Assembly (NCBI GenBank): GCA_043805415.1
Contig: JAZDHZ010000009.1
Location: 13,973-77,972 of the forward strand
Direction: 5' to 3'
From: Candidatus Omnitrophota bacterium
GTDB taxonomy: Bacteria; Omnitrophota; Gorgyraeia; B26-G9
DNA length: 64,000 nt
Of the stretch, positions 1 through 64,000 are shown piece after piece. Each line of letters begins with the position of its first letter. Positions within the stretch are counted from its first letter, which is position 1. Both the position numbers and the translations under genes were made by a program. Below the pieces are notes generated by a model. It did no database searches, was not told where the DNA came from, and saw only the letters and a program-made list of their open reading frames with translations.

Positions 1-301
1 GATTAATCTAGAGGATAATACAATTATCGTCGGTACGGAGGCAGAGCTTTATAATAAAGGCTGTGTGCTTAAACATACATATTTTGCTCATTCTGATTTT
101 AAAAAACCGAAATTTAATGCTTTGGTAAAAATCCGCTATCATCATAAACCAGCAGCAGCAAAAATAATTCATTTAGCGGATAATAGTTATCAGATTGAAT
201 TTCTAAAACCGCAAAAGTCAATTACCTTAGGCCAAGGTGCGGTTTTTTATGATCAGGACAAAGTAATGGGCGGGGGAATAATAGAGCAAATTTTATACTA
301 G
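1..301 (+). CDS. mnmA: tRNA-specific 2-thiouridylase MnmA, C-terminal fragment (5' end lies outside the window)
   Basis: Open frame from position 2 with no stop; C-terminal ...GQGAVFYDQDKVMGGGII matches the MnmA C-terminal beta-barrel domain. Confidence 0.6.
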   Translation, partial: INLEDNTIIVGTEAELYNKGCVLKHTYFAHSDFKKPKFNALVKIRYHHKPAAAKIIHLADNSYQIEFLKPQKSITLGQGAVFYDQDKVMGGGIIEQILY

Positions 302-573
302 AAATGCGATTTTTCTTTTACAACTGGTTTTTCGCCTTGAATAACAATACTATCTTTGGGTAAGGGCTTTACATTTTTCTTTGGCTGCCAGTATAATAAA
401 TCAAATTTCTTTTCATCTTTAATCCATTTGACTCTGTAGTATCCGCCTTTGAGCAGAGGGCATTCAAACTCAAAATTACTATTCATAAACCCGAAGATTA
501 GAATCCCCAGCAGTAAACTTCCGATAAATAATTTAAAAAACCCATTTATATCCATAGCTTTTCCTTGAGTCAA
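298..573 (-). CDS. hypothetical small membrane protein
   Basis: 91-aa ORF with one hydrophobic helix; no recognisable family. Confidence 0.3.
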   Translation of the reverse strand: MTQGKAMDINGFFKLFIGSLLLGILIFGFMNSNFEFECPLLKGGYYRVKWIKDEKKFDLLYWQPKKNVKPLPKDSIVIQGEKPVVKEKSHF

Positions 574-627
574 TTCGCACTATAACTTATGCCACCCTGA
601 GGATAGCATAAGTTAAGTGCTTATTTA

Positions 628-713
628 TGGTACCGAAGGTGGGATTCGAACCCACAAGGCCTTACGACCATCGGTTTTTGAGACCGACGTGTATGCCATT
701 CCACCACTTCGGC
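628..713 (-). tRNA. tRNA-Leu(CAA), type II with long variable arm
   Basis: Reverse complement GCCGAAGTGGTGGAATGGCA...GGTCTCAAAAACC...GGGTTCGAATCCCACCTTCGGTACCA. Anticodon loop CTCAAAA gives anticodon CAA; T-loop GGTTCGAATCC; CCA encoded. Confidence 0.85.
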
Positions 714-752
714 ATTATATTATCGAGACAAACCGCGAATATTTGGGTATTA

Positions 753-1268
753 TTATCGGTTCAAAGGAATCTGCAACCGATTAAAAATTTGCTTAGAACG
801 TGGAGCGCCCAAAACAATAGACCATATTATACCTTCTTTTAAACTGCTTTTCAAGTGTAAGGTTTGTTTTTGTCTAAGATTTGAGACAACCGCTGGGATC
901 GAGGGTAATCCTTGTTCTGGTTCTGGGACTTCTTCTAAACCATCAGGCCCCAAAGTTATTTTAATTGAATCAGCAATAAGCTGTTTTTTCTTATTATTTT
1001 GCAAGCGCTTTTTTTTCATATCCAGTTTTTCATCATAATATGATTTTTTAAATTCCCCAAACAAAGCCGGGCTTGGCTGATCAGAAAAAGCGTCTTGTCT
1101 TTCGGGTTGCTGTTCTAGCCTGAGTATAGGCCGCAGTTTATTAGACCGCAGCGGCGTTTTTGGCAAGTTGGGTTTTTGTTCTTGCCTTTGTTCTTGCTTT
1201 TTAGCACTAGAAAGCACCCATACTATCCCGATTATAATATAGAAAATTAATTTAAATAATCCATCCAT
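753..1268 (-). CDS. hypothetical protein, N-terminal TM helix then low-complexity K/Q/E-rich region
   Basis: 171-aa ORF downstream of floA on the same strand; no family recognised. Confidence 0.35.
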   Translation of the reverse strand: MDGLFKLIFYIIIGIVWVLSSAKKQEQRQEQKPNLPKTPLRSNKLRPILRLEQQPERQDAFSDQPSPALFGEFKKSYYDEKLDMKKKRLQNNKKKQLIADSIKITLGPDGLEEVPEPEQGLPSIPAVVSNLRQKQTLHLKSSLKEGIIWSIVLGAPRSKQIFNRLQIPLNR

Positions 1269-1285
1269 AGTTATTTACCAGTGTA

Positions 1286-2272
1286 TTATTCGTTATTTTT
1301 AGCGTCTTTTTTATCATCCATGCCGCCGATTTTCTCGCGCATTGAGGTATCAGCTTGAATATTCTTAATATTATAGTAATCCATAACCCCTAATTTTCCA
1401 TCACGAAATGCCTGGGCGATTGCTTTTGGAATCTCGGATTCAGCTTCCACGACTTTAGCCCGCATTTCCTGAGTGCGCGCGCTCATTTCCTGTTCTTGAG
1501 CAACAGCCATTGCTCTGCGGGTTTCGGCTTTTGCCTGGGCAACTTTTAAATCCGCTTCAGCCTGGTCAGTCTGCAGTTTTGCCCCGACGTTTCTTCCGAC
1601 ATCAACATCAGCAATATCAATAGAGAGAATTTCAAAAGCTGTGCCGGCATCAAGCCCGCGTTCAAGCACGTTTTTCGAGATTTTATCCGGATTTTCCAGA
1701 ACCGCTTTATATGTAAGAGCTGAACCAATGGTGGTTACAATTCCTTCGCCAACTCGGGCAACTATTGTCTCTTCAGTGGCACCACCGACCAAACGCTCAA
1801 TATTTGCCCGAACAGTAACTCTGGCTCTGGCTCTGACTTCAATTCCGTCTTTAGCAACAGCCGAGAGCAGTCCGGTTTTAGGGCAATCAATAACTTTAGG
1901 ATTAACTGATGTTCTTACAGCATCTAATACATCTCTGCCGGCTAAGTCAATGGCGCAGGCTTTTTCAAATTTAAGTCCCAGGTTTGCTTTATCCGCGGAG
2001 ATCAAGGCTTTTACTACTTTCAGCACATCGCCGCCAGCAAGATAATGCGCTTCCAAGGCATCAGAATTAACTGAAAGCCCGGCTTTGTGCACCATGATAA
2101 TCGAAGGGACGATAACAAAAGGATCGACTTTTCTTAAGCGCATGCCAATCAGGCTAAACAAGGATGTTTTAACCCCGGAAGCAATGGCTGATACCCATAG
2201 ACGGAATGGGATAAAATAAGCGAATAATCCAAAAAAACCGGCAAATAAAATAATCATAATGAACAGCGGCAT
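1286..2272 (-). CDS. floA: flotillin-like protein FloA (SPFH/band-7, UPF0365/YqfA family)
   Basis: N-terminal TM hairpin, SPFH domain, Ala/Glu-rich coiled coil; near full-length similarity to B. subtilis FloA (YqfA). Confidence 0.9.
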
Positions 2273-2297
2273 AATAACCCCCTTTATTAGTTATGGT

Positions 2298-2786
2298 TTA
2301 AGTTTTTTGTTTTATTTCTTGGACAACGATTTTATTGTCATCAACATTAAGCACAATAATATTTTTATTTTTTTCGATAAATTCACAATCGCTTATAGCA
2401 TCATAATGTTTATCATCAATTATAATAGTTCCGCTGGGCCGGAGCATGGTTAAAGTAATGCCGGTTTTATTTTTCAGTTGCGCTGTATCATCAGAGCCGA
2501 CATGATAACCTTGACTTTTGCCTTCACTGTGCGAAAGCATGGTTTTTTTCCAAAAACCCGATTTAGGCAGAAGCTTGAACAAAGTAATAAACAGCACAAT
2601 GCTAATCAGGCATACCACGACTCCGATTAGCGGGCTTAAGCTGGTAAAAGCCGTATAACCCGCCGCGATTAAAGCCATAATTCCCAGTATGCCCGGCAAG
2701 CCAAAACCAGGAATAATGGCTACTTCAATAAAAAGCAAAATAAATCCAATAACAAATAACGTGATAATATTAAGCCAAATCGGCAT
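2298..2786 (-). CDS. NfeD-like short protein (membrane anchor plus C-terminal OB-fold)
   Basis: 162 aa, three N-terminal TM helices, C-terminal NfeD beta-barrel; overlaps the upstream nfeD stop by 17 nt, typical of nfeD-floA operons. Confidence 0.7.
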   Translation of the reverse strand: MPIWLNIITLFVIGFILLFIEVAIIPGFGLPGILGIMALIAAGYTAFTSLSPLIGVVVCLISIVLFITLFKLLPKSGFWKKTMLSHSEGKSQGYHVGSDDTAQLKNKTGITLTMLRPSGTIIIDDKHYDAISDCEFIEKNKNIIVLNVDDNKIVVQEIKQKT

Positions 2787-4308
2787 TTATCGTCTCCTTT
2801 TTTTGCTCCACAAAAACCTTGTTGCCTTGGATTCTAACCACAATGATTGGTTTATCTTTAGGAATAAACTCGCCTTGAGTGGTAACGTCAATGCTGTCCT
2901 GATCAAATAAAGCCCTACCGCTAGGCCGGAGCATTGTTTTGGATATGCCTATTGTACCAATACTAATTTTTTCTGGCAAGGATTTTGTCTGAAATCCCAA
3001 CTCATTTGTTTCTCTTGCCAGTAATTGAATTTTTTTAAAGATACTTGTTTTAGGCAAATACCTGATTCCAATTATTGCTACGAAAAAGGTGATGATAAAA
3101 GCTTTAGCCAAAGTATAAAACGCGTTAGAAAATTCAAGTGAAGGGAAGACAAAGGGATGTTTTACCAGCATAAGCACAAGGCCGATAAATATAAACAATA
3201 TCCCGAGAATCCCTGTGAGTCCAAAACCCGGAATATAAAAAACTTCAATAAATAGTAAAACTATTCCCAGGCTGAAAATTCCCATATCAACAAAATCAGC
3301 TAGTCCGACAAGATAGTGACCCCAAAAAAACAAGACAATAAAAATTGCTCCCAGCGTACCGCTGACGCCCCAGCCCGGCATTTTCAGCTCAAATAAAAGG
3401 CCTAAAAACCCTAAGCTTAAAAGCAATGGACTGATGATCGGATGAGTTAAAAACCGGACGAGATTTTCCGACCAAGTCGGATTAACGGTAAATATCTCAA
3501 GCTGAATATTTTTATTATCAGAGAGTTTTGTTTTTAAATATTTAAAAAAATCCTCCTGGGAAGCTAATGTTTGACTGCTTAGTTTTAGTTCAAGCGCTTC
3601 ATTGGCCGTAAGGTTTAAAAGTTCTTTTTTAGCGCAGATGATTTTTTCATTTAAAATCTGGGTTTTGGGATTTTTTGCTTTTAATTCATCAAGTTCAGCG
3701 CGGGTAAGGATAAGCGTCTGATTATTAAACTCAACCCGCACCAGTTCAATATTCATATCAACCATTGCTTGGGCAAGATTAGGTGAATGTCCATTTGCTT
3801 CGGCAGTTGACTTGAATCCGGCACGCAGAGCAGATATAAGTTTTTCATCAGTAGCTTCCGGACTGGTCGGAATTCCCATAATTCTTGGTTCAGCTGAACC
3901 AATCGATGCCCCGGATTGCATGGTGATATCTTTACAGGCTAAAGCAATCAAGGCTCCCGCGCTCCAGGCCGAATGACTGATATAAGCAAATGTAGGAATA
4001 GGCGCAAAATTAGCAATAGTAGTAACCATTTCATCAGCAGCATCAACTCGGCCGCCGTAAGTGTTAATATCTAAAACAACCGCATCAACTTCTTTTTCTT
4101 TAGCTTGTACAGCCGCGCGTTTTACAAAAGCAGAAAGCCCTAGATCAATTGTTCCGGAAATGGGAATAAGATAAATCCTTTTTTGCTGGATTGATATTTT
4201 TTCCTGTTCAGGCGGATTAGAAGCAGCTTGGGTTAATGAATATGCTAGGCAGCTAAAGCCGAGGATTACGCTTATTAAAAGACAAAGGATTAAGATGTTT
4301 TTTTTCAT
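2770..4308 (-). CDS. membrane-bound ClpP-class serine protease NfeD (long form)
   Basis: Signal peptide, ClpP/SppA-like domain (GTIDLGLSAF...HSAWSAGALIAL), multi-TM region, C-terminal NfeD OB domain. Start set at internal ATG (MKKNILIL) because the longer ORF overlaps tRNA-Ala; AGGAG-like RBS precedes it. Confidence 0.8.
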   Translation of the reverse strand: MKKNILILCLLISVILGFSCLAYSLTQAASNPPEQEKISIQQKRIYLIPISGTIDLGLSAFVKRAAVQAKEKEVDAVVLDINTYGGRVDAADEMVTTIANFAPIPTFAYISHSAWSAGALIALACKDITMQSGASIGSAEPRIMGIPTSPEATDEKLISALRAGFKSTAEANGHSPNLAQAMVDMNIELVRVEFNNQTLILTRAELDELKAKNPKTQILNEKIICAKKELLNLTANEALELKLSSQTLASQEDFFKYLKTKLSDNKNIQLEIFTVNPTWSENLVRFLTHPIISPLLLSLGFLGLLFELKMPGWGVSGTLGAIFIVLFFWGHYLVGLADFVDMGIFSLGIVLLFIEVFYIPGFGLTGILGILFIFIGLVLMLVKHPFVFPSLEFSNAFYTLAKAFIITFFVAIIGIRYLPKTSIFKKIQLLARETNELGFQTKSLPEKISIGTIGISKTMLRPSGRALFDQDSIDVTTQGEFIPKDKPIIVVRIQGNKVFVEQKKETINADLA

Positions 4309-4349
4309 GCTCGCTCCTTTATATGTATATGCATATTTAAGAGTAAATT

Positions 4350-4425
4350 TGGTGGAGCTGGAGGGATTCGAACCCTCGACCAACAGACTGCCAGTCTGCT
4401 ACGCTCCCAGCTGCGCTACAGCCCC
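4350..4425 (-). tRNA. tRNA-Ala(GGC)
   Basis: Reverse complement GGGGCTGTAGCGCAGCTGGGAGCGTAGCAGACTGGCAGTCTG...GGTTCGAATCCCTCCAGCTCCACCA. Anticodon GGC; G3:U70 Ala identity pair present. Confidence 0.85.
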
Positions 4426-4649
4426 ACAAAATCTTTATAACTATAAAACGCGAATAATTATTTCTTTAAAACTGTTCAAAGTTTAACAAAAATAAGCTTT
4501 GCTGTCAATTGTCTTATATAATTGGATAATTTGCTTTTGGTTTATTGTCCAAAAATCACCTTGCTCAAAAACCCCAGCCTATGTTAAAATAAATAACACT
4601 ATTATTTTGATTAATAAACTAATATTCGATTAGAAGGGATATTTTGCTA

Positions 4650-7121
4650 ATGAGTAATTATGATTTTACGAAAATAGAAGATAAATGGCAGACTTATTGG
4701 CAGGAAAACAATGTTTTTTCCTCTTTAGTTGATGAACATAAACCAAAATACTATGTTCTGGAAATGTTTCCTTATCCATCCGGACGGATTCATATGGGCC
4801 ATGTGCGCAATTATACAATTGGCGATGTGATTGCCCGCTATCGCATGCAGGCCGGGTATAATGTGCTGCATCCGATTGGGTTTGATGCTTTTGGTCAGCC
4901 CGCGGAAAACGCGGCGATAAAACATAATACTGATCCTAAAGAGTGGACGGAAAAATGCATTAGCTGGATGGTCAAAGAATTAAAGCGCATGGGTTTTTCT
5001 TATGATTGGCAGCGGGAACTTTCTACTCACCGCGAAGAGTATTATCGCTGGAACCAGTGGATTTTTCTTAAGATGCTGGAAAAAGGTTTGGCCTATAAAA
5101 AAGCTTCCAGTGTTAACTGGTGTTCATCCTGTGAAACAACTTTGGCTAATGAAGAAGTGGTTAATGGCGGGTGCTGGCGCTGTAAAACCGAGATTATTCA
5201 AAAAGATTTGAATCAGTGGTATTTAAAAATCACTGATTTTCAGAATGATTTGCTGGAAGATCTGCAAAAGCTGGAAAACTGGCCGGAACGGGTAATTACC
5301 ATGCAGAAAAACTGGATTGGTAAAAGCTTTGGCGTGGAAATTTTATTCAAAGAATTTGAGACAAAAAAAGAAATACCGGTTTTTACCACGCGGCAGGATA
5401 CAATCTTCGGCGCTACCTATGTGGTGGTTGCTCCAGAACATCCGATATTAAAGCAAATCATTAAAGGCAAGCAGCAGGAACAGCAAGTCTTGGATTTTAT
5501 TGAAACTACAAGCAAAAAAAGTAAAGTTATTCGCGTTTCCACTGATTTAAAAAAAGAAGGCGTGTTTACCGGAGCTTACGCGATCAATCCGGTTAATAAT
5601 GAAAAAATTCCGATCTGGACGGCTGACTATGTATTAATGGAATACGGCACTGGCGCGATAATGGCTGTGCCCACGCATGATCAGCGCGATTTTTTATTTG
5701 CCAAAGATCATGATCTTCCAATGCGGATAGTTATCAGTAATCCGGAAAACCCGGAGCTTACTGCGCCTGATTTAAATCAGGCTTATGAAGATCCGGGGAT
5801 ATTGGTTAATTCCGCGCAGTTTAATGGCTTGGACAATGAAGCGGCCAAAGCGAAAATCTCCGATTGGATGGAGCAAGAGAAAATCGGCAAAAGAACAATA
5901 TTTTTTCGTTTGCGCGATTGGCTGATATCTCGGCAGCGCTATTGGGGAACTCCGATCCCTGTGATTTATTGCGATAAATGCGGTGTGGTGTCAGTGCCGG
6001 AAAAAGATCTGCCAGTTGCTTTGCCGGAGAAAATCGCGATTACCGGAGAAGGCGGCAGTCCTTTATTAAAAGTTAAAGAATTTGTTAATGTGAATTGTCC
6101 GAAATGCAATGCCCCGGCTCAGCGGGAAACCGATACCATGGCCACGTTTATTGATTCTTCCTGGTATTTTTTGCGTTTCTGTTCGCCGCGCAATGATCAG
6201 GCTGCTTTTGATAAAACCCAAGCTAATTACTGGATGCGGGTTGATCAGTATATTGGCGGTATTGAGCACGCGGTATTGCATTTGCTTTATTCCCGATTTT
6301 TCACCAAGTTTTTACACAGTATCGGCATGGTTGATTTTAAAGAGCCGTTTGATAAATTACTTACCCAGGGCATGGTGTTAAAAGACGGGGAAGTAATGTC
6401 TAAATCCAAAGGCAATGTTGTTGATCCGGATGAGATAATCAAACAATTTGGGGCAGATTCTTTGCGCGTGTGTATTTTGTTTGCCGCGCCGCCGGAAGCG
6501 GAATTTGACTGGAATGAACGCGGTATGGACGGAGCCTGGAGATTTTTAAACCGAGTTTGGAATTTAGCCCAAGACTTGATCGCTTTAAAGCAATCAGCGA
6601 CAAAACAACAAAGTTTATTTTTTGAAAAAGAAGTGGAATTTAAAACCCATAGCGCGATTAAAAAAATCAGTCATGAAATGCGGGGCGGGTTTAAATTTAA
6701 TACCGCGATTAGCGCGATGATGGAATTAACCAATACGCTTGTTCCGGCAATGAAACAAGCGCAGGAGGCAAATGTTCTAAGCCCTGTGCTGGAAGACGCG
6801 ATTACAAAACTAATTATTACGATCTCTCCGATTACTCCTCATATGTGCGAAGAAATCTGGCAAGCGCTGGGTAATGATACTTCAATTGTAAAAGCTGCTT
6901 GGCCAAAATTTGATCCCAAGAAATTAGAATTGGATCAGATTGAGATTGTGCTGCAAATCAATAGCAAAGTCCGCTCCCGACTGACTGTAGACGCAGCAAT
7001 TACTGAACAAGAGCTTAAGCTGAAAGCTGAACAGGATCCGGTAATTCAGAAATGGATTGAAGGAAAGCCGATTAAGAAAATTATTATAATTAAAGGAAAA
7101 CTAGTAAACATTATTATATAA
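4650..7121 (+). CDS. leuS: leucine--tRNA ligase
   Basis: HMGH motif ([19 protein letters not shown]), editing domain, KMSKS-type region (VMSKSKGN); ~820 aa. ATG at 4650 preferred over the upstream TTG. Confidence 0.95.
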
Positions 7122-7318
7122 GGGGACACAATACTTAATTTATTTTTTTATGCAAGAAAATTATGACCAGCAAATAAGAAAGCATGTTAGGAAAGGCCGT
7201 GGCTGTCAGGTGGGGAACGGTTTGTGAAATAACTGAAAAATTCTTAATATTTACATGGTTAAATAAAAGCCAGGAAGAAAAAATATATTTAACAAATAAT
7301 TAAGTATTGTGTCCCCTT
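7120..7318. repeat. MITE-like element bounded by perfect 21-bp terminal inverted repeats (AAGGGGACACAATACTTAATT)
   Basis: Left arm 7120-7140, right arm 7298-7318 is the exact reverse complement; AT-rich 157-bp interior with no ORF; TA(T) on both flanks. Confidence 0.5.
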
Positions 7319-7348
7319 TATCCCGATATTTTTAAAAAGCTGGAAAAA

Positions 7349-7696
7349 ATGCATGATTCTGCTCTAGAAGAAAAAAAAGTAATTCTAGTTATCTTGGCTT
7401 TGCTGATTTTAGCAGTTTTGCTTGGCGGAATAAAACATTATTATCCGCAGACTGCTAATCCGCTTATTTATATCCAACCCAATGAGCTTTTATCAAAACA
7501 AGAATTGATCAGAATCAATATTGCTTCAAGCGCGGAGCTTGTAGAATTATCGGGAATTGGTCAAGTAATTGCCGAACGGATTATTGATTACCGCGAGCAT
7601 AATGGTCCTTTTAAATCTAAAAATGAATTACTGAAAGTTAAAGGAATCGGAATCAATAAGCTCGAAAAAATAAAAAATCAGATAAGTTTGGAATAG
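7349..7696 (+). CDS. comEA: ComEA-family DNA-binding protein (helix-hairpin-helix)
   Basis: N-terminal TM helix plus C-terminal HhH pair (INIASSAELVELSGIGQVIAERIIDYREHNGPFKSKNELLKVKGIG); start moved to ATG outside the inverted repeat. Confidence 0.75.
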   Translation: MHDSALEEKKVILVILALLILAVLLGGIKHYYPQTANPLIYIQPNELLSKQELIRINIASSAELVELSGIGQVIAERIIDYREHNGPFKSKNELLKVKGIGINKLEKIKNQISLE

Positions 7697-8008
7697 AAAA
7701 CCAATTTATAGCGTATAGCGGTTAGGAAAACAAAAACAGGGACACAAAAAGTCACCAGGACACAATGTCACAATCTAGTAGTGATTAGTTATGAGAGAGG
7801 AGCTTGTTACAGGCAAAAACACATCTTTTCGCTAAGCCTGAGCCTGCATCGTGCAGGCCCAGCCGCGCGTTCTCACTATTTTGACATCCCTGTCAAAATT
7901 ACGTTCGAAAGCGCCGCTCAAAGAGAATTTTTGCCAACACATTGACTATTGTGACGTTTTGCATTTGTACGCGATACGCACGACGCAATACTAAAAATAA
8001 GAAAAATC

Positions 8009-9517
8009 ATGCTTAAACGACCACTTATTTTAATTTGCCTAGCATTTATTTTCGGTATTTTCGCAAGCTCTATCGTTCAGCTTAATTTTTTATGCAGTTA
8101 TGGATGCTTGGTTTTTTTCTATTTGGCCGCAGTTTTGGCTGCGCGCAAGAAAGTTTTGTTTTTTGTTTTCCTTAGCTTAAGCTGTTTTTATCTTGGTTAC
8201 TCGCATTATCCTGATCAGCATACTCTTCCCCAAAATCACGTCAGCAATTTTACTCCTTATAAAGGTGAATTTGTTCAGGTGAGTGGCGCGGTCTTTTCGG
8301 AAGTGGCGCGGAAAAAAAAGTATCAGTGTTTTAATATTAAGATTTCTAAATTGATTAAAGATAACCAAATATATTTGGTCCAGGGGAATGTTCAGGTTAA
8401 ACTTTTTCGTGAGGTTGTAGTCGAATACGGACAAGAGCTAGTTTTAAGCGGCAAATTATATAAGCCTTATAAGTCTCTAAATAGTAAATTTGACTCTAAG
8501 CAGTATTTGGCTCATAAAGGAATATATTCTATTTTAAGTGTCGGTAAAAACGGAAAAGTTAAATACACTGGCCGAAATTTAGGTAATCCGCTTAAGCGCA
8601 TGATGTTGAGCTTGCGCCAGAAACAAGCGCAGCTGATTGATAGGCATCTTTCCCCTAATGCCGCGGGGATTATGAAAGCCATGCTTTTAGGCGAGCGCTC
8701 TAACGCGCCGCAGTTTTTTAATCAGGCACTTCAAAGAACCGGTACAGTGCATATTCTCGCGGTTTCCGGTCTGCATACCGGAATTATTATTTTTATTGTT
8801 TTAATCCTGCTTAAGATTATTAAAGTGCCGTATCGTCTCCGCTATTGCTTAGCGATATTATTCATATTTTTTTACTGTATTTTAACCGGAGGGAGGATAT
8901 CAGTAATTAGATCAACTATAATGGCTGTTGTTTTTTTAGCTAGTTTTATAATTGATCGCGATTATGATGCTTATAGTGCTTTAGCGCTTTCGGCACTGAT
9001 TATTTTATGGTTTATTCCTGGCCAAGCTTTTGAAATAGGCTTTCAGTTGTCATTTGCCAGTGTTTTGGCAATCATTTTGTTCTATAATCAAGCAGCATCT
9101 TGGTTCCCCAACCTGAACATTAAACCCTGGCAAAAAAATTTACTTTCCGGTTTAGGAGTTTCTTTGTGCGCCTGGACAGGAACTTTAGGATTAGTGGCTT
9201 ATTATTTTTCGATCATCAGCCCAATTTCCGTATTGGCAAATTTGTTTATCGTGCCTTTATTATCCTTGGTGATTGCCAGCGGACTGCTGTTTATTAGTCT
9301 CGGAGCTTTGATTCCCGGGCTTAGTCCTGTTCTGGCTTTAAATTGTGAGTTTTTTATTTCCTTGATTTATCGTATTGCTAATTTCCTGGCAAGCTTGCCA
9401 GGAGCATATTTTGAGTTTTCCCCGATCCAGCTAATTTATGTATTTTTATATTATCTGGTTTTAATCGCAGTGTTCTCGGCTAAGGAGATAAACGGTTTGG
9501 TTAAAAAGTTGTTTTAA
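8009..9517 (+). CDS. comEC: ComEC/Rec2 DNA internalisation channel (DUF4131 + competence domain, no metallo-beta-lactamase domain)
   Basis: Polytopic membrane protein with conserved competence-domain motif HILAVSGLHTG; 502 aa and ends before any MBL domain. Confidence 0.8.
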   Translation: MLKRPLILICLAFIFGIFASSIVQLNFLCSYGCLVFFYLAAVLAARKKVLFFVFLSLSCFYLGYSHYPDQHTLPQNHVSNFTPYKGEFVQVSGAVFSEVARKKKYQCFNIKISKLIKDNQIYLVQGNVQVKLFREVVVEYGQELVLSGKLYKPYKSLNSKFDSKQYLAHKGIYSILSVGKNGKVKYTGRNLGNPLKRMMLSLRQKQAQLIDRHLSPNAAGIMKAMLLGERSNAPQFFNQALQRTGTVHILAVSGLHTGIIIFIVLILLKIIKVPYRLRYCLAILFIFFYCILTGGRISVIRSTIMAVVFLASFIIDRDYDAYSALALSALIILWFIPGQAFEIGFQLSFASVLAIILFYNQAASWFPNLNIKPWQKNLLSGLGVSLCAWTGTLGLVAYYFSIISPISVLANLFIVPLLSLVIASGLLFISLGALIPGLSPVLALNCEFFISLIYRIANFLASLPGAYFEFSPIQLIYVFLYYLVLIAVFSAKEINGLVKKLF

Positions 9518-9619
9518 GCGGGTTTTTCCCGGATAAGCAGGTTTTACGGGCTGGGATATAACTGGTTTGACAACCATAGTTTGTTGATATATAATATCAA
9601 GTTCAAGTATGGGGTGGAA

Positions 9620-10177
9620 ATGATTATGGAAAAAATTATATTTATCGACAGAGACGGGGTTATTAACCGTGGGAAAGATAATGGTTATATTACCTGTTGG
9701 GAAGAATTTGAGTTTCTGCCCGGAGTTTTTGGAGCACTTAAAAAACTTACTCAAGCTGATTTTAAAATAATCATTATTTCTAATCAGCAAGGCGTTGGCA
9801 AAAGGTTGTTTTCTACGCAAAGTTTAGCTGATTTGACTGAGCGGATGCTGGAGCGGATTAAGCGCAATGAAGGAAAGATTTGGTCAATTCACTATTGTAC
9901 GCACCTTGCTGAAGATAATTGTGCTTGCCGCAAACCAAAACAGGGTTTGTTTAGACAGGCAGTAGTGAGAATGATGGTGGATTTTAGCCAGACATATATG
10001 ATTGGTGATACGGAAAAAGATGTGCAAGCAGCTAAGAATATGGGGCTAAAGACGATTCTTGTGCTTAGCGGTAATACTAAGAAAAAAGAAGCAGTAGGCA
10101 ATTTTGTATATCGGCCGGATTTTATCGCGGAAGATTTAGCCGCGGCGGTTGATGATATAGTATTAAAAACGGAGTGA
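9620..10177 (+). CDS. gmhB: D-glycero-D-manno-heptose-1,7-bisphosphate 7-phosphatase-like HAD hydrolase
   Basis: DRDGVIN HAD motif I and CxCRKP zinc motif; GGGGTGG RBS before ATG 9620. Confidence 0.7.
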   Translation: MIMEKIIFIDRDGVINRGKDNGYITCWEEFEFLPGVFGALKKLTQADFKIIIISNQQGVGKRLFSTQSLADLTERMLERIKRNEGKIWSIHYCTHLAEDNCACRKPKQGLFRQAVVRMMVDFSQTYMIGDTEKDVQAAKNMGLKTILVLSGNTKKKEAVGNFVYRPDFIAEDLAAAVDDIVLKTE

Positions 10178-10184
10178 TAATATT

Positions 10185-10790
10185 ATGGGGATAATTAGCG
10201 GGATATTAGTTAGTTTTTGTGCTTTATTTACTGTCCTTGATCCTATTGGATTATTACCGGCGTTTAAAGTGTTAAACCAGGAAATGCCGGCAAAAGAAAG
10301 TAAAAAGACGCTGATAAGCTCTCTGTATATGGCAATGGGGCTTGTGCTAGTTTTACTGATTGCCTGTCGGATTATTGCCTGGTTACTCGGGCTGGCTACC
10401 GCGGATTTTCAGATTGGCGGGGGGATTGGATTATTTGTCCTGTCAATTTATTATTTGCTCAAGCCGGAGCGGGAAAAAAAATTAAGTCCAGAAACAGTTA
10501 ATATCTTTCCTCTGGCTGCGCCGCTCATAATCGGGCCAAGTGTTTTAATCATGATTCTTGTTTTAATGAGCAGTTATGGTTTGATTATTACTAGTCTTAG
10601 TTTTGCGGCAAATATGGTTTTGATTTATGTAATTTTTAGAAATGCAAACAAAATTCAAGCTAGTTTGGGTGATAATGGGGTGGGTTTATTTTCCAAAACC
10701 GTTGGTATTTTATTGAGTGTGTTTGCGATTATGCTGATTCGAAAAGGACTGATTGCTTTATTTATGCTGACTTGCGCAAATAATCTGTAA
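10185..10790 (+). CDS. MarC-family (UPF0056) integral membrane protein
   Basis: ~200 aa, 6 TM helices, N-terminal LDPIGLLPAF resembles the MarC NPIGNIPIF motif. Confidence 0.6.
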   Translation: MGIISGILVSFCALFTVLDPIGLLPAFKVLNQEMPAKESKKTLISSLYMAMGLVLVLLIACRIIAWLLGLATADFQIGGGIGLFVLSIYYLLKPEREKKLSPETVNIFPLAAPLIIGPSVLIMILVLMSSYGLIITSLSFAANMVLIYVIFRNANKIQASLGDNGVGLFSKTVGILLSVFAIMLIRKGLIALFMLTCANNL

Positions 10791-10805
10791 TCGGATTATC
10801 CGACC

Positions 10806-11222
10806 ATGGAAAATATAGAAAAAAGAAGAGTGGTTCTAACCTTTCCCCAGCAGCTGTTGGATAAACCAATTACCTATCAACTGATTAAGGATTTTGATTT
10901 AATTGTAAATCTGCTTAAGGTAAAGATTACTCCTAAAGAAGAAGGGGTAATGGTTTTAGACCTAGAAGGCGAGCATATAAAATTAGAAAAAGGTCTGAAA
11001 TACTTAAAGAAAATCGGGATTCAAATTGAATCTTTGATTGAAGATATAAAGTGGGATGAGCATAAATGTACCCATTGTACGGAATGTGTTACGATTTGTC
11101 CGACTCAAGCTTTTGGCTTAAATCGGAAAATTATGAAAATTGAGTTTGATAAGAATAAATGTATTGCCTGCGGTTTATGCGTAAGTGTTTGTCCTTATGG
11201 GGCAATCGAAATAGTACTCTAG
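10806..11222 (+). CDS. NIL-domain protein fused to 2x[4Fe-4S] ferredoxin
   Basis: N-terminal NIL-like domain; two CxxCxxxCP motifs (CTHCTECVTICP, CIACGLCVSVCP). Confidence 0.7.
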   Translation: MENIEKRRVVLTFPQQLLDKPITYQLIKDFDLIVNLLKVKITPKEEGVMVLDLEGEHIKLEKGLKYLKKIGIQIESLIEDIKWDEHKCTHCTECVTICPTQAFGLNRKIMKIEFDKNKCIACGLCVSVCPYGAIEIVL

Positions 11223-11240
11223 GCTTAACGGAGGAGTAGG

Positions 11241-11693
11241 ATGATCAGAAAAATTAATGTAAATGATGCTGCGTTTGTCCAAGCATTAATAAATAAGTAT
11301 TCTAAGACTAATGCGGTGCTGCCGCGTTCTTTAAATGATATTTATGAAAATCTGCGCGACTTTTTTATTTATCAAGAGGATGATAAAATTATCGGCTGCT
11401 GTGCTTTGCATGTGACTTGGGATAATCTGGCTGAGATCCGCTCTTTGATTGTTGAAGAATCAATGCGGACAAAAGGTATCGGCAGTCTGCTGGTTGATGC
11501 TTGCTGCGCGGAAGCAAAACAATTAAAAGTAAAGAAGATATTCCTCTTAACTGCCAAACCAGAGTTTTTTAGTAAATTGGGTTTTAAAAAAATTGATAAA
11601 GCTGAGCTGCCGCATAAAATTTGGAGTGATTGTTTGAAGTGTATTCAGTTTCCGAATTGTAATGAAGATGCAATGGCTAAACAAATCGAATAA
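11241..11693 (+). CDS. GNAT-family N-acetyltransferase
   Basis: 150 aa; acetyl-CoA-binding motif region RTKGIGSLLV. Confidence 0.7.
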   Translation: MIRKINVNDAAFVQALINKYSKTNAVLPRSLNDIYENLRDFFIYQEDDKIIGCCALHVTWDNLAEIRSLIVEESMRTKGIGSLLVDACCAEAKQLKVKKIFLLTAKPEFFSKLGFKKIDKAELPHKIWSDCLKCIQFPNCNEDAMAKQIE

Positions 11694-11722
11694 ATAAAGC
11701 TAAATGCGAATGAGGAGGATTA

Positions 11723-13030
11723 ATGGGTTATACAATTTCAGAGAAGATTTTTAATCAGCATATAACCGGGCCAAAAGTTAAGGCTGGGGAATTTGTTTAT
11801 GCTAAAGTTGACTTGGCTTTAGGAAATGATGTAACCGCGCCGATCGCGATTGATCAGTTTAAAAAGCTGGGAGCGAAAAAAGTATATGATCGGAATAAAG
11901 TCGTGCTGGTTCCGGATCATTTTACTCCGGCTAAAGATATAAAAAGCGCTACTCAGGCAAAAATTCTGCGTGATTTTGCCGCGGAGCAGAACATAACCAA
12001 TTATTTTGAAGTCGGCAGAATGGGCATAGAACACGCGCTTTTGCCGGAAGTTGGTCTAATTAAACCCGGCAAATTAATCATTGGCGCGGATTCGCATACC
12101 TGTACCTATGGCGCTTTGGGTGCCTTTGCTACTGGCATGGGCTCGACTGATCTGGCAGCATGCTGGGCAACCGGTTATTCCTGGTTTAAAGTACCGCAAA
12201 CAATAAAATTTGTGTACAAAGGCAAGTTTAAAAAATGGGTTTGCGGAAAAGATTTAATTTTACATACCATTGGTCTTATCGGAGTTGACGGCGCTTTATA
12301 CAAAGCCATGGAATTTACTGGTCCGGTGATTGATAAAATGCCGATTGATGAGCGTTTGACCATGTCGAATATGGCAATTGAAGCCGGCGGTAAAGCCGGG
12401 ATGATTGCTCCGGATAAAATCACTTTTGATTATCTGGAAAAAGTTTGCGCCGCGGATTATAAAGGGGCTCAAGGTAAAAAGAAATGGGCCGCGGATATAA
12501 AAAAATGGACAGAATTAAAAAGTGATCCGGATGCGGTATATGAACAGGTTTTTGAAATAGATGTTTCCAAACTTGAACCTCAGGTTGCCTTGCCGCATTT
12601 GCCGAGTAATACAAAACCAGCTGGCCAAGTAAAGAACATGAAGATTGACCAGGTGGTTATTGGTTCATGTACAAATGGCCGAATCTCTGATTTAAGAGTA
12701 GCCGCAAAAATCTTAAAAGGAAAGAAAATCCATCCGAAAGTGCGCTGTATTATTTTTCCCGCGACTCAGGCAATTTATTTACAGGCAATGAAAGAAGGTT
12801 TGATTGAGATTTTTGTAAAAGCCGACGCGGTTGTCTCAACTCCTACTTGCGGTCCGTGTTTGGGCGGGCATATGGGAATCCTGGCCAAAGGCGAAAGAGC
12901 AATTGCCACAACTAATCGCAATTTTGTTGGACGCATGGGGCATCCGGGCAGTGAAGTAGTGCTGAGCAGTCCGGCGGTTGCCGCGGCAAGCGCGCTAACT
13001 GGTAAAATCACAGACCCGCAAACACTGTAA
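11723..13030 (+). CDS. leuC: 3-isopropylmalate dehydratase large subunit (aconitase-family; homoaconitase/HACN type possible)
   Basis: Aconitase catalytic-domain motifs ([11 protein letters not shown], three Cys ligands); paired with small subunit and leuB. Confidence 0.85.
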
Positions 13031-13061
13031 AATAATTAAAAAAAATAAAGAGGGAAAACTC

Positions 13062-13562
13062 ATGAAACTTAAAGGATCAGTTTGGAAGTTTGGCGAGAAT
13101 ATAAATACTGATGAAATAATCGCGGCTCGATTTTTAACAACTTTTGATTCCCAAGAACTGGGTGAGCATTGCATGGAAGATATTGATCAGGATTTTCCGA
13201 AAAAAGTTTCAGCCGGCGATATTATGGTTGCCGGCAAGAATTTCGGCTGCGGCTCTTCAAGAGAGCATGCTCCAATCGCAATAAAAGGCTGCGGAATTTC
13301 CTGCGTTATTGCGGAAAGTTTTGCCCGGATTTTTTATCGTAACGCGATTAATATTGGTTTGCCGATACTTGTCTGTGAAAATATTTCCGCGGAAATTAAT
13401 CAAAAAGATGTGATTGAAGTTGATGTAAACCAGGGAATTATTTACAACACAACTCAAGATAAATCATATAAAACTGACAAATTCGCGGATTTTATGCAGG
13501 AAATTGTCAATTCCGGCGGTTTGATGGAGTGGACTAAAAAGAAAGGATTGGCAAAGAAATGA
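13062..13562 (+). CDS. leuD: 3-isopropylmalate dehydratase small subunit
   Basis: Aconitase swivel domain, 166 aa ([10 protein letters not shown] motif). Confidence 0.85.
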
Positions 13563-13810
13563 AAGTTGAACAAACGGTGATTGAAGTGACTATTTTTATG
13601 CAAAATAGCCGGGTTGAGGGAAAATTACATTTACCCTCTGGCGGCAGATTAACGGATTACATGGCTTTAGCGGAAAGGCAATTTGTTCCAGTTACTGACG
13701 CGAAAATTTATGTTGTGCCGACAAATGAATTATTATATACAGTATCTTTTTTGAGTTTAAATAAAGATTTTATTATTTTTATTTTTCCGAAAGAATATCG
13801 AACAAATTAA
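13559..13810 (+). CDS. hypothetical 83-aa protein between leuD and leuB
   Basis: ORF overlaps leuD stop (ATGA); no recognisable family; may be real or spurious. Confidence 0.3.
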   Translation: MKVEQTVIEVTIFMQNSRVEGKLHLPSGGRLTDYMALAERQFVPVTDAKIYVVPTNELLYTVSFLSLNKDFIIFIFPKEYRTN

Positions 13811-13858
13811 ACTAGTGGATAATATTCCGAATAATAAATCACAAACAGGAGAGTGAAT

Positions 13859-14911
13859 ATGTATAAGATCGCGGTTATGCCCGGAGATGGAACTGGACCA
13901 GAAGTGGTAAACGAAGGGTTGAAAGTTTTAGCCCATGTTAGTAAAAAATACGGATTTGAATATGAGACTAAACATTTTGATTGCGGCGGAGATCGTTATT
14001 TAAAAACCGGGCTGACAATTACTGATGAAGAGATTGAAGATTTAAAGACATTTGACGCTATATTTCTCGGCGCAATCGGTCATCCGGATGTAAAACCCGG
14101 TATCCTTGAACAGGGCATACTTTTAAAAACCAGATTCGCGCTTGATCAATACATTAATTTAAGACCAATAAAACTTTACAATGACGCTTTTTGTCCGATT
14201 AAAGATAAAAAGCCGGAAGATGTTGATTTTGTTGTGGTGCGGGAAAACTCCGAAGGTCTGTATAAAGGAATGGGAGAGTTTAAAAATAAAGGCACAGCTG
14301 ATGAAGTGGCTATCCAGATTTCGTATAATACCCGCAAAGGGGTTGAGCGTTGCATTCGCTATGCTTTTGAATATACGCGAAAGCGGAATAAAAGGAAAAA
14401 CCTTACGCTTTGCGGAAAGACTAATGTGTTAACTTTTGCCTGGGATCTTTGGCAAAGGGTTTTTAATGAAGTGGCAAAGGAATATCCGGATATTACCACT
14501 GACTACGCGCATGTTGACGCGACTACAATGTGGTTTGTGAAAAACCCGGAATGGTTTGATGTTATTGTAACCGATAATATGTTTGGGGATATTATCACTG
14601 ACCTGGGAGCAATGGTTCAGGGCGGGATGGGGATTGCTGCCGGCGGTAATATTAATCCCGAAGGAGTTTCGATGTTTGAGCCGATTGGCGGATCAGCGCC
14701 GAAATATACCGGCAAGAATGTAATTAATCCTTTGGCAGCTATCTGCTCCGTAAGCATGCTTTTAGAAACATTGGGCGAAAATAAAGCAGCCAGGGCTATT
14801 GAAGCGGCAGTAATGAAAATCGTTAAAAATGATTTAAAAAGTCTCGGTGCTGGAAAAATGGGTTACTCAACTACTGAAATTGGTGCTTTGGTAGTAAGTA
14901 ATATAAAATAA
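13859..14911 (+). CDS. leuB: 3-isopropylmalate dehydrogenase (IDH/IMDH family)
   Basis: Family motifs ([21 protein letters not shown]); ATG 13859 with AGGAGAG RBS preferred over GTG 13853. Confidence 0.85.
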
Positions 14912-14944
14912 TATTGATTTTAATAAAAAGGGTTTAAATAAAAA

Positions 14945-16000
14945 ATGAAAACACTCAAAAATAAGAAAAAATTTAATGTCGCGGTTGTTGGGGTGGGAGC
15001 GGTTGGCGCGGAAATGTTAAGAGTTTTAAGACAGCATAACTTTCCGATTGGAACACTTAAAGTGCTTGCCCGCAGTGCCCGAAAAATAAATGTTGATGGA
15101 CAAGAGTATAATGTTGAAAAAATAACAAATAATTCTTTTGAGGGCATTGACTTTGCTTTGTTTGCCGGAACCGAAGGCGCGAAAGGCGCGGCCGTAACTT
15201 ATGCTCCGGCCGCGGTAAAAAGCGGAGCAATTGTTATTGATAATGGCTCTGATTTTCGACTAAATAAAGATGTTCCGCTAATTGTGCCGGAAGTCAACGC
15301 TGCTGATGCTAAAAAACATAAGGGAATTATTGCCAATCCTAATTGTTCAACTATTCAAATGGTAGCAGCCATAGCTCCGATTTATAAAAAAGTTGGGATA
15401 AAAAGAATAATTGTTTCTACTTATCAGGCAGCTAGCGGAGCCGGGAAAAGCGCTTTAAAGCAGCTGTGGGATGAAACCGCTAAAATGCATTCATCGAAAA
15501 AACTGGATAACGCGGTGATTTGCCCGATGTTAAGTGAAAAAGATTTTAAACCAGAGGCATTTCCTCATCAGTTAGCATTTAATCTGCTGGCGCAGATCGG
15601 CGGGTTTGGCGAAGATGATTATACTTCTGAAGAATGGAAAATGGTGCATGAAACCCATAAGATTTTTAAAACCAAAAAAATCAAAATTTCCGCAACCTGT
15701 ATCCGGGTTCCGGTACTTAATTCACACTCGGAATCGATTTATCTGGAAACAGCTAAGCCGATAACTCCCCAAGCAGTAAAAAAACTATTGCAAACAGCAA
15801 AAGGAGTTGTCGTGGTTGATGATCCCAAAAAAGGGTTGTATCCAATGCCCGGCAAAGCTTCGGGAACTGATCAGGTTTATGTTGGACGTATCCGCAGAGA
15901 TCCGTTTGTAAAAAATGGCTTATGGCTTTGGGTTGTAAGCGATAATTTAAGAAAAGGCGCGGCGGCTAATGCTGTACAAATCGCTGAATGTCTAATCTAA
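14945..16000 (+). CDS. asd: aspartate-semialdehyde dehydrogenase
   Basis: N-terminal Rossmann fold VAVVGVGAVG; active-site NPNCSTIQMV. Confidence 0.9.
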   Translation: MKTLKNKKKFNVAVVGVGAVGAEMLRVLRQHNFPIGTLKVLARSARKINVDGQEYNVEKITNNSFEGIDFALFAGTEGAKGAAVTYAPAAVKSGAIVIDNGSDFRLNKDVPLIVPEVNAADAKKHKGIIANPNCSTIQMVAAIAPIYKKVGIKRIIVSTYQAASGAGKSALKQLWDETAKMHSSKKLDNAVICPMLSEKDFKPEAFPHQLAFNLLAQIGGFGEDDYTSEEWKMVHETHKIFKTKKIKISATCIRVPVLNSHSESIYLETAKPITPQAVKKLLQTAKGVVVVDDPKKGLYPMPGKASGTDQVYVGRIRRDPFVKNGLWLWVVSDNLRKGAAANAVQIAECLI

Positions 16001-16059
16001 TAGTTTTTTAATTTAAAATTTCATCTTATGAAATCCTGAAAATTAGGAAAATCTACGAT

Positions 16060-16821
16060 TTGAAAAATATTCTTCTGAAAATTGAATATGATGGCACTGG
16101 TTATAAAGGGTGGCAGACGCAGAGATTTAAATCTGGGGCAAGCTTGCCGGCTAAAGTGGCAACTATTCAGCAGTCAATCGAAGGGGCCTTGTCGATAATT
16201 CTGCAGAAAAAGATCTCAATTGCCGGCTCAGGCCGAACCGATTCCGGGGTTCACGCTAAAGAGCAAGTTGCCAATTTTAAAATAAATACTGATATTCCGA
16301 TCAGTAAAATAAAAAAATCACTTAATTCTCTTTTGCCTCGCGATATAATAATTAAACAAATAAAGTATGTTGATTTGGAATTTCATGCCCGGTTTAGTGC
16401 CAAATCCAAACTTTATCGTTATACTATTCTTAACCGTTCTTATGGATCGGCTTTTTTAAAAAATTATGTTTTTCACTGTGTGCCGCCTTTAAACGCGGCA
16501 CTTATGGCTAAAGAAGCCGGACAACTAAAAGGGACTCATGATTTTCGTTCTTTTCAGGCAAGTGATAAAAAGCCAAGAAGCTCGATTCGCACAATTAAAA
16601 AAATTTCCGTTAAAACCCAAGATGATTTAATTTTTATTGATATTCAAGCTGACGGCTTTCTTTATAATATGGTAAGAAATATTGCCGGCACCTTGGTTGA
16701 GATCGGCAGAGGGAAGATGCCTAAGGGAACAATGAAAAAGCTATTGGATGTAAAAGATCGGACTTTTGCCGGCCCAACTGCTCCGGCTTCAGGTTTGTGT
16801 TTGATAAAGGTGATGTATTAA
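16060..16821 (+). CDS. truA: tRNA pseudouridine(38-40) synthase TruA
   Basis: KIEYDGTGYKGWQ and catalytic RTDSGVHA motifs; TTG start. Confidence 0.85.
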   Translation: MKNILLKIEYDGTGYKGWQTQRFKSGASLPAKVATIQQSIEGALSIILQKKISIAGSGRTDSGVHAKEQVANFKINTDIPISKIKKSLNSLLPRDIIIKQIKYVDLEFHARFSAKSKLYRYTILNRSYGSAFLKNYVFHCVPPLNAALMAKEAGQLKGTHDFRSFQASDKKPRSSIRTIKKISVKTQDDLIFIDIQADGFLYNMVRNIAGTLVEIGRGKMPKGTMKKLLDVKDRTFAGPTAPASGLCLIKVMY

Positions 16822-18623
16822 TGAAAAAAATATTTTCAATAGTTTTATGCTGTTTAATTATCGGTCTTATTCTGCCTAATTCAGGTAAAGCGATTACAGC
16901 TGCCATTGAAAATAATTCGGATATGGCTAAAATGCATCAGCAGTATTTTAACGCGGATAACCAGCAAATAAAGATGATCATGTTTTCTTTATGGAAAGAC
17001 GCGGTAATCCAATTATACGTCAACAAGGAATATGAACAAGCGGAAAAAGAGCTTGAGCTTTTATTAACTGAAAACCCGGATGATTTCAGTGTGTTTAAGC
17101 TTTTAATTGAAGTGCTGCTTATTGAGCAAAAAATCAATAAAGCGATAAGTGGTTGCGAAAACTTTCTTAGCCAGAATCCGAATAATCTCGATGTCCTTTT
17201 AATGTTAAGTCAGATATATCTTGATAATAGTGATCCTTTGCGGGCCAAAAAATATATTAACCGTGTTTTTGAAGTTGAGCCAGATAACTATGATGCCAGC
17301 ATTTATATGGGGCAAGCTTTAATTTTAGACAATAAACAATTGCAGGCGGTGTATTATTTTGCTAAAGCTCAATATGTTAAACCTGAAGAGATATCAACTT
17401 ACCTTAATCTCGGACAAATATATTTTGAAAATAATGAATATGACGCGGCAATTGAACAGCTGGAAGAAGGTTTAAAAAATAATCAAAATAATTTAGAATT
17501 ACTGGAATTGCTAGCCTTCTCGTACGCGGCAGTTAATAAAAATAATAAAGCAATAAAAACTTCCGAGAATATTTTGGCCTTAGATCCAAATAATGATCGG
17601 GTGCGTATTGAATTAGCTCGAATATATCTTTCTAAAGAAAAATATCACAAAGCAAGTAAAGTGCTGGAACAAGTCAGCGAATCGCAGGATTATGTATATC
17701 AAAAAAATATTATGCTTGCTTTTGCCTACGGGGCTTTGGCCAAGATAAGTAAAATAAGCTTTATCATGTCTACGCATCCCGGTGTTTTTGCGATTATTAT
17801 CGGGTCAGTTGTTTTATTGTTTTTGTTTTCTTTGGGGCTTATTGGGGCATTGTTTGTCGCTGCTTTTTTGATTGGTAAGAAAACAAGGCATAAGCCAATA
17901 AAATTTAAAAATATACACTGGTCTTTGCCACAGGCATTCTTTGTCTGTATTGTGCTGTTTACTTTACCGCTAGTCTTTGAGGTTTTGCTGGGCGGGATTG
18001 TTTACAATAACTGGTTATTATTTTTATCTCCGACTAAAAACATGCAATCAAGTTCCGGTCAGAATTCTTTATTAGCCCAATTTATTACTGTGGTTTTAAC
18101 TAGCGGCATTGTTTTTTGGTTTGCCATTAAACGAAATGGCCAGAGCCTGCGGGATCTTGGTTTTCGCTGGGTTAGAATTAAAAAATTTGCTTTTCTGGCA
18201 ATACTGTCAATACTAATGATTTTCCTGTTTAACGCTTTATATATGGGGTTATTTTCAGTGCTCTCAGGGGCTTATCCGGAACAGCAGTTTATCGTACAAT
18301 TAATTGCCAAGGCAGGTAATTCTGGGCACATGGTGGGATTGTTTTTATTCGCGGTGATTGTAAGTCCTTTTGCTGAGGAAATAATTTTTCGCGGATTTAT
18401 ATACTCGGGATTACGCAGACATTGTGGATTTGTCGCGGCCGGGATAATAAGTTCGTTTATCTTCGGCATTTTTCATTTGCAAGGCAGTCTGTTTCTTCCC
18501 ATAGCTTTTATGGGCTTTGTTTTGGCTTGGCTGTTTGAGCGAACACGGAGTATTTTGCCCGCGGTGATTGTACATATGCTTTGGAATCTAATTACTTTTC
18601 TAAATTTAATTTTTTTATCATAA
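16821..18623 (+). CDS. TPR-repeat protein fused to a CPBP-family (CAAX/Abi) intramembrane metalloprotease
   Basis: Signal peptide, ~300 aa of TPR repeats, multi-TM region with EExxxR (AEEIIFRGF), FxxxH (FGIFHL) and HxxxN (HMLWN) motifs; AAAGGTGA RBS before ATG 16821. Confidence 0.7.
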   Translation: MKKIFSIVLCCLIIGLILPNSGKAITAAIENNSDMAKMHQQYFNADNQQIKMIMFSLWKDAVIQLYVNKEYEQAEKELELLLTENPDDFSVFKLLIEVLLIEQKINKAISGCENFLSQNPNNLDVLLMLSQIYLDNSDPLRAKKYINRVFEVEPDNYDASIYMGQALILDNKQLQAVYYFAKAQYVKPEEISTYLNLGQIYFENNEYDAAIEQLEEGLKNNQNNLELLELLAFSYAAVNKNNKAIKTSENILALDPNNDRVRIELARIYLSKEKYHKASKVLEQVSESQDYVYQKNIMLAFAYGALAKISKISFIMSTHPGVFAIIIGSVVLLFLFSLGLIGALFVAAFLIGKKTRHKPIKFKNIHWSLPQAFFVCIVLFTLPLVFEVLLGGIVYNNWLLFLSPTKNMQSSSGQNSLLAQFITVVLTSGIVFWFAIKRNGQSLRDLGFRWVRIKKFAFLAILSILMIFLFNALYMGLFSVLSGAYPEQQFIVQLIAKAGNSGHMVGLFLFAVIVSPFAEEIIFRGFIYSGLRRHCGFVAAGIISSFIFGIFHLQGSLFLPIAFMGFVLAWLFERTRSILPAVIVHMLWNLITFLNLIFLS

Positions 18624-18738
18624 CTTAAAGTTATCGCAGATATAAAAGTATTGACACGTATTTGAATTTTTGTTATTCTGAAATCTGTAAGTAGCGTGTA
18701 ATTCCTTCAAATCAGGGGTGAAAAACTAAGGGGGAGCA

Positions 18739-19701
18739 ATGGACAAAGATTTAAAAGTAGGTCAAGGGATTCCATTTGATCCGATTGAGCCGGATATTGA
18801 CCGAGTATCAGAACCAGCACCGCGGTCAATTGAACCACAAGACTATAAGCCAACTGCTGGTAAGACCAAACCCGCAAAGAAAAAAGGCGGCTCTCCAATT
18901 GTAGTTATTTTCTTAGTAATTCTTGCGGTTTTTGCTATTTCAGCAGCTGGATTTTTATACATGGAAAAAGCAAAAGAGACAGCTTTTAGAAAAAATATTG
19001 AAGTGCAGCTTGAAAAAAATATTCTGGAAAAACTTGAAGTTGAAGGAAATCTCAAGGATACTTTATTGAAAAAAAATCAACTAGAGATAGACTTGGAGCA
19101 GGGTAGAGTAAATTATAGTATTCTTATGACTCAGTATCAGCAGGCACAAGCTGACAATGAAAAGATGATGGTAAAGTTTAACGGAAAAATGGAATTGATT
19201 TCTTCGCTTAAGTCAAAATTAGCAAAAGAAGAAAAAGATAATTCTCGGATAAGTGAAAAATTAGCCAAGGTTAATAGTGAATTTGATGATGTGAAAACAC
19301 AGTTAGGCCAGATTCGTATGGCTAAAGAAGCGCTGGAAAACAGAATTATAGAGATGAAACGCAAGAAAGAGTTAAGTGCTTCTGTTGAACTTGAGACTAT
19401 TGTTGTTGATCCAAATAGTAACAATGCTATACCGGCTACACAGGGTTTTAGTCCTTTACCGCCTCCGGCAAAATTAGAAGGCCAGGTATTGGTTGTGAAT
19501 AAAGAATTTGCTTTTATTGTTGTTAACATTGGCGAGAAAGATGGAATTAAAAACTCTGATGTTTTGACAGTTTTTAAAGGCACGCAAGTGATTGGCAAGG
19601 TTCAGGTTGAACGGATTTATGATACTATGTCTTCCGCAGTGATTTTGCCGGAACAGACAACTAAGGATATTCAGGAAGGCGATATAGTTAAGCTGCTGTG
19701 A
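18739..19701 (+). CDS. hypothetical coiled-coil membrane-anchored protein with small C-terminal beta-domain
   Basis: Pro-rich N-terminus, one TM helix, ~170-aa coiled coil, C-terminal ~70-aa globular domain. Confidence 0.5.
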   Translation: MDKDLKVGQGIPFDPIEPDIDRVSEPAPRSIEPQDYKPTAGKTKPAKKKGGSPIVVIFLVILAVFAISAAGFLYMEKAKETAFRKNIEVQLEKNILEKLEVEGNLKDTLLKKNQLEIDLEQGRVNYSILMTQYQQAQADNEKMMVKFNGKMELISSLKSKLAKEEKDNSRISEKLAKVNSEFDDVKTQLGQIRMAKEALENRIIEMKRKKELSASVELETIVVDPNSNNAIPATQGFSPLPPPAKLEGQVLVVNKEFAFIVVNIGEKDGIKNSDVLTVFKGTQVIGKVQVERIYDTMSSAVILPEQTTKDIQEGDIVKLL

Positions 19702-19764
19702 GGTAATTAATATAATGGCGATTTTAAGGGGGGAGTTATTTAGCTTCCCCCTTTTAGTTATGGA

Positions 19765-21093
19765 TTGTTTATGGTCAAGCAAATTAAAATCAAAAGAATT
19801 AAAAAGTTAAAAGGATGGATGATTGCTCCCGCGGATAAATCTATATCTCAGAGAGCCGTTATGCTTAGTGCTTTGGCTCAAGGCAAAACCAGAATTGATA
19901 ATTTTCTCGACTGTGCTGATTGCCGAAACGCAATTACTGCTTTTAAAGCTATGGGCATAAAATTCAAGAAATTAAAAGAACATAATCAAACCGTGCTTTA
20001 TGTGCAAGGCAAGGGATTACATGGCTTAAAACCGCCTAAGCAGCCGCTTTATATGGGTAACTCCGGCACAACAATTAGACTGATTGCCGGGATTTTAGCT
20101 GGCATGGGGTTCAGCAGTGAGCTTTCCGCTGATCCATCATTGTCCCAGCGTCCGATGAAGCGGATTATTGATCCGTTGCGCAAGATGGGCGCAAACATAT
20201 CCGGGTTAGCTAAAAATCAACAAGAATATCCTCCGCTTAAGATCAAACCAAGTAAACTCCAGTCAATTGATTATAAAATGCGATTAAAAAGCGCTCAAGT
20301 AAAATCATGTATTTTGCTGGCAGGTTTATTTGCCAAGGGAAAAACAAAAGTTAAAGAAATTTTAAAAACACGCGATCACACCGAACGCATGCTTCAATTG
20401 TTTAATGCTGATATCCATGTCCAAGGATTAAATATTAGCATTAAAGGTGATCAGGAATTAATAACTCCCGGACAATTATTTATTCCCGGAGATATCTCTT
20501 CAGCGGCTTTTTTTATCGTAGCAGCCACATTAATCAGCGGATCGAAAATTGTAATCAAACAAGTTGGCTTAAATCCAACCCGAACCGGTTTTTTTCAAAT
20601 TATGCGCCGGATGCAAGCGGATATTAAGATATTAAAAAAAAACGCGAAGTTAAACTTGCCTGAACCATACGCGGATATTCAAGTCAGCGCTAGCAAACTT
20701 AAAGCAGTGGTAATTAGAGCTAAGGAAGTAAGTTATTGTATAGATGAGTTACCGATTATTTGTGTCGCGGCTTGTTTTGCCAAAGGGACAACCAAGATAA
20801 TTGGAGCAAGCGAATTAAGAGTAAAAGAGACAGATAGAATCAATTCTATGGTTAGTAATTTAAAAAAAATGGGAGCAGATATCAAAAATATTAAAGATGA
20901 TCTGATTATTAAAGGTACTGGGAAATTAAAAGGCGCGGTACTGGATAGTTATGGTGATCATCGCACTGTTATGTGCATGGCAATAGCGGGTTTAATGTCC
21001 GATGGCGTTACAATCATCAGAGATAGTGAATGTATTAATAAATCGTTTCCGGATTTTATGAAAATTCTTAAAAGTATTACGGAATTGACATAA
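19765..21093 (+). CDS. aroA: 3-phosphoshikimate 1-carboxyvinyltransferase (EPSP synthase)
   Basis: KSISQRA..., LYMGNSGTTIRL and RPM motifs; ~440 aa. Confidence 0.9.
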   Translation: MFMVKQIKIKRIKKLKGWMIAPADKSISQRAVMLSALAQGKTRIDNFLDCADCRNAITAFKAMGIKFKKLKEHNQTVLYVQGKGLHGLKPPKQPLYMGNSGTTIRLIAGILAGMGFSSELSADPSLSQRPMKRIIDPLRKMGANISGLAKNQQEYPPLKIKPSKLQSIDYKMRLKSAQVKSCILLAGLFAKGKTKVKEILKTRDHTERMLQLFNADIHVQGLNISIKGDQELITPGQLFIPGDISSAAFFIVAATLISGSKIVIKQVGLNPTRTGFFQIMRRMQADIKILKKNAKLNLPEPYADIQVSASKLKAVVIRAKEVSYCIDELPIICVAACFAKGTTKIIGASELRVKETDRINSMVSNLKKMGADIKNIKDDLIIKGTGKLKGAVLDSYGDHRTVMCMAIAGLMSDGVTIIRDSECINKSFPDFMKILKSITELT

Positions 21094-21158
21094 AGCTGTG
21101 GTTATGTTATAACAAAAGTGCTTTATATTAATAAATATATAACTGAAAGAGGGCTGCA

Positions 21159-22223
21159 ATGAAGAAACTGTTCGATCGCGTGAATGCTTTTTTCGAATCA
21201 ATTAAAACTTTTCTCGCATTTGATATTGGGATTGATTTGGGAACAGCGAATACCCTTGTATATGTAAAAGGCGAAGGTATTGTGCTTTGCGAACCTTCGG
21301 TTGTAGCAATTCAAAAAGGGACTTCTCAGGTTCTCGCGGTGGGAGAAGAAGCTAAAAAAATGTTGGGAAGAACTCCCGGCAATATTGTGGCAATCCGTCC
21401 GATGAAAGATGGAGTTATCGCTGATTTTGAAATAAGCGAAAAAATGCTGCGTTATTTTATCAGCCGGGTGCATAAACGTAAACGGTTTATTAAACCGCTT
21501 ATTGTAATTGCTGTTCCTTCCGGGATAACCGAGGTAGAAAAAAGAGCGGTTGTGGATTCGGCGGAAAGAGCTGGAGCCAGGGAAGTTTTTCTGATTGAGG
21601 AACCTAAAGCAGCGGCGATTGGCGTCGGCCTGCCGGTGCATGAGCCAATAGGAAATATGATTGTTGATATCGGCGGCGGGACAACAGAAATAGCAATTAT
21701 TTCTTTAGGCGGTATTGTCTGTGCCAAAAGTTTAAGGATTGGCGGAGATGAAATGGATGACGCGATTATTCAGCATCTTAAGCGCTCATATAATCTTATG
21801 GTGGGAGAAAGAACTGCTGAAGAAATTAAAATAAAAATTGGTTCAGCTTATCCTTTAGATGAAGAAATGACTCAAGATATAAAAGGCCGAGACTTGATCG
21901 CGGGTTTGCCGAAAACAATAAAAATCACCTCCCAGGAAATCCGGGAAGCTTTAGCCGAACCAATTAGTTCGATTGTCGAATCAGTTCGGGTAATCCTGGA
22001 AAAAGCTCCGGCAGAACTTTCCGCGGATCTGGTAGATCGGGGAATTGTTTTAGTCGGCGGCGGAAGTCTTTTGCGGGGCATAGAAAAACTCTTGGCTGAA
22101 GAAACTGGTTTGCCAGTTCGTGTAGCTGAAGACGCGCTGACGGCAGTGGCTTTGGGAACCGGTAAATTTTTGAGCGAAATTCATAATTTTAGACGATTAA
22201 GTTTAAAAAGAAATCGTTATTGA
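21159..22223 (+). CDS. mreB: rod shape-determining protein MreB
   Basis: Actin-fold motifs [24 protein letters not shown]. Confidence 0.95.
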
Positions 22224-22239
22224 TTAGAAAATTTACATT

Positions 22240-23028
22240 GTGTCTGGAAAAAAAAAACCACTTCTATTTATCCCATTAATTATATTGCTGTTTGCTATTC
22301 TTGTGATTCCGCCACAAAAAACAGTCCATTTAAAAAGTAGTTTATTACTTATATTTAGAACCCCCTTATCACTGATCTACCGTTTCCAGTTAAGCACTAT
22401 AAACGCGAAAAAAATATTTACTTTTTATTCCGAATATGAAGCAATGCAAACTCGAATAAAGGAGCTTAGTTTTCAAGCTAATCGGTTGACTGAGCTAGAC
22501 CTTGAAAACCAGCGTCTGCGCAAAATTCTTGAGCTTGACAATAGCTCTAATAAGTTCATCGTTAGCCGGGTTATTGGTAAAGAACCGACTAATTGGCTTA
22601 ATAGTTTGATTATTGATAAAGGTTCATTGGCCGGAATATATATTAATCAACCGGTAATGAATTTTTCCGGCTTAATTGGTAAGGTTATTGAAGTAAATCC
22701 CCGAACAGCAAAAGTCTTATTAATCAGCGATGTGAATTCAAGAGTTGTGGTTTTGCTCCAAAACACTCGTATTGAAGGTATGCTCGAAGGCATTGGCAAA
22801 GGCTTATGCCGAATTAAATACTTAGCAGTTGATTCAGAGGTTAAATTAGGGGATATTGTTGTTAGTGCCGGTTTGGGCGGAGTATATCCTAAAGGGCTTG
22901 TTGTCGGGAAGATTGAAAGCATAAAAATTGAACGCGGCGGAATATACAAAAGCTGTATCGTAAAACCCTTATCAACATTATCAGGATTAGAAGAAGTCTT
23001 ATGTATAGAATCCGATTTAGATCAATAA
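22240..23028 (+). CDS. mreC: rod shape-determining protein MreC
   Basis: TM helix, coiled coil, twin beta-barrel region; position after mreB. Confidence 0.85.
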   Translation: MSGKKKPLLFIPLIILLFAILVIPPQKTVHLKSSLLLIFRTPLSLIYRFQLSTINAKKIFTFYSEYEAMQTRIKELSFQANRLTELDLENQRLRKILELDNSSNKFIVSRVIGKEPTNWLNSLIIDKGSLAGIYINQPVMNFSGLIGKVIEVNPRTAKVLLISDVNSRVVVLLQNTRIEGMLEGIGKGLCRIKYLAVDSEVKLGDIVVSAGLGGVYPKGLVVGKIESIKIERGGIYKSCIVKPLSTLSGLEEVLCIESDLDQ

Positions 23029-23507
23029 GATTTGGATTAATTTCTTTTTTTGTTTTAGTTTTTCAAAGTACTCTTGTTTATAGTCTAGCTCTCGGAGCAG
23101 TTAAGCCGGATTTTGTCATCCTCCTGGTTATTTTTTTTGCTTTATATAAAGGGGCAAAGCCGGGGATGTTTTACGGGCTAGTTCTCGGGCTGTTTGTTGA
23201 TGCTTTAAGCGGCGGGATCATCGGAGTTAATAGTTTTGTATTTGGCTGTATTGGGTTTATTTGCGGTTTATTAAAAGAACGAGTATATATAAACCATTTT
23301 CTTACAAAATTTTTAGTAGGATTTTCAGCGTGCTTATTCTATTCGATTGTGTACTATATTCTGGCTGTGCAGTTTTTTCAGCTGCCGAGTTTTTTTGCAA
23401 ACCTGGATATTGTTCTGGGAACGATTGTTTATACTAGTATCTGCAATATTTTTTTTGCGGATGTTCTTGACCGCTTTGTTATCGTCCGGTCTAATTCCTT
23501 ATTATGA
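23001..23507 (+). CDS. mreD: rod shape-determining protein MreD
   Basis: ~165-aa polytopic membrane protein after mreC. Confidence 0.7.
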   Translation: MYRIRFRSIRFGLISFFVLVFQSTLVYSLALGAVKPDFVILLVIFFALYKGAKPGMFYGLVLGLFVDALSGGIIGVNSFVFGCIGFICGLLKERVYINHFLTKFLVGFSACLFYSIVYYILAVQFFQLPSFFANLDIVLGTIVYTSICNIFFADVLDRFVIVRSNSLL

Positions 23508-25219
23508 GATTGCAAATTTTAAAATACATATTAGTGTTTTTATTCATGATCCTGTTTAGCGCGTTGTTTTGGATGCAGATAGTTAAAGGTCCTGAATATT
23601 TTCAGCAAAGTGAAAATAATCGGATCAGACTGGTTCCGGAGGATGCCTCTCGCGGTATTATTTATGATCGAAATAATATTCCCTTGGTTGAAAACAGGCT
23701 CGCTTTTGATGTGGTTGCTGTTCCTCAGGAAATAAAATCAGAGAATAAGACAATTCTTTTTTCTAAGCTAAGTCAGTTCCTGGAAATAAAGCCGGCTATT
23801 TTAGAAGAAGCATTTGAGCGTAATTTTGTATCTAGTTTTTCTCCGGTTATGCTGGCTGAAAATATTCCCCGACATACTGCTTTTTTGGTTGAGCAAGATA
23901 TGTCGCAATTATCTGGAGTTTTTGTTAAAACAAGCAGTATCCGTAATTATTCGCAGGGCAATGCTTGCGCGCATTTGATTGGCTATGTTGGTAAAATGCG
24001 TGAGTCCGAATATCCAGAGTTTAAAAAATATGGATATCAGATGAGTGATGTAATTGGCAGAAGCGGATTGGAAAAAACATATGACCAGAGATTAAGAGGC
24101 AAGCCTGGGGGTATGCAGCTGGAAGTGGACAGCGAAGGCAGCATTATAAAAGTAATGAGTTATCGGCCTCCGGTTAGAGGTAGTGATTTGTATACAACAA
24201 TTGATCTGGATTTGCAAAAACTTATTTGTGAACTTTTGGCTGATATCCGAGGCGCGGTGTGTGTTATGGATCCAGAAACCGGTGAAGTGCTGGCATTATA
24301 CAGCGGCCCATCCTTTGATCCAAATATATTTATAAATAAAAATAAATATGAGGATATTGGTAAAATTTTTAAAAATCCCGACGCGCCGCTTTTAAACAGA
24401 GCGTTAAATACTTATGCTCCTGGATCAATTTTTAAGATAGTTACAGCTTACGCGGGATTGTTTGAGAAAATTATAAATGAAAATACTTGTTTTGAATGCA
24501 ATGGAAGTTTTCAATTAGGGAATTCCAGCCGCAGCTGCTGGCTGAAAAGCGGACATGGAAGTGTTAATCTGCAAAAAGCACTAGAGGTATCCTGTAATGT
24601 GTTTTTTTGGGAAGTTGGTTTAAAAGTCGGGCAACGCTTACTTTTTAGTTACGCGCGTGAATTTGGATTAGGCAAACTAACCGGCATAGATCTTCCTAGC
24701 GAGCCATCAGGGGTTGTGCCGAATGAGCATTGGAAGAACGCGAATATCCATGAGAAATGGTACGCGGGAGATACAGCGAATTTCGCGATAGGCCAAGGCT
24801 TCTTGCTGATCAGTCCAATACAGGCATTGCGGATGGTGTCTATGGTCGCGAATGGAGGATATGAAGTTTTTCCGCATATTGTAAAAAAAGATAGTAAATT
24901 AATAAATACTAAAAAGAGAATTTTATCCGCGGAGATTTTAGGTATAATAAGAAAAGGCTTAAAGGATGTGGTAAGTTCTTCCTCTGGAACAGGCCAGCTT
25001 GCTTCTGTGCCGGGAGTAAAAATTTTTGCTAAAACCGGGACAGCTCAGTCTGGTAAAGGATTAGATCCGCATGCCTGGTTTGTCGGATATGCTGAATTTG
25101 AAAACCAAAATATTAGTTTTTGTATTTTTCAGGAATTCGGCGGGCATGGAGGGGAAGGTCCGGCGAATATAGCGAAAGAAATAATATTATATTTTAAGGC
25201 AAAAGAAGGTGAAAAATAA
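23504..25219 (+). CDS. mrdA: penicillin-binding protein 2 (elongasome transpeptidase)
   Basis: PBP dimerisation plus transpeptidase domains; STFK-like SIFK, SCN and KTGT motifs. Confidence 0.9.
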   Translation: MRLQILKYILVFLFMILFSALFWMQIVKGPEYFQQSENNRIRLVPEDASRGIIYDRNNIPLVENRLAFDVVAVPQEIKSENKTILFSKLSQFLEIKPAILEEAFERNFVSSFSPVMLAENIPRHTAFLVEQDMSQLSGVFVKTSSIRNYSQGNACAHLIGYVGKMRESEYPEFKKYGYQMSDVIGRSGLEKTYDQRLRGKPGGMQLEVDSEGSIIKVMSYRPPVRGSDLYTTIDLDLQKLICELLADIRGAVCVMDPETGEVLALYSGPSFDPNIFINKNKYEDIGKIFKNPDAPLLNRALNTYAPGSIFKIVTAYAGLFEKIINENTCFECNGSFQLGNSSRSCWLKSGHGSVNLQKALEVSCNVFFWEVGLKVGQRLLFSYAREFGLGKLTGIDLPSEPSGVVPNEHWKNANIHEKWYAGDTANFAIGQGFLLISPIQALRMVSMVANGGYEVFPHIVKKDSKLINTKKRILSAEILGIIRKGLKDVVSSSSGTGQLASVPGVKIFAKTGTAQSGKGLDPHAWFVGYAEFENQNISFCIFQEFGGHGGEGPANIAKEIILYFKAKEGEK

Positions 25220-26316
25220 TGTTCGGATTGTCAGTTTTTCGAGATTTTGATAAGCCTCTGGCAATAATATTATTGGCATTGCTTATTTTTGGTTTAGTGG
25301 CTTTGTTTAGTGCTTCTTATCAAAGGCACATAGATACAGGCAAAGACTTTGTTTTAACCCAAGGTCTTTGGATATTGCTCGGGTTGGGGATAGTCTATTT
25401 AATCGCGAAAACAAATTACCATTCTTTTTTAAGTGTGGCCTATATTATTTATGGGATTCATATTTTTACTCTTGTCCTAGTCCTGGTGATGGGGAAAACA
25501 GCGCTGGGCGCGCAAAGATGGATCAGTATCGGCGGTATTGGGATTCAGCCTTCAGAGTTTTCTAAAATATTTACGATTCTGGCCTTAGCAAGAATGATTG
25601 GAGATAATCCTAATTGCTTAAACTCAAAACGAGGATTAATCGCTCCTTTTTTAATTTCTTTTGTTCCAATGCTGTTGATTTTTAAGCAGCCTGATTTGGG
25701 AACAGCGATTGTTATTCTCCCTATATTTCTGGCTATGGTCTGGGTAGGAGGAGTGCGTTTAAAGTATTTTTTGGTTGCTATTTTTAGCGGGCTTATTGCC
25801 ATGCCTTTTTTCTGGCATTTTCTAAAAGATTATCAACGCGATCGGTTGCTGGTGTTTATAAATCCGAATGTTGATCCTTTGGGCGCGGGCTATACAATTA
25901 ATCAATCTAAAATAGCTATTGGCTCAGGAATGCTCATTGGTAAAGGCTGGCTTTCCGGCACTCAAAATCAGCTTAACTTTCTGCCAGAGCGGCATACAGA
26001 CTTTATTTTTTCCATTGTCGGAGAAGAATGGGGTTTTATTGGGGCTGTTATTGTGATTGGATTTTTTTTACTCTTGATAATCCGGGGAATTAAAATCGCG
26101 GAAATGACTAATAATTTAAGCGGAAAATTAATTATTGTTGGGATAACGACAATGCTTGCATTGCATGTTATAATAAACATCGGAATGACTTTAGGTCTCA
26201 TGCCGGTGGTGGGCATGCCTTTGCCGTTTATCAGCTATGGCCGTTCGGCTTTGACTGCTAATTTAATTGCTATCGGTTTTTTATTTAATGTAAGAATTCA
26301 TCGGACAGTTTTTTAA
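25219..26316 (+). CDS. rodA: peptidoglycan polymerase RodA (SEDS family)
   Basis: FtsW/RodA/SpoVE family 10-TM protein directly after mrdA. Confidence 0.85.
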   Translation: MFGLSVFRDFDKPLAIILLALLIFGLVALFSASYQRHIDTGKDFVLTQGLWILLGLGIVYLIAKTNYHSFLSVAYIIYGIHIFTLVLVLVMGKTALGAQRWISIGGIGIQPSEFSKIFTILALARMIGDNPNCLNSKRGLIAPFLISFVPMLLIFKQPDLGTAIVILPIFLAMVWVGGVRLKYFLVAIFSGLIAMPFFWHFLKDYQRDRLLVFINPNVDPLGAGYTINQSKIAIGSGMLIGKGWLSGTQNQLNFLPERHTDFIFSIVGEEWGFIGAVIVIGFFLLLIIRGIKIAEMTNNLSGKLIIVGITTMLALHVIINIGMTLGLMPVVGMPLPFISYGRSALTANLIAIGFLFNVRIHRTVF

Positions 26317-26345
26317 ATAGTAGATTTTAAAAGGAGATTTTAATT

Positions 26346-28466
26346 ATGGAACTTAAAAAATGGGAGACTCCGGTTAAAGGTTCTCAAGAGGAAAAAGAAG
26401 TTATTGATTTACTTAAAGCATTTTCTTCAACCCTTAAAAAAATCCCGCTTTATCCGGCAACGCATCCAATGGTAAAAGACTCGATTTTACAGCTATACTT
26501 GAGCTTGGATGGGTTCTCAAAGAGATTCGGTGATTTTGTTTTAGATATTACTGACAAGAGCATCATGATCTGTGAGCAGCCATTTGAAGCCGCTGGGACG
26601 GGAAAAGATTTAACCGCGGAGTTTAAGAAAATATCAATAGAAGGAATGACTTTTAAGCAGGGAGTTCCTGATTATGAGCTGGAATCTTTTTTAAAGCTGT
26701 TTTTACTAAAGCCGGATATGATCAAAGAAAAAGGCGGAATTAAGGAGATAATGGCGCAGCAGGGAATAACTAAAATTGTGCTTAATGAAGTGCACTATGC
26801 CCGGATTAAGACTGAAGAAGAAATTAGAAAAAAGACAGACGAAGAAGCTGGATCAGGTGAAGGATCAGGCGAAGGTGCTGATGCTGGTGAAGGTGCTGAT
26901 GCTGGTGAAGGTGCTGATGCTGGTGAAGGTGAAGGTTCTGGTGCTGGCGTACATTCTAAACAAGAAGATAAAGATATTGTGGGAATGGTTAGTGATTTCT
27001 TTAGTGGAAAATCCGATGTGGTGCCGGATAAAGAAGTTATTTCCTATGAATTTAAAAAGAATGCCCGCAGAGTGGTCAAACAGTTGCTTGAACTTGTCGG
27101 ACCGGAAAAAGCAGTAGATGAGGTGCTGGCAATAATTGAAGATCGTTTTGATAAAGCTGGATTTACAACAGAAGAAAAAGATGTTTATGTTGAAAAAGTT
27201 AAAACCCAGATTATTAAATTAAAAACTCCTAAAATTTCAAAAAAAGATATGGAGAAACAATTAAAAGCTTTAAAATTAGAAAATAAAAAACTTCACGCTT
27301 TAGCGCAGGAAAATGAAAAACTGAAAAAAATGCTGAAAAACGCGGATCAAAGTATTGATCAGGCTGTTTTGAATGCTACCGCGGCGCTGGCAGATGAAAA
27401 CAAACAAATAAAGAGAGAAAAACATCGAATTAATTCTGTGCTTAAACACGTTGCTGAAGGTTTGATAATTATTGATAATGAGGGCAAGGTGCTTGTGCTT
27501 AATCCCGCTGCTGAGCAGCTTTTGGGGGCAAGTAAGGAAAGTAAAGTTGGACAGCATATTTTAGAAGACTTAAAAGAAGAGCAAATGGTTAGTTTGGCAA
27601 AAGATGGACAAAGAGAAATAGAAATAGAATTAGCCGGGCCTAGTGATGGAACAAAGAAAACTCTTCGCGCTAGTTCCGCGGTAATTGAAAATGAAGAAGG
27701 CCAGACCGTGGGAATGGTTTCTGTGTTGAGCGATATTACCCGGCAAAAGGAACTTGAGAAGATGAAGGATACTTTTGTTTCTAATGTAACTCATGATTTG
27801 AGAGCCCCGTTGATTTCGATTCAAAAAAGTTTATCTTTAGTCCTCGATATTGCTAAAGATACTATGCCGCAGGAACAGAAGCAATTTCTGGAAATAGCGA
27901 GTAATAATGCTTCGCGCTTAACTAGTTTGGTTAATGATCTTCTTGATGTGGCAAAACTTGAATCCGGGCGAGCTCGTTTGGAATATAGTAAAACGAGTAT
28001 GGAGGAAGTGGTAAATACAGTTTTTGACATGTTGGGAGCTTGGGCTAATAGCCGGGGAGTAAAACTGGAAAAAGAAGGAATCGCGGATATTGTTTTTGAC
28101 TCAGACGCAAAACTGCTGGGACAGTTGTTTACAAACCTTGTGGGCAACGCGATAAAATTTACTCCTTATGGCGGCAGTATTAAAATTACCGCGGAGAGAA
28201 TTGATAAAGATATTAAGATTGCGGTTATTGATACTGGCTGTGGTATTCCAGCTGATAGCCTGGAGAAAATTTTCGGTAAATTTGAGCAGGCGAAAACCAT
28301 ACCAACCAGCGGTTCGCCCAAAGGCACGGGTCTGGGACTGACAATTGTAAAAGAAATTGTTTTGCTCCATGGCGGCAAGATTTGGGTTGAAAGTGAAATT
28401 GGCAAAGGCAGTAAATTTATTTTTGTACTCCCGGCTGAGAAAGAGGTTTTGGATATTCGTGATTAA
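26346..28466 (+). CDS. cytoplasmic sensor histidine kinase (N-terminal domain of unknown type, Gly/acidic repeat, coiled coil, PAS, HisKA, HATPase)
   Basis: No TM helix; PAS (VLVLNPAAEQLLG); H-box THDLRAPL; N, G1, G2 ATP-lid motifs; internal GEGADA repeat. Confidence 0.85.
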   Translation: MELKKWETPVKGSQEEKEVIDLLKAFSSTLKKIPLYPATHPMVKDSILQLYLSLDGFSKRFGDFVLDITDKSIMICEQPFEAAGTGKDLTAEFKKISIEGMTFKQGVPDYELESFLKLFLLKPDMIKEKGGIKEIMAQQGITKIVLNEVHYARIKTEEEIRKKTDEEAGSGEGSGEGADAGEGADAGEGADAGEGEGSGAGVHSKQEDKDIVGMVSDFFSGKSDVVPDKEVISYEFKKNARRVVKQLLELVGPEKAVDEVLAIIEDRFDKAGFTTEEKDVYVEKVKTQIIKLKTPKISKKDMEKQLKALKLENKKLHALAQENEKLKKMLKNADQSIDQAVLNATAALADENKQIKREKHRINSVLKHVAEGLIIIDNEGKVLVLNPAAEQLLGASKESKVGQHILEDLKEEQMVSLAKDGQREIEIELAGPSDGTKKTLRASSAVIENEEGQTVGMVSVLSDITRQKELEKMKDTFVSNVTHDLRAPLISIQKSLSLVLDIAKDTMPQEQKQFLEIASNNASRLTSLVNDLLDVAKLESGRARLEYSKTSMEEVVNTVFDMLGAWANSRGVKLEKEGIADIVFDSDAKLLGQLFTNLVGNAIKFTPYGGSIKITAERIDKDIKIAVIDTGCGIPADSLEKIFGKFEQAKTIPTSGSPKGTGLGLTIVKEIVLLHGGKIWVESEIGKGSKFIFVLPAEKEVLDIRD
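26847..26948 (+). repeat. In-frame tandem repeat, 18-bp unit GAAGGTGCTGATGCTGGT x3 plus degenerate flanking copies (encodes SGEGSGEGADAGEGADAGEGADAGEGEGSGAG)
   Basis: Direct inspection of sequence 26847-26948. Confidence 0.9.
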
Positions 28467-30258
28467 TCGAAGCGTTGGACAAACCCCGGTAAATCTAGAA
28501 CAGTTCTTGCTTGAAGTCAGAAAGCCGGCGCGGTATATCGGCAATGAGTATAATAGTATTGAAAAAGAACAAACTCAAGATATGATCAACTTTGCTCTCT
28601 GCTTTGCTGATGCCTATGAACTGGGCATGAGTCACCTGGGAGTTAAAATTCTTTATTCGATTTTAAATCAATTGGATGATGTTTATTGTGAACGCTGTTT
28701 TTCTCCTTGGCTAGATATGGAGAAAAAAATGCGCGAGCATAAGATCCCGCTTTTTGCCATTGAAACAGCCCGTCCGATTACTAATTATGACATTATCGGT
28801 TTTTCTTTGCAGTATGAACTGGGATATACTAATCTGCTGAATATGCTGGATCTCAGCAATATCCCTTTATACAGCAAGGATAGAGATATGAGCCATCCGC
28901 TGATAATTGCCGGAGGTCCCTGCAGTACCAATCCCGAGCCCATGGCTGATTTTATTGATGTTTTTTTTGTCGGTGAAGCCGAAGAGCTGATAATTGAATT
29001 TATTAAAGTTTTTCGCGAGTTTAAAAATAAGCAGTGTCTGGGAATGGAGCTTAATGATAAAAAAGAGCTTAAGAATAAAAGAGATGAGCTTTTAAAGAAA
29101 CTGGCGCAAATTCCCGGGCTGTATATTCCTAAGTTTTATGCTTATGATCAAAATAATGTTCTTAGACCAGAAAATAAGGATATTGCCGAAACCATAACCA
29201 GGAGATTTGTGGCGGATTTAGATGCAACGCCTTATTTTACTAAGCCGCCAGTGTCTTATATTGAGATAGTGCATGACAGGATAAGCATCGAGATTATGCG
29301 GGGTTGTCCAAATAAATGTTTTTTTTGCCAAGCGGGTTTTACGATAAATCCTGTTCGAATTCGAAAAATAGATACGATTTTGGCTTTAGCTAAAGAAACA
29401 TATGCTAATACTGGATATGATAATATATCTTTTTGTGCTTTATCTAGCGCGAATTATCCATATCTTATTGAGCTAATTAAAGTAATGCATTCTTTTTGCC
29501 ATCCCCGAGGCATGGGGATTTCTTTGCCTTCCTTAAGGGTGGATACCCAGTTTTTGGGCCTTATTTCCATGCTTGAGGGCCTTAAAAAAAGCGGACTTAC
29601 TTTTGCTCCGGAAGCAGGAAGCAGCAGATTGAGAAAGATTATAAACAAAGACATTGATATTGAAGCTTTAAAACTTGCCGTGCTGGAAGCTTATCGCAAA
29701 GGCTGGAAAAGACTTAAACTTTATTTTATGATTGGTTTGCCGACTGAAACGGAAGAAGATTTAGTGGCAATCGTAAAAATGATCGAAGATTTTTCTGCTT
29801 TGCGCAAATCAATTGATGGGAGATGGGGGCAAGTTAGCGTCGGGATATCTAATTTTATCCCTAAATGCCATACTCCTTTTCAGTGGCTGGGAATGGAGTC
29901 AATCGAAGCTTTGCGGCAAAAGCAGGACTTTTTACGCCAAAGGCTAAACCGGAAAAGTTTTGAAGTGGATTTTCATGATCCGGCAATGAGCTTTGTTGAA
30001 GCCTGCATGTCGCGGGCAGATAGAAGGCTAGGGACTGTGATTAAACAGGCCTTTGACAATGGGGCAAGGTTTGATGCCTGGACTGGTGTTTTTAATTTTG
30101 AACTTTGGGAAAAAGCTTTTGAAGTTACCGGGGTTGATCCAAAGGACTATGTATATAAGGGAAAAAACTTTGATGCCCCATTACCCTGGGATCATATAGA
30201 CTGTGGTTTTGCCAAAGATGGATTAATCAAAAATGCTAAAATAGCGGCTAATGCATAA
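28457..30258 (+). CDS. B12-binding-domain radical SAM protein (uncharacterised TIGR03960-like family)
   Basis: N-terminal cobalamin-binding-like domain; CxxxCxxC (CPNKCFFCQAG) radical SAM core. Proposed GTG start overlapping the HK stop with GAGG RBS; start uncertain. Confidence 0.65.
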
Positions 30259-30527
30259 GCACTGATTTAAAATTAAAAATTAACTGATTCCGGGCATTTC
30301 TATGTGATTTAACTAATTGACATTATATCGCTTGTATGCTATAGTCGATTTTAAATCAGGGTAGTGTGATTGGGGGATTAAAATACTTAGATATGATCAA
30401 AAATAGGGGGTAATTTTTAGATCTTTATCAACCCGCCTATTTATAATCGCAAATCAAAAAAAATTTGTGCTAATATCTGAATTGAGGATATATTAAATTG
30501 TAAAGGTTAAAAAAGCTTGAGGATATT

Positions 30528-30938
30528 ATGGAAGAAAAAATAAAAGTATTGCTTGTCGATGATGAAGTTGACTTTATTAATATGATGCAGTATTGGCTTA
30601 AAAGCAAAAATTTTGACGCGGATGTTCTTTACAGCGGTGAAAATGTTGTGGAGCAGGTTAAAGCTAAAAATTATGATTTAATGTTTCTTGACCTTAGATT
30701 GCCAGGTATTGATGGTTTGGATATTTTACGGCAAGTAAGACAATATTCCAAGAAACTCCCAGTAATAATTTTTAGTGCCTTTGGTACAGCTGAAAGTTTG
30801 AAAGAAGCAACCAAGCTGGGGATCTCTGGTTTTTTCGCAAAAGAAAAAGGGTTTGAAGAAGCCGCGCGTTTGATTTATACAGCATTGCGGATACACAAAG
30901 GTTTAGCGCATTCTGATGCTGAGGAAGGAGAAAAGTAA
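30528..30938 (+). CDS. single-domain response regulator (CheY-like receiver)
   Basis: DDE acidic pocket, phospho-acceptor Asp (FLDLRLPGIDG), conserved Ser (FSA) and Lys (AK) receiver residues; 136 aa, no output domain. Confidence 0.85.
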   Translation: MEEKIKVLLVDDEVDFINMMQYWLKSKNFDADVLYSGENVVEQVKAKNYDLMFLDLRLPGIDGLDILRQVRQYSKKLPVIIFSAFGTAESLKEATKLGISGFFAKEKGFEEAARLIYTALRIHKGLAHSDAEEGEK

Positions 30939-30939
30939 T

Positions 30940-32004
30940 ATGGCAGTTGAAATGGGAAAATTACTCCGAATCCTTATTGAACGCAATGGGTCTGATTTGC
31001 ACTTAGGAGCAAATACTCCACCGCATATCAGGGTGGATGAAAAGATGTTGAATATTAGTGATGATATATTAACTCCGATTGATTGCCAGGAGCTTATATA
31101 TAGTATACTTAGTCCTGAAGAAGTGGAAAAATTTGAAAGAGAAAAAGAACTGGATCGCTCTTTTGAAATTGAAGGGATGAGTCGTTTTCGAATGAATGTT
31201 TTCTTTCAAAGAGGTCAGGTTGGCTGCGCGATTAGAGTTATTCCTTTTGATATTCTTTCATTTAGTCAATGCGGTTTACCAATAAAAATTGTTACAAGCT
31301 TAGCCAGAAAACCCAAGGGTTTGGTTTTAGTAACCGGCGCTACCGGATCGGGAAAATCAACAACCTTGGCATCAATTATCAATTTAATTAACGAGGAAAG
31401 ATCCTGCCATATTATTACGGTAGAAGATCCGATTGAATTTGTACACAAAAACAAAATGGCAGTTATTGATCAGCGAGAAGTGGGACAGGATACAAAATCT
31501 TTCGCGAAAGCATTAAAGCATGTTTTGCGCCAAGATCCGGATGTTATTCTTGTTGGTGAAATGCGGGATCTGGAAACAATTGAAGCGGCTTTAACTATTG
31601 CTGAAACCGGGCATCTTGTTTTTGCCACTTTGCATACTTCAGACGCTGTGCAAACTGTAAACCGGATTATTGACGTATTCCCTTCGCATCAACAGCAACA
31701 GGTACGCACCCAATTATCATTTGTTTTGGTAGGAATAGTTTCCCAACAATTGATTCCGAAAGTCGGCGGTACTGGCAGAGTTTTAGCTGCTGAGGTGATG
31801 CTGGCAACTGCGGCTGTAAAAAGCATGATCAGAGAACAAAAAGTGCATCAAATCTACTCAATTGTCCAAACCGGACAAAAAGATGGGATGAAGACAATGA
31901 ATCAGTCTTTGTACGAACTTTATACTGAGAAACATATTACTTACGAAGACGCGGTATCGCGTTCAACCGATCCCGACGATTTAATCCGACTATTTAAGAG
32001 ATAA
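30940..32004 (+). CDS. pilT: type IV pilus retraction ATPase PilT
   Basis: Walker A GATGSGKST, Asp box, His box, PilT-type AIRNLIRE-like motif (AVKSMIREQK); GGAGGAG RBS before ATG 30940. Confidence 0.9.
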   Translation: MAVEMGKLLRILIERNGSDLHLGANTPPHIRVDEKMLNISDDILTPIDCQELIYSILSPEEVEKFEREKELDRSFEIEGMSRFRMNVFFQRGQVGCAIRVIPFDILSFSQCGLPIKIVTSLARKPKGLVLVTGATGSGKSTTLASIINLINEERSCHIITVEDPIEFVHKNKMAVIDQREVGQDTKSFAKALKHVLRQDPDVILVGEMRDLETIEAALTIAETGHLVFATLHTSDAVQTVNRIIDVFPSHQQQQVRTQLSFVLVGIVSQQLIPKVGGTGRVLAAEVMLATAAVKSMIREQKVHQIYSIVQTGQKDGMKTMNQSLYELYTEKHITYEDAVSRSTDPDDLIRLFKR

Positions 32005-32006
32005 AC

Positions 32007-32621
32007 ATGGCTATTAAAAAATCAAAAACAAAACAGCTTGGGCAGTTATTGATGGAAAAAGAGATCATCACTCATGGCCAGCTGGATCAGGCGCTTGAAA
32101 TTCAGCTCAAAGATGGCGGTTTGCTGGGGCAGATACTTATTAAACTGGGATTTGTTACCGAACAGCAGATTGAAGACAGTGTTTTTGAGCAAACAACTAA
32201 TTCCCAAAAGCTTGAAAATGTGCTTATGGAAATGGGGATAATCACTCAAGAGCAGATAAATCTAGCTAATGATTTGGAGAAAAAAGAGGGTAGTTTTTTC
32301 GCGCAAAACATTATTAAGCTGGGGTTTCTTGGAGCCGAAGATTTAGTAAGCATTATGGTGACTCAATTCGGATTTCCTTATTTACAGCTAGAAAATTACG
32401 AAATAGATCCTGAAATAGTAAAGCTTGTTCCCCAAAATATTGCCCAGAAATTCAGTTTAATCGCTATTGATAAAATAGGAAATATTTTAACAATAGCCAT
32501 GGCTGACCCTCTAAACGCGAAAGCCCAAGATGAAATAAGAAAAGCTACAGGCTTAAACGTGGAAACTTTTATTTCTACTTATTCTGAAATAGAAGCTGCC
32601 TTGACAAAGAATTACAAATAA
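32007..32621 (+). CDS. stand-alone MshEN-like (putative c-di-GMP-binding) repeats plus T2SSE_N domain, no ATPase domain
   Basis: Two pairs of MshEN-type ~24-aa motifs (LGQLLMEKEIITHGQLDQALEIQ / LLGQILIKLGFVTEQQIEDS; VLMEMGIITQEQINLA / FAQNIIKLGFLGAEDLVSIM), then GspE_N fold (…IAIDKIGNILTIAMADPLN…). Confidence 0.7.
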   Translation: MAIKKSKTKQLGQLLMEKEIITHGQLDQALEIQLKDGGLLGQILIKLGFVTEQQIEDSVFEQTTNSQKLENVLMEMGIITQEQINLANDLEKKEGSFFAQNIIKLGFLGAEDLVSIMVTQFGFPYLQLENYEIDPEIVKLVPQNIAQKFSLIAIDKIGNILTIAMADPLNAKAQDEIRKATGLNVETFISTYSEIEAALTKNYK

Positions 32622-32649
32622 TAGTATAAGCCTTATCGAGGTTTTTGAA

Positions 32650-34362
32650 ATGACTCAGAGTTTAAAAGAAAAAATGATGGATGTTTTGACCCGGTCTAAT
32701 TTCTTAACGAAAGAACAATTAGACGAAGCGATAGAGGCTCAGAAGAAAACTGGCCGGCGTTTAAGTGATGTTTTGACAATGATGGGGTATATAACCCAAA
32801 AAGATTTAGTTATTGTCTTAAGTCAAAGCTTAAATATTCCTCCGATAAACCTGGCGAAAGTTAAGATCAATCCGGAAATAGTAAAAATCATTCCTCGAGA
32901 ATCTGCTGAAAAGTACCAAGCGCTGGTAGTTTCCAAAATTGGTAAAGTTCTTACGGTTGCGATGGTAGACCCGCTTAATGTTTTGGCAATTGATGAACTA
33001 AAAGTATTGACCAACTATGAATTAAAAATTGTTGTTGCCGAGGAAAAAGAACTTAAAGTCGCGATTAATACTTATTATAGTGACTCGACTAATGAGCAAA
33101 TTAGAAATATTATTGATGACGCCAAGGACATGAATCTGGAAATTATTGAGGATGCTGACAGTCAGGAAAAAATATTTAATACTGCTCAGATGCTTAAGGA
33201 TGTTGAAGGCGCGCCGATTGTTAAAATCACCAACATGCTTTTAGCCCAGGGAATAAAAAATCAAGCCAGTGATATTCTGATCGAACCACAGGAAAAAGTT
33301 TTACGTATCCGCTACCGTTTAGATGGGATTTTAAAAGAATTTCCCGCGCCGCCAAAACATATGGAAGAAGCAATTGTTTCACGGATAAAAGTTTTGTCAG
33401 TTCTCAATATCGCTGAACATCGATTGCCTCAGGACGGCCGGTTTAAAATTAAAGTGGCGGATCGGGAAGTGGATTTCCGTGTTTCGATTATGCCGACAAG
33501 TCATGGGGAAAAAGTCGCTTTGCGTGTTTTGGATAAAACCGCGGTGGTTTTGGATCTGGATAAGATGGGCTTTGAACCGGATGGGCTTAAAATTATAAAA
33601 GAACTGGCCATGGAGCCGCATGGGATGATGCTTATATGCGGACCAACCGGAAGCGGTAAATCAACAACGCTTTATTCAATTCTGAAGTATGTTGATGATC
33701 CGGAAAAAAATATTTGCAGCGCGGAAGATCCGGTTGAATACCAGCTTGAAGGAATAAATCAGGTAAATGTTAATCCTGAAGTTGGATTGACCTTCTGCGG
33801 CGCGCTGCGTTCTTTTTTACGTCAAGATCCTGATGTTATCATGGTTGGGGAAATCCGCGATACCGAAACTCTGGATATTTCGATTAAAGCCGCGCTTACC
33901 GGACATCTTGTTTTAAGCACTTTGCACACCACTGAGGCGGCTGGAGCAGTAACCAGAATGGTTAATATGGGGATTGAACCTTTTTTAATTACTTCTTCCT
34001 GTATTATGGTCTGCGCTCAAAGATTAATCCGCAAAATTTGTCCTGATTGCAAAGAAGGCTATCCGATACCTGCTGAAATAAGAAAAAAATTTAAGATCGG
34101 GGAGCAATATAAAACATTATTCAAAGGCAAGGGGTGCAAAACCTGTCAAGGCACTGGATACAAGGGAAGAATCGGTATGTGCGAAGTTCTGGCCTTAACC
34201 CCTGAAATACGTGATTTAATTATGGTTAGAGCGCAGGAAAATTTAATTAAGGCTAAAGCCCGCGAACAGGGAATGGTTACTTTAAGAGAGCATGGAGTAA
34301 TTAAATGTTTAAAAGGGATTACGACATTGGAAGAAGTTACAAGGCTAACTGCTGACGATTAA
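32650..34362 (+). CDS. pilB: type IV pilus assembly (extension) ATPase PilB/GspE family, paralog 1
   Basis: N-terminal MshEN-like motif, T2SSE_N, Walker A GPTGSGKST, tetracysteine CPDC…CKTCQGTG. Confidence 0.9.
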   Translation: MTQSLKEKMMDVLTRSNFLTKEQLDEAIEAQKKTGRRLSDVLTMMGYITQKDLVIVLSQSLNIPPINLAKVKINPEIVKIIPRESAEKYQALVVSKIGKVLTVAMVDPLNVLAIDELKVLTNYELKIVVAEEKELKVAINTYYSDSTNEQIRNIIDDAKDMNLEIIEDADSQEKIFNTAQMLKDVEGAPIVKITNMLLAQGIKNQASDILIEPQEKVLRIRYRLDGILKEFPAPPKHMEEAIVSRIKVLSVLNIAEHRLPQDGRFKIKVADREVDFRVSIMPTSHGEKVALRVLDKTAVVLDLDKMGFEPDGLKIIKELAMEPHGMMLICGPTGSGKSTTLYSILKYVDDPEKNICSAEDPVEYQLEGINQVNVNPEVGLTFCGALRSFLRQDPDVIMVGEIRDTETLDISIKAALTGHLVLSTLHTTEAAGAVTRMVNMGIEPFLITSSCIMVCAQRLIRKICPDCKEGYPIPAEIRKKFKIGEQYKTLFKGKGCKTCQGTGYKGRIGMCEVLALTPEIRDLIMVRAQENLIKAKAREQGMVTLREHGVIKCLKGITTLEEVTRLTADD

Positions 34363-34383
34363 AAATAGTAGAGAGTAGGGATT

Positions 34384-36102
34384 ATGCGTAGGACAAAAAA
34401 ACGTCTTAATGAGCTTTTGCTGGATTACAATTTAATAAGCGAAAAAGATGTTATTAGCGCTTTAGAAATTCAGCGCAAAAGAGGCGGACAATTAGCGACA
34501 ATATTAATCGAGGAAAATTTTGTTAAAGAAGAAGATATTGTAACTTGTTTTTGCCGTTATTTAAATGTTCCTCCGATAAACCTTTCCAAATTCCATGGCG
34601 ATGAAAAAAAGATAAAACTTATTCCCGAACACGTTGCAAGACATTATCGTTTGATCTGCATATCGCAAGTTGGTAATATGCTGACAGTAGCGATGTGCGA
34701 TCCTTTGAACGTGCTGGCGATTGATGATATTAAGGCTTTAACGGGTTATGATATTATTCCAGTGGTATCAGCATTGAGCGGGATTACATTAGCGGTTGAT
34801 CGTTTCTATCATCATAAAGAAGAGGTTAAGACTGAAGAAAGTTTTGATGATTTAGTCAAAGAAATCAATGAGGATGATATTCAGCTGGTTAAAGAAATTG
34901 AACAGATTGATATCGGGGATGTTATCAGATCAAGCAGCGAAGCGCCGATAGTCAAGATGCTTGATGCTTTAATCGCTGAAGCATTGATGAAAAGGGCTTC
35001 GGATATTCATATCGAACCATATGAGACAAAAATAAGAGTACGCTATCGAGTTGACGGAGCATTGCAGGAAGCAGCGATTTTACCGAAAAAGATTCAAAAC
35101 GCGATAGCCGCGAGAATAAAGATTATGTCTAACCTGGATATTACGCAAAGGCTTGTTCCTCAGGATGGAAGATTTAAAGTAAGGCTTGGCGATAAAGAAG
35201 TTGATTTTCGTGTTTCTATTTTACCAATCAGTTTTGGGGAAAAAGTGGTAATGCGTGCTTTGGATAAAGCTAATCTTAGTATCGGTCTTGAGGCTTTAGG
35301 TTTTTTGCCGCAAGCAATGGATGCTTTTGCCTACGCGGTTGCTCAGCCTTATGGAATGATTCTGGTAACTGGTCCGACTGGAAGCGGTAAATCAACCACG
35401 CTGTATTCGGTTTTAAATAAACTTAATGTTCCGGAGCGCAATTTGATTACAATCGAAGATCCGGTTGAATATCAGGTAGATGGAATAACCCAGGTCCAAG
35501 TAAAAGCTGATGTCGGGCTTACTTTCGGTCAGGGACTGCGGGCAATTTTACGGCAAAATCCCGATATTCTTATGGTTGGAGAAATTCGTGATTTTGAAAC
35601 CGGAGATATCGCGGTAAAAGCAGCTTTGACTGGAGCCTTGCTGTTAAGCACATTGCATACTAATGATGCTCCGGGAGCGGTAACCCGGCTTATTGATATG
35701 GGCATAGAGCCGTTTCTTATTGCCAGCAGTGTTATTGCTGTCGCGGCGCAGCGGTTAGCACGTTCAATTTGTCCTAATTGCAAGGAGGCTTATAAAATTC
35801 CCCAATCAGTTTTAGATAGAATGGACCTTGTCCTTGACGCGGAAAAAATTACTGTATACAGAGGTAAGGGTTGTGATAAATGCGGAGGAACCGGGTATAA
35901 AGGACGTTTTGCGATTCTCGAAGTAATGGTGGTAAATGATGCAATCAGAGAAATGATAATGAATCGCAATTCCAGTGATGAAATAAAGCGTTATGCCAGG
36001 AAAAAAAACGGGATGTTGACTTTACGCGATTCCGGCATTCAGAATTTTCTTAAAGGTCAGACAACTCTTGAGGAGGTATTAAGAGTAACCTCCAAAGAAT
36101 AA
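34384..36102 (+). CDS. PilB/GspE-family ATPase, paralog 2
   Basis: Same architecture (MshEN-like N-terminus, GPTGSGKST, CPNC…CDKCGGTG); ~40-45% identical to paralog 1. Confidence 0.9.
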   Translation: MRRTKKRLNELLLDYNLISEKDVISALEIQRKRGGQLATILIEENFVKEEDIVTCFCRYLNVPPINLSKFHGDEKKIKLIPEHVARHYRLICISQVGNMLTVAMCDPLNVLAIDDIKALTGYDIIPVVSALSGITLAVDRFYHHKEEVKTEESFDDLVKEINEDDIQLVKEIEQIDIGDVIRSSSEAPIVKMLDALIAEALMKRASDIHIEPYETKIRVRYRVDGALQEAAILPKKIQNAIAARIKIMSNLDITQRLVPQDGRFKVRLGDKEVDFRVSILPISFGEKVVMRALDKANLSIGLEALGFLPQAMDAFAYAVAQPYGMILVTGPTGSGKSTTLYSVLNKLNVPERNLITIEDPVEYQVDGITQVQVKADVGLTFGQGLRAILRQNPDILMVGEIRDFETGDIAVKAALTGALLLSTLHTNDAPGAVTRLIDMGIEPFLIASSVIAVAAQRLARSICPNCKEAYKIPQSVLDRMDLVLDAEKITVYRGKGCDKCGGTGYKGRFAILEVMVVNDAIREMIMNRNSSDEIKRYARKKNGMLTLRDSGIQNFLKGQTTLEEVLRVTSKE

Positions 36103-36216
36103 TTCTGACTAACAGATTAAATTTTAGTTAAAAAAAATGCTTTTTGTTGTATAATGTTTAGAAGTAAAAATTATAAGTAATATTTAATGGCTGCTTTGAT
36201 TTTATAGGAGGGGAAA

Positions 36217-37422
36217 ATGCCTTTATTTAAATACGTTGCAAAAGATGAAGACGGCAATGCTGTTGATGATCTGATCGAAGCAAAAGATGAAATGGTTGCT
36301 CTTGATATGCTCAGAGTTAAAAATCTGATTATTATCTCAATTACTGAGCAAAAGCAAGCGAAAGCCAAGGCCAAAACTGGGGGTAAGAAAATAAAAGCGG
36401 AAGAGCTGGTAATTTTTTCCCGACAGCTGGCAACAATGGTTAATGCTGGAATCCCGCTTGTGCAAAGTCTTGATATCTTAAGTGAGCAAATGGAGAGCAT
36501 AACATTCAGGCATGTAGTAACAACGATCAGGAGTGATGTAGAATCCGGATCTAGTTTGTCAGCTGCTTTGGAAAAACATCCAAAAGTTTTTACCATGCTG
36601 TATACAAATATGGTGCGAGCCGGAGAAACCAGCGGTATGCTGGATGAAATTCTTGAGAGACTTGCTGGTTATTTAGAAAAGAGCGGTTCATTGGCGCGTA
36701 AAGTAAAATCTGCCATGGTTTATCCGGCAGTTGTTTCGATGATGGCTATTGGAATAACCTTAGTTCTATTATTGAAAGTTATTCCGACTTTTAAGGAGAT
36801 ATTTGCTTCTTTGGGCGGCACGCTTCCTTTGCCTACTCAAATATTGATTAATATTTCAGACACTTTACAGGTATATTTTATCTATGTAGTTGCTGCTTTA
36901 GTGGCAATTGGGTTTGCCGTTGCTAAAGTTATACAAACTCCGCAGGGTAAACTGCGTTTTGATCAGCTAAAGCTTGGTTTGCCGGTATTTGGTCCTTTAC
37001 TTAGAAAAGTTGCTGTTGCTCGATTTTCCCGAACACTTTCAACCTTGATCAGAAGCGGCGTGCCGATTTTAGGCGCCTTAGAAATTGTGGGAAAAACATC
37101 AGGCAATGTTGTGATTGAAGCAGCAGTAGAAAGTTCGCGGGTAGGAATTCGCGAAGGAGAAAGTATTGCCTCTCCACTTGCCAAAAGTAAAGCTTTTCCT
37201 CCAATGGTAACCAGAATGATATCAGTTGGCGAGGAATCTGGAGAGCTTGAAAAAATGCTTACAAAAATTGCTGATTTTTATGAGGATCAGGTAGATGCGG
37301 CAGTAAGCGGCTTAACCAGTTTAATTGAGCCATTGATTATTGCTTTTTTAGGTCTTGTTGTTGGATCTATAGTAATTGCCATGTTTTTGCCGATATTCAA
37401 GATCAGTGAACTTATTGGTTAG
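36217..37422 (+). CDS. pilC: type IV pilus inner-membrane platform protein PilC (GspF family)
   Basis: Two T2SSF repeats, 3 TM helices, 401 aa. Confidence 0.9.
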   Translation: MPLFKYVAKDEDGNAVDDLIEAKDEMVALDMLRVKNLIIISITEQKQAKAKAKTGGKKIKAEELVIFSRQLATMVNAGIPLVQSLDILSEQMESITFRHVVTTIRSDVESGSSLSAALEKHPKVFTMLYTNMVRAGETSGMLDEILERLAGYLEKSGSLARKVKSAMVYPAVVSMMAIGITLVLLLKVIPTFKEIFASLGGTLPLPTQILINISDTLQVYFIYVVAALVAIGFAVAKVIQTPQGKLRFDQLKLGLPVFGPLLRKVAVARFSRTLSTLIRSGVPILGALEIVGKTSGNVVIEAAVESSRVGIREGESIASPLAKSKAFPPMVTRMISVGEESGELEKMLTKIADFYEDQVDAAVSGLTSLIEPLIIAFLGLVVGSIVIAMFLPIFKISELIG

Positions 37423-37465
37423 AGCTATAAATATCTGCAATTATTAAACTTAATCCTAGTAAGCT

Positions 37466-37779
37466 GTTTGCAAAAGCATTGACAAAACTTGGTTGCTCAG
37501 GTATACTTATATAAAAGGTATAAGAAAAGTAAAAGTTTTATTTATTTTAGCCTTTTATCGAAATAGCAAACCCACTGAAAAGTGGGGACGTTTCTCTGAG
37601 ATTACTTACTGGTAAACACAGCAATGAAACACCGAATGATTCTACTTCCTTAAATCACATCAATCGGGGCAAAGCCACGGGTCTAATGGTATTCCTTAAT
37701 AGACGGCCGGGTTACCGAAATAAAAAGGAAAAGCCAATGATAGCCGAGCTACCGAAATAAAAGGTAGGTCGGTTTTTTG
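37466..37779 (+). promoter_or_regulatory. Conserved ~300-nt leader, copy A: sigma-70 promoter (TTGACA-17-TATACT), GEMM/c-di-GMP-I riboswitch-like blocks, terminal intrinsic terminator
   Basis: ~95% identical to 41169-41472. Contains GCAAACC-CACUGAAAAGUG-GGGACG (GNRA-capped hairpin as in GEMM P2) and GCAAAGCCACGGGUC; ends in stem-loop CCGAGCTACC…GGTAGGTCGG plus T6. Confidence 0.5.
37744..37778 (+). terminator. intrinsic terminator (expression platform of leader A)
   Basis: 10-bp stem with 1 mismatch, 9-nt loop, TTTTTT; 5' half repeats the aptamer 3' sequence TACCGAAATAAAAGG, suggesting alternative pairing. Confidence 0.5.
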
Positions 37780-37828
37780 CGTTTTATGTTTAACAATTGT
37801 TCGGTAATTTAGGGAAATTAAAAGTGTT

Positions 37829-38236
37829 ATGAAAAAAAATAAAGCATTTACCTTGATTGAACTAATGATTAGTTCTGTTATTCTTGTAGTATGTTTATTT
37901 TCCCTGATCACAAGTTTTATTATGTGTTATGGATTAAGTGAAACAGCAAGAAACACAACTATCGCTACAGAAGACGGGCGGAGGGTTATTGAGGAAATGC
38001 GCAGTACTAGCGCTGAATCTTTGGTTTTAGTTGTAAATGAAGATTGGAGCGCTTGGGCAGCAGCGCATGGTTGTGTTAATTTAGAGCAAGAGCAAATTCT
38101 GGTTACGTATACAGACCGTAATGGCACTGGTGACCCGCTTGATGATGATCCCTTAGAAGTAAGCGTAAACGTGACTTGGCAAGAGCGGGGCCGTTGGCGG
38201 ATTTTAAATTTCAATGTTCTGCTTACGCCTAGATAG
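37829..38236 (+). CDS. type IV minor pilin/pseudopilin-like protein (module A, gene 1)
   Basis: Class III signal MKKNKA|FTLIELM with Glu+5 and hydrophobic helix; Ala at -1. Confidence 0.75.
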   Translation: MKKNKAFTLIELMISSVILVVCLFSLITSFIMCYGLSETARNTTIATEDGRRVIEEMRSTSAESLVLVVNEDWSAWAAAHGCVNLEQEQILVTYTDRNGTGDPLDDDPLEVSVNVTWQERGRWRILNFNVLLTPR

Positions 38237-38280
38237 AGAACGATTATTTTAATATTTTTTTTAAAACAAGAGCTGAGCCG

Positions 38281-38865
38281 ATGAATAAAAAGAAAATTAA
38301 TAAAATAGCTATTTTCACCCGCGCGCCTGAAAGCCGTGGGTATCAACTTGTCAAAATATGGTTTAATGCGCAAGGTTTTACGCTTATAGAGTTAATGGTT
38401 AGTTGTAGTATTTTAGTTATTCTGGTTTCAAGTGTTTTCGCTATATTAACTTCAGGCAGCCGGTTATGGGCAGTTAGTGTGGCTCAGATCGATATTAGCG
38501 CTTCAGCACGTAATGCTATGGCTAGGGTGTTTGATGATCTGTCTCAGGCAGGCCAGGATACAGTAATTGTAAGTCCTGGACATGACGCGATTACTTTTCA
38601 AACGCCTGATTCTTATTCTGGGGGAATTATATCTTGGGGAAATCAAATCCAATATTCCTTAGGCGGTTTAAATGGACAACAACTTTTACGTACTGATTTG
38701 GTGTCGGGAGATGTCCAGGTATGGGGAAATAATATTACCCTATTGCAGCTTGATCAAACTAAAGATGATACGATAGATATCCAAATCACATTAAGTAAAC
38801 AATCGGCTAAGGGTGATATTTTAACTGTACAGCTTGGATCTCAGGTCCGGCTGCGAAATAAATAG
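38281..38865 (+). CDS. type IV minor pilin-like protein (module A, gene 2; PilW-like)
   Basis: …NAQG|FTLIELMV prepilin motif preceded by an unusually long 35-aa leader (no in-frame alternative start). Confidence 0.7.
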   Translation: MNKKKINKIAIFTRAPESRGYQLVKIWFNAQGFTLIELMVSCSILVILVSSVFAILTSGSRLWAVSVAQIDISASARNAMARVFDDLSQAGQDTVIVSPGHDAITFQTPDSYSGGIISWGNQIQYSLGGLNGQQLLRTDLVSGDVQVWGNNITLLQLDQTKDDTIDIQITLSKQSAKGDILTVQLGSQVRLRNK

Positions 38866-38878
38866 GCGGTGAAAAATA

Positions 38879-40582
38879 ATGAAAAAAAAGGATATTTTTG
38901 CGAAAGAGAAAAAAATGGTCTACAGTAATAAGGGAGTGGCTTTAATTGCCGCGTATTTTACTCTCTTAGTTCTGACGATACTTTTTGTTTCTTTTATGGG
39001 CCGAATTTTTACTGAAAGCCGAGCTGCGGGAAGAAATAAGGAGGTCGTAGAAACATCCTATTTAGCTGAAGCAGGAATTGATCAGGTAACAGTTGATTTG
39101 CATAAATTATTCAAAGCTTATTTTATTGCCCAAGGACGCAGAGAAAGCGCTTTTGTCTGGTTTGACGATTTGCCTAATTCGGCTAAATATGTTTTGCCGG
39201 TTAATGCGGCTTTAGGTCCTGGTACGTATACGGTTCAGATAACTGATGTTAATTCTTCTATCTCTTCTCAGCGGGAGATTACATTTGTTTCCACAGCTCA
39301 AATAGATAATATAATAAAGAAAGTGACAGCAGTGATTCGTTATGAATTAGTTTCTTCAGAAGTATTTAAAAATAGCTACTTTGTTAATAATTTTGGCTGG
39401 TTGTGGGGGAATACCATAACCAGTCAAGGCGATATTCGGGCGAACGGCAATTTTAGCTTTGGGACCTATACTCCAACAATTAACGGAGACATTTATGCCG
39501 CGGTAAATCCTGATATCGGTGCGACCGGGGCAATTATTGGTAATAATGATTATGATAATATTACTGATTACCGCGATGATTCCTCAACCGCGGCGCGGCC
39601 AAGTAATCCAAGTGCTGATCCTCAGGATATTAATTTAGACGGAATTATTGAGCAATTTGCTTACGCGGATGGTTATGATGGTGCTAGTGATAAGATATCT
39701 AACCTTGAAGGCGTGGAAATGCCTTATCTCGGAGATCTGCAGGAATATAAAGATATAGCAATCGCGCAAAATGGAACAATATCACAAGGCGGGGCTGTGA
39801 TTGTGACTAATGTGCTGGATACTACAGGAGCCGACACCATTGTATTAATCGGAACAGCGGCAAATCCAATTCAGCTTAACGGTCCGGTAGTAATTGCCGG
39901 TGATGTTCTGATAAAAGGGGTCGTTACCGGACAAGGTACTATTTATTCCGGAAGAAATATTCATATCGGGGGTAATGTAACTTATAAGAATGCGCCTTCT
40001 TGGGTGAAACCTGATACTGACTCCGCGACAACTGATACCCAGGCTGATGCCTGCGATTTTTTAGGCTTGGCGGCAAAGGGAAATATTGTTGTCGGTGATT
40101 ATACCAGCGGTACTTTTAACCTGATAGAAAATTACTTAAAACCGCCTTTTACTCAGCCCTATAAGGTTGACCCCACAGATGCGGGCATTGGCTATGTTTC
40201 CTATACATCAGGGGGGGACTCTTATTTTAATGGTGACTATACCGCTAATGACGGAGGCAGGAAATTTGATTCAGCGGGTAATGACGCGGGGGCACGGAAA
40301 TTTTATGAATCTTCATTAAAAGACAATGAGTTTCGGTCATTTTGTGATAGCGGATTGTTTACGAGAATTGACGCGATATGCTATACAAACCATGCTTTAA
40401 CCGGAAGAATAGGGCAAATGGTTATAAATGGAATAATTGTTTCTCGCGATGAGGCAACTTCGTATTCTGGACATCTGACTTTGAATTATGATATTCGGGC
40501 AAAATCAGACAGATTGGGGAAAAAGATGTATTTGCCGAGAAGTTTGGCTTTGCCGCATACGGTGTATCTGAAAAGAGATTGA
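38879..40582 (+). CDS. large PilX_N-domain minor pilin / putative tip-associated protein (module A, gene 3)
   Basis: N-terminal GVALIAAYFTLLVLTILFVSFMG resembles the PilX N-terminal domain; 567 aa Gly/Asp/Thr-rich; alternative start ATG 38915. Confidence 0.65.
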   Translation: MKKKDIFAKEKKMVYSNKGVALIAAYFTLLVLTILFVSFMGRIFTESRAAGRNKEVVETSYLAEAGIDQVTVDLHKLFKAYFIAQGRRESAFVWFDDLPNSAKYVLPVNAALGPGTYTVQITDVNSSISSQREITFVSTAQIDNIIKKVTAVIRYELVSSEVFKNSYFVNNFGWLWGNTITSQGDIRANGNFSFGTYTPTINGDIYAAVNPDIGATGAIIGNNDYDNITDYRDDSSTAARPSNPSADPQDINLDGIIEQFAYADGYDGASDKISNLEGVEMPYLGDLQEYKDIAIAQNGTISQGGAVIVTNVLDTTGADTIVLIGTAANPIQLNGPVVIAGDVLIKGVVTGQGTIYSGRNIHIGGNVTYKNAPSWVKPDTDSATTDTQADACDFLGLAAKGNIVVGDYTSGTFNLIENYLKPPFTQPYKVDPTDAGIGYVSYTSGGDSYFNGDYTANDGGRKFDSAGNDAGARKFYESSLKDNEFRSFCDSGLFTRIDAICYTNHALTGRIGQMVINGIIVSRDEATSYSGHLTLNYDIRAKSDRLGKKMYLPRSLALPHTVYLKRD

Positions 40583-40598
40583 AATTACTAAGAGAAAG

Positions 40599-41021
40599 GT
40601 GTTGAAAATGAAGGGTGTAAAGTTGTGTATGACAATTATTATACTGCTTTCCCAGACGAATGGAGTGTATGGTTTTTTTCAGGATGATGGAACTGATCCT
40701 CAGCCAGTAATACAAGAAATGGTTGCGCAGCGCCAAGCTATAGAAAAAAGATATATAGCTTATGAAAAACAAAAAGCATTGGAAAAAGAAAAAACAAAAG
40801 AACGCTTATCCTGGACAAAAATCAGGCTTGAGCAAATGCGGGATGCTCAAGGCAGAAAAAATATAAACACCCGATCCAATATGAATATAGAGTCGAAGAA
40901 TGGAAGCCGGAAAAACACAGCAGCAGTTCAATCATTTAAAATTGCTCAAATTATCCTATTAATCGCGGGTTTATTTGGCTGCGTGTTTTGGATATATAAA
41001 ATCAACAAAAAAAAATTGTGA
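40599..41021 (+). CDS. hypothetical signal-peptide protein with C-terminal TM anchor (module A, gene 4)
   Basis: 140 aa; signal peptide, charged coiled region, C-terminal hydrophobic helix. Confidence 0.4.
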   Translation: MLKMKGVKLCMTIIILLSQTNGVYGFFQDDGTDPQPVIQEMVAQRQAIEKRYIAYEKQKALEKEKTKERLSWTKIRLEQMRDAQGRKNINTRSNMNIESKNGSRKNTAAVQSFKIAQIILLIAGLFGCVFWIYKINKKKL

Positions 41022-41168
41022 TCAGATATATAATACTGAATAAAGTTGTTTGAATATTCTTGATTTGCGCGTAATAACTTCGGGAATAGCCTGAGTAATT
41101 TTAAAGAGATGCTGAAAAATATGGAGCATATAAGTATATATAATAATTAAAGTTAATAATAATAAAAT

Positions 41169-41472
41169 GTTTGCAAAAGTATTGACAAGGTTTGGTAGCT
41201 AATGTATACTTATATTATAGGTAAAAGTTTTATTTATTTTACCCTTTTATCGATAATGGCAAACCCACTGAAAAGTGGGGGCGTTTCTCTGAGATTACTT
41301 ACTGGTAAACACAGCAATGAAACACCGAATGATTTTACTTCCTTGAATCGCATCAATCGGGGCAAAGCCACGGGTCTAATGGTGTTCCTTAATAGACGGC
41401 CGGGTTACCGAAATAAAAAGGAAAAGCCAATGATAGCCGAGCTACCGAAATAAAAGGTAGGTCGGTTTTTTG
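41169..41472 (+). promoter_or_regulatory. Conserved ~300-nt leader, copy B (promoter TTGACA-17-TATACT, GEMM-like blocks, terminator)
   Basis: Near-identical to copy A; substitutions cluster in a few short stretches; the 83-aa ORF called across it is probably spurious. Confidence 0.5.
41437..41471 (+). terminator. intrinsic terminator (expression platform of leader B)
   Basis: Same stem-loop plus T6 as copy A. Confidence 0.5.
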
Positions 41473-41499
41473 TCTAAAAAGGGGGAATGGGGAAAGCTT

Positions 41500-41955
41500 A
41501 TGCAAAGAAGAAAAGGTTTTACTCTGGTTGAAATACTGGTTTCAACTGCTATTATGGCGATTGCAATTACATCTACTTTGCAGATTTTAATGTATCTGTT
41601 ACAGATGAATGAAGCAAATCAGGTATCAGTTGCTTGCATGAATAGAGCTCAGGGGATCATGGATGAGATTAAAAGAGTTAATTATGATGATGTGATTACG
41701 CTTTATAATGGAAATCAATTTACTGTTGCTGAGCTGACAAGCAGGAATGTCCGCCATAGCGGAGTAATTTACGCGAATGAAATAGAAGCGGACTTTCTTA
41801 TAGATATAAAAGTAGTTATCAGCTGGGGAAATAGAAATAGAATAATCGGTGAGGATACTAATTTAAATGGGGTTTTAGACATTGGGGAAGATTTAAATGG
41901 AAATGGGCAGATTGATTCACCGGTTATGATTGAGGGCACAATCTTAAATCGGTAG
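41500..41955 (+). CDS. type IV minor pilin-like protein (module B, gene 1)
   Basis: MQRRKG|FTLVEIL prepilin motif. Homologous to 37829 (shared V.V..W.R..RI C-terminal pattern). Start moved to ATG 41500 because 41470 lies inside the terminator T-tract; GGGGGAATGGGGAAAG RBS. Confidence 0.75.
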   Translation: MQRRKGFTLVEILVSTAIMAIAITSTLQILMYLLQMNEANQVSVACMNRAQGIMDEIKRVNYDDVITLYNGNQFTVAELTSRNVRHSGVIYANEIEADFLIDIKVVISWGNRNRIIGEDTNLNGVLDIGEDLNGNGQIDSPVMIEGTILNR

Positions 41956-41974
41956 TCTTAGGGGAGACGCGAAT

Positions 41975-42625
41975 ATGATGAATAGTAAAAAAGCTTATAC
42001 TTTAGCAGAGCTTTTGGTTTCACTTGCAATTTTTACTGTAGTAATCGGTTCTTTGATGAGTATTTTAATTTCGCAAAATGCTTTTTTTAGCCGCGCCTCA
42101 GCCGCGGTAGATGTGGGGGGTAAAGCGCGCAGAGTAATGACGCTTATGGTTAAAGAACTTCGTTTGGCTAAGCAAGAGGTTGTTAATGTTTATGACCGGC
42201 CTTTAGACCAACCGGGAGTGAGTCTTGATCATACTAACGGCAAGAGCATTGTGTTTCAATTCCCTGTGGATTGGGATGGCGATGGAGATAAATTCGATGA
42301 GTGGGGGAGAATAGAATGGGGTTGTGAAGGCGGACTTGACTGGTCAATTGAATATTATTATGATAGTGTCAATCAAAGAGTAATGCGGCGTGTATGGGAT
42401 GCCGCAAATACCGCGCAGTCTGAAACTGTGGTTGCTGAAGATATCAGTAATTTTTTAATCCAAGGGTTCCAGTATGATTCATCTTTGCAGACATATATAT
42501 TGCACTCAGCTTGTGAAATTATTGAAATAAATATTACCGCGCAAAGAGATAGTATTTCAGGCAGAACATTAGATTCACCCTTGACTTATAGTTTAATTAA
42601 TCGGGTTACCTGGCGGAATAATTAA
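41975..42625 (+). CDS. type IV minor pilin-like protein (module B, gene 2; PilW-like)
   Basis: MMNSKKA|YTLAELLV motif (Ala -1, Tyr +1, Glu +5); homologous to 38281. Confidence 0.7.
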   Translation: MMNSKKAYTLAELLVSLAIFTVVIGSLMSILISQNAFFSRASAAVDVGGKARRVMTLMVKELRLAKQEVVNVYDRPLDQPGVSLDHTNGKSIVFQFPVDWDGDGDKFDEWGRIEWGCEGGLDWSIEYYYDSVNQRVMRRVWDAANTAQSETVVAEDISNFLIQGFQYDSSLQTYILHSACEIIEINITAQRDSISGRTLDSPLTYSLINRVTWRNN

Positions 42626-42650
42626 TTTTTTTTAAATAAGGAGAAACGCA

Positions 42651-45425
42651 ATGAGAATGATTACTAATAGAAAAGGAACGATTCTTGTAGCAACCTATAT
42701 GGTATTATGCGTGATCATTGTTGTTGCCAGTTCATTTTTCTCCATGGTGCTGACTGACAATAAAACAGTGGCAAGAGACAATGATGGAGCGCGAGCTTTA
42801 TCCAATGCCGAACGGGGAATTGCCTATGCTTATTTTGAAGCGAATAAAATGGGCTGGGATTGGTACACTCATGAATGGAATGGATCTAAAAAAAAATTAA
42901 TCCCTATTCCTCCAGCTCAAAGGGTGCTCACTAGGGCTGATTTGAGTTTTAACAGTGATAAATTTGTTGAACATAATTCAGGCAGTTTTATGCTCAAGGC
43001 TTATCCTGATGCTACACGTGAAAATGATACGGTTGTTGTTTCCATGGGGATTTGCGGAAAAGAGCGAAGAGTGCTGATGTATTATTTAACTCGCCGGGGA
43101 ATCTATGATTTTTTTATATACACTCCGTATGATTTAGATCTTTACGATGCCGTAGGCCATCATCCGCTGTTAAATGGCGGAGGCATACATTCAAATGGAG
43201 ATATTCATATTGATAGTTATATGCGGCTGGAAGATATTTCAGAATTAAGTGCTGGAGCAAGCGGAAATATTTACTATGAAGGAAGTCAATATATACCACC
43301 TTATTATGCTGATCGTCTGGATAGTGTGATGGATGGGAAGTCGCCCATCACAAGGCTGGATAAAATGGCTGATGTATTTCGTGATGATACGATAAATCAA
43401 GCCGGGCCATTTGGATATTATAATGCTTATGGTCAATGGCAATGGGATAGCGGAGCAACTTATTTTGTCTATACAGATAATGGCTTGAGAAATTCTTTTC
43501 AAAGTACAGAAGGGCATTTCGCGGGTTCTGTATTAGATATTTATAATGTGAATCCTGGGCAGACCAGCGGGGGTGCTAAGAATGATAGTGGCGGTATTTT
43601 AAATTCTCAAAATGCCTGGATAAAACCTTATATGCTGGATTCTGAGGGCAATCAGATTGATAAGACTTGGGTAGAGATTCCCGCGGAAATGGACACTGAA
43701 TGGGGTTGGGATAAATATGGCTGGAACAACTATGGGACTGTTGCGGGTGAGCAGCCAGTTAGTTTTTATACATATAAAGATGATGGAACTCAGGTTGATG
43801 TAGCCAATACTTATTGGGAAATAAATGCCAGCAATAAAGTGGAAATGCTTGATCCGCCAATCGGCGGGACTCCGGAAGAGTGGGCGGTTTTTAACGCGGC
43901 GCACCCAGAGGCTAAACAGTATTGGGATATGTACGCTACTCCTGAGTTTTGGAAAGCAAATTATAATAATGCTTATTATGAATATTTAGCAGATATGATT
44001 AACCCCGAAATGCTAGACGGAACTTATGGAGATGAGCGTTTAAATAGTGATATTTTGATGGTTAAGCATACAAATTCGGAAAAACAACCAGATGATTGGA
44101 AGGCTTTTCTTTCGTCTTCGGGTTTGGATGGGATAGTGCGTGATGGAAATACTGGAGGAGAGTATTTAGAACCGCCTGATTTTGATACCACATATTCACG
44201 CTTAGCGGAAAGAGATGGGCTATATATAGATTTAGATTCAAGTTTTGATGGAAATTTTGATGATTATGATGAATGGCAGGAAGTGCTGGAAAAAAGCATT
44301 GATAACGCGGTAAACTCGCTTAATCAGGGAACCGCTACGCATGATGTAGCTAAAAAAGTTAAATTTATCAACACCTTTACAGGCGAGTGGAATGTTGTTT
44401 TAGAAATAGATTTTAAGAACATGCAAACACAAAGCAGATATCCCTCCAATGGTATTTTATACACAAAAGTTCCGATTAGAATTACTAATGCCGCTGAGCT
44501 TGCCCGGGCAAAACCAAAATACGGGTTTACTATTTTAGGAGAAGAAAATATTTATCTGCAAGGAGATTATAATACTGATCAATGGGTAACCAGCGCGGTT
44601 ATTTCCAAAAAACGCATATTTACTTTGTCAGATGATTTTAATGATCCGCAGGTTAAACCAGCTTTAGAACATTATCCGGATTACCCCTATCTTTATGTTA
44701 AAGATGATGGATCTGGAAATTATGCTGAGGTGCCGAAAACAACTTCCGGCGGACAGTGGGTAATTATTGATTACTTGGACGATGATGGATTTGTTGATAA
44801 ACTAGATTATTATGCTGGAATTAATGATACAAACGAAGCTAGTTTGCGGTCAATAATCTTAGCAAAGGAAAATGACTATCGCAGTGTTTTTAATAAGCCT
44901 GATCCCAGCGGCAGTGTTGAGGATACCTGGACATGGTCTGGTACTGGAGAAAGCTATACTTCAGGGATGATGCCCAATACGGTAAGTCAGGATCATACTT
45001 ATAACGCGCTTATGTCAACTAATCGCTGGTTAGACACTTATCAGAGTAATAAAGGCGATATTCTAGAGAACTGGTCTTATCTGGTAGGGGCTAGTACTGT
45101 GAATAAACGTCGTAATTTAAACGGAGCATTTTTTGTTCTGGAAAACTCAAATGTCGGTGGATTTACTGCTGCTAATAATGAGTTTGTTGATTATCGAAAT
45201 GAGTCAGGTTTAGGTTATGATCAGCGTGGCCGTTCTGCTGGCACAGGAGATAATTTTTCATATAACAGAGGTTCTTTTTTGCGGACTTATGACGCGCAAG
45301 AAGCCATGTCCTATGATGAGCAGTTTAAAACAGCAACCAGGGCTCCTTCGGATGTGTTTTTTGGCGGAGCTGAATCTTTATGGTCTGAGACAACGGAGGC
45401 TTTCTTTTATCAGTTGAATTTCTAG
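42651..45425 (+). CDS. giant PilX_N-domain protein (924 aa), putative pilus-tip adhesin (module B, gene 3)
   Basis: N-terminal KGTILVATYMVLCVIIVVASSFFSMVL PilX_N-like helix; remainder Asp/Gly/Tyr/Trp-rich with no recognisable domain. Confidence 0.65.
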   Translation: MRMITNRKGTILVATYMVLCVIIVVASSFFSMVLTDNKTVARDNDGARALSNAERGIAYAYFEANKMGWDWYTHEWNGSKKKLIPIPPAQRVLTRADLSFNSDKFVEHNSGSFMLKAYPDATRENDTVVVSMGICGKERRVLMYYLTRRGIYDFFIYTPYDLDLYDAVGHHPLLNGGGIHSNGDIHIDSYMRLEDISELSAGASGNIYYEGSQYIPPYYADRLDSVMDGKSPITRLDKMADVFRDDTINQAGPFGYYNAYGQWQWDSGATYFVYTDNGLRNSFQSTEGHFAGSVLDIYNVNPGQTSGGAKNDSGGILNSQNAWIKPYMLDSEGNQIDKTWVEIPAEMDTEWGWDKYGWNNYGTVAGEQPVSFYTYKDDGTQVDVANTYWEINASNKVEMLDPPIGGTPEEWAVFNAAHPEAKQYWDMYATPEFWKANYNNAYYEYLADMINPEMLDGTYGDERLNSDILMVKHTNSEKQPDDWKAFLSSSGLDGIVRDGNTGGEYLEPPDFDTTYSRLAERDGLYIDLDSSFDGNFDDYDEWQEVLEKSIDNAVNSLNQGTATHDVAKKVKFINTFTGEWNVVLEIDFKNMQTQSRYPSNGILYTKVPIRITNAAELARAKPKYGFTILGEENIYLQGDYNTDQWVTSAVISKKRIFTLSDDFNDPQVKPALEHYPDYPYLYVKDDGSGNYAEVPKTTSGGQWVIIDYLDDDGFVDKLDYYAGINDTNEASLRSIILAKENDYRSVFNKPDPSGSVEDTWTWSGTGESYTSGMMPNTVSQDHTYNALMSTNRWLDTYQSNKGDILENWSYLVGASTVNKRRNLNGAFFVLENSNVGGFTAANNEFVDYRNESGLGYDQRGRSAGTGDNFSYNRGSFLRTYDAQEAMSYDEQFKTATRAPSDVFFGGAESLWSETTEAFFYQLNF

Positions 45426-45462
45426 TTTTAAAATAAATCGATATTAAATCATTGGGGGAAAT

Positions 45463-45876
45463 ATGGACCATAAAGTAAAAATAACATTAGCCACAACCGG
45501 GGTCTTGTTGTTATTGATTATTGCTACCGGACTATACTCGACGTTTAATCCTAAATCAGTCAAAACAGAGCTGCTTAATGAAATAAGCAAGACAGCGCCG
45601 GTTTATAAACAAGGATCTAAAGTAGGGTTAGGCTCAAAAGCGAAAACTAATGTTAAAGAAAACTCTTATTATTTTCTTGATAAAAAAGTTGAAAGAGCGC
45701 AAGTTGATCCCCATGACAACTTAAACGCTAACAATGATGAACTTGATGATTTTTTTGTATCGGATATTTCTGAGCCGATTGATATGGTGGCAAATTTTGA
45801 TGATGATTATGTTCAAGCGCCTGAAATTGATATATCGATGAATGAGGCTGAACTTGATCATCCGATGGAAAATTAA
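45463..45876 (+). CDS. hypothetical membrane-anchored acidic protein (module B, gene 4)
   Basis: 137 aa, N-terminal TM helix, strongly acidic C-terminal half. Confidence 0.4.
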   Translation: MDHKVKITLATTGVLLLLIIATGLYSTFNPKSVKTELLNEISKTAPVYKQGSKVGLGSKAKTNVKENSYYFLDKKVERAQVDPHDNLNANNDELDDFFVSDISEPIDMVANFDDDYVQAPEIDISMNEAELDHPMEN

Positions 45877-45941
45877 GATAAAGAAATTTAGATTTTTAGG
45901 GCTAATATGAGTTTTAGCTGATTTAAGAGGAAGAACTGAAG

Positions 45942-47234
45942 TTGACTTTTTGTTCTTCCTCTTTTATAATGGGGTCAATGCAAGTAGACAGAAATTCAAT
46001 CTATTCAGTAATTTTTTTCCGATTTGCCATTGTTACAGTGATTTTCATTGTCAATACTACGCTTTTTGGCTTGGGGCGTATCCCGGTTTATTTTATAATT
46101 ACAGCGGTTTATGGTTTGACTCTAGTTTATTCCTTGCTGAATTTAGCAAATATATTTAATCCTAAATTTTTGTATGTACAGATTTTTCTGGATTTAGTTT
46201 TAGAAACATTGCTTGTGCATTATACCGGGGGGATTAATTCAGTACTTAGTATTTTGTTTCCGCTTTCCAGTATAGCCGCGAGTATTATAATTTCACCGGC
46301 AGCGGCAATAGTTATTGCTCTTTTAGGCAGTATTATGTATGCTGGAGTAGTGACTATGGAGCAATTGAATGTTTTTGCTTTGCCGTCGATCGGGATAAAT
46401 GAGCTGGCAATGCCTGACGCGTATGTTTTCTCCTTATTGTATTTTCGGGTCACGGTGTTTATTGTGATTGGTTTTTTGAGTTCATATATTGCCGATCAGC
46501 TGAGAAAGCAAAATAAAGTTGTTTTGTCCTTACAGGAAAAATTGCGGCGAGAAGACAGGTTATCGGCGATTGGTAAGCTGGCGGCAAGTACTGCTCACGA
46601 GATACGCAATCCCTTGGCATCGATATCCGGCTGTGTGGAAGCATTAAAAGATTCAGTTGCTTTGCAAGATAAAGATAAAAAATTATTCAATCTTATTTTA
46701 AAGGAAACCGCGCGTTTAAATGATATTATTAATGGTTTGCTTGAATATGTTAAACCCAGGCAGCTAAAGCTGGAAAAAATATCAATTGATGAGCTGGTTG
46801 ATGAAGTTGTTTTTTTGCTGAAAAGCAGCAATAAATTTAAAGATGACATAGTAATTAAAAAAGAAAATTCTCTTCCGGAGATAAAAATCAGTTGCGATCC
46901 GCAGCAGATCAAACAGGTGTTATTCAATTTACTGATAAACGCGGTGGAGGCAATTGAAAAACAAGGGAAAATTATTATCCGGCAAAAAGCTAGTGAAGAT
47001 ATTGAAGGGATTGAGCTGGAGATATCGGATAATGGGATTGGAATGTCTAAAGAGCAATTAGGCACTCTTTTTGAACCATTCTCAAGTCATAAAGATAAAG
47101 GGGTCGGCTTGGGGCTGCCGATAGTAAGTACAATTATAAAAGAACACGGCGGCAGTATTAATATCCAAAGCAAGTTAGGTAAGGGCAGCACATTCCGGAT
47201 CTTCTTACCAGCTAAAATAAAAATAAAGGAATAG
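45942..47234 (+). CDS. pilS: PilS-like polytopic sensor histidine kinase
   Basis: ~6 N-terminal TM helices, HisKA (STAHEIRNPLASI), HATPase N/G1/G2 boxes; directly upstream of a sigma-54 activator. Confidence 0.75.
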   Translation: MTFCSSSFIMGSMQVDRNSIYSVIFFRFAIVTVIFIVNTTLFGLGRIPVYFIITAVYGLTLVYSLLNLANIFNPKFLYVQIFLDLVLETLLVHYTGGINSVLSILFPLSSIAASIIISPAAAIVIALLGSIMYAGVVTMEQLNVFALPSIGINELAMPDAYVFSLLYFRVTVFIVIGFLSSYIADQLRKQNKVVLSLQEKLRREDRLSAIGKLAASTAHEIRNPLASISGCVEALKDSVALQDKDKKLFNLILKETARLNDIINGLLEYVKPRQLKLEKISIDELVDEVVFLLKSSNKFKDDIVIKKENSLPEIKISCDPQQIKQVLFNLLINAVEAIEKQGKIIIRQKASEDIEGIELEISDNGIGMSKEQLGTLFEPFSSHKDKGVGLGLPIVSTIIKEHGGSINIQSKLGKGSTFRIFLPAKIKIKE

Positions 47235-47235
47235 T

Positions 47236-48588
47236 ATGCAGGCTAGAATACTTTTGGTTGATGATGAAAAAGATCTTCTTGAATGGCTGAGTATTGTTTT
47301 AGAAAAAGAAGGTTATTTGATTAAATGCGCTACTTCCGGTGAAGAAGCGCTTAAATTGTTTGGCCAAGAACAGTTTGATATGGTTATTACTGATATTCGC
47401 ATGACGCCGATTAATGGATTAGAGCTGTTAAAAAAGCTCAAAGCAATAAACCCGGAAATTATTGTTCTGATGGTTACGGCATATGCTTCTGTGGATACAG
47501 CAGTGAAAGCGCTTAGATACGGAGCCTATGATTATTTGTTTAAACCTTTTAAGCTTGATGATATAAAGCTGATTATAAGGAAGGCTTTTAGTCAAAGAAG
47601 AATATTTGCCGCGGATAAAGGTACTGAAAAGAAGTTAAAAGAGCGATATCGCTTTGCTAATATCATTGGGAAAAGCGTTCCCATGCAAAAAATATTCAAT
47701 ATGATTGATAAAATTGCCAAGACAAATACAACGGTTTTAATTAATGGCGAAAGCGGTACTGGAAAAGAACTTATTGCTAAGGCAATTCACTATAATAGTT
47801 TAAAATCAAATAAACCGTTTGTCTCGATTGATTGCGGAGCGCTGCCTGAAGAGTTGCTGGAGAGTGAGCTTTTTGGCCATGTTAAAGGTTCGTTTACCGG
47901 AGCGATTTCCAGCAAGCAGGGCTTATTTGAGGTTGCCAGCGGGGGAACTTTGTTTTTAGATGAGATTGGAGAGACTTCTCAGGCAATGCAGGCCAAAATG
48001 CTGCGGGCTCTTCAGGAGCGGGAAATTCGGCCGGTGGGAGCAACCAAAATCATAAAAGTCGATGTCAGAGTTATTGCCGCGACAAATAGAAATTTAGAAG
48101 ATGAAGTAAAGCGGGAGAATTTTCGTAAAGATCTTTTTTATCGAATCAGCGTGATTAGTCTTGGCTTGCCGAAATTAGCGCAGCGCCGGGAAGATATCGA
48201 ATTACTGGTTAATCATTTTCTTAAAAAATATCAATTGCCGGGAAAGCCGGTTAAAACCATCTCTCAAGAGTGTATGGATTTATTCATGCAATACTCCTGG
48301 CCAGGCAATGTCCGCGAGCTGGAAAACGCGATTGAAAGCGCGGTCGCGCTTTCTGAGTCTGATGAAATTAAAGTTAATGATCTTCCTGAGCGCATTTATC
48401 ATCAAGCATCTTCCGAAGAATCAGAAGCTGTGACCAGTGATTCTTTAAAAGGTAAGGTGGAGCAATTTGAAAAAGAGCTTATTATCAAGACTCTACAGGA
48501 AGTTGGCGGCAATAAAAACCTGGTGGCTAAAATTCTTAAAATGACGCGGCGTAATCTTGATTATAAGATTAAGCGTTATGAAATATGA
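47236..48588 (+). CDS. pilR: PilR-like sigma-54-dependent response regulator (NtrC family)
   Basis: Receiver domain, AAA+ sigma-54 activation domain (GESGTGKE Walker A, GSFTGA = GAFTGA-type), C-terminal Fis-type HTH. Confidence 0.85.
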   Translation: MQARILLVDDEKDLLEWLSIVLEKEGYLIKCATSGEEALKLFGQEQFDMVITDIRMTPINGLELLKKLKAINPEIIVLMVTAYASVDTAVKALRYGAYDYLFKPFKLDDIKLIIRKAFSQRRIFAADKGTEKKLKERYRFANIIGKSVPMQKIFNMIDKIAKTNTTVLINGESGTGKELIAKAIHYNSLKSNKPFVSIDCGALPEELLESELFGHVKGSFTGAISSKQGLFEVASGGTLFLDEIGETSQAMQAKMLRALQEREIRPVGATKIIKVDVRVIAATNRNLEDEVKRENFRKDLFYRISVISLGLPKLAQRREDIELLVNHFLKKYQLPGKPVKTISQECMDLFMQYSWPGNVRELENAIESAVALSESDEIKVNDLPERIYHQASSEESEAVTSDSLKGKVEQFEKELIIKTLQEVGGNKNLVAKILKMTRRNLDYKIKRYEI

Positions 48589-48883
48589 CACAAGACACCG
48601 GGACGCCAGGTCGCAAGGTAAAAGCGTAGGGCTAATGGCTGATGGTCGATGGCTAATAGTAAAAAGTAAAAACTAAAAATTCGTAATTAATAACTATAAA
48701 GGGCTAGAATAATTATTTTGGCGGGTTTAGAGCCTGATTTTGATAGGACTGGCAAAATCAGAGATCTATCCTCGGAGCTTTACAGGATGTAAAGCGAGAA
48801 TGAGCAGAAATAATTGATTCTAGACCGCCATGGATAAGCAAGACACAAGGTTTTTTAAAAACCTCAAAACCCTATCCTCTAAA

Positions 48884-48916
48884 CGCTAATCGCTAATCGC
48901 TAACCGCTATTCGCTG
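48884..48916. repeat. 7-bp tandem direct repeat CGCTAAT x ~4.7, candidate enhancer/UAS
   Basis: cgctaatcgctaatcgctaaccgctattcgctg, ~160 bp upstream of the sigma-54 promoter. Confidence 0.6.
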
Positions 48917-49075
48917 CTTTTTTGGGAAAAAGTTTTCATTGTTATAGAAAAATTTTTCCATATTTTTTTAACCTCAAAAACTATACACAAATCAACACGT
49001 GAAACTAATTACCGCAAATTACTTAATTTCAATACGTTAACGCTAAAATATTTTAAATAATAAAATAAATTAATC

Positions 49076-49092
49076 TTGGCACGCCTAGTGCT
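49076..49092 (+). promoter_or_regulatory. sigma-54 (-24/-12) promoter for the pilA cluster
   Basis: TTGGCACGcctaGTGCT: GG-N10-GC spacing with TGGCAC -24 box and TGC -12 box, ~65 bp upstream of the pilA1 ATG. Confidence 0.65.
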
Positions 49093-49156
49093 CTAATAAC
49101 ATTGGTCTTAACTATTTGATAATTTGTAATTGGTAAACAATGAAAGGGGTGTTAGT

Positions 49157-49660
49157 ATGAATCGTAAGGGCTTTACATTGGTAGAAATCATGATCGTTGT
49201 AGCTATTATTGCTTTGTTGGCAGCAATTGCTATCCCTAACCTTATGCGTGCAAGACTTAACGCAAATGAATCAGCAGCTCAGTCTACATTAAAAACTGTA
49301 GCAACAGCGGTTGAAAGTTTTAGGGCAGCGCAAACTAATCCAACTTATCCGCCTTCTTCAACTGTAGCTGGAGTTGTGGGATTAACTGATGGAACCGCGG
49401 CTTCTCCTTCTTATTGTGATGCTGGAATTTTTGCTGCAGCCGGAAGACAAGGTTATATTTTTACTTATACACAATTGGGAACAGTTCTTGGACAGCAGTA
49501 TGTTGCTTCTTGTCAGCCTGTAACTTTTGGAGTAACTGGAATAAGAACATTTTCAATTAATGAAACTGGAGTGCTTAGAGCTTCAGCAGCTAATGCAGCC
49601 GCTATAACAGCTAGTCCAATCACTACACTTGCATATGCAGCTTTGACACCTGTTCAATAA
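49157..49660 (+). CDS. pilA: type IVa major pilin PilA (paralog 1)
   Basis: MNRKG|FTLVEIMIVVAIIALLAAIAIPNL, textbook T4a prepilin N-terminus; C-terminal Cys pair; AAAGGGG RBS. Confidence 0.9.
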   Translation: MNRKGFTLVEIMIVVAIIALLAAIAIPNLMRARLNANESAAQSTLKTVATAVESFRAAQTNPTYPPSSTVAGVVGLTDGTAASPSYCDAGIFAAAGRQGYIFTYTQLGTVLGQQYVASCQPVTFGVTGIRTFSINETGVLRASAANAAAITASPITTLAYAALTPVQ

Positions 49661-49681
49661 TTGATTAAACTGAAAACTAAA

Positions 49682-49718
49682 AGAGGGATTGTATAGAAAT
49701 ATATGATCCCTCTTTTTT
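49682..49718 (+). terminator. intrinsic terminator after pilA1
   Basis: AGAGGGAT…ATCCCTCT 8-bp stem followed by TTTTTT. Confidence 0.75.
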
Positions 49719-49816
49719 ATTTCAGGTTATTGTTGAGCTGAAATATGTTTTTTGTTATAATAAATCATGGGATTTAGTTTGGGGTAATTAAGTTTTAATT
49801 AGCGAAAGGTAATAAT

Positions 49817-50320
49817 ATGGATTTAAGTAAGATTTTTTTAAATTATAGACAAAAACTGAACAAAGGATTTAGTTTGGTGGAGATTATGGTTGTGATCGCG
49901 ATCATTGCTTTAATGGCTGCGATTTCTATTCCAAATATGCTTAGGACAAAACTAAGTGCCAATGAAAAAGCAGCGCAAACTATTTTAAAAGAAGTTTCTA
50001 AAGCATGTGAAAGTTATCGGGTTACTCAGCCAGTTGTTTCTTATCCAGCGACTGTGGCTGATTTAACAACAGCTGATCCATCATATTGCGATGCTTCTAT
50101 TTTTCTGGCAAATGGATTTCGGGGATATGTTTTTAGTTTCACTGCTGGTCCCGCGGCTGCAGTTGAGGGAATTATTCAGACATTTGATTGCGGAGCGCGG
50201 CCAGCTACTGCTAATGTTACTGGTGTTCGCTGGTTTGTAATTGATGAAACCGGGGTATTAAGAGAAGACCTTAATGCTGACGGTATGGCAGATGCTTCAG
50301 ATCCCGCGATTGAAGAATAG
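49817..50320 (+). CDS. type IVa pilin paralog 2
   Basis: …KLNKG|FSLVEIMVVIAIIALMAAISIPN with 17-aa leader; Cys pair. Confidence 0.85.
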   Translation: MDLSKIFLNYRQKLNKGFSLVEIMVVIAIIALMAAISIPNMLRTKLSANEKAAQTILKEVSKACESYRVTQPVVSYPATVADLTTADPSYCDASIFLANGFRGYVFSFTAGPAAAVEGIIQTFDCGARPATANVTGVRWFVIDETGVLREDLNADGMADASDPAIEE

Positions 50321-50372
50321 GGCGGATTGTGCTAAATGTATATAATAAAATCGTAAAAGAAAGAATTATGGG

Positions 50373-50849
50373 ATGTGTCTAAGACTAAATTATGGTTTTA
50401 CGCTTGTGGAAATACTAATTGTTGTAGCCATAATTGCCATGCTTGCGGCTTTAGCAAGTCCAAATCTTTTATACGCGCGTTTAAATGCCAATGAAGCAAA
50501 TGCTCAGGGAAGTTTAAAAGTTATAGGAAGCGCTTGTGAGAGTTTTCGGCTTGTTCAGGTTATTCCGCAATTCCCGGCTGATTTAGCCGCTTTAACGGAT
50601 GATGATCCGCCTTATCTAGCGAGTATTATAGATACCGCGACAATCGGGGCTCCTAAAAACGGTTATAATTATACTTATACCAGAATTGGTTTTCAGCAAT
50701 TTGTTTGCTGCGCGACTCCTGCTATTTATAAGGCAACTGGGAGCAGGACTTTTGCTTTAAATGAATCCGGAGTGATTAGAGCAATTGATAATAATGGAGT
50801 TATTATTAATACTGAAGCTGGATATCTTGCAATGACTCCGACAAATTGA
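50373..50849 (+). CDS. type IVa pilin paralog 3
   Basis: …LNYG|FTLVEILIVVAIIAMLAALASPNL; Cys pair. Confidence 0.8.
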   Translation: MCLRLNYGFTLVEILIVVAIIAMLAALASPNLLYARLNANEANAQGSLKVIGSACESFRLVQVIPQFPADLAALTDDDPPYLASIIDTATIGAPKNGYNYTYTRIGFQQFVCCATPAIYKATGSRTFALNESGVIRAIDNNGVIINTEAGYLAMTPTN

Positions 50850-51203
50850 TAAGTAGCTAATTAAGTATAGAATTATTTTTTTACGTAAGTCATTTAAAAT
50901 AATGATTTTCATTGACAAAAATAAAAAAAAATGGTAAATTAAAAAAGTAATATATTGATGAAATATGTTTACTCATAAAAATGGAGTTTGAGAAATGACA
51001 GGGAAATGTCTTTCTATAAGAAGAAGCAAAATACCCGCTGATTCTTTATCTATCTGCAATGATGGTTTTTTTAAATTTTTTTCAAATTCTCTATCTTTAT
51101 TCTCCAACAAAGCTTATAATTTTCAGGTGCATGCAAAAAAAGATGCCAGCATTATGGTTTGCTGGGTGTGTCGCGGTAGTCTAAAAAAAGGATCTAGGCG
51201 GCA

Positions 51204-52475
51204 ATGGATAGATTGATAACCTTATTACCCTTTATCAGTGTTTTATTCTTAGTTGTTTTTTGGATTTTTAGTCCGAATATGGGCTCGGCGCTATTAACGA
51301 TTACGATTCCTTTTGTAATTTTTGCTTTTTACACTAATCTTAAGCGAAAACAGTTAATGCTGGAGCTGAAGGAAACAGTTAGATCCTTTCAAGCCGAAAA
51401 AGAAGAAATTATAAAAGAAATTCAAAAAAAAGAAAAAAAACAAAGAGAGCAATCAGAAGAATTAAGAGAATTTGGTAAAAGCCTTTCTACGGCAATTAAT
51501 AAAGACCAGCTTTTACGGTTGATTGTAAAAAATTTCAGCAAAGTAACTGAAACTGTTGAAGGGGAAAGTCAGTGTTTTCTTTTAACCCGGCAACAAGGCA
51601 CAGAAGAGTTTATTTACGAAGCCGGGCATAATTTTGACAGTAATACCTTGAAATCAACCCGGTTTAGTGAAAATGATGAAATTATTCAGTCAGTGGTAAA
51701 AACTAAAAAAATTCACACTTTTATTAGTGATATTTTTGGGGGCGATTCAAATATAAGGTACTTTCTTAAGGAAGAGAGAACTACTTATCTTTCTCAATTG
51801 GGGTCTTTAGCGCTTATCCCGCTTATAATGGAAGAGGAAGTTTGGGGAATTATAGTAGTTTTTTGTCGAGAAGGTTCTGCTGCGCATATAAAAAATGATG
51901 AGTCGTTTTTTAGGCTTTTAGTCACACAAGCTTCTATTGCTTTAGGCAGTGCTATTCATCGTGATCTGGCTTCGGTAGATAAATTAACTCAATTATATAA
52001 TCGGACTTTTTTGCAAAAACGGATGAAAGAGGAAATTGAGTTTTGCAATCGACAACTTCTGCCTTTGAGTCTTATGATGCTTGATATTGACCATTTTAAA
52101 GTGATTAATGATACCTATGGCCATCAAGAAGGCGATATGGTTTTGAAAAAAATAGCGCAAATTATCAGTAAAAGTGTTAGATTAACTGATATCTGCGCGC
52201 GTTATGGCGGTGAAGAGTTTGTTATTGTCTTGCCTGGAATTGAAGAAATCGCGAATGATAAGTTTTCCATTGCCGAAAAATTACGTCAAGGGGTGGAAAA
52301 TTCTGATTTTGTTGTTCTCGGGGATAAACATATAAAAGTTACGATTAGTGTGGGAGTTACAGTTCGCAGATATCCTAGTGATAAAGATTTAGGAATGAAT
52401 GAACTTATCCAAAGAGCTGATCAACTGCTTTATAAAGCGAAAAAAGAAGGCAGAAATAGAGTTTGTTATGCTTAG
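51204..52475 (+). CDS. membrane-anchored GAF-GGDEF diguanylate cyclase with intact I-site
   Basis: Two N-terminal TM helices, coiled coil, GAF-like domain, GGDEF domain with active RYGGEEF and RxxD (RLTD) five residues upstream. Confidence 0.85.
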   Translation: MDRLITLLPFISVLFLVVFWIFSPNMGSALLTITIPFVIFAFYTNLKRKQLMLELKETVRSFQAEKEEIIKEIQKKEKKQREQSEELREFGKSLSTAINKDQLLRLIVKNFSKVTETVEGESQCFLLTRQQGTEEFIYEAGHNFDSNTLKSTRFSENDEIIQSVVKTKKIHTFISDIFGGDSNIRYFLKEERTTYLSQLGSLALIPLIMEEEVWGIIVVFCREGSAAHIKNDESFFRLLVTQASIALGSAIHRDLASVDKLTQLYNRTFLQKRMKEEIEFCNRQLLPLSLMMLDIDHFKVINDTYGHQEGDMVLKKIAQIISKSVRLTDICARYGGEEFVIVLPGIEEIANDKFSIAEKLRQGVENSDFVVLGDKHIKVTISVGVTVRRYPSDKDLGMNELIQRADQLLYKAKKEGRNRVCYA

Positions 52476-52512
52476 TTTAAAGTAAAACCATTTTGCTAAA
52501 AATAGGAGCACA

Positions 52513-54189
52513 ATGTTTCAAAAAAGTATTGATTCAATAGGACTGGAAATTGGCGATGGTTTAGTTAAGGCAATGCATATGCGTTCCTCGGCTAAAGAAA
52601 ACAAACTTCTGGGATATGAAGTTGTTGCCGTGAATTTTAGAGAAGGCCGCCAAGGTATTGTAAACGCGATGAATGATGTCTTGAGCCGTCTTTCGCTGAA
52701 CAAGAAAAAACATAAAGTTAATATCTCGGTTTCTGGTGAATCAGTCATGGTCAGGGATATTCATTGGCCGCAAATGGCTGATGAAGAGATCCGTAAAGCT
52801 TTAAAGTTTGAAGTAGAAAGACAGGTACATTATAAAACAGATGAAATTGTATTTGATTATTATTCTGTTTTAGACAAAACTATCGCGGAGACAAAAACAA
52901 GAGTAATTCTTGTCGCGGCTAAAAAAGATCTTATTGAAAACTATGTTAGTCTTATTGATTCAACTGGGTATCAATGCGGGTTTATCGAAGTAGATACATT
53001 TAGCTTGCTAAATTGTTTTTACGTGAATGGGCCTAAAGTTCCCGCGGAAAAAACAATAGCAATAATTAATATCGGAATGGAAGTTACGAATATTGATATA
53101 ATCCGCGGTAAGATTGTGGGCTTAACAAAAGATGCTTTTGTTGCTTGGAGTAATCTTATTGACGCGTTGCCCGCGGAGGTTGAGTTAGATTTTTCCGATG
53201 TAACTTCGCTTAAAGGTGTGATGGGCACAGATGATGTTTATGAGTTAAGCCTGTTTATTATGAATGCTCTTTCAAATCAGATAAGGCGGACGATTGAGTT
53301 CTATGAAAGCCAAGGCCGTGATACTGTTGAAGAAATCTACTTAAGCGGAAAAGTATCGATGTATAAGAATTTAGATAAATATTTAAAAAACATTTTGGGA
53401 TTACAGGTTAGTATCTGGGATCCGCTGGCTAATGTCCAATATGATCCCAAACAGTTCGCGGATAAGAAACTTAAAGACCAGGGTTTAATGCTTGCCGTTT
53501 GTACTGGGCTTGCCTGTCATCGATCGTTTAATATTAATCTGGCGTCTAGTAAAAAAGAAATTAAAAAGAACAAGGTGATGAAATTTGTTAACCAAAATAA
53601 AATCTTGTTTTATATCGCGGCAATTGTTATTTTAACCTTGATAGGAGTTTGGGTTATTTTAGTCAGTCAAGTAAAAATGAAAGAAGCAAATAAGCATAGG
53701 CTGATTGAACAGAACCAAAAGCTGGAAGGGATTTTGCGGGACATTGATTATTTGAAGCAAGGCAGAGTCACTTTGCAACAGCATATGTTGATCGCCAAGA
53801 CTTTGCTTTCCCGGAGAATTATCTGGGGTAAGAAGTTTTATCAAATAAGTGAAAATTTGCCGGAAGAAATGTGGCTGACAGAATTATATATAAAGGAAGA
53901 ATTAGCGACTAAGATAAAATCCCAGTTTGATTCAATAACTGATATTGGAAGTTTTAATGCCATGGGTAGTCAGGAAAAAGAGAATATCCAGATATTGATT
54001 ATAAAAGGAACCGCGTTTTCCAAAGCAAATGATAAAATGCTTAAAATGATAAATGATTTTATTAATGCCCTGAAGTATAATCAGGATTTCGCGAAGGACT
54101 TTTTATCCATAGAATTAAAACGCTCACAACGTGTTGATATCGGTGATCGAGCGATTATGAAATTTAGCATGGAATGTGTTTTAAAATAA
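52513..54189 (+). CDS. pilM: PilM-PilN fusion protein (actin-like PilM + TM helix + PilN periplasmic domain)
   Basis: N-terminal ~350 aa PilM actin/FtsA-like fold, internal TM helix (ILFYIAAIVILTLIGVWVILV), coiled coil and PilN-like C-terminal ~200 aa. Confidence 0.75.
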   Translation: MFQKSIDSIGLEIGDGLVKAMHMRSSAKENKLLGYEVVAVNFREGRQGIVNAMNDVLSRLSLNKKKHKVNISVSGESVMVRDIHWPQMADEEIRKALKFEVERQVHYKTDEIVFDYYSVLDKTIAETKTRVILVAAKKDLIENYVSLIDSTGYQCGFIEVDTFSLLNCFYVNGPKVPAEKTIAIINIGMEVTNIDIIRGKIVGLTKDAFVAWSNLIDALPAEVELDFSDVTSLKGVMGTDDVYELSLFIMNALSNQIRRTIEFYESQGRDTVEEIYLSGKVSMYKNLDKYLKNILGLQVSIWDPLANVQYDPKQFADKKLKDQGLMLAVCTGLACHRSFNINLASSKKEIKKNKVMKFVNQNKILFYIAAIVILTLIGVWVILVSQVKMKEANKHRLIEQNQKLEGILRDIDYLKQGRVTLQQHMLIAKTLLSRRIIWGKKFYQISENLPEEMWLTELYIKEELATKIKSQFDSITDIGSFNAMGSQEKENIQILIIKGTAFSKANDKMLKMINDFINALKYNQDFAKDFLSIELKRSQRVDIGDRAIMKFSMECVLK

Positions 54190-54198
54190 GGGAAAATA

Positions 54199-54792
54199 AT
54201 GAAAAAACAACTCGCTAAAAAAGATCAAATACTAATATCTGGAATTATTGGAATTTTCATAGTGGTTGTTCTGGTATTTGTCACAGTATTTCAGCCTTTA
54301 ATCGCGAAGATATTAGATTATAATAAGCAGGAAAAGCTGATTAATGAACAGCTTGCAAAAGTTGAAAGTATGTCTGCGGATAAAGAAAAACTATCGGTCG
54401 AGATAGAAAATATCGGCAAAAAAATTGAATATTTTGAAAAAAAATTGCCGCAACAGACCGATATTCCGGAAATACTTGAGGAGTTGATTAAAATCGGCGA
54501 AAAAAGCAATGTTACCTTTGTAATGATTGAGCCCCAGAATACCAAGCAAATAGCCGTGGGCGATTCTCAAGATAAAACTTATCTGGAAATTCCAATTGAA
54601 GTTAAGCTAAAAGCAGGGTTTCATCAGTTCGCGGAATTTGTTAATGGAGTAGAAAATTTTCAAAGATTCATGAAAGTAGATAATATAAAAATTACTTCAA
54701 AAGATGACAGTTCTGAGAAATTGCATGAGGCAAGTTTAACGGTCAGTGCTTTTGCGATAGAAAGAAATAAGGCTGATGAAAAAACTAATTAG
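54199..54792 (+). CDS. pilO: type IV pilus assembly protein PilO
   Basis: N-terminal TM helix, coiled coil, ferredoxin-like periplasmic domain; position after pilMN. Confidence 0.7.
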   Translation: MKKQLAKKDQILISGIIGIFIVVVLVFVTVFQPLIAKILDYNKQEKLINEQLAKVESMSADKEKLSVEIENIGKKIEYFEKKLPQQTDIPEILEELIKIGEKSNVTFVMIEPQNTKQIAVGDSQDKTYLEIPIEVKLKAGFHQFAEFVNGVENFQRFMKVDNIKITSKDDSSEKLHEASLTVSAFAIERNKADEKTN

Positions 54793-55219
54793 ATATAATT
54801 CAACATTTTTATTTTGGGCAATAATTATTTTAATAAATTCAATGCCGTGGAGCATTAATTATTTTGTTTTAACCGCACGTTGCGAGCAGTTAAATAAAGG
54901 GGAAGAAGAAACCGAAGTATTTGTTTACACCCGCGATGAACGACGGGATCCATTTGTTTCATTGATTGATAAAAGTGGAGATTATAGGGATAATGTGCCT
55001 AGTACAAAAGAAGAAATGATGGACTTGATTAAACTTATCAAGATTGGCGGAATTCTCTGGGATGAAGAAATGCCTTTGGCAATGATAAATAATGAGATTC
55101 ACAAAATTGGCGATATTATCAATAATCTAACAATTAAGCAAATTACCCCTGAATCAGTTACTTTTAGTTATTCTGATTTAACTCATACTATCACTATTAT
55201 TGAAAAGAAAAATTTTTGA
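54776..55219 (+). CDS. pilP: PilP-like small periplasmic protein
   Basis: 147 aa, signal/TM N-terminus, C-terminal beta-domain; position between pilO and pilQ. Confidence 0.5.
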   Translation: MKKLIRYNSTFLFWAIIILINSMPWSINYFVLTARCEQLNKGEEETEVFVYTRDERRDPFVSLIDKSGDYRDNVPSTKEEMMDLIKLIKIGGILWDEEMPLAMINNEIHKIGDIINNLTIKQITPESVTFSYSDLTHTITIIEKKNF

Positions 55220-56895
55220 ATGCCAAGGAGGAATTAATGGAATCTGAAAAACTAATCTCAAGGAAGAGAATTGCTAGAATATTATTTTTATCTGCCGCGA
55301 TTTGGATTTTGGCAAGTATTGATTTGGGGCAATTATCTTATGCTGAGCAAAGCGCTCAGCCTGAGTCGCGCAACCAAGGGACTATAGAAGAAGCGGAAAA
55401 TGATGGAAAGTTAATTTCTATAACCCTTAAAGAAACTGATATTAGAGAGGTTTTAAACATTCTCGCGTTTAAGGGCGGCGTTAATATCGTTGCCGGAGAT
55501 GATGTTGATTCAAAAATTTCCGTGCAGCTGAAAGATGTTCCTTGGGAACAGGCGCTTGATGTGATCCTTAAAACTTATAATTATACTTATAAACGTGAAG
55601 GAAATCTTATTCGGGTTATGAGTTTGGCTCGAGCGCTTGAAGAAGAAGGCAAGACCCCGCTTAAAACTAAAATAATACCGCTTAATTTTGCTGATGTTAG
55701 CGGGTTAAAAGACTCTCTGAATAAGATGCTGAGCAAAAGAGGAACAATGGAAATTGATAAGCGGACTAATTCCTTGATTATTACAGATATTCCTGAAATG
55801 GTTGATGCCATCGAAGAATCATCTATTCAGCTTGACACGCTGACTCCGCAGGTATTGATTGAGGCAATGATGGTTGATATTAAAATAACCGATGCTAATC
55901 AATGGGGATCATTGATGAATATAATTGATTTGAAATCTCCGAACAATACTAATAATTTAAGTAATGATTTAACCACAGCGTTTACAAATCTTTTCAACTT
56001 TAGCACTGTAACGGAAAACTTTGACATAACTGGTACGATAAATATGCTTGTTGAAGAAGGGATGGCTTCAATTCTTGCTAATCCCAAGGTGCTTACTCTT
56101 GATAATCAAGCAGCCATGATAGAAATAACAACAGAAATTCCTTATTCTGAATCTGTTGATTCCGGCGGCGCGGTTACTACCACTATTAAGTTTAAAGACG
56201 CGGGAATTAAATTATCGGTTACGCCGCATGTTACCAGCGGTAGATTTATTTCGATGAATGTAATGCCTGAGCAAAGTTTTCAATCTGGTTTTGCTGAAGG
56301 AACAACGCAGCCGATTATTGATAAACGCAAAGCGGAAACAAATCTCCTGGTTAAAGATGGACAAACAATTGTTATCGGCGGATTAAGGCAGACAACTGAT
56401 AATTTAACTCAGCAAAAGTTTCCTTTTTTAGGTGATATCCCGTTCATGGGGCTATTTTTTAGAAACAAAATCAGGACTAAAGTCGAGACGGAACTAGTTA
56501 TTTTTGTAACTCCGCATATCATTGAAACATCACTTTTAACTGATAGAGAAATTGGATTGTTTGAAAAGCTGGATAATACAGCACGTTTAGTGGTTGATGA
56601 GCGTTCTGAAATGCAAAGATTTAAAGAGTTTATGAAACTTTCTAAAAAAGCTGAGAAAATTGCTGATCAAGAAACCAAGCGGATGAGAGTTGAAAAAAAT
56701 TCAAAAGCTGAATCAATGATTTCTAGTTCTCAATATGACGCGCAATCAGCGGAGCCATTAATAACTCAGAAAAAAGAGCAGGAAGATACTTATCATCAAA
56801 AAGAGCAGGAAGATGCTTATCATCCGAATGATTCCTTGGACTATGAAGCCAATAAATTCAGAGAATCAATTAATCTGTTAAAAAATGAATATTAG
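55216..56895 (+). CDS. pilQ: type IV pilus secretin PilQ
   Basis: Secretin N-domains; conserved secretin C-domain (LANPKVLTLDNQAAMIEI…, IVIGGLRQ…FPFLGDIPFMGLFF…LVIFVTPHII); extra K/E-rich C-terminal tail with a 27-bp tandem duplication (KEQEDxYH x2). Confidence 0.9.
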   Translation: MNAKEELMESEKLISRKRIARILFLSAAIWILASIDLGQLSYAEQSAQPESRNQGTIEEAENDGKLISITLKETDIREVLNILAFKGGVNIVAGDDVDSKISVQLKDVPWEQALDVILKTYNYTYKREGNLIRVMSLARALEEEGKTPLKTKIIPLNFADVSGLKDSLNKMLSKRGTMEIDKRTNSLIITDIPEMVDAIEESSIQLDTLTPQVLIEAMMVDIKITDANQWGSLMNIIDLKSPNNTNNLSNDLTTAFTNLFNFSTVTENFDITGTINMLVEEGMASILANPKVLTLDNQAAMIEITTEIPYSESVDSGGAVTTTIKFKDAGIKLSVTPHVTSGRFISMNVMPEQSFQSGFAEGTTQPIIDKRKAETNLLVKDGQTIVIGGLRQTTDNLTQQKFPFLGDIPFMGLFFRNKIRTKVETELVIFVTPHIIETSLLTDREIGLFEKLDNTARLVVDERSEMQRFKEFMKLSKKAEKIADQETKRMRVEKNSKAESMISSSQYDAQSAEPLITQKKEQEDTYHQKEQEDAYHPNDSLDYEANKFRESINLLKNEY

Positions 56896-56946
56896 TAAAA
56901 CTAAACGTATATAATTCTGGAAACCTATCCAATTATGTCAGGGGGC

Positions 56947-56974
56947 TTGACAATCAGATATTTAAGAGTATAAT
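56947..56974 (+). promoter_or_regulatory. sigma-70 promoter of the rimP-nusA-infB operon
   Basis: TTGACA-16-TATAAT consensus hexamers. Confidence 0.55.
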
Positions 56975-57046
56975 AAAATAACTGCAATCAAGAGTTTTAG
57001 ACAATAAGTGGGAATTGTTTCCCGCTTTTTTTGTGGAGTAAAACAT

Positions 57047-57505
57047 ATGGAATTGGCTGAGAAACTAAAAAAGGTCGTAGAAGATATACTTAAAGATCAG
57101 CCAGGTGTTGAACTGGTGGATCTGACTAGCAGAGCTCAGGGCGGTAATCAGCTGATAACAGTGCTGGTGGATACGGAAAAAGGCATACTTTTAGACCAGT
57201 GCGTGAAAATTAATAAACTTATTGGGCAGCGGCTTGAAGAAAATGAGGTTTTTAAAACAAAATATAAAATTGAGGTTTGTTCTCCGGGGATGGATCGGGT
57301 GCTTAAGACAACTTCTGATTTTAAAAGGGTTTGCGGTAAAACTATAAGGCTGACAACCTTAGAGCCGATATTAAATGACCGTGTTGTAGTTGGGGTTCTT
57401 AATCAAGTTATTGATAATAAGATTGTAGTGGGAATCAGCCAAGATAATCAAGTAGAAATAAATCTAGATAATATTAAACAAGCGAGATTGGAAATTAGGT
57501 GGTAG
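57047..57505 (+). CDS. rimP: ribosome maturation factor RimP
   Basis: EVCSPGMDRVL matches RimP EVSSPGLDRPL motif; GGAG RBS. Confidence 0.8.
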   Translation: MELAEKLKKVVEDILKDQPGVELVDLTSRAQGGNQLITVLVDTEKGILLDQCVKINKLIGQRLEENEVFKTKYKIEVCSPGMDRVLKTTSDFKRVCGKTIRLTTLEPILNDRVVVGVLNQVIDNKIVVGISQDNQVEINLDNIKQARLEIRW

Positions 57506-57507
57506 CT

Positions 57508-58656
57508 ATGAGTAATGAGCTTTTATCAGTATTGGACTATATCGAAAGGGAAAAAGGTATTGACCGGGAAATTATTGTCAGTGCTATAGAATCGGCTTTG
57601 CTTTCTGCCGCGAAAAAACGCTATGGCGAAGACGCGGATTTAAAGGTTTCCATTGATTCAAAAACAGGCGATATTTCGGTTATGCATGATGGAGCGGATG
57701 TTAAATCCGGAGAATTTGGAAGAATTGCCGCTCAAACCGCTAGACAGATAATCACGCAAAAGATTCGCGAAGCAGAGCGGGAAGTAATTTTTCAAGACTA
57801 TCAGACAAAAGTTGGTGATATTACAAATGGGATTGTCCATAGATTTGAAAAAGGTAATATTATTGTAGACCTGGGTAAATCAGAAGGGGTCTTATCGTTC
57901 AAAGAGATTTTGCCTAAAGAAGAATTTAAGCAAGGCAATAGAGTCCGCGCGCTGATTGTTGATGTTAAAAAAACCAACAAAGGTCCGCAGATTGTCCTGT
58001 CCAGAACTAATGCTGGCTTTGTGAGCCGATTATTTGAATTAGAGGTGCCGGAGATATATGAGGGAATTGTTGAGATCAAAGCAATTGCCCGCCTGGCTGG
58101 AGAACGAACTAAAGTGGCAGTTTCCTCAAAAGATGAAAAAATTGATTGTGTGGGAGCTTGTGTGGGAGTCAGAGGCTCACGGATTAAAAATATAGTCCGG
58201 GAACTTCAGGGCGAAAAAGTAGATATTGTCCGCTGGAGCGAAGACATAAAAGAATATGTTAAAGCAGCGATTAGTCCGGCCAAGGTGGCTAATATTGAGC
58301 TCTATCCTGATGAGAGAAAAATGGATATTGAAGTTGATGATGACCAGCTTTCGCTGGCGATTGGAAAACGCGGCCAAAATGTAAGGCTGGCTTCTAAAAT
58401 AGTTAATTGGTCAATTAATATAAAAAATCAATCGCAAGTAGTAATAAATCAGGAAGAAGAAAAAACAGAAAAGCATGAATCAGTTTTAGATAAGATTTCC
58501 GGAATTGGCAAAAAAACTCTTGATGCGCTTGTGGAAGCTGGTTTTGATGATATTAATGTCTTAAATAAGTCAACCGCGGAAGATCTTACTAAAGTAAAAG
58601 GCGTGGGGAAAAAACGCGCTGAACAAATCATTGAAGAATTAAAAGATCTTACTTAA
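57508..58656 (+). CDS. nusA: transcription termination/antitermination factor NusA
   Basis: N-terminal domain, S1, KH1/KH2 and C-terminal HhH; synteny rimP-nusA-infB. Confidence 0.9.
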   Translation: MSNELLSVLDYIEREKGIDREIIVSAIESALLSAAKKRYGEDADLKVSIDSKTGDISVMHDGADVKSGEFGRIAAQTARQIITQKIREAEREVIFQDYQTKVGDITNGIVHRFEKGNIIVDLGKSEGVLSFKEILPKEEFKQGNRVRALIVDVKKTNKGPQIVLSRTNAGFVSRLFELEVPEIYEGIVEIKAIARLAGERTKVAVSSKDEKIDCVGACVGVRGSRIKNIVRELQGEKVDIVRWSEDIKEYVKAAISPAKVANIELYPDERKMDIEVDDDQLSLAIGKRGQNVRLASKIVNWSINIKNQSQVVINQEEEKTEKHESVLDKISGIGKKTLDALVEAGFDDINVLNKSTAEDLTKVKGVGKKRAEQIIEELKDLT

Positions 58657-58686
58657 TAAAATTCATCAACTTTAGAAAAGGATGTT

Positions 58687-60714
58687 ATGGGCGTAAGAGT
58701 ATACGAATTAGCAAAAGAATTTGGAATTAGCAGTAAGGATATGGTTCTGAAGCTTAAACAACTGCATGTCAGTGTTAAAGGGCATATGAGCGCTATTGAT
58801 GAAGATACTGCGGAGTTGGTTCGTCATGAATTTGCCCAAAACCATACTAAAAAAATAAAAGCCCCAAAAGATGAAATAAAAAAAGCTGTTAAAAAAGAAA
58901 TTGGAAAAGAAGTTAAAAAAGAAGCGGAAAGGGAAGTTAAAAAAGAAGAAAAACCAGTGATAAAAACAGTTACTGGGAAAATCCCGCTGAGTGTTAAAGA
59001 ACTTTCCGCCAAAATACAAATTAATCCAGCGGAGATAATTAAAAAGCTGATGAATTTAAAAATCATGGCAACAGTTAATCAAAGTTTGGATAAAGATGTC
59101 TTAGAGCTGATTTGTTTGGAATTTGGTTTTAATTTTGAAAAAGAGCTTAACGCGGAAGAAAAACTTTTGGTAAAACACACTCAAACTGATGATAAAGCTA
59201 CGCATTCAAGACCGGCAGTTGTAACTTTAATGGGTCATGTTGACCATGGCAAAACATCATTACTTGATGTGATAAGAAAGTCTAATCTTACGAATAAAGA
59301 ATCAGGTGGAATTACTCAGCATATCGGGGCTTATGAAGTTAGTCTTGAAAAAGGGAACATAACTTTTCTTGATACTCCCGGCCATCAGGCTTTTACTGCC
59401 ATGCGTGCTCGGGGGGCAAATATCACTGATATTGTAATTATCGTGGTGGCTGCTGACGATGGAATAATGCCGCAGACTATTGAAGCGATTAATCATGCTA
59501 AAGCCGCAAACGTACCGATAGTTGTGGCGATTAATAAAATGGATGTGCGGGGAGCTGATATTGATAATGTAAAACGTCAATTAGCCGAGATTGGTTTAAC
59601 GCCGGAAGATTGGGGCGGAAAGACTATGGCTATACCTGTTTCAGCAAAGGAAGGTACTGGAGTTGATTATTTGCTTGAAATGATAATTCTTGAGGCTGAG
59701 ATGCTGGAATTAAAAGCCAATAAAGAAGGCTTAGCGCGGGGCGCGATTATCGAAAGTAAGCTTTCAAAAGGCAGCGGTCCGACAGCGACTATTCTTGTGC
59801 AAAATGGAACATTAAGAATTGGCGATATCTTTGTTTGCGGTAATACTTTCGGCAAAGTGCGTTCTATGCTCAATGATCGTGGACAGCGGATTGAGCAAGC
59901 CGGACCTTCTGTGCCAGTGGAAATATCGGGTTTATCGCAGGTTCCTCAGGTAGGCGATGAGTTTTTTGCTGTTGAGGATGAAAAAAAAGCCAAAGAAATA
60001 TGTATGAACAAGCATGAAGCTTCCAGACGGGAAAGACTTATCCCGGCGCAAAGAGCGACATTGGAGCAGATTTTTGAGCAAGCGCAAACTGGTAAAATAA
60101 AAGAGCTGTTTTTAATAATAAAAGCTGATGTGCAGGGCTCATTAGAAGCATTGAGTACTTCTTTACAGGAATTATCCACTGATGATATCCGGGTTAGGAT
60201 TATTCATTCTCAGGTCGGAAATATAAATGAGTCGGATGTTATGCTGGCAATAGCGAGTAAAGCGATTATTCTTGGTTTTCATGTGGGTGTTGAGCTAAAG
60301 GCTAATGAAACTGCTGAAAAAAAAGGTGTGGATATCAGGTTGTATAGAATTATTTATGAAGCAATCAATGAAGTGCGTCTGAGCATGGAAGGTTTGCTTG
60401 CCCCAACAATAAAAGAAACTTTTCTTGGCAGGGCAAAAGTATTGCAGATTTTTAAGGTTTCAAAGGTGGGCAAGATTGCTGGTTCGATTGTGGTTAAAGG
60501 TAAGTTTATTCGCACCGCTGATCTAGTAAGGCTTTTTCGCGGCGAGCAATGTATTTTTGAAGGCAAATTAGATTCATTAAAACGATACAAAGATGATGTT
60601 AAAGAAGTTGGAGAAGGTCTTGAATGCGGAATAGCGATTGATAAATTCAGCTCAATTGAGCCGGATGATATCATTGAATGCTTCCGGATTGAAAAGATCG
60701 CTCGCAAATTGTAA
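58687..60714 (+). CDS. infB: translation initiation factor IF-2
   Basis: GTPase G-domain GHVDHGKTSLLD, DTPGH, NKMD; 675 aa short form. Confidence 0.95.
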   Translation: MGVRVYELAKEFGISSKDMVLKLKQLHVSVKGHMSAIDEDTAELVRHEFAQNHTKKIKAPKDEIKKAVKKEIGKEVKKEAEREVKKEEKPVIKTVTGKIPLSVKELSAKIQINPAEIIKKLMNLKIMATVNQSLDKDVLELICLEFGFNFEKELNAEEKLLVKHTQTDDKATHSRPAVVTLMGHVDHGKTSLLDVIRKSNLTNKESGGITQHIGAYEVSLEKGNITFLDTPGHQAFTAMRARGANITDIVIIVVAADDGIMPQTIEAINHAKAANVPIVVAINKMDVRGADIDNVKRQLAEIGLTPEDWGGKTMAIPVSAKEGTGVDYLLEMIILEAEMLELKANKEGLARGAIIESKLSKGSGPTATILVQNGTLRIGDIFVCGNTFGKVRSMLNDRGQRIEQAGPSVPVEISGLSQVPQVGDEFFAVEDEKKAKEICMNKHEASRRERLIPAQRATLEQIFEQAQTGKIKELFLIIKADVQGSLEALSTSLQELSTDDIRVRIIHSQVGNINESDVMLAIASKAIILGFHVGVELKANETAEKKGVDIRLYRIIYEAINEVRLSMEGLLAPTIKETFLGRAKVLQIFKVSKVGKIAGSIVVKGKFIRTADLVRLFRGEQCIFEGKLDSLKRYKDDVKEVGEGLECGIAIDKFSSIEPDDIIECFRIEKIARKL

Positions 60715-60722
60715 TTTAGCCA

Positions 60723-61706
60723 ATGAAAAAAAAGATTCTAAGCGGAATGCGTCCCACCGGAAGACTCCATTTAGGGCACTTAGTTGGTGCGCTTAAAAAC
60801 TGGAGTCAATTACAGGATGAGTATGACTGCTTGTTCATGGTTGCTGATTGGCATGCCTTGATGAGTGAATACAAAAATCCTGAAAATCTAAAAGATTATT
60901 CTTTGGATAATGTTATTGATTGGATCAGCTGCGGAATTGATCCTGAGAAATCAACTCTATTTATCCAATCCCATGTTCCAGAGCATCTAGAACTTTATAT
61001 GAGTCTTTCTTGCATAACTCCGCTGGGTTTGCTGGAAAGATGTCCGACTTATAAAGAGCAGCTGCGCGAGCTCAAGACCCGAGAAGTTAATAACTATGCT
61101 TTTTTAGGCTATCCAGTATTGCAAGCAGCGGACATTTTGCTTTATAAAGCAGAGGTAGTTCCAGTGGGAGAAGACCAATTGCCGCATCTGGAACTTACTC
61201 GTGAAATTTCTAATCGGTTTAATCTGATTTTTAAAAATCAGATTTTTCCTGAACCGCAAGCAATGTTAACTAAGTTTCCTCGGCTTTTAGGACTTGATGG
61301 CCGAAAAATGTCTAAAAGTTATGATAATTATATCGGCTTGAGTGATGAGCCTGAGATGATATATACAAAAGTCAGAACCATGATCACTGATCCAAAAAGA
61401 ATTAGAAAAACTGATCCCGGGCATCCGGAAGTATGTAATGTATATAGCTATTATAAGGTTTTTACTGATCAGCAATTGTGTTCCGGAGTAGCAGAACAGT
61501 GTAAAAATGCCCGGATCGGCTGTACTGATTGTAAAAAAAGACTTGGTGATGTATTGGTTAAATTTCTCCAGCCAATCCAGGCAAAACGAAAAGAATTGAT
61601 AAATGATAAAAAAACAATATTAAAAATTCTGGAAACAGGCCGGGAAAAGGCCGCAACTATTGCTCGAGCTACAATGAAAGAAGTTCGTCAGGCGGTGGGC
61701 TTGTGA
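60723..61706 (+). CDS. trpS: tryptophan--tRNA ligase
   Basis: HLGH-type GRLHLGHLVG and KMSKS motifs; 327 aa. Confidence 0.9.
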   Translation: MKKKILSGMRPTGRLHLGHLVGALKNWSQLQDEYDCLFMVADWHALMSEYKNPENLKDYSLDNVIDWISCGIDPEKSTLFIQSHVPEHLELYMSLSCITPLGLLERCPTYKEQLRELKTREVNNYAFLGYPVLQAADILLYKAEVVPVGEDQLPHLELTREISNRFNLIFKNQIFPEPQAMLTKFPRLLGLDGRKMSKSYDNYIGLSDEPEMIYTKVRTMITDPKRIRKTDPGHPEVCNVYSYYKVFTDQQLCSGVAEQCKNARIGCTDCKKRLGDVLVKFLQPIQAKRKELINDKKTILKILETGREKAATIARATMKEVRQAVGL

Positions 61707-62446
61707 GTTATAAAATTAAGTTGGAAATTTTTGAAGGACCTTTAGATCTATTGCTTTATCTGATCAAAAGAAATCATCTGGATATTACCGATATCCCGGT
61801 GGCTAAGGTTACCGAGCAATATATGCAGTATTTGGAGCTGATGCGTCTGCTTGATCTGGGAATTGCCGGTGAGTTTTTAGTTATGGCCGCTACATTGATG
61901 CATATAAAATCCAAGATGCTTTTACCTCCGGATCAAACCGAAGAAGAGGTTTTAGAAGAAGATCCGCGCGCGGAGTTAATTAAAAAGCTTTTGGAATATA
62001 AAAAATTTAAAGAAGCCGCTAGCTTTTTAGAAGATAAAGAGTCTATCCAAAGAAAAGTTTTTAAACGGGTAAACCCAGCGGCTAATATAGAAGGCGAAGA
62101 AGAAGTATTTTTCGAAACAAGATTATTTGATTTAATCGGGGCTTTTTCTAAAGCGCTAAAAGATATTCCGAAAGATCTTTTTCGGGAAATTATAAAAGAT
62201 GAGTTTACCGTAGAGGGGAAAATACATGATTTATTGCATACGCTTGTGGCAAAAAGGAAAATCCTGTTAAATGATCTTTTTCAAGCCTCGAAAAATAAAT
62301 ATGAAATTATTGCTACTTTTCTTGCTGTCTTAGAGCTTATTCGTCAGAAAGAAATTGTTGGGGCGCAAAAAGGAATGTTTGGCGATATTTTTATTTTTCT
62401 AAATGAAGAAAGAATTTTACCGGCAATGCATGTACGTACAATATAG
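61703..62446 (+). CDS. scpA: segregation and condensation protein A
   Basis: LEIFEGPLDLLLYLIKRNHLDITDIPVAKVTEQY N-terminus typical of ScpA. Confidence 0.85.
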   Translation: MSYKIKLEIFEGPLDLLLYLIKRNHLDITDIPVAKVTEQYMQYLELMRLLDLGIAGEFLVMAATLMHIKSKMLLPPDQTEEEVLEEDPRAELIKKLLEYKKFKEAASFLEDKESIQRKVFKRVNPAANIEGEEEVFFETRLFDLIGAFSKALKDIPKDLFREIIKDEFTVEGKIHDLLHTLVAKRKILLNDLFQASKNKYEIIATFLAVLELIRQKEIVGAQKGMFGDIFIFLNEERILPAMHVRTI

Positions 62447-62448
62447 GA

Positions 62449-63297
62449 GTGATGATTATGATTGAAGTTGATTTAAATAAAATAATTGAGGCGCTTTTAT
62501 TTGTTAGCGAAAATCCTCTTACTATAAAACAAATTTCGGAAGTTTGTCCAAATCCTAGCCCCGCGGAAATAAAGAAGGTGCTTAAAGATTTACAAGAGCA
62601 CTATAGTGCCCCGGAAAGAGGAATGCAGATTATTGAAGTTGCCGGCGGGTATCAGTTTTGCTCACATCCTGATTGTGAGCCTTATCTGAGCAAGCTTTAT
62701 AAAACAAGGCGCGTGTTTCGGCTGTCTGCTCCGGCTTTGGAAAGTCTTGCCATAATTGCCTATAAACAGCCGGTGACAAGAGCCGAAATGGAATTTATCC
62801 GCGGAGTAAACGTTGATGGAGTTATAAAAAATCTTGAAGAGCGGGAATTGATAAAAACAAAAGGGCGTAAGGAAGTTGCCGGTCGTCCGATGCTTTATGG
62901 CACAACTGAAAAATTTTTACATTATTTTGGTTTAAAATCATTGCAGGATTTACCCAGTCTCGAGGAATTTGCCGCTACTGCTCTGGAAAAAGAAGCGCAA
63001 ATAAAGCAAGAACAAGACGAAGCGAATGAGCAAAATGTGCCAGAGTCCGGGACTGAACCGCAAACGCGGGAAATGACTGACTCTGACGCGAATAATGATC
63101 CGGCAGTTGAGGATTTAGATGTAAATGAGGATGCTCAGCGGGATAATGAACTTGAGATGGGAATGGAATTAGCTGAAAATAGCGAAAATATTCAGGAAGC
63201 TGCGGATGAACCAGTATCTTCAGACCAAGTGCAAACTCAAAGAGGAGATGCATGCCATGAGCAAGATGAGCATACAGAAACTGCGAAAAGCAATTGA
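62449..63297 (+). CDS. scpB: segregation and condensation protein B with acidic C-terminal extension
   Basis: Two winged-helix domains (ALLFVSENPLTIKQISEV…); ~90-aa D/E-rich tail. Confidence 0.85.
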   Translation: MMIMIEVDLNKIIEALLFVSENPLTIKQISEVCPNPSPAEIKKVLKDLQEHYSAPERGMQIIEVAGGYQFCSHPDCEPYLSKLYKTRRVFRLSAPALESLAIIAYKQPVTRAEMEFIRGVNVDGVIKNLEERELIKTKGRKEVAGRPMLYGTTEKFLHYFGLKSLQDLPSLEEFAATALEKEAQIKQEQDEANEQNVPESGTEPQTREMTDSDANNDPAVEDLDVNEDAQRDNELEMGMELAENSENIQEAADEPVSSDQVQTQRGDACHEQDEHTETAKSN

Positions 63298-64000
63298 CAA
63301 TTTAGATGAAAAACTTATAGAGCTGCTTAATCAGCGGACAAATTTTGCTATAGAAATCGGACAGCTTAAGAAAAAAACCGGTGATTCGGTTTTTATGCCC
63401 GCGCGTGAGCAAAAAGTATATGACAATGTGCGGAAATTTAATAAAGGTCCGCTTAATAGCAAGATGCTTATGGCCATATACAGAGAGATTATGTCATCTA
63501 CCATAATGCTGCAGAATCCAATGAAAGTCGCTTATCTTGGTCCGCGGGCCACTTTTACCAACCTTGCGGCGATTAAAAAATTTGGTTCACAAGTAGAATA
63601 TATTGCCAGTCAAACGATTACGGATGTATTCTCGGAAGTAGAACGGGGACATTGTGATTTTGGCGTGGTGCCTGTGGAAAATTCGATTGAAGGCGCGGTT
63701 AATCATACTTTGGATATGCTGGTTGACTCTGATTTAAATATTTGCTCAGAAATCCGTTTGGATATTGCCCATAATCTTATGGCTAAATGTGCTTTGAAAA
63801 ATGTAAAACGGGTATATAGCAAAGATCAGGTTTTTGGACAATGCCGGATATGGCTGGAAACTCATTTGCCTAATTGTGAGTTAATTGAGGTCACGAGTAC
63901 AACAAAGGCAGCAGAAATCGCCGCAAAAGAAACTAATGCGGCGGCGATTGCCAGTTCTTTGGCAGCTCAGGTATATAAGCTTAATATCCTGGCTGAATCA
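63257..64000 (+). CDS. pheA: bifunctional chorismate mutase/prephenate dehydratase, N-terminal part (runs off window)
   Basis: Open frame MSKMSIQKLRKAIDNLDEKLIELLNQR (CM_2 domain) then PDT domain (VAYLGPRATFT…VPVENSIEGAV); AGAGGAG RBS; no stop before window end. Confidence 0.8.
   Translation, partial: MSKMSIQKLRKAIDNLDEKLIELLNQRTNFAIEIGQLKKKTGDSVFMPAREQKVYDNVRKFNKGPLNSKMLMAIYREIMSSTIMLQNPMKVAYLGPRATFTNLAAIKKFGSQVEYIASQTITDVFSEVERGHCDFGVVPVENSIEGAVNHTLDMLVDSDLNICSEIRLDIAHNLMAKCALKNVKRVYSKDQVFGQCRIWLETHLPNCELIEVTSTTKAAEIAAKETNAAAIASSLAAQVYKLNILAES

What the first reader, a model, noticed from the sequence alone, without database searches (positions are those of the whole stretch)
37466..45876. 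Tandem duplication of a complete five-part minor-pilin module
Module A (37466-41021) and module B (41169-45876) have the same order: leader RNA, ~140-aa pilin with a V.V..W..R..RI C-terminus, ~200-aa PilW-like pilin, PilX_N-like giant protein (567 vs 924 aa), and a small single-TM protein.

Genes 1 and 2 are clearly homologous between modules. The giant proteins share only the N-terminal helix, and the small terminal proteins are unrelated. This suggests two alternative priming / tip complexes, possibly different adhesins, each under its own riboswitch-like leader. One pilus machine could then be decorated with different tips depending on signal. The two leaders differ at a handful of positions and could differ in ligand affinity.
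Basis: seen in the sequence. Interest (0 to 1): 0.62.

Follow-up and report, generated by a model that had tools for sequence, protein, structure and literature searches.

The report
Two riboswitch-gated pilus tip operons
In an uncultured Omnitrophota bacterium, two neighbouring operons for alternative type IV pilus tip proteins each follow a nearly identical cyclic-dinucleotide riboswitch; the two switches differ at the nucleotide that, in studied relatives, decides between c-di-GMP and cGAMP, so one pilus machine may get different tips under different signals.

Summary
The two modules exist at the stated coordinates, but this is not a tandem duplication of a complete module. Only the ~310-nt leader is duplicated at the DNA level: 97% identity from aptamer to terminator, and no DNA similarity in the coding parts.

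The genes are ancient paralogues. Pilin 1, pilin 2 and the first ~190 residues of each giant protein are homologous gene for gene; the small proteins are unrelated.

Module B is the resident minor-pilin set between pilC and pilSR in all related Omnitrophota clusters. Module A belongs to a family found across the PVC group and is present, absent or located elsewhere in close relatives.

Giant A is predicted with confidence as a ComZ-like tip pilin, with a GspK-like pilin domain plus an ice-binding-protein-like beta-solenoid. Both giant families lack Glu5.

Each leader has a promoter, a c-di-GMP-I (GEMM-I) aptamer carrying a 79-nt two-hairpin expansion, and an intrinsic terminator.

The leaders evolve in concert within each genome yet keep one difference: nucleotide 20 is A in leader A and G in leader B. 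The same split appears in five MAGs. Published work shows A20/G20 switches cGAMP versus c-di-GMP selectivity.

The likely mechanism is two differently tuned, probably OFF-type, switches that select the pilus tip set. Ligand identity and switch direction are inferred, not shown.

The parts
37479..37507 (+). Promoter of module A (TTGACA-17-TATACT)
   Evidence: One of the three promoter-like sites matching 11 of 12 positions in 37300-46100. It lies inside the duplicated leader block.
37551..37728 (+). Leader A aptamer: GEMM-I (c-di-GMP-I class) with P1, P2 (GAAA loop) and P3, plus an expansion
   Evidence: Rfam E-value search gives RF03167 at 29.4 bits, plus the P2 hairpin at 22.2 bits; both are below gathering score. 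My own covariance model scores the two halves at 59 and 36 bits. The structure is 96.9% paired across 10 leaders.
37565..37565 (+). Nucleotide equivalent to Vc2 position 20 is A in leader A (the GEMM-Ib signature)
   Evidence: It lies immediately 5' of the P2 base 'GC'. The position was mapped through Rfam alignments. Its role comes from PMC6140456 and PMC6456294.
37591..37669 (+). 79-nt expansion (hairpins Pi1 and Pi2) inserted between the equivalents of G45 and C46
   Evidence: The Pi1 closing stem covaries (U-A to C-G).
37743..37778 (+). Intrinsic terminator of leader A (GCCGAGCUACC / GGUAGGUCGG followed by U6)
   Evidence: Predicted in the MFE and the RNAalifold consensus, with all ten stem pairs kept in the 10 leaders compared.
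37829..38236 (+). Pilin 1A (135 aa; prepilin with Ala-1 and Glu5)
   Evidence: Pfam N_methyl. Homologous to pilin 1B over its full length.
38281..38865 (+). Pilin 2A (194 aa; 31-residue leader peptide; Glu5)
   Evidence: Pfam N_methyl. hhalign against pilin 2B gives E 3e-18.
38879..40582 (+). Tip pilin A (567 aa), ComZ-like: N-terminal helix, GspK-like pilin domain, ice-binding-protein-like beta-solenoid; no Glu5
40599..41021 (+). Small protein A (140 aa, C-terminal TM segment)
   Evidence: Conserved only in close relatives.
41182..41210 (+). Promoter of module B (TTGACA-17-TATACT)
41243..41421 (+). Leader B aptamer: GEMM-I with expansion
   Evidence: Rfam RF01051 at 38.8 bits (gathering score 35) over 41248-41412, modelled with an 84-nt insertion. 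Also.
41258..41258 (+). Nucleotide 20 is G in leader B (canonical c-di-GMP pocket)
41284..41362 (+). 79-nt expansion (Pi1 and Pi2) of leader B
41436..41471 (+). Intrinsic terminator of leader B
41500..41955 (+). Pilin 1B (151 aa from ATG 41500)
41975..42625 (+). Pilin 2B (216 aa)
42651..45425 (+). Tip pilin B (924 aa): pilin domain homologous to tip pilin A, then ~730 residues of uncharacterised fold; no Glu5
   Evidence: hhalign E 2e-11. AF2 pLDDT 65.6 overall, with the N-terminal domain predicted well. The family has 24 close members, all in Omnitrophota where a source names the organism, and 308 representatives in a profile search.
45463..45876 (+). Small protein B (137 aa, N-terminal TM segment)

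Best explanation
The locus holds two paralogous minor-pilin 'tip' operons. Each encodes pilin 1, pilin 2, a GspK/ComZ-like capping pilin with a large surface domain, and a small membrane protein. They sit side by side between pilC and pilSR of a type IVa pilus cluster in a Candidatus Omnitrophota MAG.

Each operon is its own transcription unit: a sigma-70-type promoter, a GEMM-I (c-di-GMP-I class) aptamer enlarged by two hairpins, an intrinsic terminator, then the genes.

Module B is the ancestral resident set. Module A belongs to a mobile family spread across the PVC group. Its leader in this lineage has been overwritten or homogenised by leader B, except at the ligand-contacting nucleotide 20.

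Leader B (G20, A47, C92) should bind c-di-GMP specifically and tightly. Leader A (A20) should bind 3',3'-cGAMP and/or bind c-di-GMP more weakly.

Ligand binding locks the aptamer and frees the terminator's 5' strand. Without ligand, that strand is sequestered by aptamer strands. The terminator then forms and transcription stops, so this would be an OFF switch.

The two tip sets would therefore be transcribed over different messenger conditions, allowing one pilus machine to be primed and capped by different tip complexes.

Shown here: gene content, homologies, fold of tip pilin A, aptamer class, terminators, the conserved A/G difference, and concerted evolution of the leaders.

Inferred: ligand identities and affinities, OFF direction, tip location, and function of the surface domains.
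For: - Context is a complete T4aP cluster with PilT, two PilB, PilC, PilSR, three pilins, PilMOPQ and a GGDEF protein.
- The aptamers belong to the c-di-GMP-I class.
- The proposed structure is 96.9% paired versus 28-52% when slid, with 5 compensatory pairs. The leader A fold has z = -4.4.
- The promoters are among the three best-scoring sites (11 of 12) in the scanned region.
- Leaders resemble each other within a genome more than they resemble their orthologues. winA-winB is 96.9% versus winB-L001B 94.3%; L002A-L002B is 85.7% versus 81.6% or lower for L002B against other genomes' B leaders and 83.4% or lower for L002A. Position 20 is nevertheless A/G in both genomes. The chance that the same column differs in both pairs is about 0.004.
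- In five MAGs an A20 aptamer precedes an A-type-associated pilin operon while a G20 aptamer precedes module B.
- Tally: A-type leaders 8 A / 8 G; B-type leaders 0 A / 13 G; Fisher p = 0.003.
- Literature: G20 reads G-alpha by Hoogsteen pairing; GEMM-Ib has A at that position; Vc2 G20A is bispecific (Kd 53 nM c-di-GMP, 120 nM cGAMP), whereas wild type binds c-di-GMP at picomolar Kd and cGAMP at 10 uM. A20G flips Gmet_0970 from cGAMP to c-di-GMP selectivity, and GEMM-Ib riboswitches precede pilus assembly genes in Geobacter. The pilM cGAMP switch is a further precedent.
- OFF logic: in transcripts cut before the terminator's 3' strand, the MFE always pairs the terminator's 5' strand with aptamer strands. 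Enforcing the aptamer costs 0.5-7.7 kcal/mol. Compact A20 leaders (L005, L071) have the classical design in which the aptamer tail is complementary to the terminator's 5' strand, as described for Cd1.
- Tip pilins: ComZ, GspK and ice-binding-protein fold matches, absence of Glu5, and the ComZ tip model.
Against: - No cGAMP synthase was seen. The only GGDEF in the window has Asp with GGEEF, the canonical diguanylate cyclase combination. The rest of the genome was not available.
- Half of the A-type leaders elsewhere carry G20, so A20 is not required for module A.
- Leader A is dispensable in relatives: the aptamer is deleted in L001 and absent in L004.
- The expansion sits next to the binding pocket and could alter or abolish binding.
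- The B-type expression platform is unusual: the terminator's 5' strand is a direct repeat of the aptamer's 3' half. The OFF direction rests only on thermodynamic folding.
- Leader A scores below Rfam gathering thresholds.
- Covariation is modest because the 10 leaders are closely related.
- The tip pilin B model is of low confidence beyond about residue 150.
Confidence: 0.6

Rival explanations
1. Both leaders sense only c-di-GMP, and the A/G difference at position 20 is functionally neutral. The two modules would then be co-regulated, redundant or additive minor-pilin sets.
For: - The leaders are 97% identical, and all helices and A47/C92 are shared.
- The only cyclase seen is a canonical diguanylate cyclase.
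- A-type modules elsewhere carry G20 in 8 of 16 leaders.
- Natural A20 aptamers can still bind c-di-GMP through a protonated adenine.
Against: - Position 20 stays A/G in both genomes despite homogenisation of the rest of the leader.
- A20 never occurs before a B module (0 of 13), and A20 coexists with G20 in five MAGs.
- In the published cases cited here, a G/A exchange at this position changed affinity or selectivity.
Confidence: 0.2
2. Leader A is a decaying pseudo-riboswitch, and module A is on its way out or is simply read through from pilC. Only module B would be truly regulated.
For: - The closest relative, L001, has lost the leader A aptamer and kept only the terminator.
- L004 has no aptamer before module A.
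- L084 keeps a decayed leader scar where module A has been lost.
- Leader A falls below Rfam gathering thresholds.
Against: - In the window, leader A has an intact promoter, P1, P2, P3, Pi1, Pi2 and terminator. None of its 7 differences from leader B breaks a helix.
- L002, about 71% identical at the protein level, keeps the same intact A20 leader.
- Module A ORFs are intact and conserved.
Confidence: 0.1
3. One reading: a recent tandem duplication of a complete five-part module, followed by divergence of the adhesin genes.
For: The modules have the same gene order and the same leader. True tandem B-B duplications do exist in other Omnitrophota (L091, L092).
Against: - There is no DNA similarity outside the leader, and protein identity is 17-28%.
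- Giant A and giant B belong to different families with very different distributions: PVC-wide versus a narrow Omnitrophota clade.
- B-only clusters occur in close relatives, including ones with PilC 92-95% identical.
- In one MAG, module A is on a different contig from module B.
Confidence: 0.05

Closest known systems
GEMM-Ib 3',3'-cGAMP riboswitches of Geobacter (Gs1761/pgcA, Gmet_0970, pilM)
   Same: - GEMM-I fold with A at position 20 and with A47 and C92 retained.
- Located upstream of pilus genes.
- Regulation by transcription termination.
- A single A20/G20 change switches selectivity.
   Different: - The phylum is Omnitrophota, not Desulfuromonadota.
- A 79-nt two-hairpin expansion lies between G45 and C46.
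- The switch is probably OFF rather than ON as in pilM.
- It is paired in the same locus with a near-identical G20 copy.
- No Hypr GGDEF was found in the available sequence.
- Ligand binding is untested.
c-di-GMP-I riboswitches Vc2 (V. cholerae) and Cd1 (C. difficile flgB leader)
   Same: Leader B has the canonical G20/A47/C92 pocket, a GAAA loop on P2 and an Rfam RF01051 hit. As in Cd1, the aptamer and a separate terminator can coexist and compete with an antiterminator.
   Different: - It carries the expansion segment.
- The terminator's 5' strand is a 22-nt direct repeat of the aptamer's 3' half.
- It controls minor pilins, not flagella or tfoX.
ComZ-PilA2 competence pilus tip of Thermus thermophilus (PDB 6QVI)
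   Same: Tip pilin A has the same two-domain design: a GspK-like pilin domain plus an ice-binding-protein-like triangular beta-solenoid. It is encoded next to small minor pilins.
   Different: There is no detectable sequence similarity. DNA binding is unknown. The setting is a riboswitch-controlled operon in a different phylum.
GspH/I/J/K pseudopilus tip and FimU-PilVWX(-PilY1) priming complex
   Different: - There are only two small pilins per module, and no PilY1.
- Pilin 1 and pilin 2 cannot be assigned to GspI/J or PilV/W by sequence.
- Complex formation was not tested.
Verru_Chthon cassette (TIGR02596-02600) of Verrucomicrobia/Chthoniobacter
   Same: It is a multi-copy PVC cassette of prepilin-like proteins plus a very large protein A. 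There are weak N-terminal hits to proteins C and A.
   Different: The scores are far below the curated cut-offs (30.9 versus 256.5 bits; 11.7 versus 332.3 bits), so these modules are not members.

Membership tests
Rfam c-di-GMP-I (RF01051, GEMM-I) | Covariance-model score at or above the gathering score (35 bits) | tested here: inconclusive
   Leader B scores 38.8 bits and passes. Leader A has no hit at gathering score; the best clan hit is RF03167 at 29.4 bits against a threshold of 59. The 79-nt expansion is what lowers both scores. Compact relatives score 67 bits.
Rfam c-di-GMP-I (RF01051, GEMM-I) | P1/P2/P3 junction with a GNRA loop on P2 | tested here: met
   P2 has a GAAA loop, and P1 and P3 are intact in both leaders. 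The structure is 96.9% paired across 10 leaders. The tetraloop receptor was not examined.
Rfam c-di-GMP-I (RF01051, GEMM-I) | Pocket nucleotides G20, A47 and C92 | tested here: inconclusive
   Leader B has G at 41258, A47 at 41364 and the ACCGAA tail, so it meets the feature. Leader A has A at 37565 in place of G20, with A47 (37671) and the tail present.
GEMM-Ib (cGAMP riboswitch subclass) | A at position 20 in an otherwise GEMM-I pocket | tested here: met
   This holds for leader A and for the compact relatives L005, L009, L019, L071 and L010.
GEMM-Ib (cGAMP riboswitch subclass) | Selective binding of 3',3'-cGAMP | not testable with these tools
   This needs in-line probing or ITC.
GEMM-Ib (cGAMP riboswitch subclass) | A cGAMP synthase (Hypr GGDEF with Ser348, or a DncV-like enzyme) in the same genome | tested here: inconclusive
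   All five GGDEF motifs found in the window and loci have Asp at that position. The whole genome was not available.
ComZ-like tip pilin | Pilin domain with a large beta-solenoid domain | tested here: met
ComZ-like tip pilin | DNA binding and partner-pilin binding | not testable with these tools
   No complex prediction or binding assay was available.
GspK/PilX-type capping pilin | Hydrophobic N-terminal helix with Gly-1 but no Glu5 | tested here: met
   Gly is conserved (33 of 36 and 19 of 21 sequences), and position +5 is V/A/I/S or A in both giant families. Glu5 is invariant in the pilin 1 and pilin 2 families.
GspK/PilX-type capping pilin | Pfam PilX_N (PF14341) match | tested here: not met
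   Neither window protein matches at E <= 1. A few homologues of giant A carry a precomputed PF14341 hit, and NCBI names some of them 'PilX N-terminal domain-containing'.
Type IV prepilins | N-terminal cleavage/methylation motif (PF07963) | tested here: met
   All four small pilins match at E 8e-8 to 9e-6, above the cut-off.
Verru_Chthon cassette | TIGR02599/TIGR02600 score above the curated cut-off | tested here: not met
   30.9 versus 256.5 bits, and 11.7 versus 332.3 bits.

The most novel reading that the evidence does not exclude
Omnitrophota would run two cyclic-dinucleotide channels in one cell: 3',3'-cGAMP read by A20 aptamers and c-di-GMP read by G20 aptamers. In this lineage the two channels would be wired to near-identical, concertedly evolving leaders that choose which ComZ-like tip complex caps the same type IVa pilus. 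That would amount to a messenger-selected change of what the pilus binds (host cell, surface or DNA) in a phylum of putative epibionts or predators. In addition, the GEMM-I fold would tolerate a variable 0-125-nt two-hairpin expansion next to its ligand pocket, possibly acting as a folding timer or decoy.
Probability: 0.3. Interest if true: 0.82.

Novelty: new variant of a known kind. Interest (0 to 1): 0.66.

Why it matters
Type IVa pili are nearly universal in Omnitrophota and are thought to mediate attachment to host cells (PMC10066038). How they are regulated, and what they bind, is unknown.

This locus offers a simple, testable design. Two interchangeable tip-pilin sets are each gated by a riboswitch, and the two riboswitches differ at a nucleotide where a single change has been shown to flip cGAMP versus c-di-GMP selectivity.

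- If the A20 leaders bind cGAMP, riboswitch-mediated cGAMP signalling would extend well beyond Geobacter and its relatives, and the signal would be linked to the choice of pilus tip.
- If they only bind c-di-GMP more weakly, the pair is a natural two-threshold switch.

Either way, the near-identical leader pair is a ready-made natural experiment on riboswitch specificity. The expansion between G45 and C46 is an architectural variant of GEMM-I that lowers Rfam scores and makes leader A invisible to standard annotation.

Tried and rejected
- **Recent whole-module duplication:** rejected on DNA self-comparison and on distribution of the families.
- **The 83-aa ORF inside leader B (41202-41453) as a real gene:** rejected. 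It lies entirely within the riboswitch, and no ORF of 50 aa or more is present on the + strand in the 97%-identical leader A.
- **Assigning pilin 1 and pilin 2 to GspI/J or PilV/W:** only the N-terminal helix matches in Pfam, NCBIfam and PDB profile searches.
- **Sequence-level link of the giants to solved structures:** none found.
- **Hypr GGDEF in the cluster:** the GAF-GGDEF at 51204 is canonical.
- **An antiterminator formed by the terminator's 3' strand with the aptamer's 3' strand:** considered and judged unlikely, because by manual pairing the terminator's own 5' strand is both closer and pairs better.
- **A metagenome pattern scan for more leaders:** it returned only three usable loci and one spurious GC-rich hit.
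- **Papers by Kellenberger 2015 and Ren 2015:** not held in the library.
- **MAFFT alignment of compact and expanded aptamers together:** structurally inconsistent. I trimmed the expansion to build covariance model R1.
- **Fold search with the tip pilin B model:** uninformative because the model is of low confidence.

Full report
**Where the window comes from and what surrounds the finding.** The 567-aa protein at 38879-40582 is identical to NCBI locus V1747_02745 of a Candidatus Omnitrophota MAG. The window has 38% G+C. The finding sits inside a complete type IVa pilus cluster:
- response regulator, PilT, and a stand-alone MshEN-domain protein
- two PilB ATPases, both with MshEN domains, and PilC (36217-37422)
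- the two modules
- PilS and PilR (sigma-54 type)
- three pilin genes and a GAF-GGDEF cyclase
- PilM, PilO, a PilP-like protein, and the PilQ secretin

**Checking the observation.** The ORFs are as described. Pilins 1A, 2A, 1B and 2B all carry the prepilin N-methylation motif.

The two leaders align from 37466/41169 to the end of a terminator. From the start of the aptamer to the U-tract they differ at only 7 of 226-227 positions, or 96.9% identity. Outside the leader, blastn finds no DNA similarity between the modules, and pairwise protein identities are 17-28%.

Family profiles built from orthologues in related loci show gene-for-gene homology:

| Comparison | Result |
|---|---|
| Pilin 1A vs pilin 1B | E 6e-12 over 111 columns |
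| Pilin 2A vs pilin 2B | E 3e-18 over 166 columns |
| Pilin 1 vs pilin 2 | only the first 29-56 residues align |
| Giant A vs giant B | A 12-194 with B 2-193, probability 97.3, E 2e-11 |
| Small A vs small B | unrelated, probability 0.4 |

So the giants share the whole pilin domain, not just the helix. The small proteins have their single hydrophobic segment at opposite ends. Pilin 1B most likely starts at ATG 41500, as its orthologues do.

**This is not a tandem duplication of a module.** Giant A belongs to a large family. It has 402 hits in the word-indexed search and 326 confirmed places in one-genome-per-species contigs. These span Omnitrophota, Planctomycetota-labelled MAGs, Kiritimatiellia, Lentisphaeria and Verrucomicrobiota, often with several copies per contig. 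Giant B has only 24 close relatives, all in Omnitrophota where a source names the organism. A profile search reaches 308 more distant representatives that share the N-terminal ~240 residues and a central block.

Synteny settles the history:
- PilC-leader-module B-PilS, with no module A, occurs in L084, L085, L086, L087, L089 and L093. This includes relatives whose PilC is 92-95% identical to the window's.
- A+B occurs in the window, L001, L002 and L004/L006/L090.
- In MAG GCA_024231215, module A stands alone on one contig (L005) while module B is in the pilus cluster on another (L086).
- L084 carries a decayed leader upstream of its intact one, a scar of a lost module.

Genuine B-B tandems do exist elsewhere (L091, L092). 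Module B is therefore resident and module A is an accessory paralogue placed next to it. Only the leader looks recently copied or homogenised.

**The proteins.** The AlphaFold2 model of giant A is confident: pLDDT 90.9, with helix 18-84, a pilin sheet at 110-159, then a beta-solenoid.
- Foldseek's only significant PDB matches are the three chains of ComZ from Thermus thermophilus (E 9e-9).

This is the domain pair described for ComZ: a GspK-like pilin domain plus an FfIBP-like solenoid. ComZ is argued to fit only at the pilus tip and binds PilA2 and DNA (PMC6561018).

Both giant families keep Gly-1 but have no Glu at +5, whereas Glu5 is invariant in pilins 1 and 2. From my own knowledge of GspK, the absence of Glu5 is what is expected of the capping subunit. 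The giant B model is weak overall (pLDDT 65.6), but its N-terminal helix and sheet are well predicted. There is no sequence-level match to solved structures. Pilins 1 and 2 cannot be assigned to GspI/J or PilV/W.

**The leaders.** Each starts with TTGACA-17-TATACT; these two sites are among the three best promoter-like matches (11 of 12) in the scanned region.

Leader B is called c-di-GMP-I by Rfam at 38.8 bits (gathering score 35), but only by treating 84 nt as an insertion. Leader A is below threshold. Reading the sequence, the order of elements is:
1. The P1 5' strand, nucleotide 20, and a canonical P2 (GC-AAA-CCCACU-GAAA-AGUGGG-GRC-G).
2. A 79-nt insertion.
3. C-AAA-GCC..., a canonical P3, the ACCGAA tail and the P1 3' strand.
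4. About 25 nt of linker.
5. A 10-bp hairpin followed by U6.

The insertion lies exactly between the equivalents of Vc2 G45 and C46 and forms two hairpins. Across 10 distinct leaders the full model is 96.9% paired, against 28-52% when partners are slid. Compensatory changes occur in P2, in the Pi1 closing stem and in Pi2. RNAfold predicts Pi1 and Pi2 in the aptamer-enforced fold of each of the six leaders folded individually.

Related Omnitrophota aptamers have no insertion (L086, L093, L005, L071) or insertions of other sequence and length at the same site:
- roughly 45-50 nt in L010, L011 and L012
- about 60 nt in L091
- roughly 80 nt in L085
- about 75 nt and about 125 nt in the two leaders of L092

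. The insertion is therefore a variable expansion segment, not an essential part of the pocket.

**The key difference.** Rfam alignments place the nucleotide just 5' of the P2 'GC' at model position 11, where the consensus is G. The 'GGC' variant family shows that A47 is the first A after GACGC, which fixes the numbering so that this nucleotide is Vc2 G20 (inference).
- Leader A has A there (37565); leader B has G (41258).
- L002, whose module proteins are about 55-76% identical to the window's, shows the same split.
- So does GCA_024231215 with compact aptamers on different contigs: L005 has A and L086 has G.
- The JBDRPX MAG (L071/L091) and the CAYTGV MAG (L011/L006) also show it.

In total, 8 of 16 leaders associated with A-type modules have A20, and 0 of 13 B-type leaders do. 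Fisher p is 0.003, not corrected for phylogeny, and L011 is atypical in its tail.

Within a genome the A and B leaders resemble each other more than they resemble their orthologues: 96.9% versus 94.3% in the window, and 85.7% versus 83.4% or lower in L002. The P3 sequences of L002A and L002B are identical to each other but differ from the window's P3. That is concerted evolution or repeated copying. The A/G difference nevertheless survives in both genomes. The chance that the same column differs in both pairs is about 0.004.

**What position 20 means.** The published findings are:
- G20 reads the Hoogsteen face of G-alpha, and cGAMP riboswitches have A there.
- Vc2 G20A binds both ligands (53 nM c-di-GMP, 120 nM cGAMP). 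Wild type binds c-di-GMP at picomolar Kd and cGAMP at 10 uM (PMC6140456).
- A20G converts Gmet_0970 from cGAMP-selective to c-di-GMP-selective. GEMM-Ib riboswitches precede pilus assembly genes in Geobacter (PMC6456294).
- The pilM leader is a cGAMP ON switch (PMC9262584).

It follows that leader B should be a specific, tight c-di-GMP sensor. Leader A should respond to cGAMP, or to c-di-GMP only at higher concentration. This is inference; nothing here measures binding. I found no cGAMP synthase. The cluster's GGDEF has GHQEGD...GGEEF, the canonical cyclase combination, but only 64 kb of this genome was visible.

**Direction of the switch.** In compact A20 leaders (L005, L071), the aptamer tail CUACCG is complementary to the terminator's 5' strand CGGUAG. 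This is the classical arrangement in which ligand binding frees that strand and termination follows. It matches the Cd1 description.

In the window-type leaders, the terminator's 5' half is instead a 22-nt direct repeat of the aptamer's 3' half. It is therefore complementary to the aptamer's 5' strands. In transcripts truncated before the terminator's 3' strand, the minimum-energy fold always sequesters the terminator's 5' strand:
- with the P1 5' strand and nucleotides 20-22 in winA, winB and L084B
- with the Pi2 3' strand, J2/3 and the P3 5' strand in L002A, L002B and L004B

Enforcing the aptamer costs 0.5-7.7 kcal/mol, well within ligand-binding energy. I therefore favour an OFF switch at about 60%, on thermodynamic grounds only.

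**Biological reading.** One pilus machine has two alternative GspK/ComZ-like caps with their partner pilins. Each cap set is transcribed from its own promoter and gated by its own cyclic-dinucleotide switch, and the two switches are tuned differently.

The cluster is wired for c-di-GMP at other levels too: MshEN domains on both PilB proteins and on a separate protein, and a diguanylate cyclase.

Type IVa pili are near-universal in Omnitrophota and have been proposed to attach these very small cells to hosts. In my term search, that study returned no occurrence of 'riboswitch' or 'c-di-GMP' (PMC10066038), and my literature searches found no description of these leaders.

**Verdict.**
- The interpretation (alternative tips under separate switches) is largely supported.
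- The speculative remark about ligand affinity turns out to be the most interesting part.
- The pieces are each of a known kind. The combination and the aptamer expansion make it a new variant.
- Ligand identities, switch direction and tip location remain to be tested.

Noticed in passing
window 41202-41453 (+); L001 12236-12487; L092 2702-2935: An 83-aa ORF lies wholly inside the leader B riboswitch and is called as a gene in related assemblies. No ORF of 50 aa or more is present on the + strand in the 97%-identical leader A, so it is almost certainly spurious.
   Followed up: partly
window 32007-32621, 32650-34362, 34384-36102, 51204-52475: The pilus cluster is wired for c-di-GMP at several levels. 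It has a stand-alone MshEN-domain protein, two PilB ATPases with MshEN domains, and a GAF-GGDEF cyclase with the canonical GHQEGD/GGEEF residues.
   Followed up: partly
L084 7960-8190: A decayed copy of the leader (mutated P2 base and P3, terminator kept) lies about 400 nt upstream of the intact leader B. It looks like the scar of a lost module A.
   Followed up: partly
L001 8830-8915; L004 8607-8913: In the closest relative, leader A has lost its aptamer and keeps only a P3 fragment and the terminator. In L004, module A has an unrelated upstream region with no aptamer.
   Followed up: partly
L091 6817-15846; L092 2956-12806: True tandem B-B module duplications exist in other Omnitrophota. L091 has one leader for both modules. 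L092 has a leader before each module (both G20); the second carries an insertion of about 125 nt and a giant-first gene order.
   Followed up: partly
L008 5323-13821: Three A-type tip-pilin genes lie within 16 kb, and two of them are preceded by compact G20 riboswitches. Arrays of riboswitch-gated tip modules seem common in this phylum.
   Followed up: no
L052 8671-8764: The aptamer before an A-type module in a Planctomycetota-labelled MAG reads GCGAAGCC. This is the A47G change of the Rfam 'c-di-GMP-I-GGC' variant.
   Followed up: no
window 37630-37636, 37714-37719, 37751-37756 (and the equivalents in leader B): The motif (A/U)CCGAA occurs three times per leader: in the Pi2 5' strand, the aptamer tail and the terminator 5' strand. 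It has one complement, UUCGG/AUCGG, in the Pi2 3' strand. A conserved linker CCAAUGAU(A/C)GCC has no assigned partner. The role of these repeats is unexplained.
   Followed up: partly
window 38281-38373; 37829-37846; 41975-41995: Pilin 2A has an unusually long prepilin leader peptide of 31 residues. Pilin 1A and pilin 2B have Ala instead of Gly at position -1, and pilin 2B has Tyr at +1.
   Followed up: no
window 38281-40582: There are weak N-terminal NCBIfam hits to 'Verru_Chthon cassette' proteins C and A, a multi-copy PVC cassette of prepilin-like proteins. The scores are far below the cut-offs.
   Followed up: partly
window 49130-50849: Three consecutive pilin genes (176, 167 and 158 aa) lie downstream of PilSR. 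Which of them is the major subunit was not examined.
   Followed up: no
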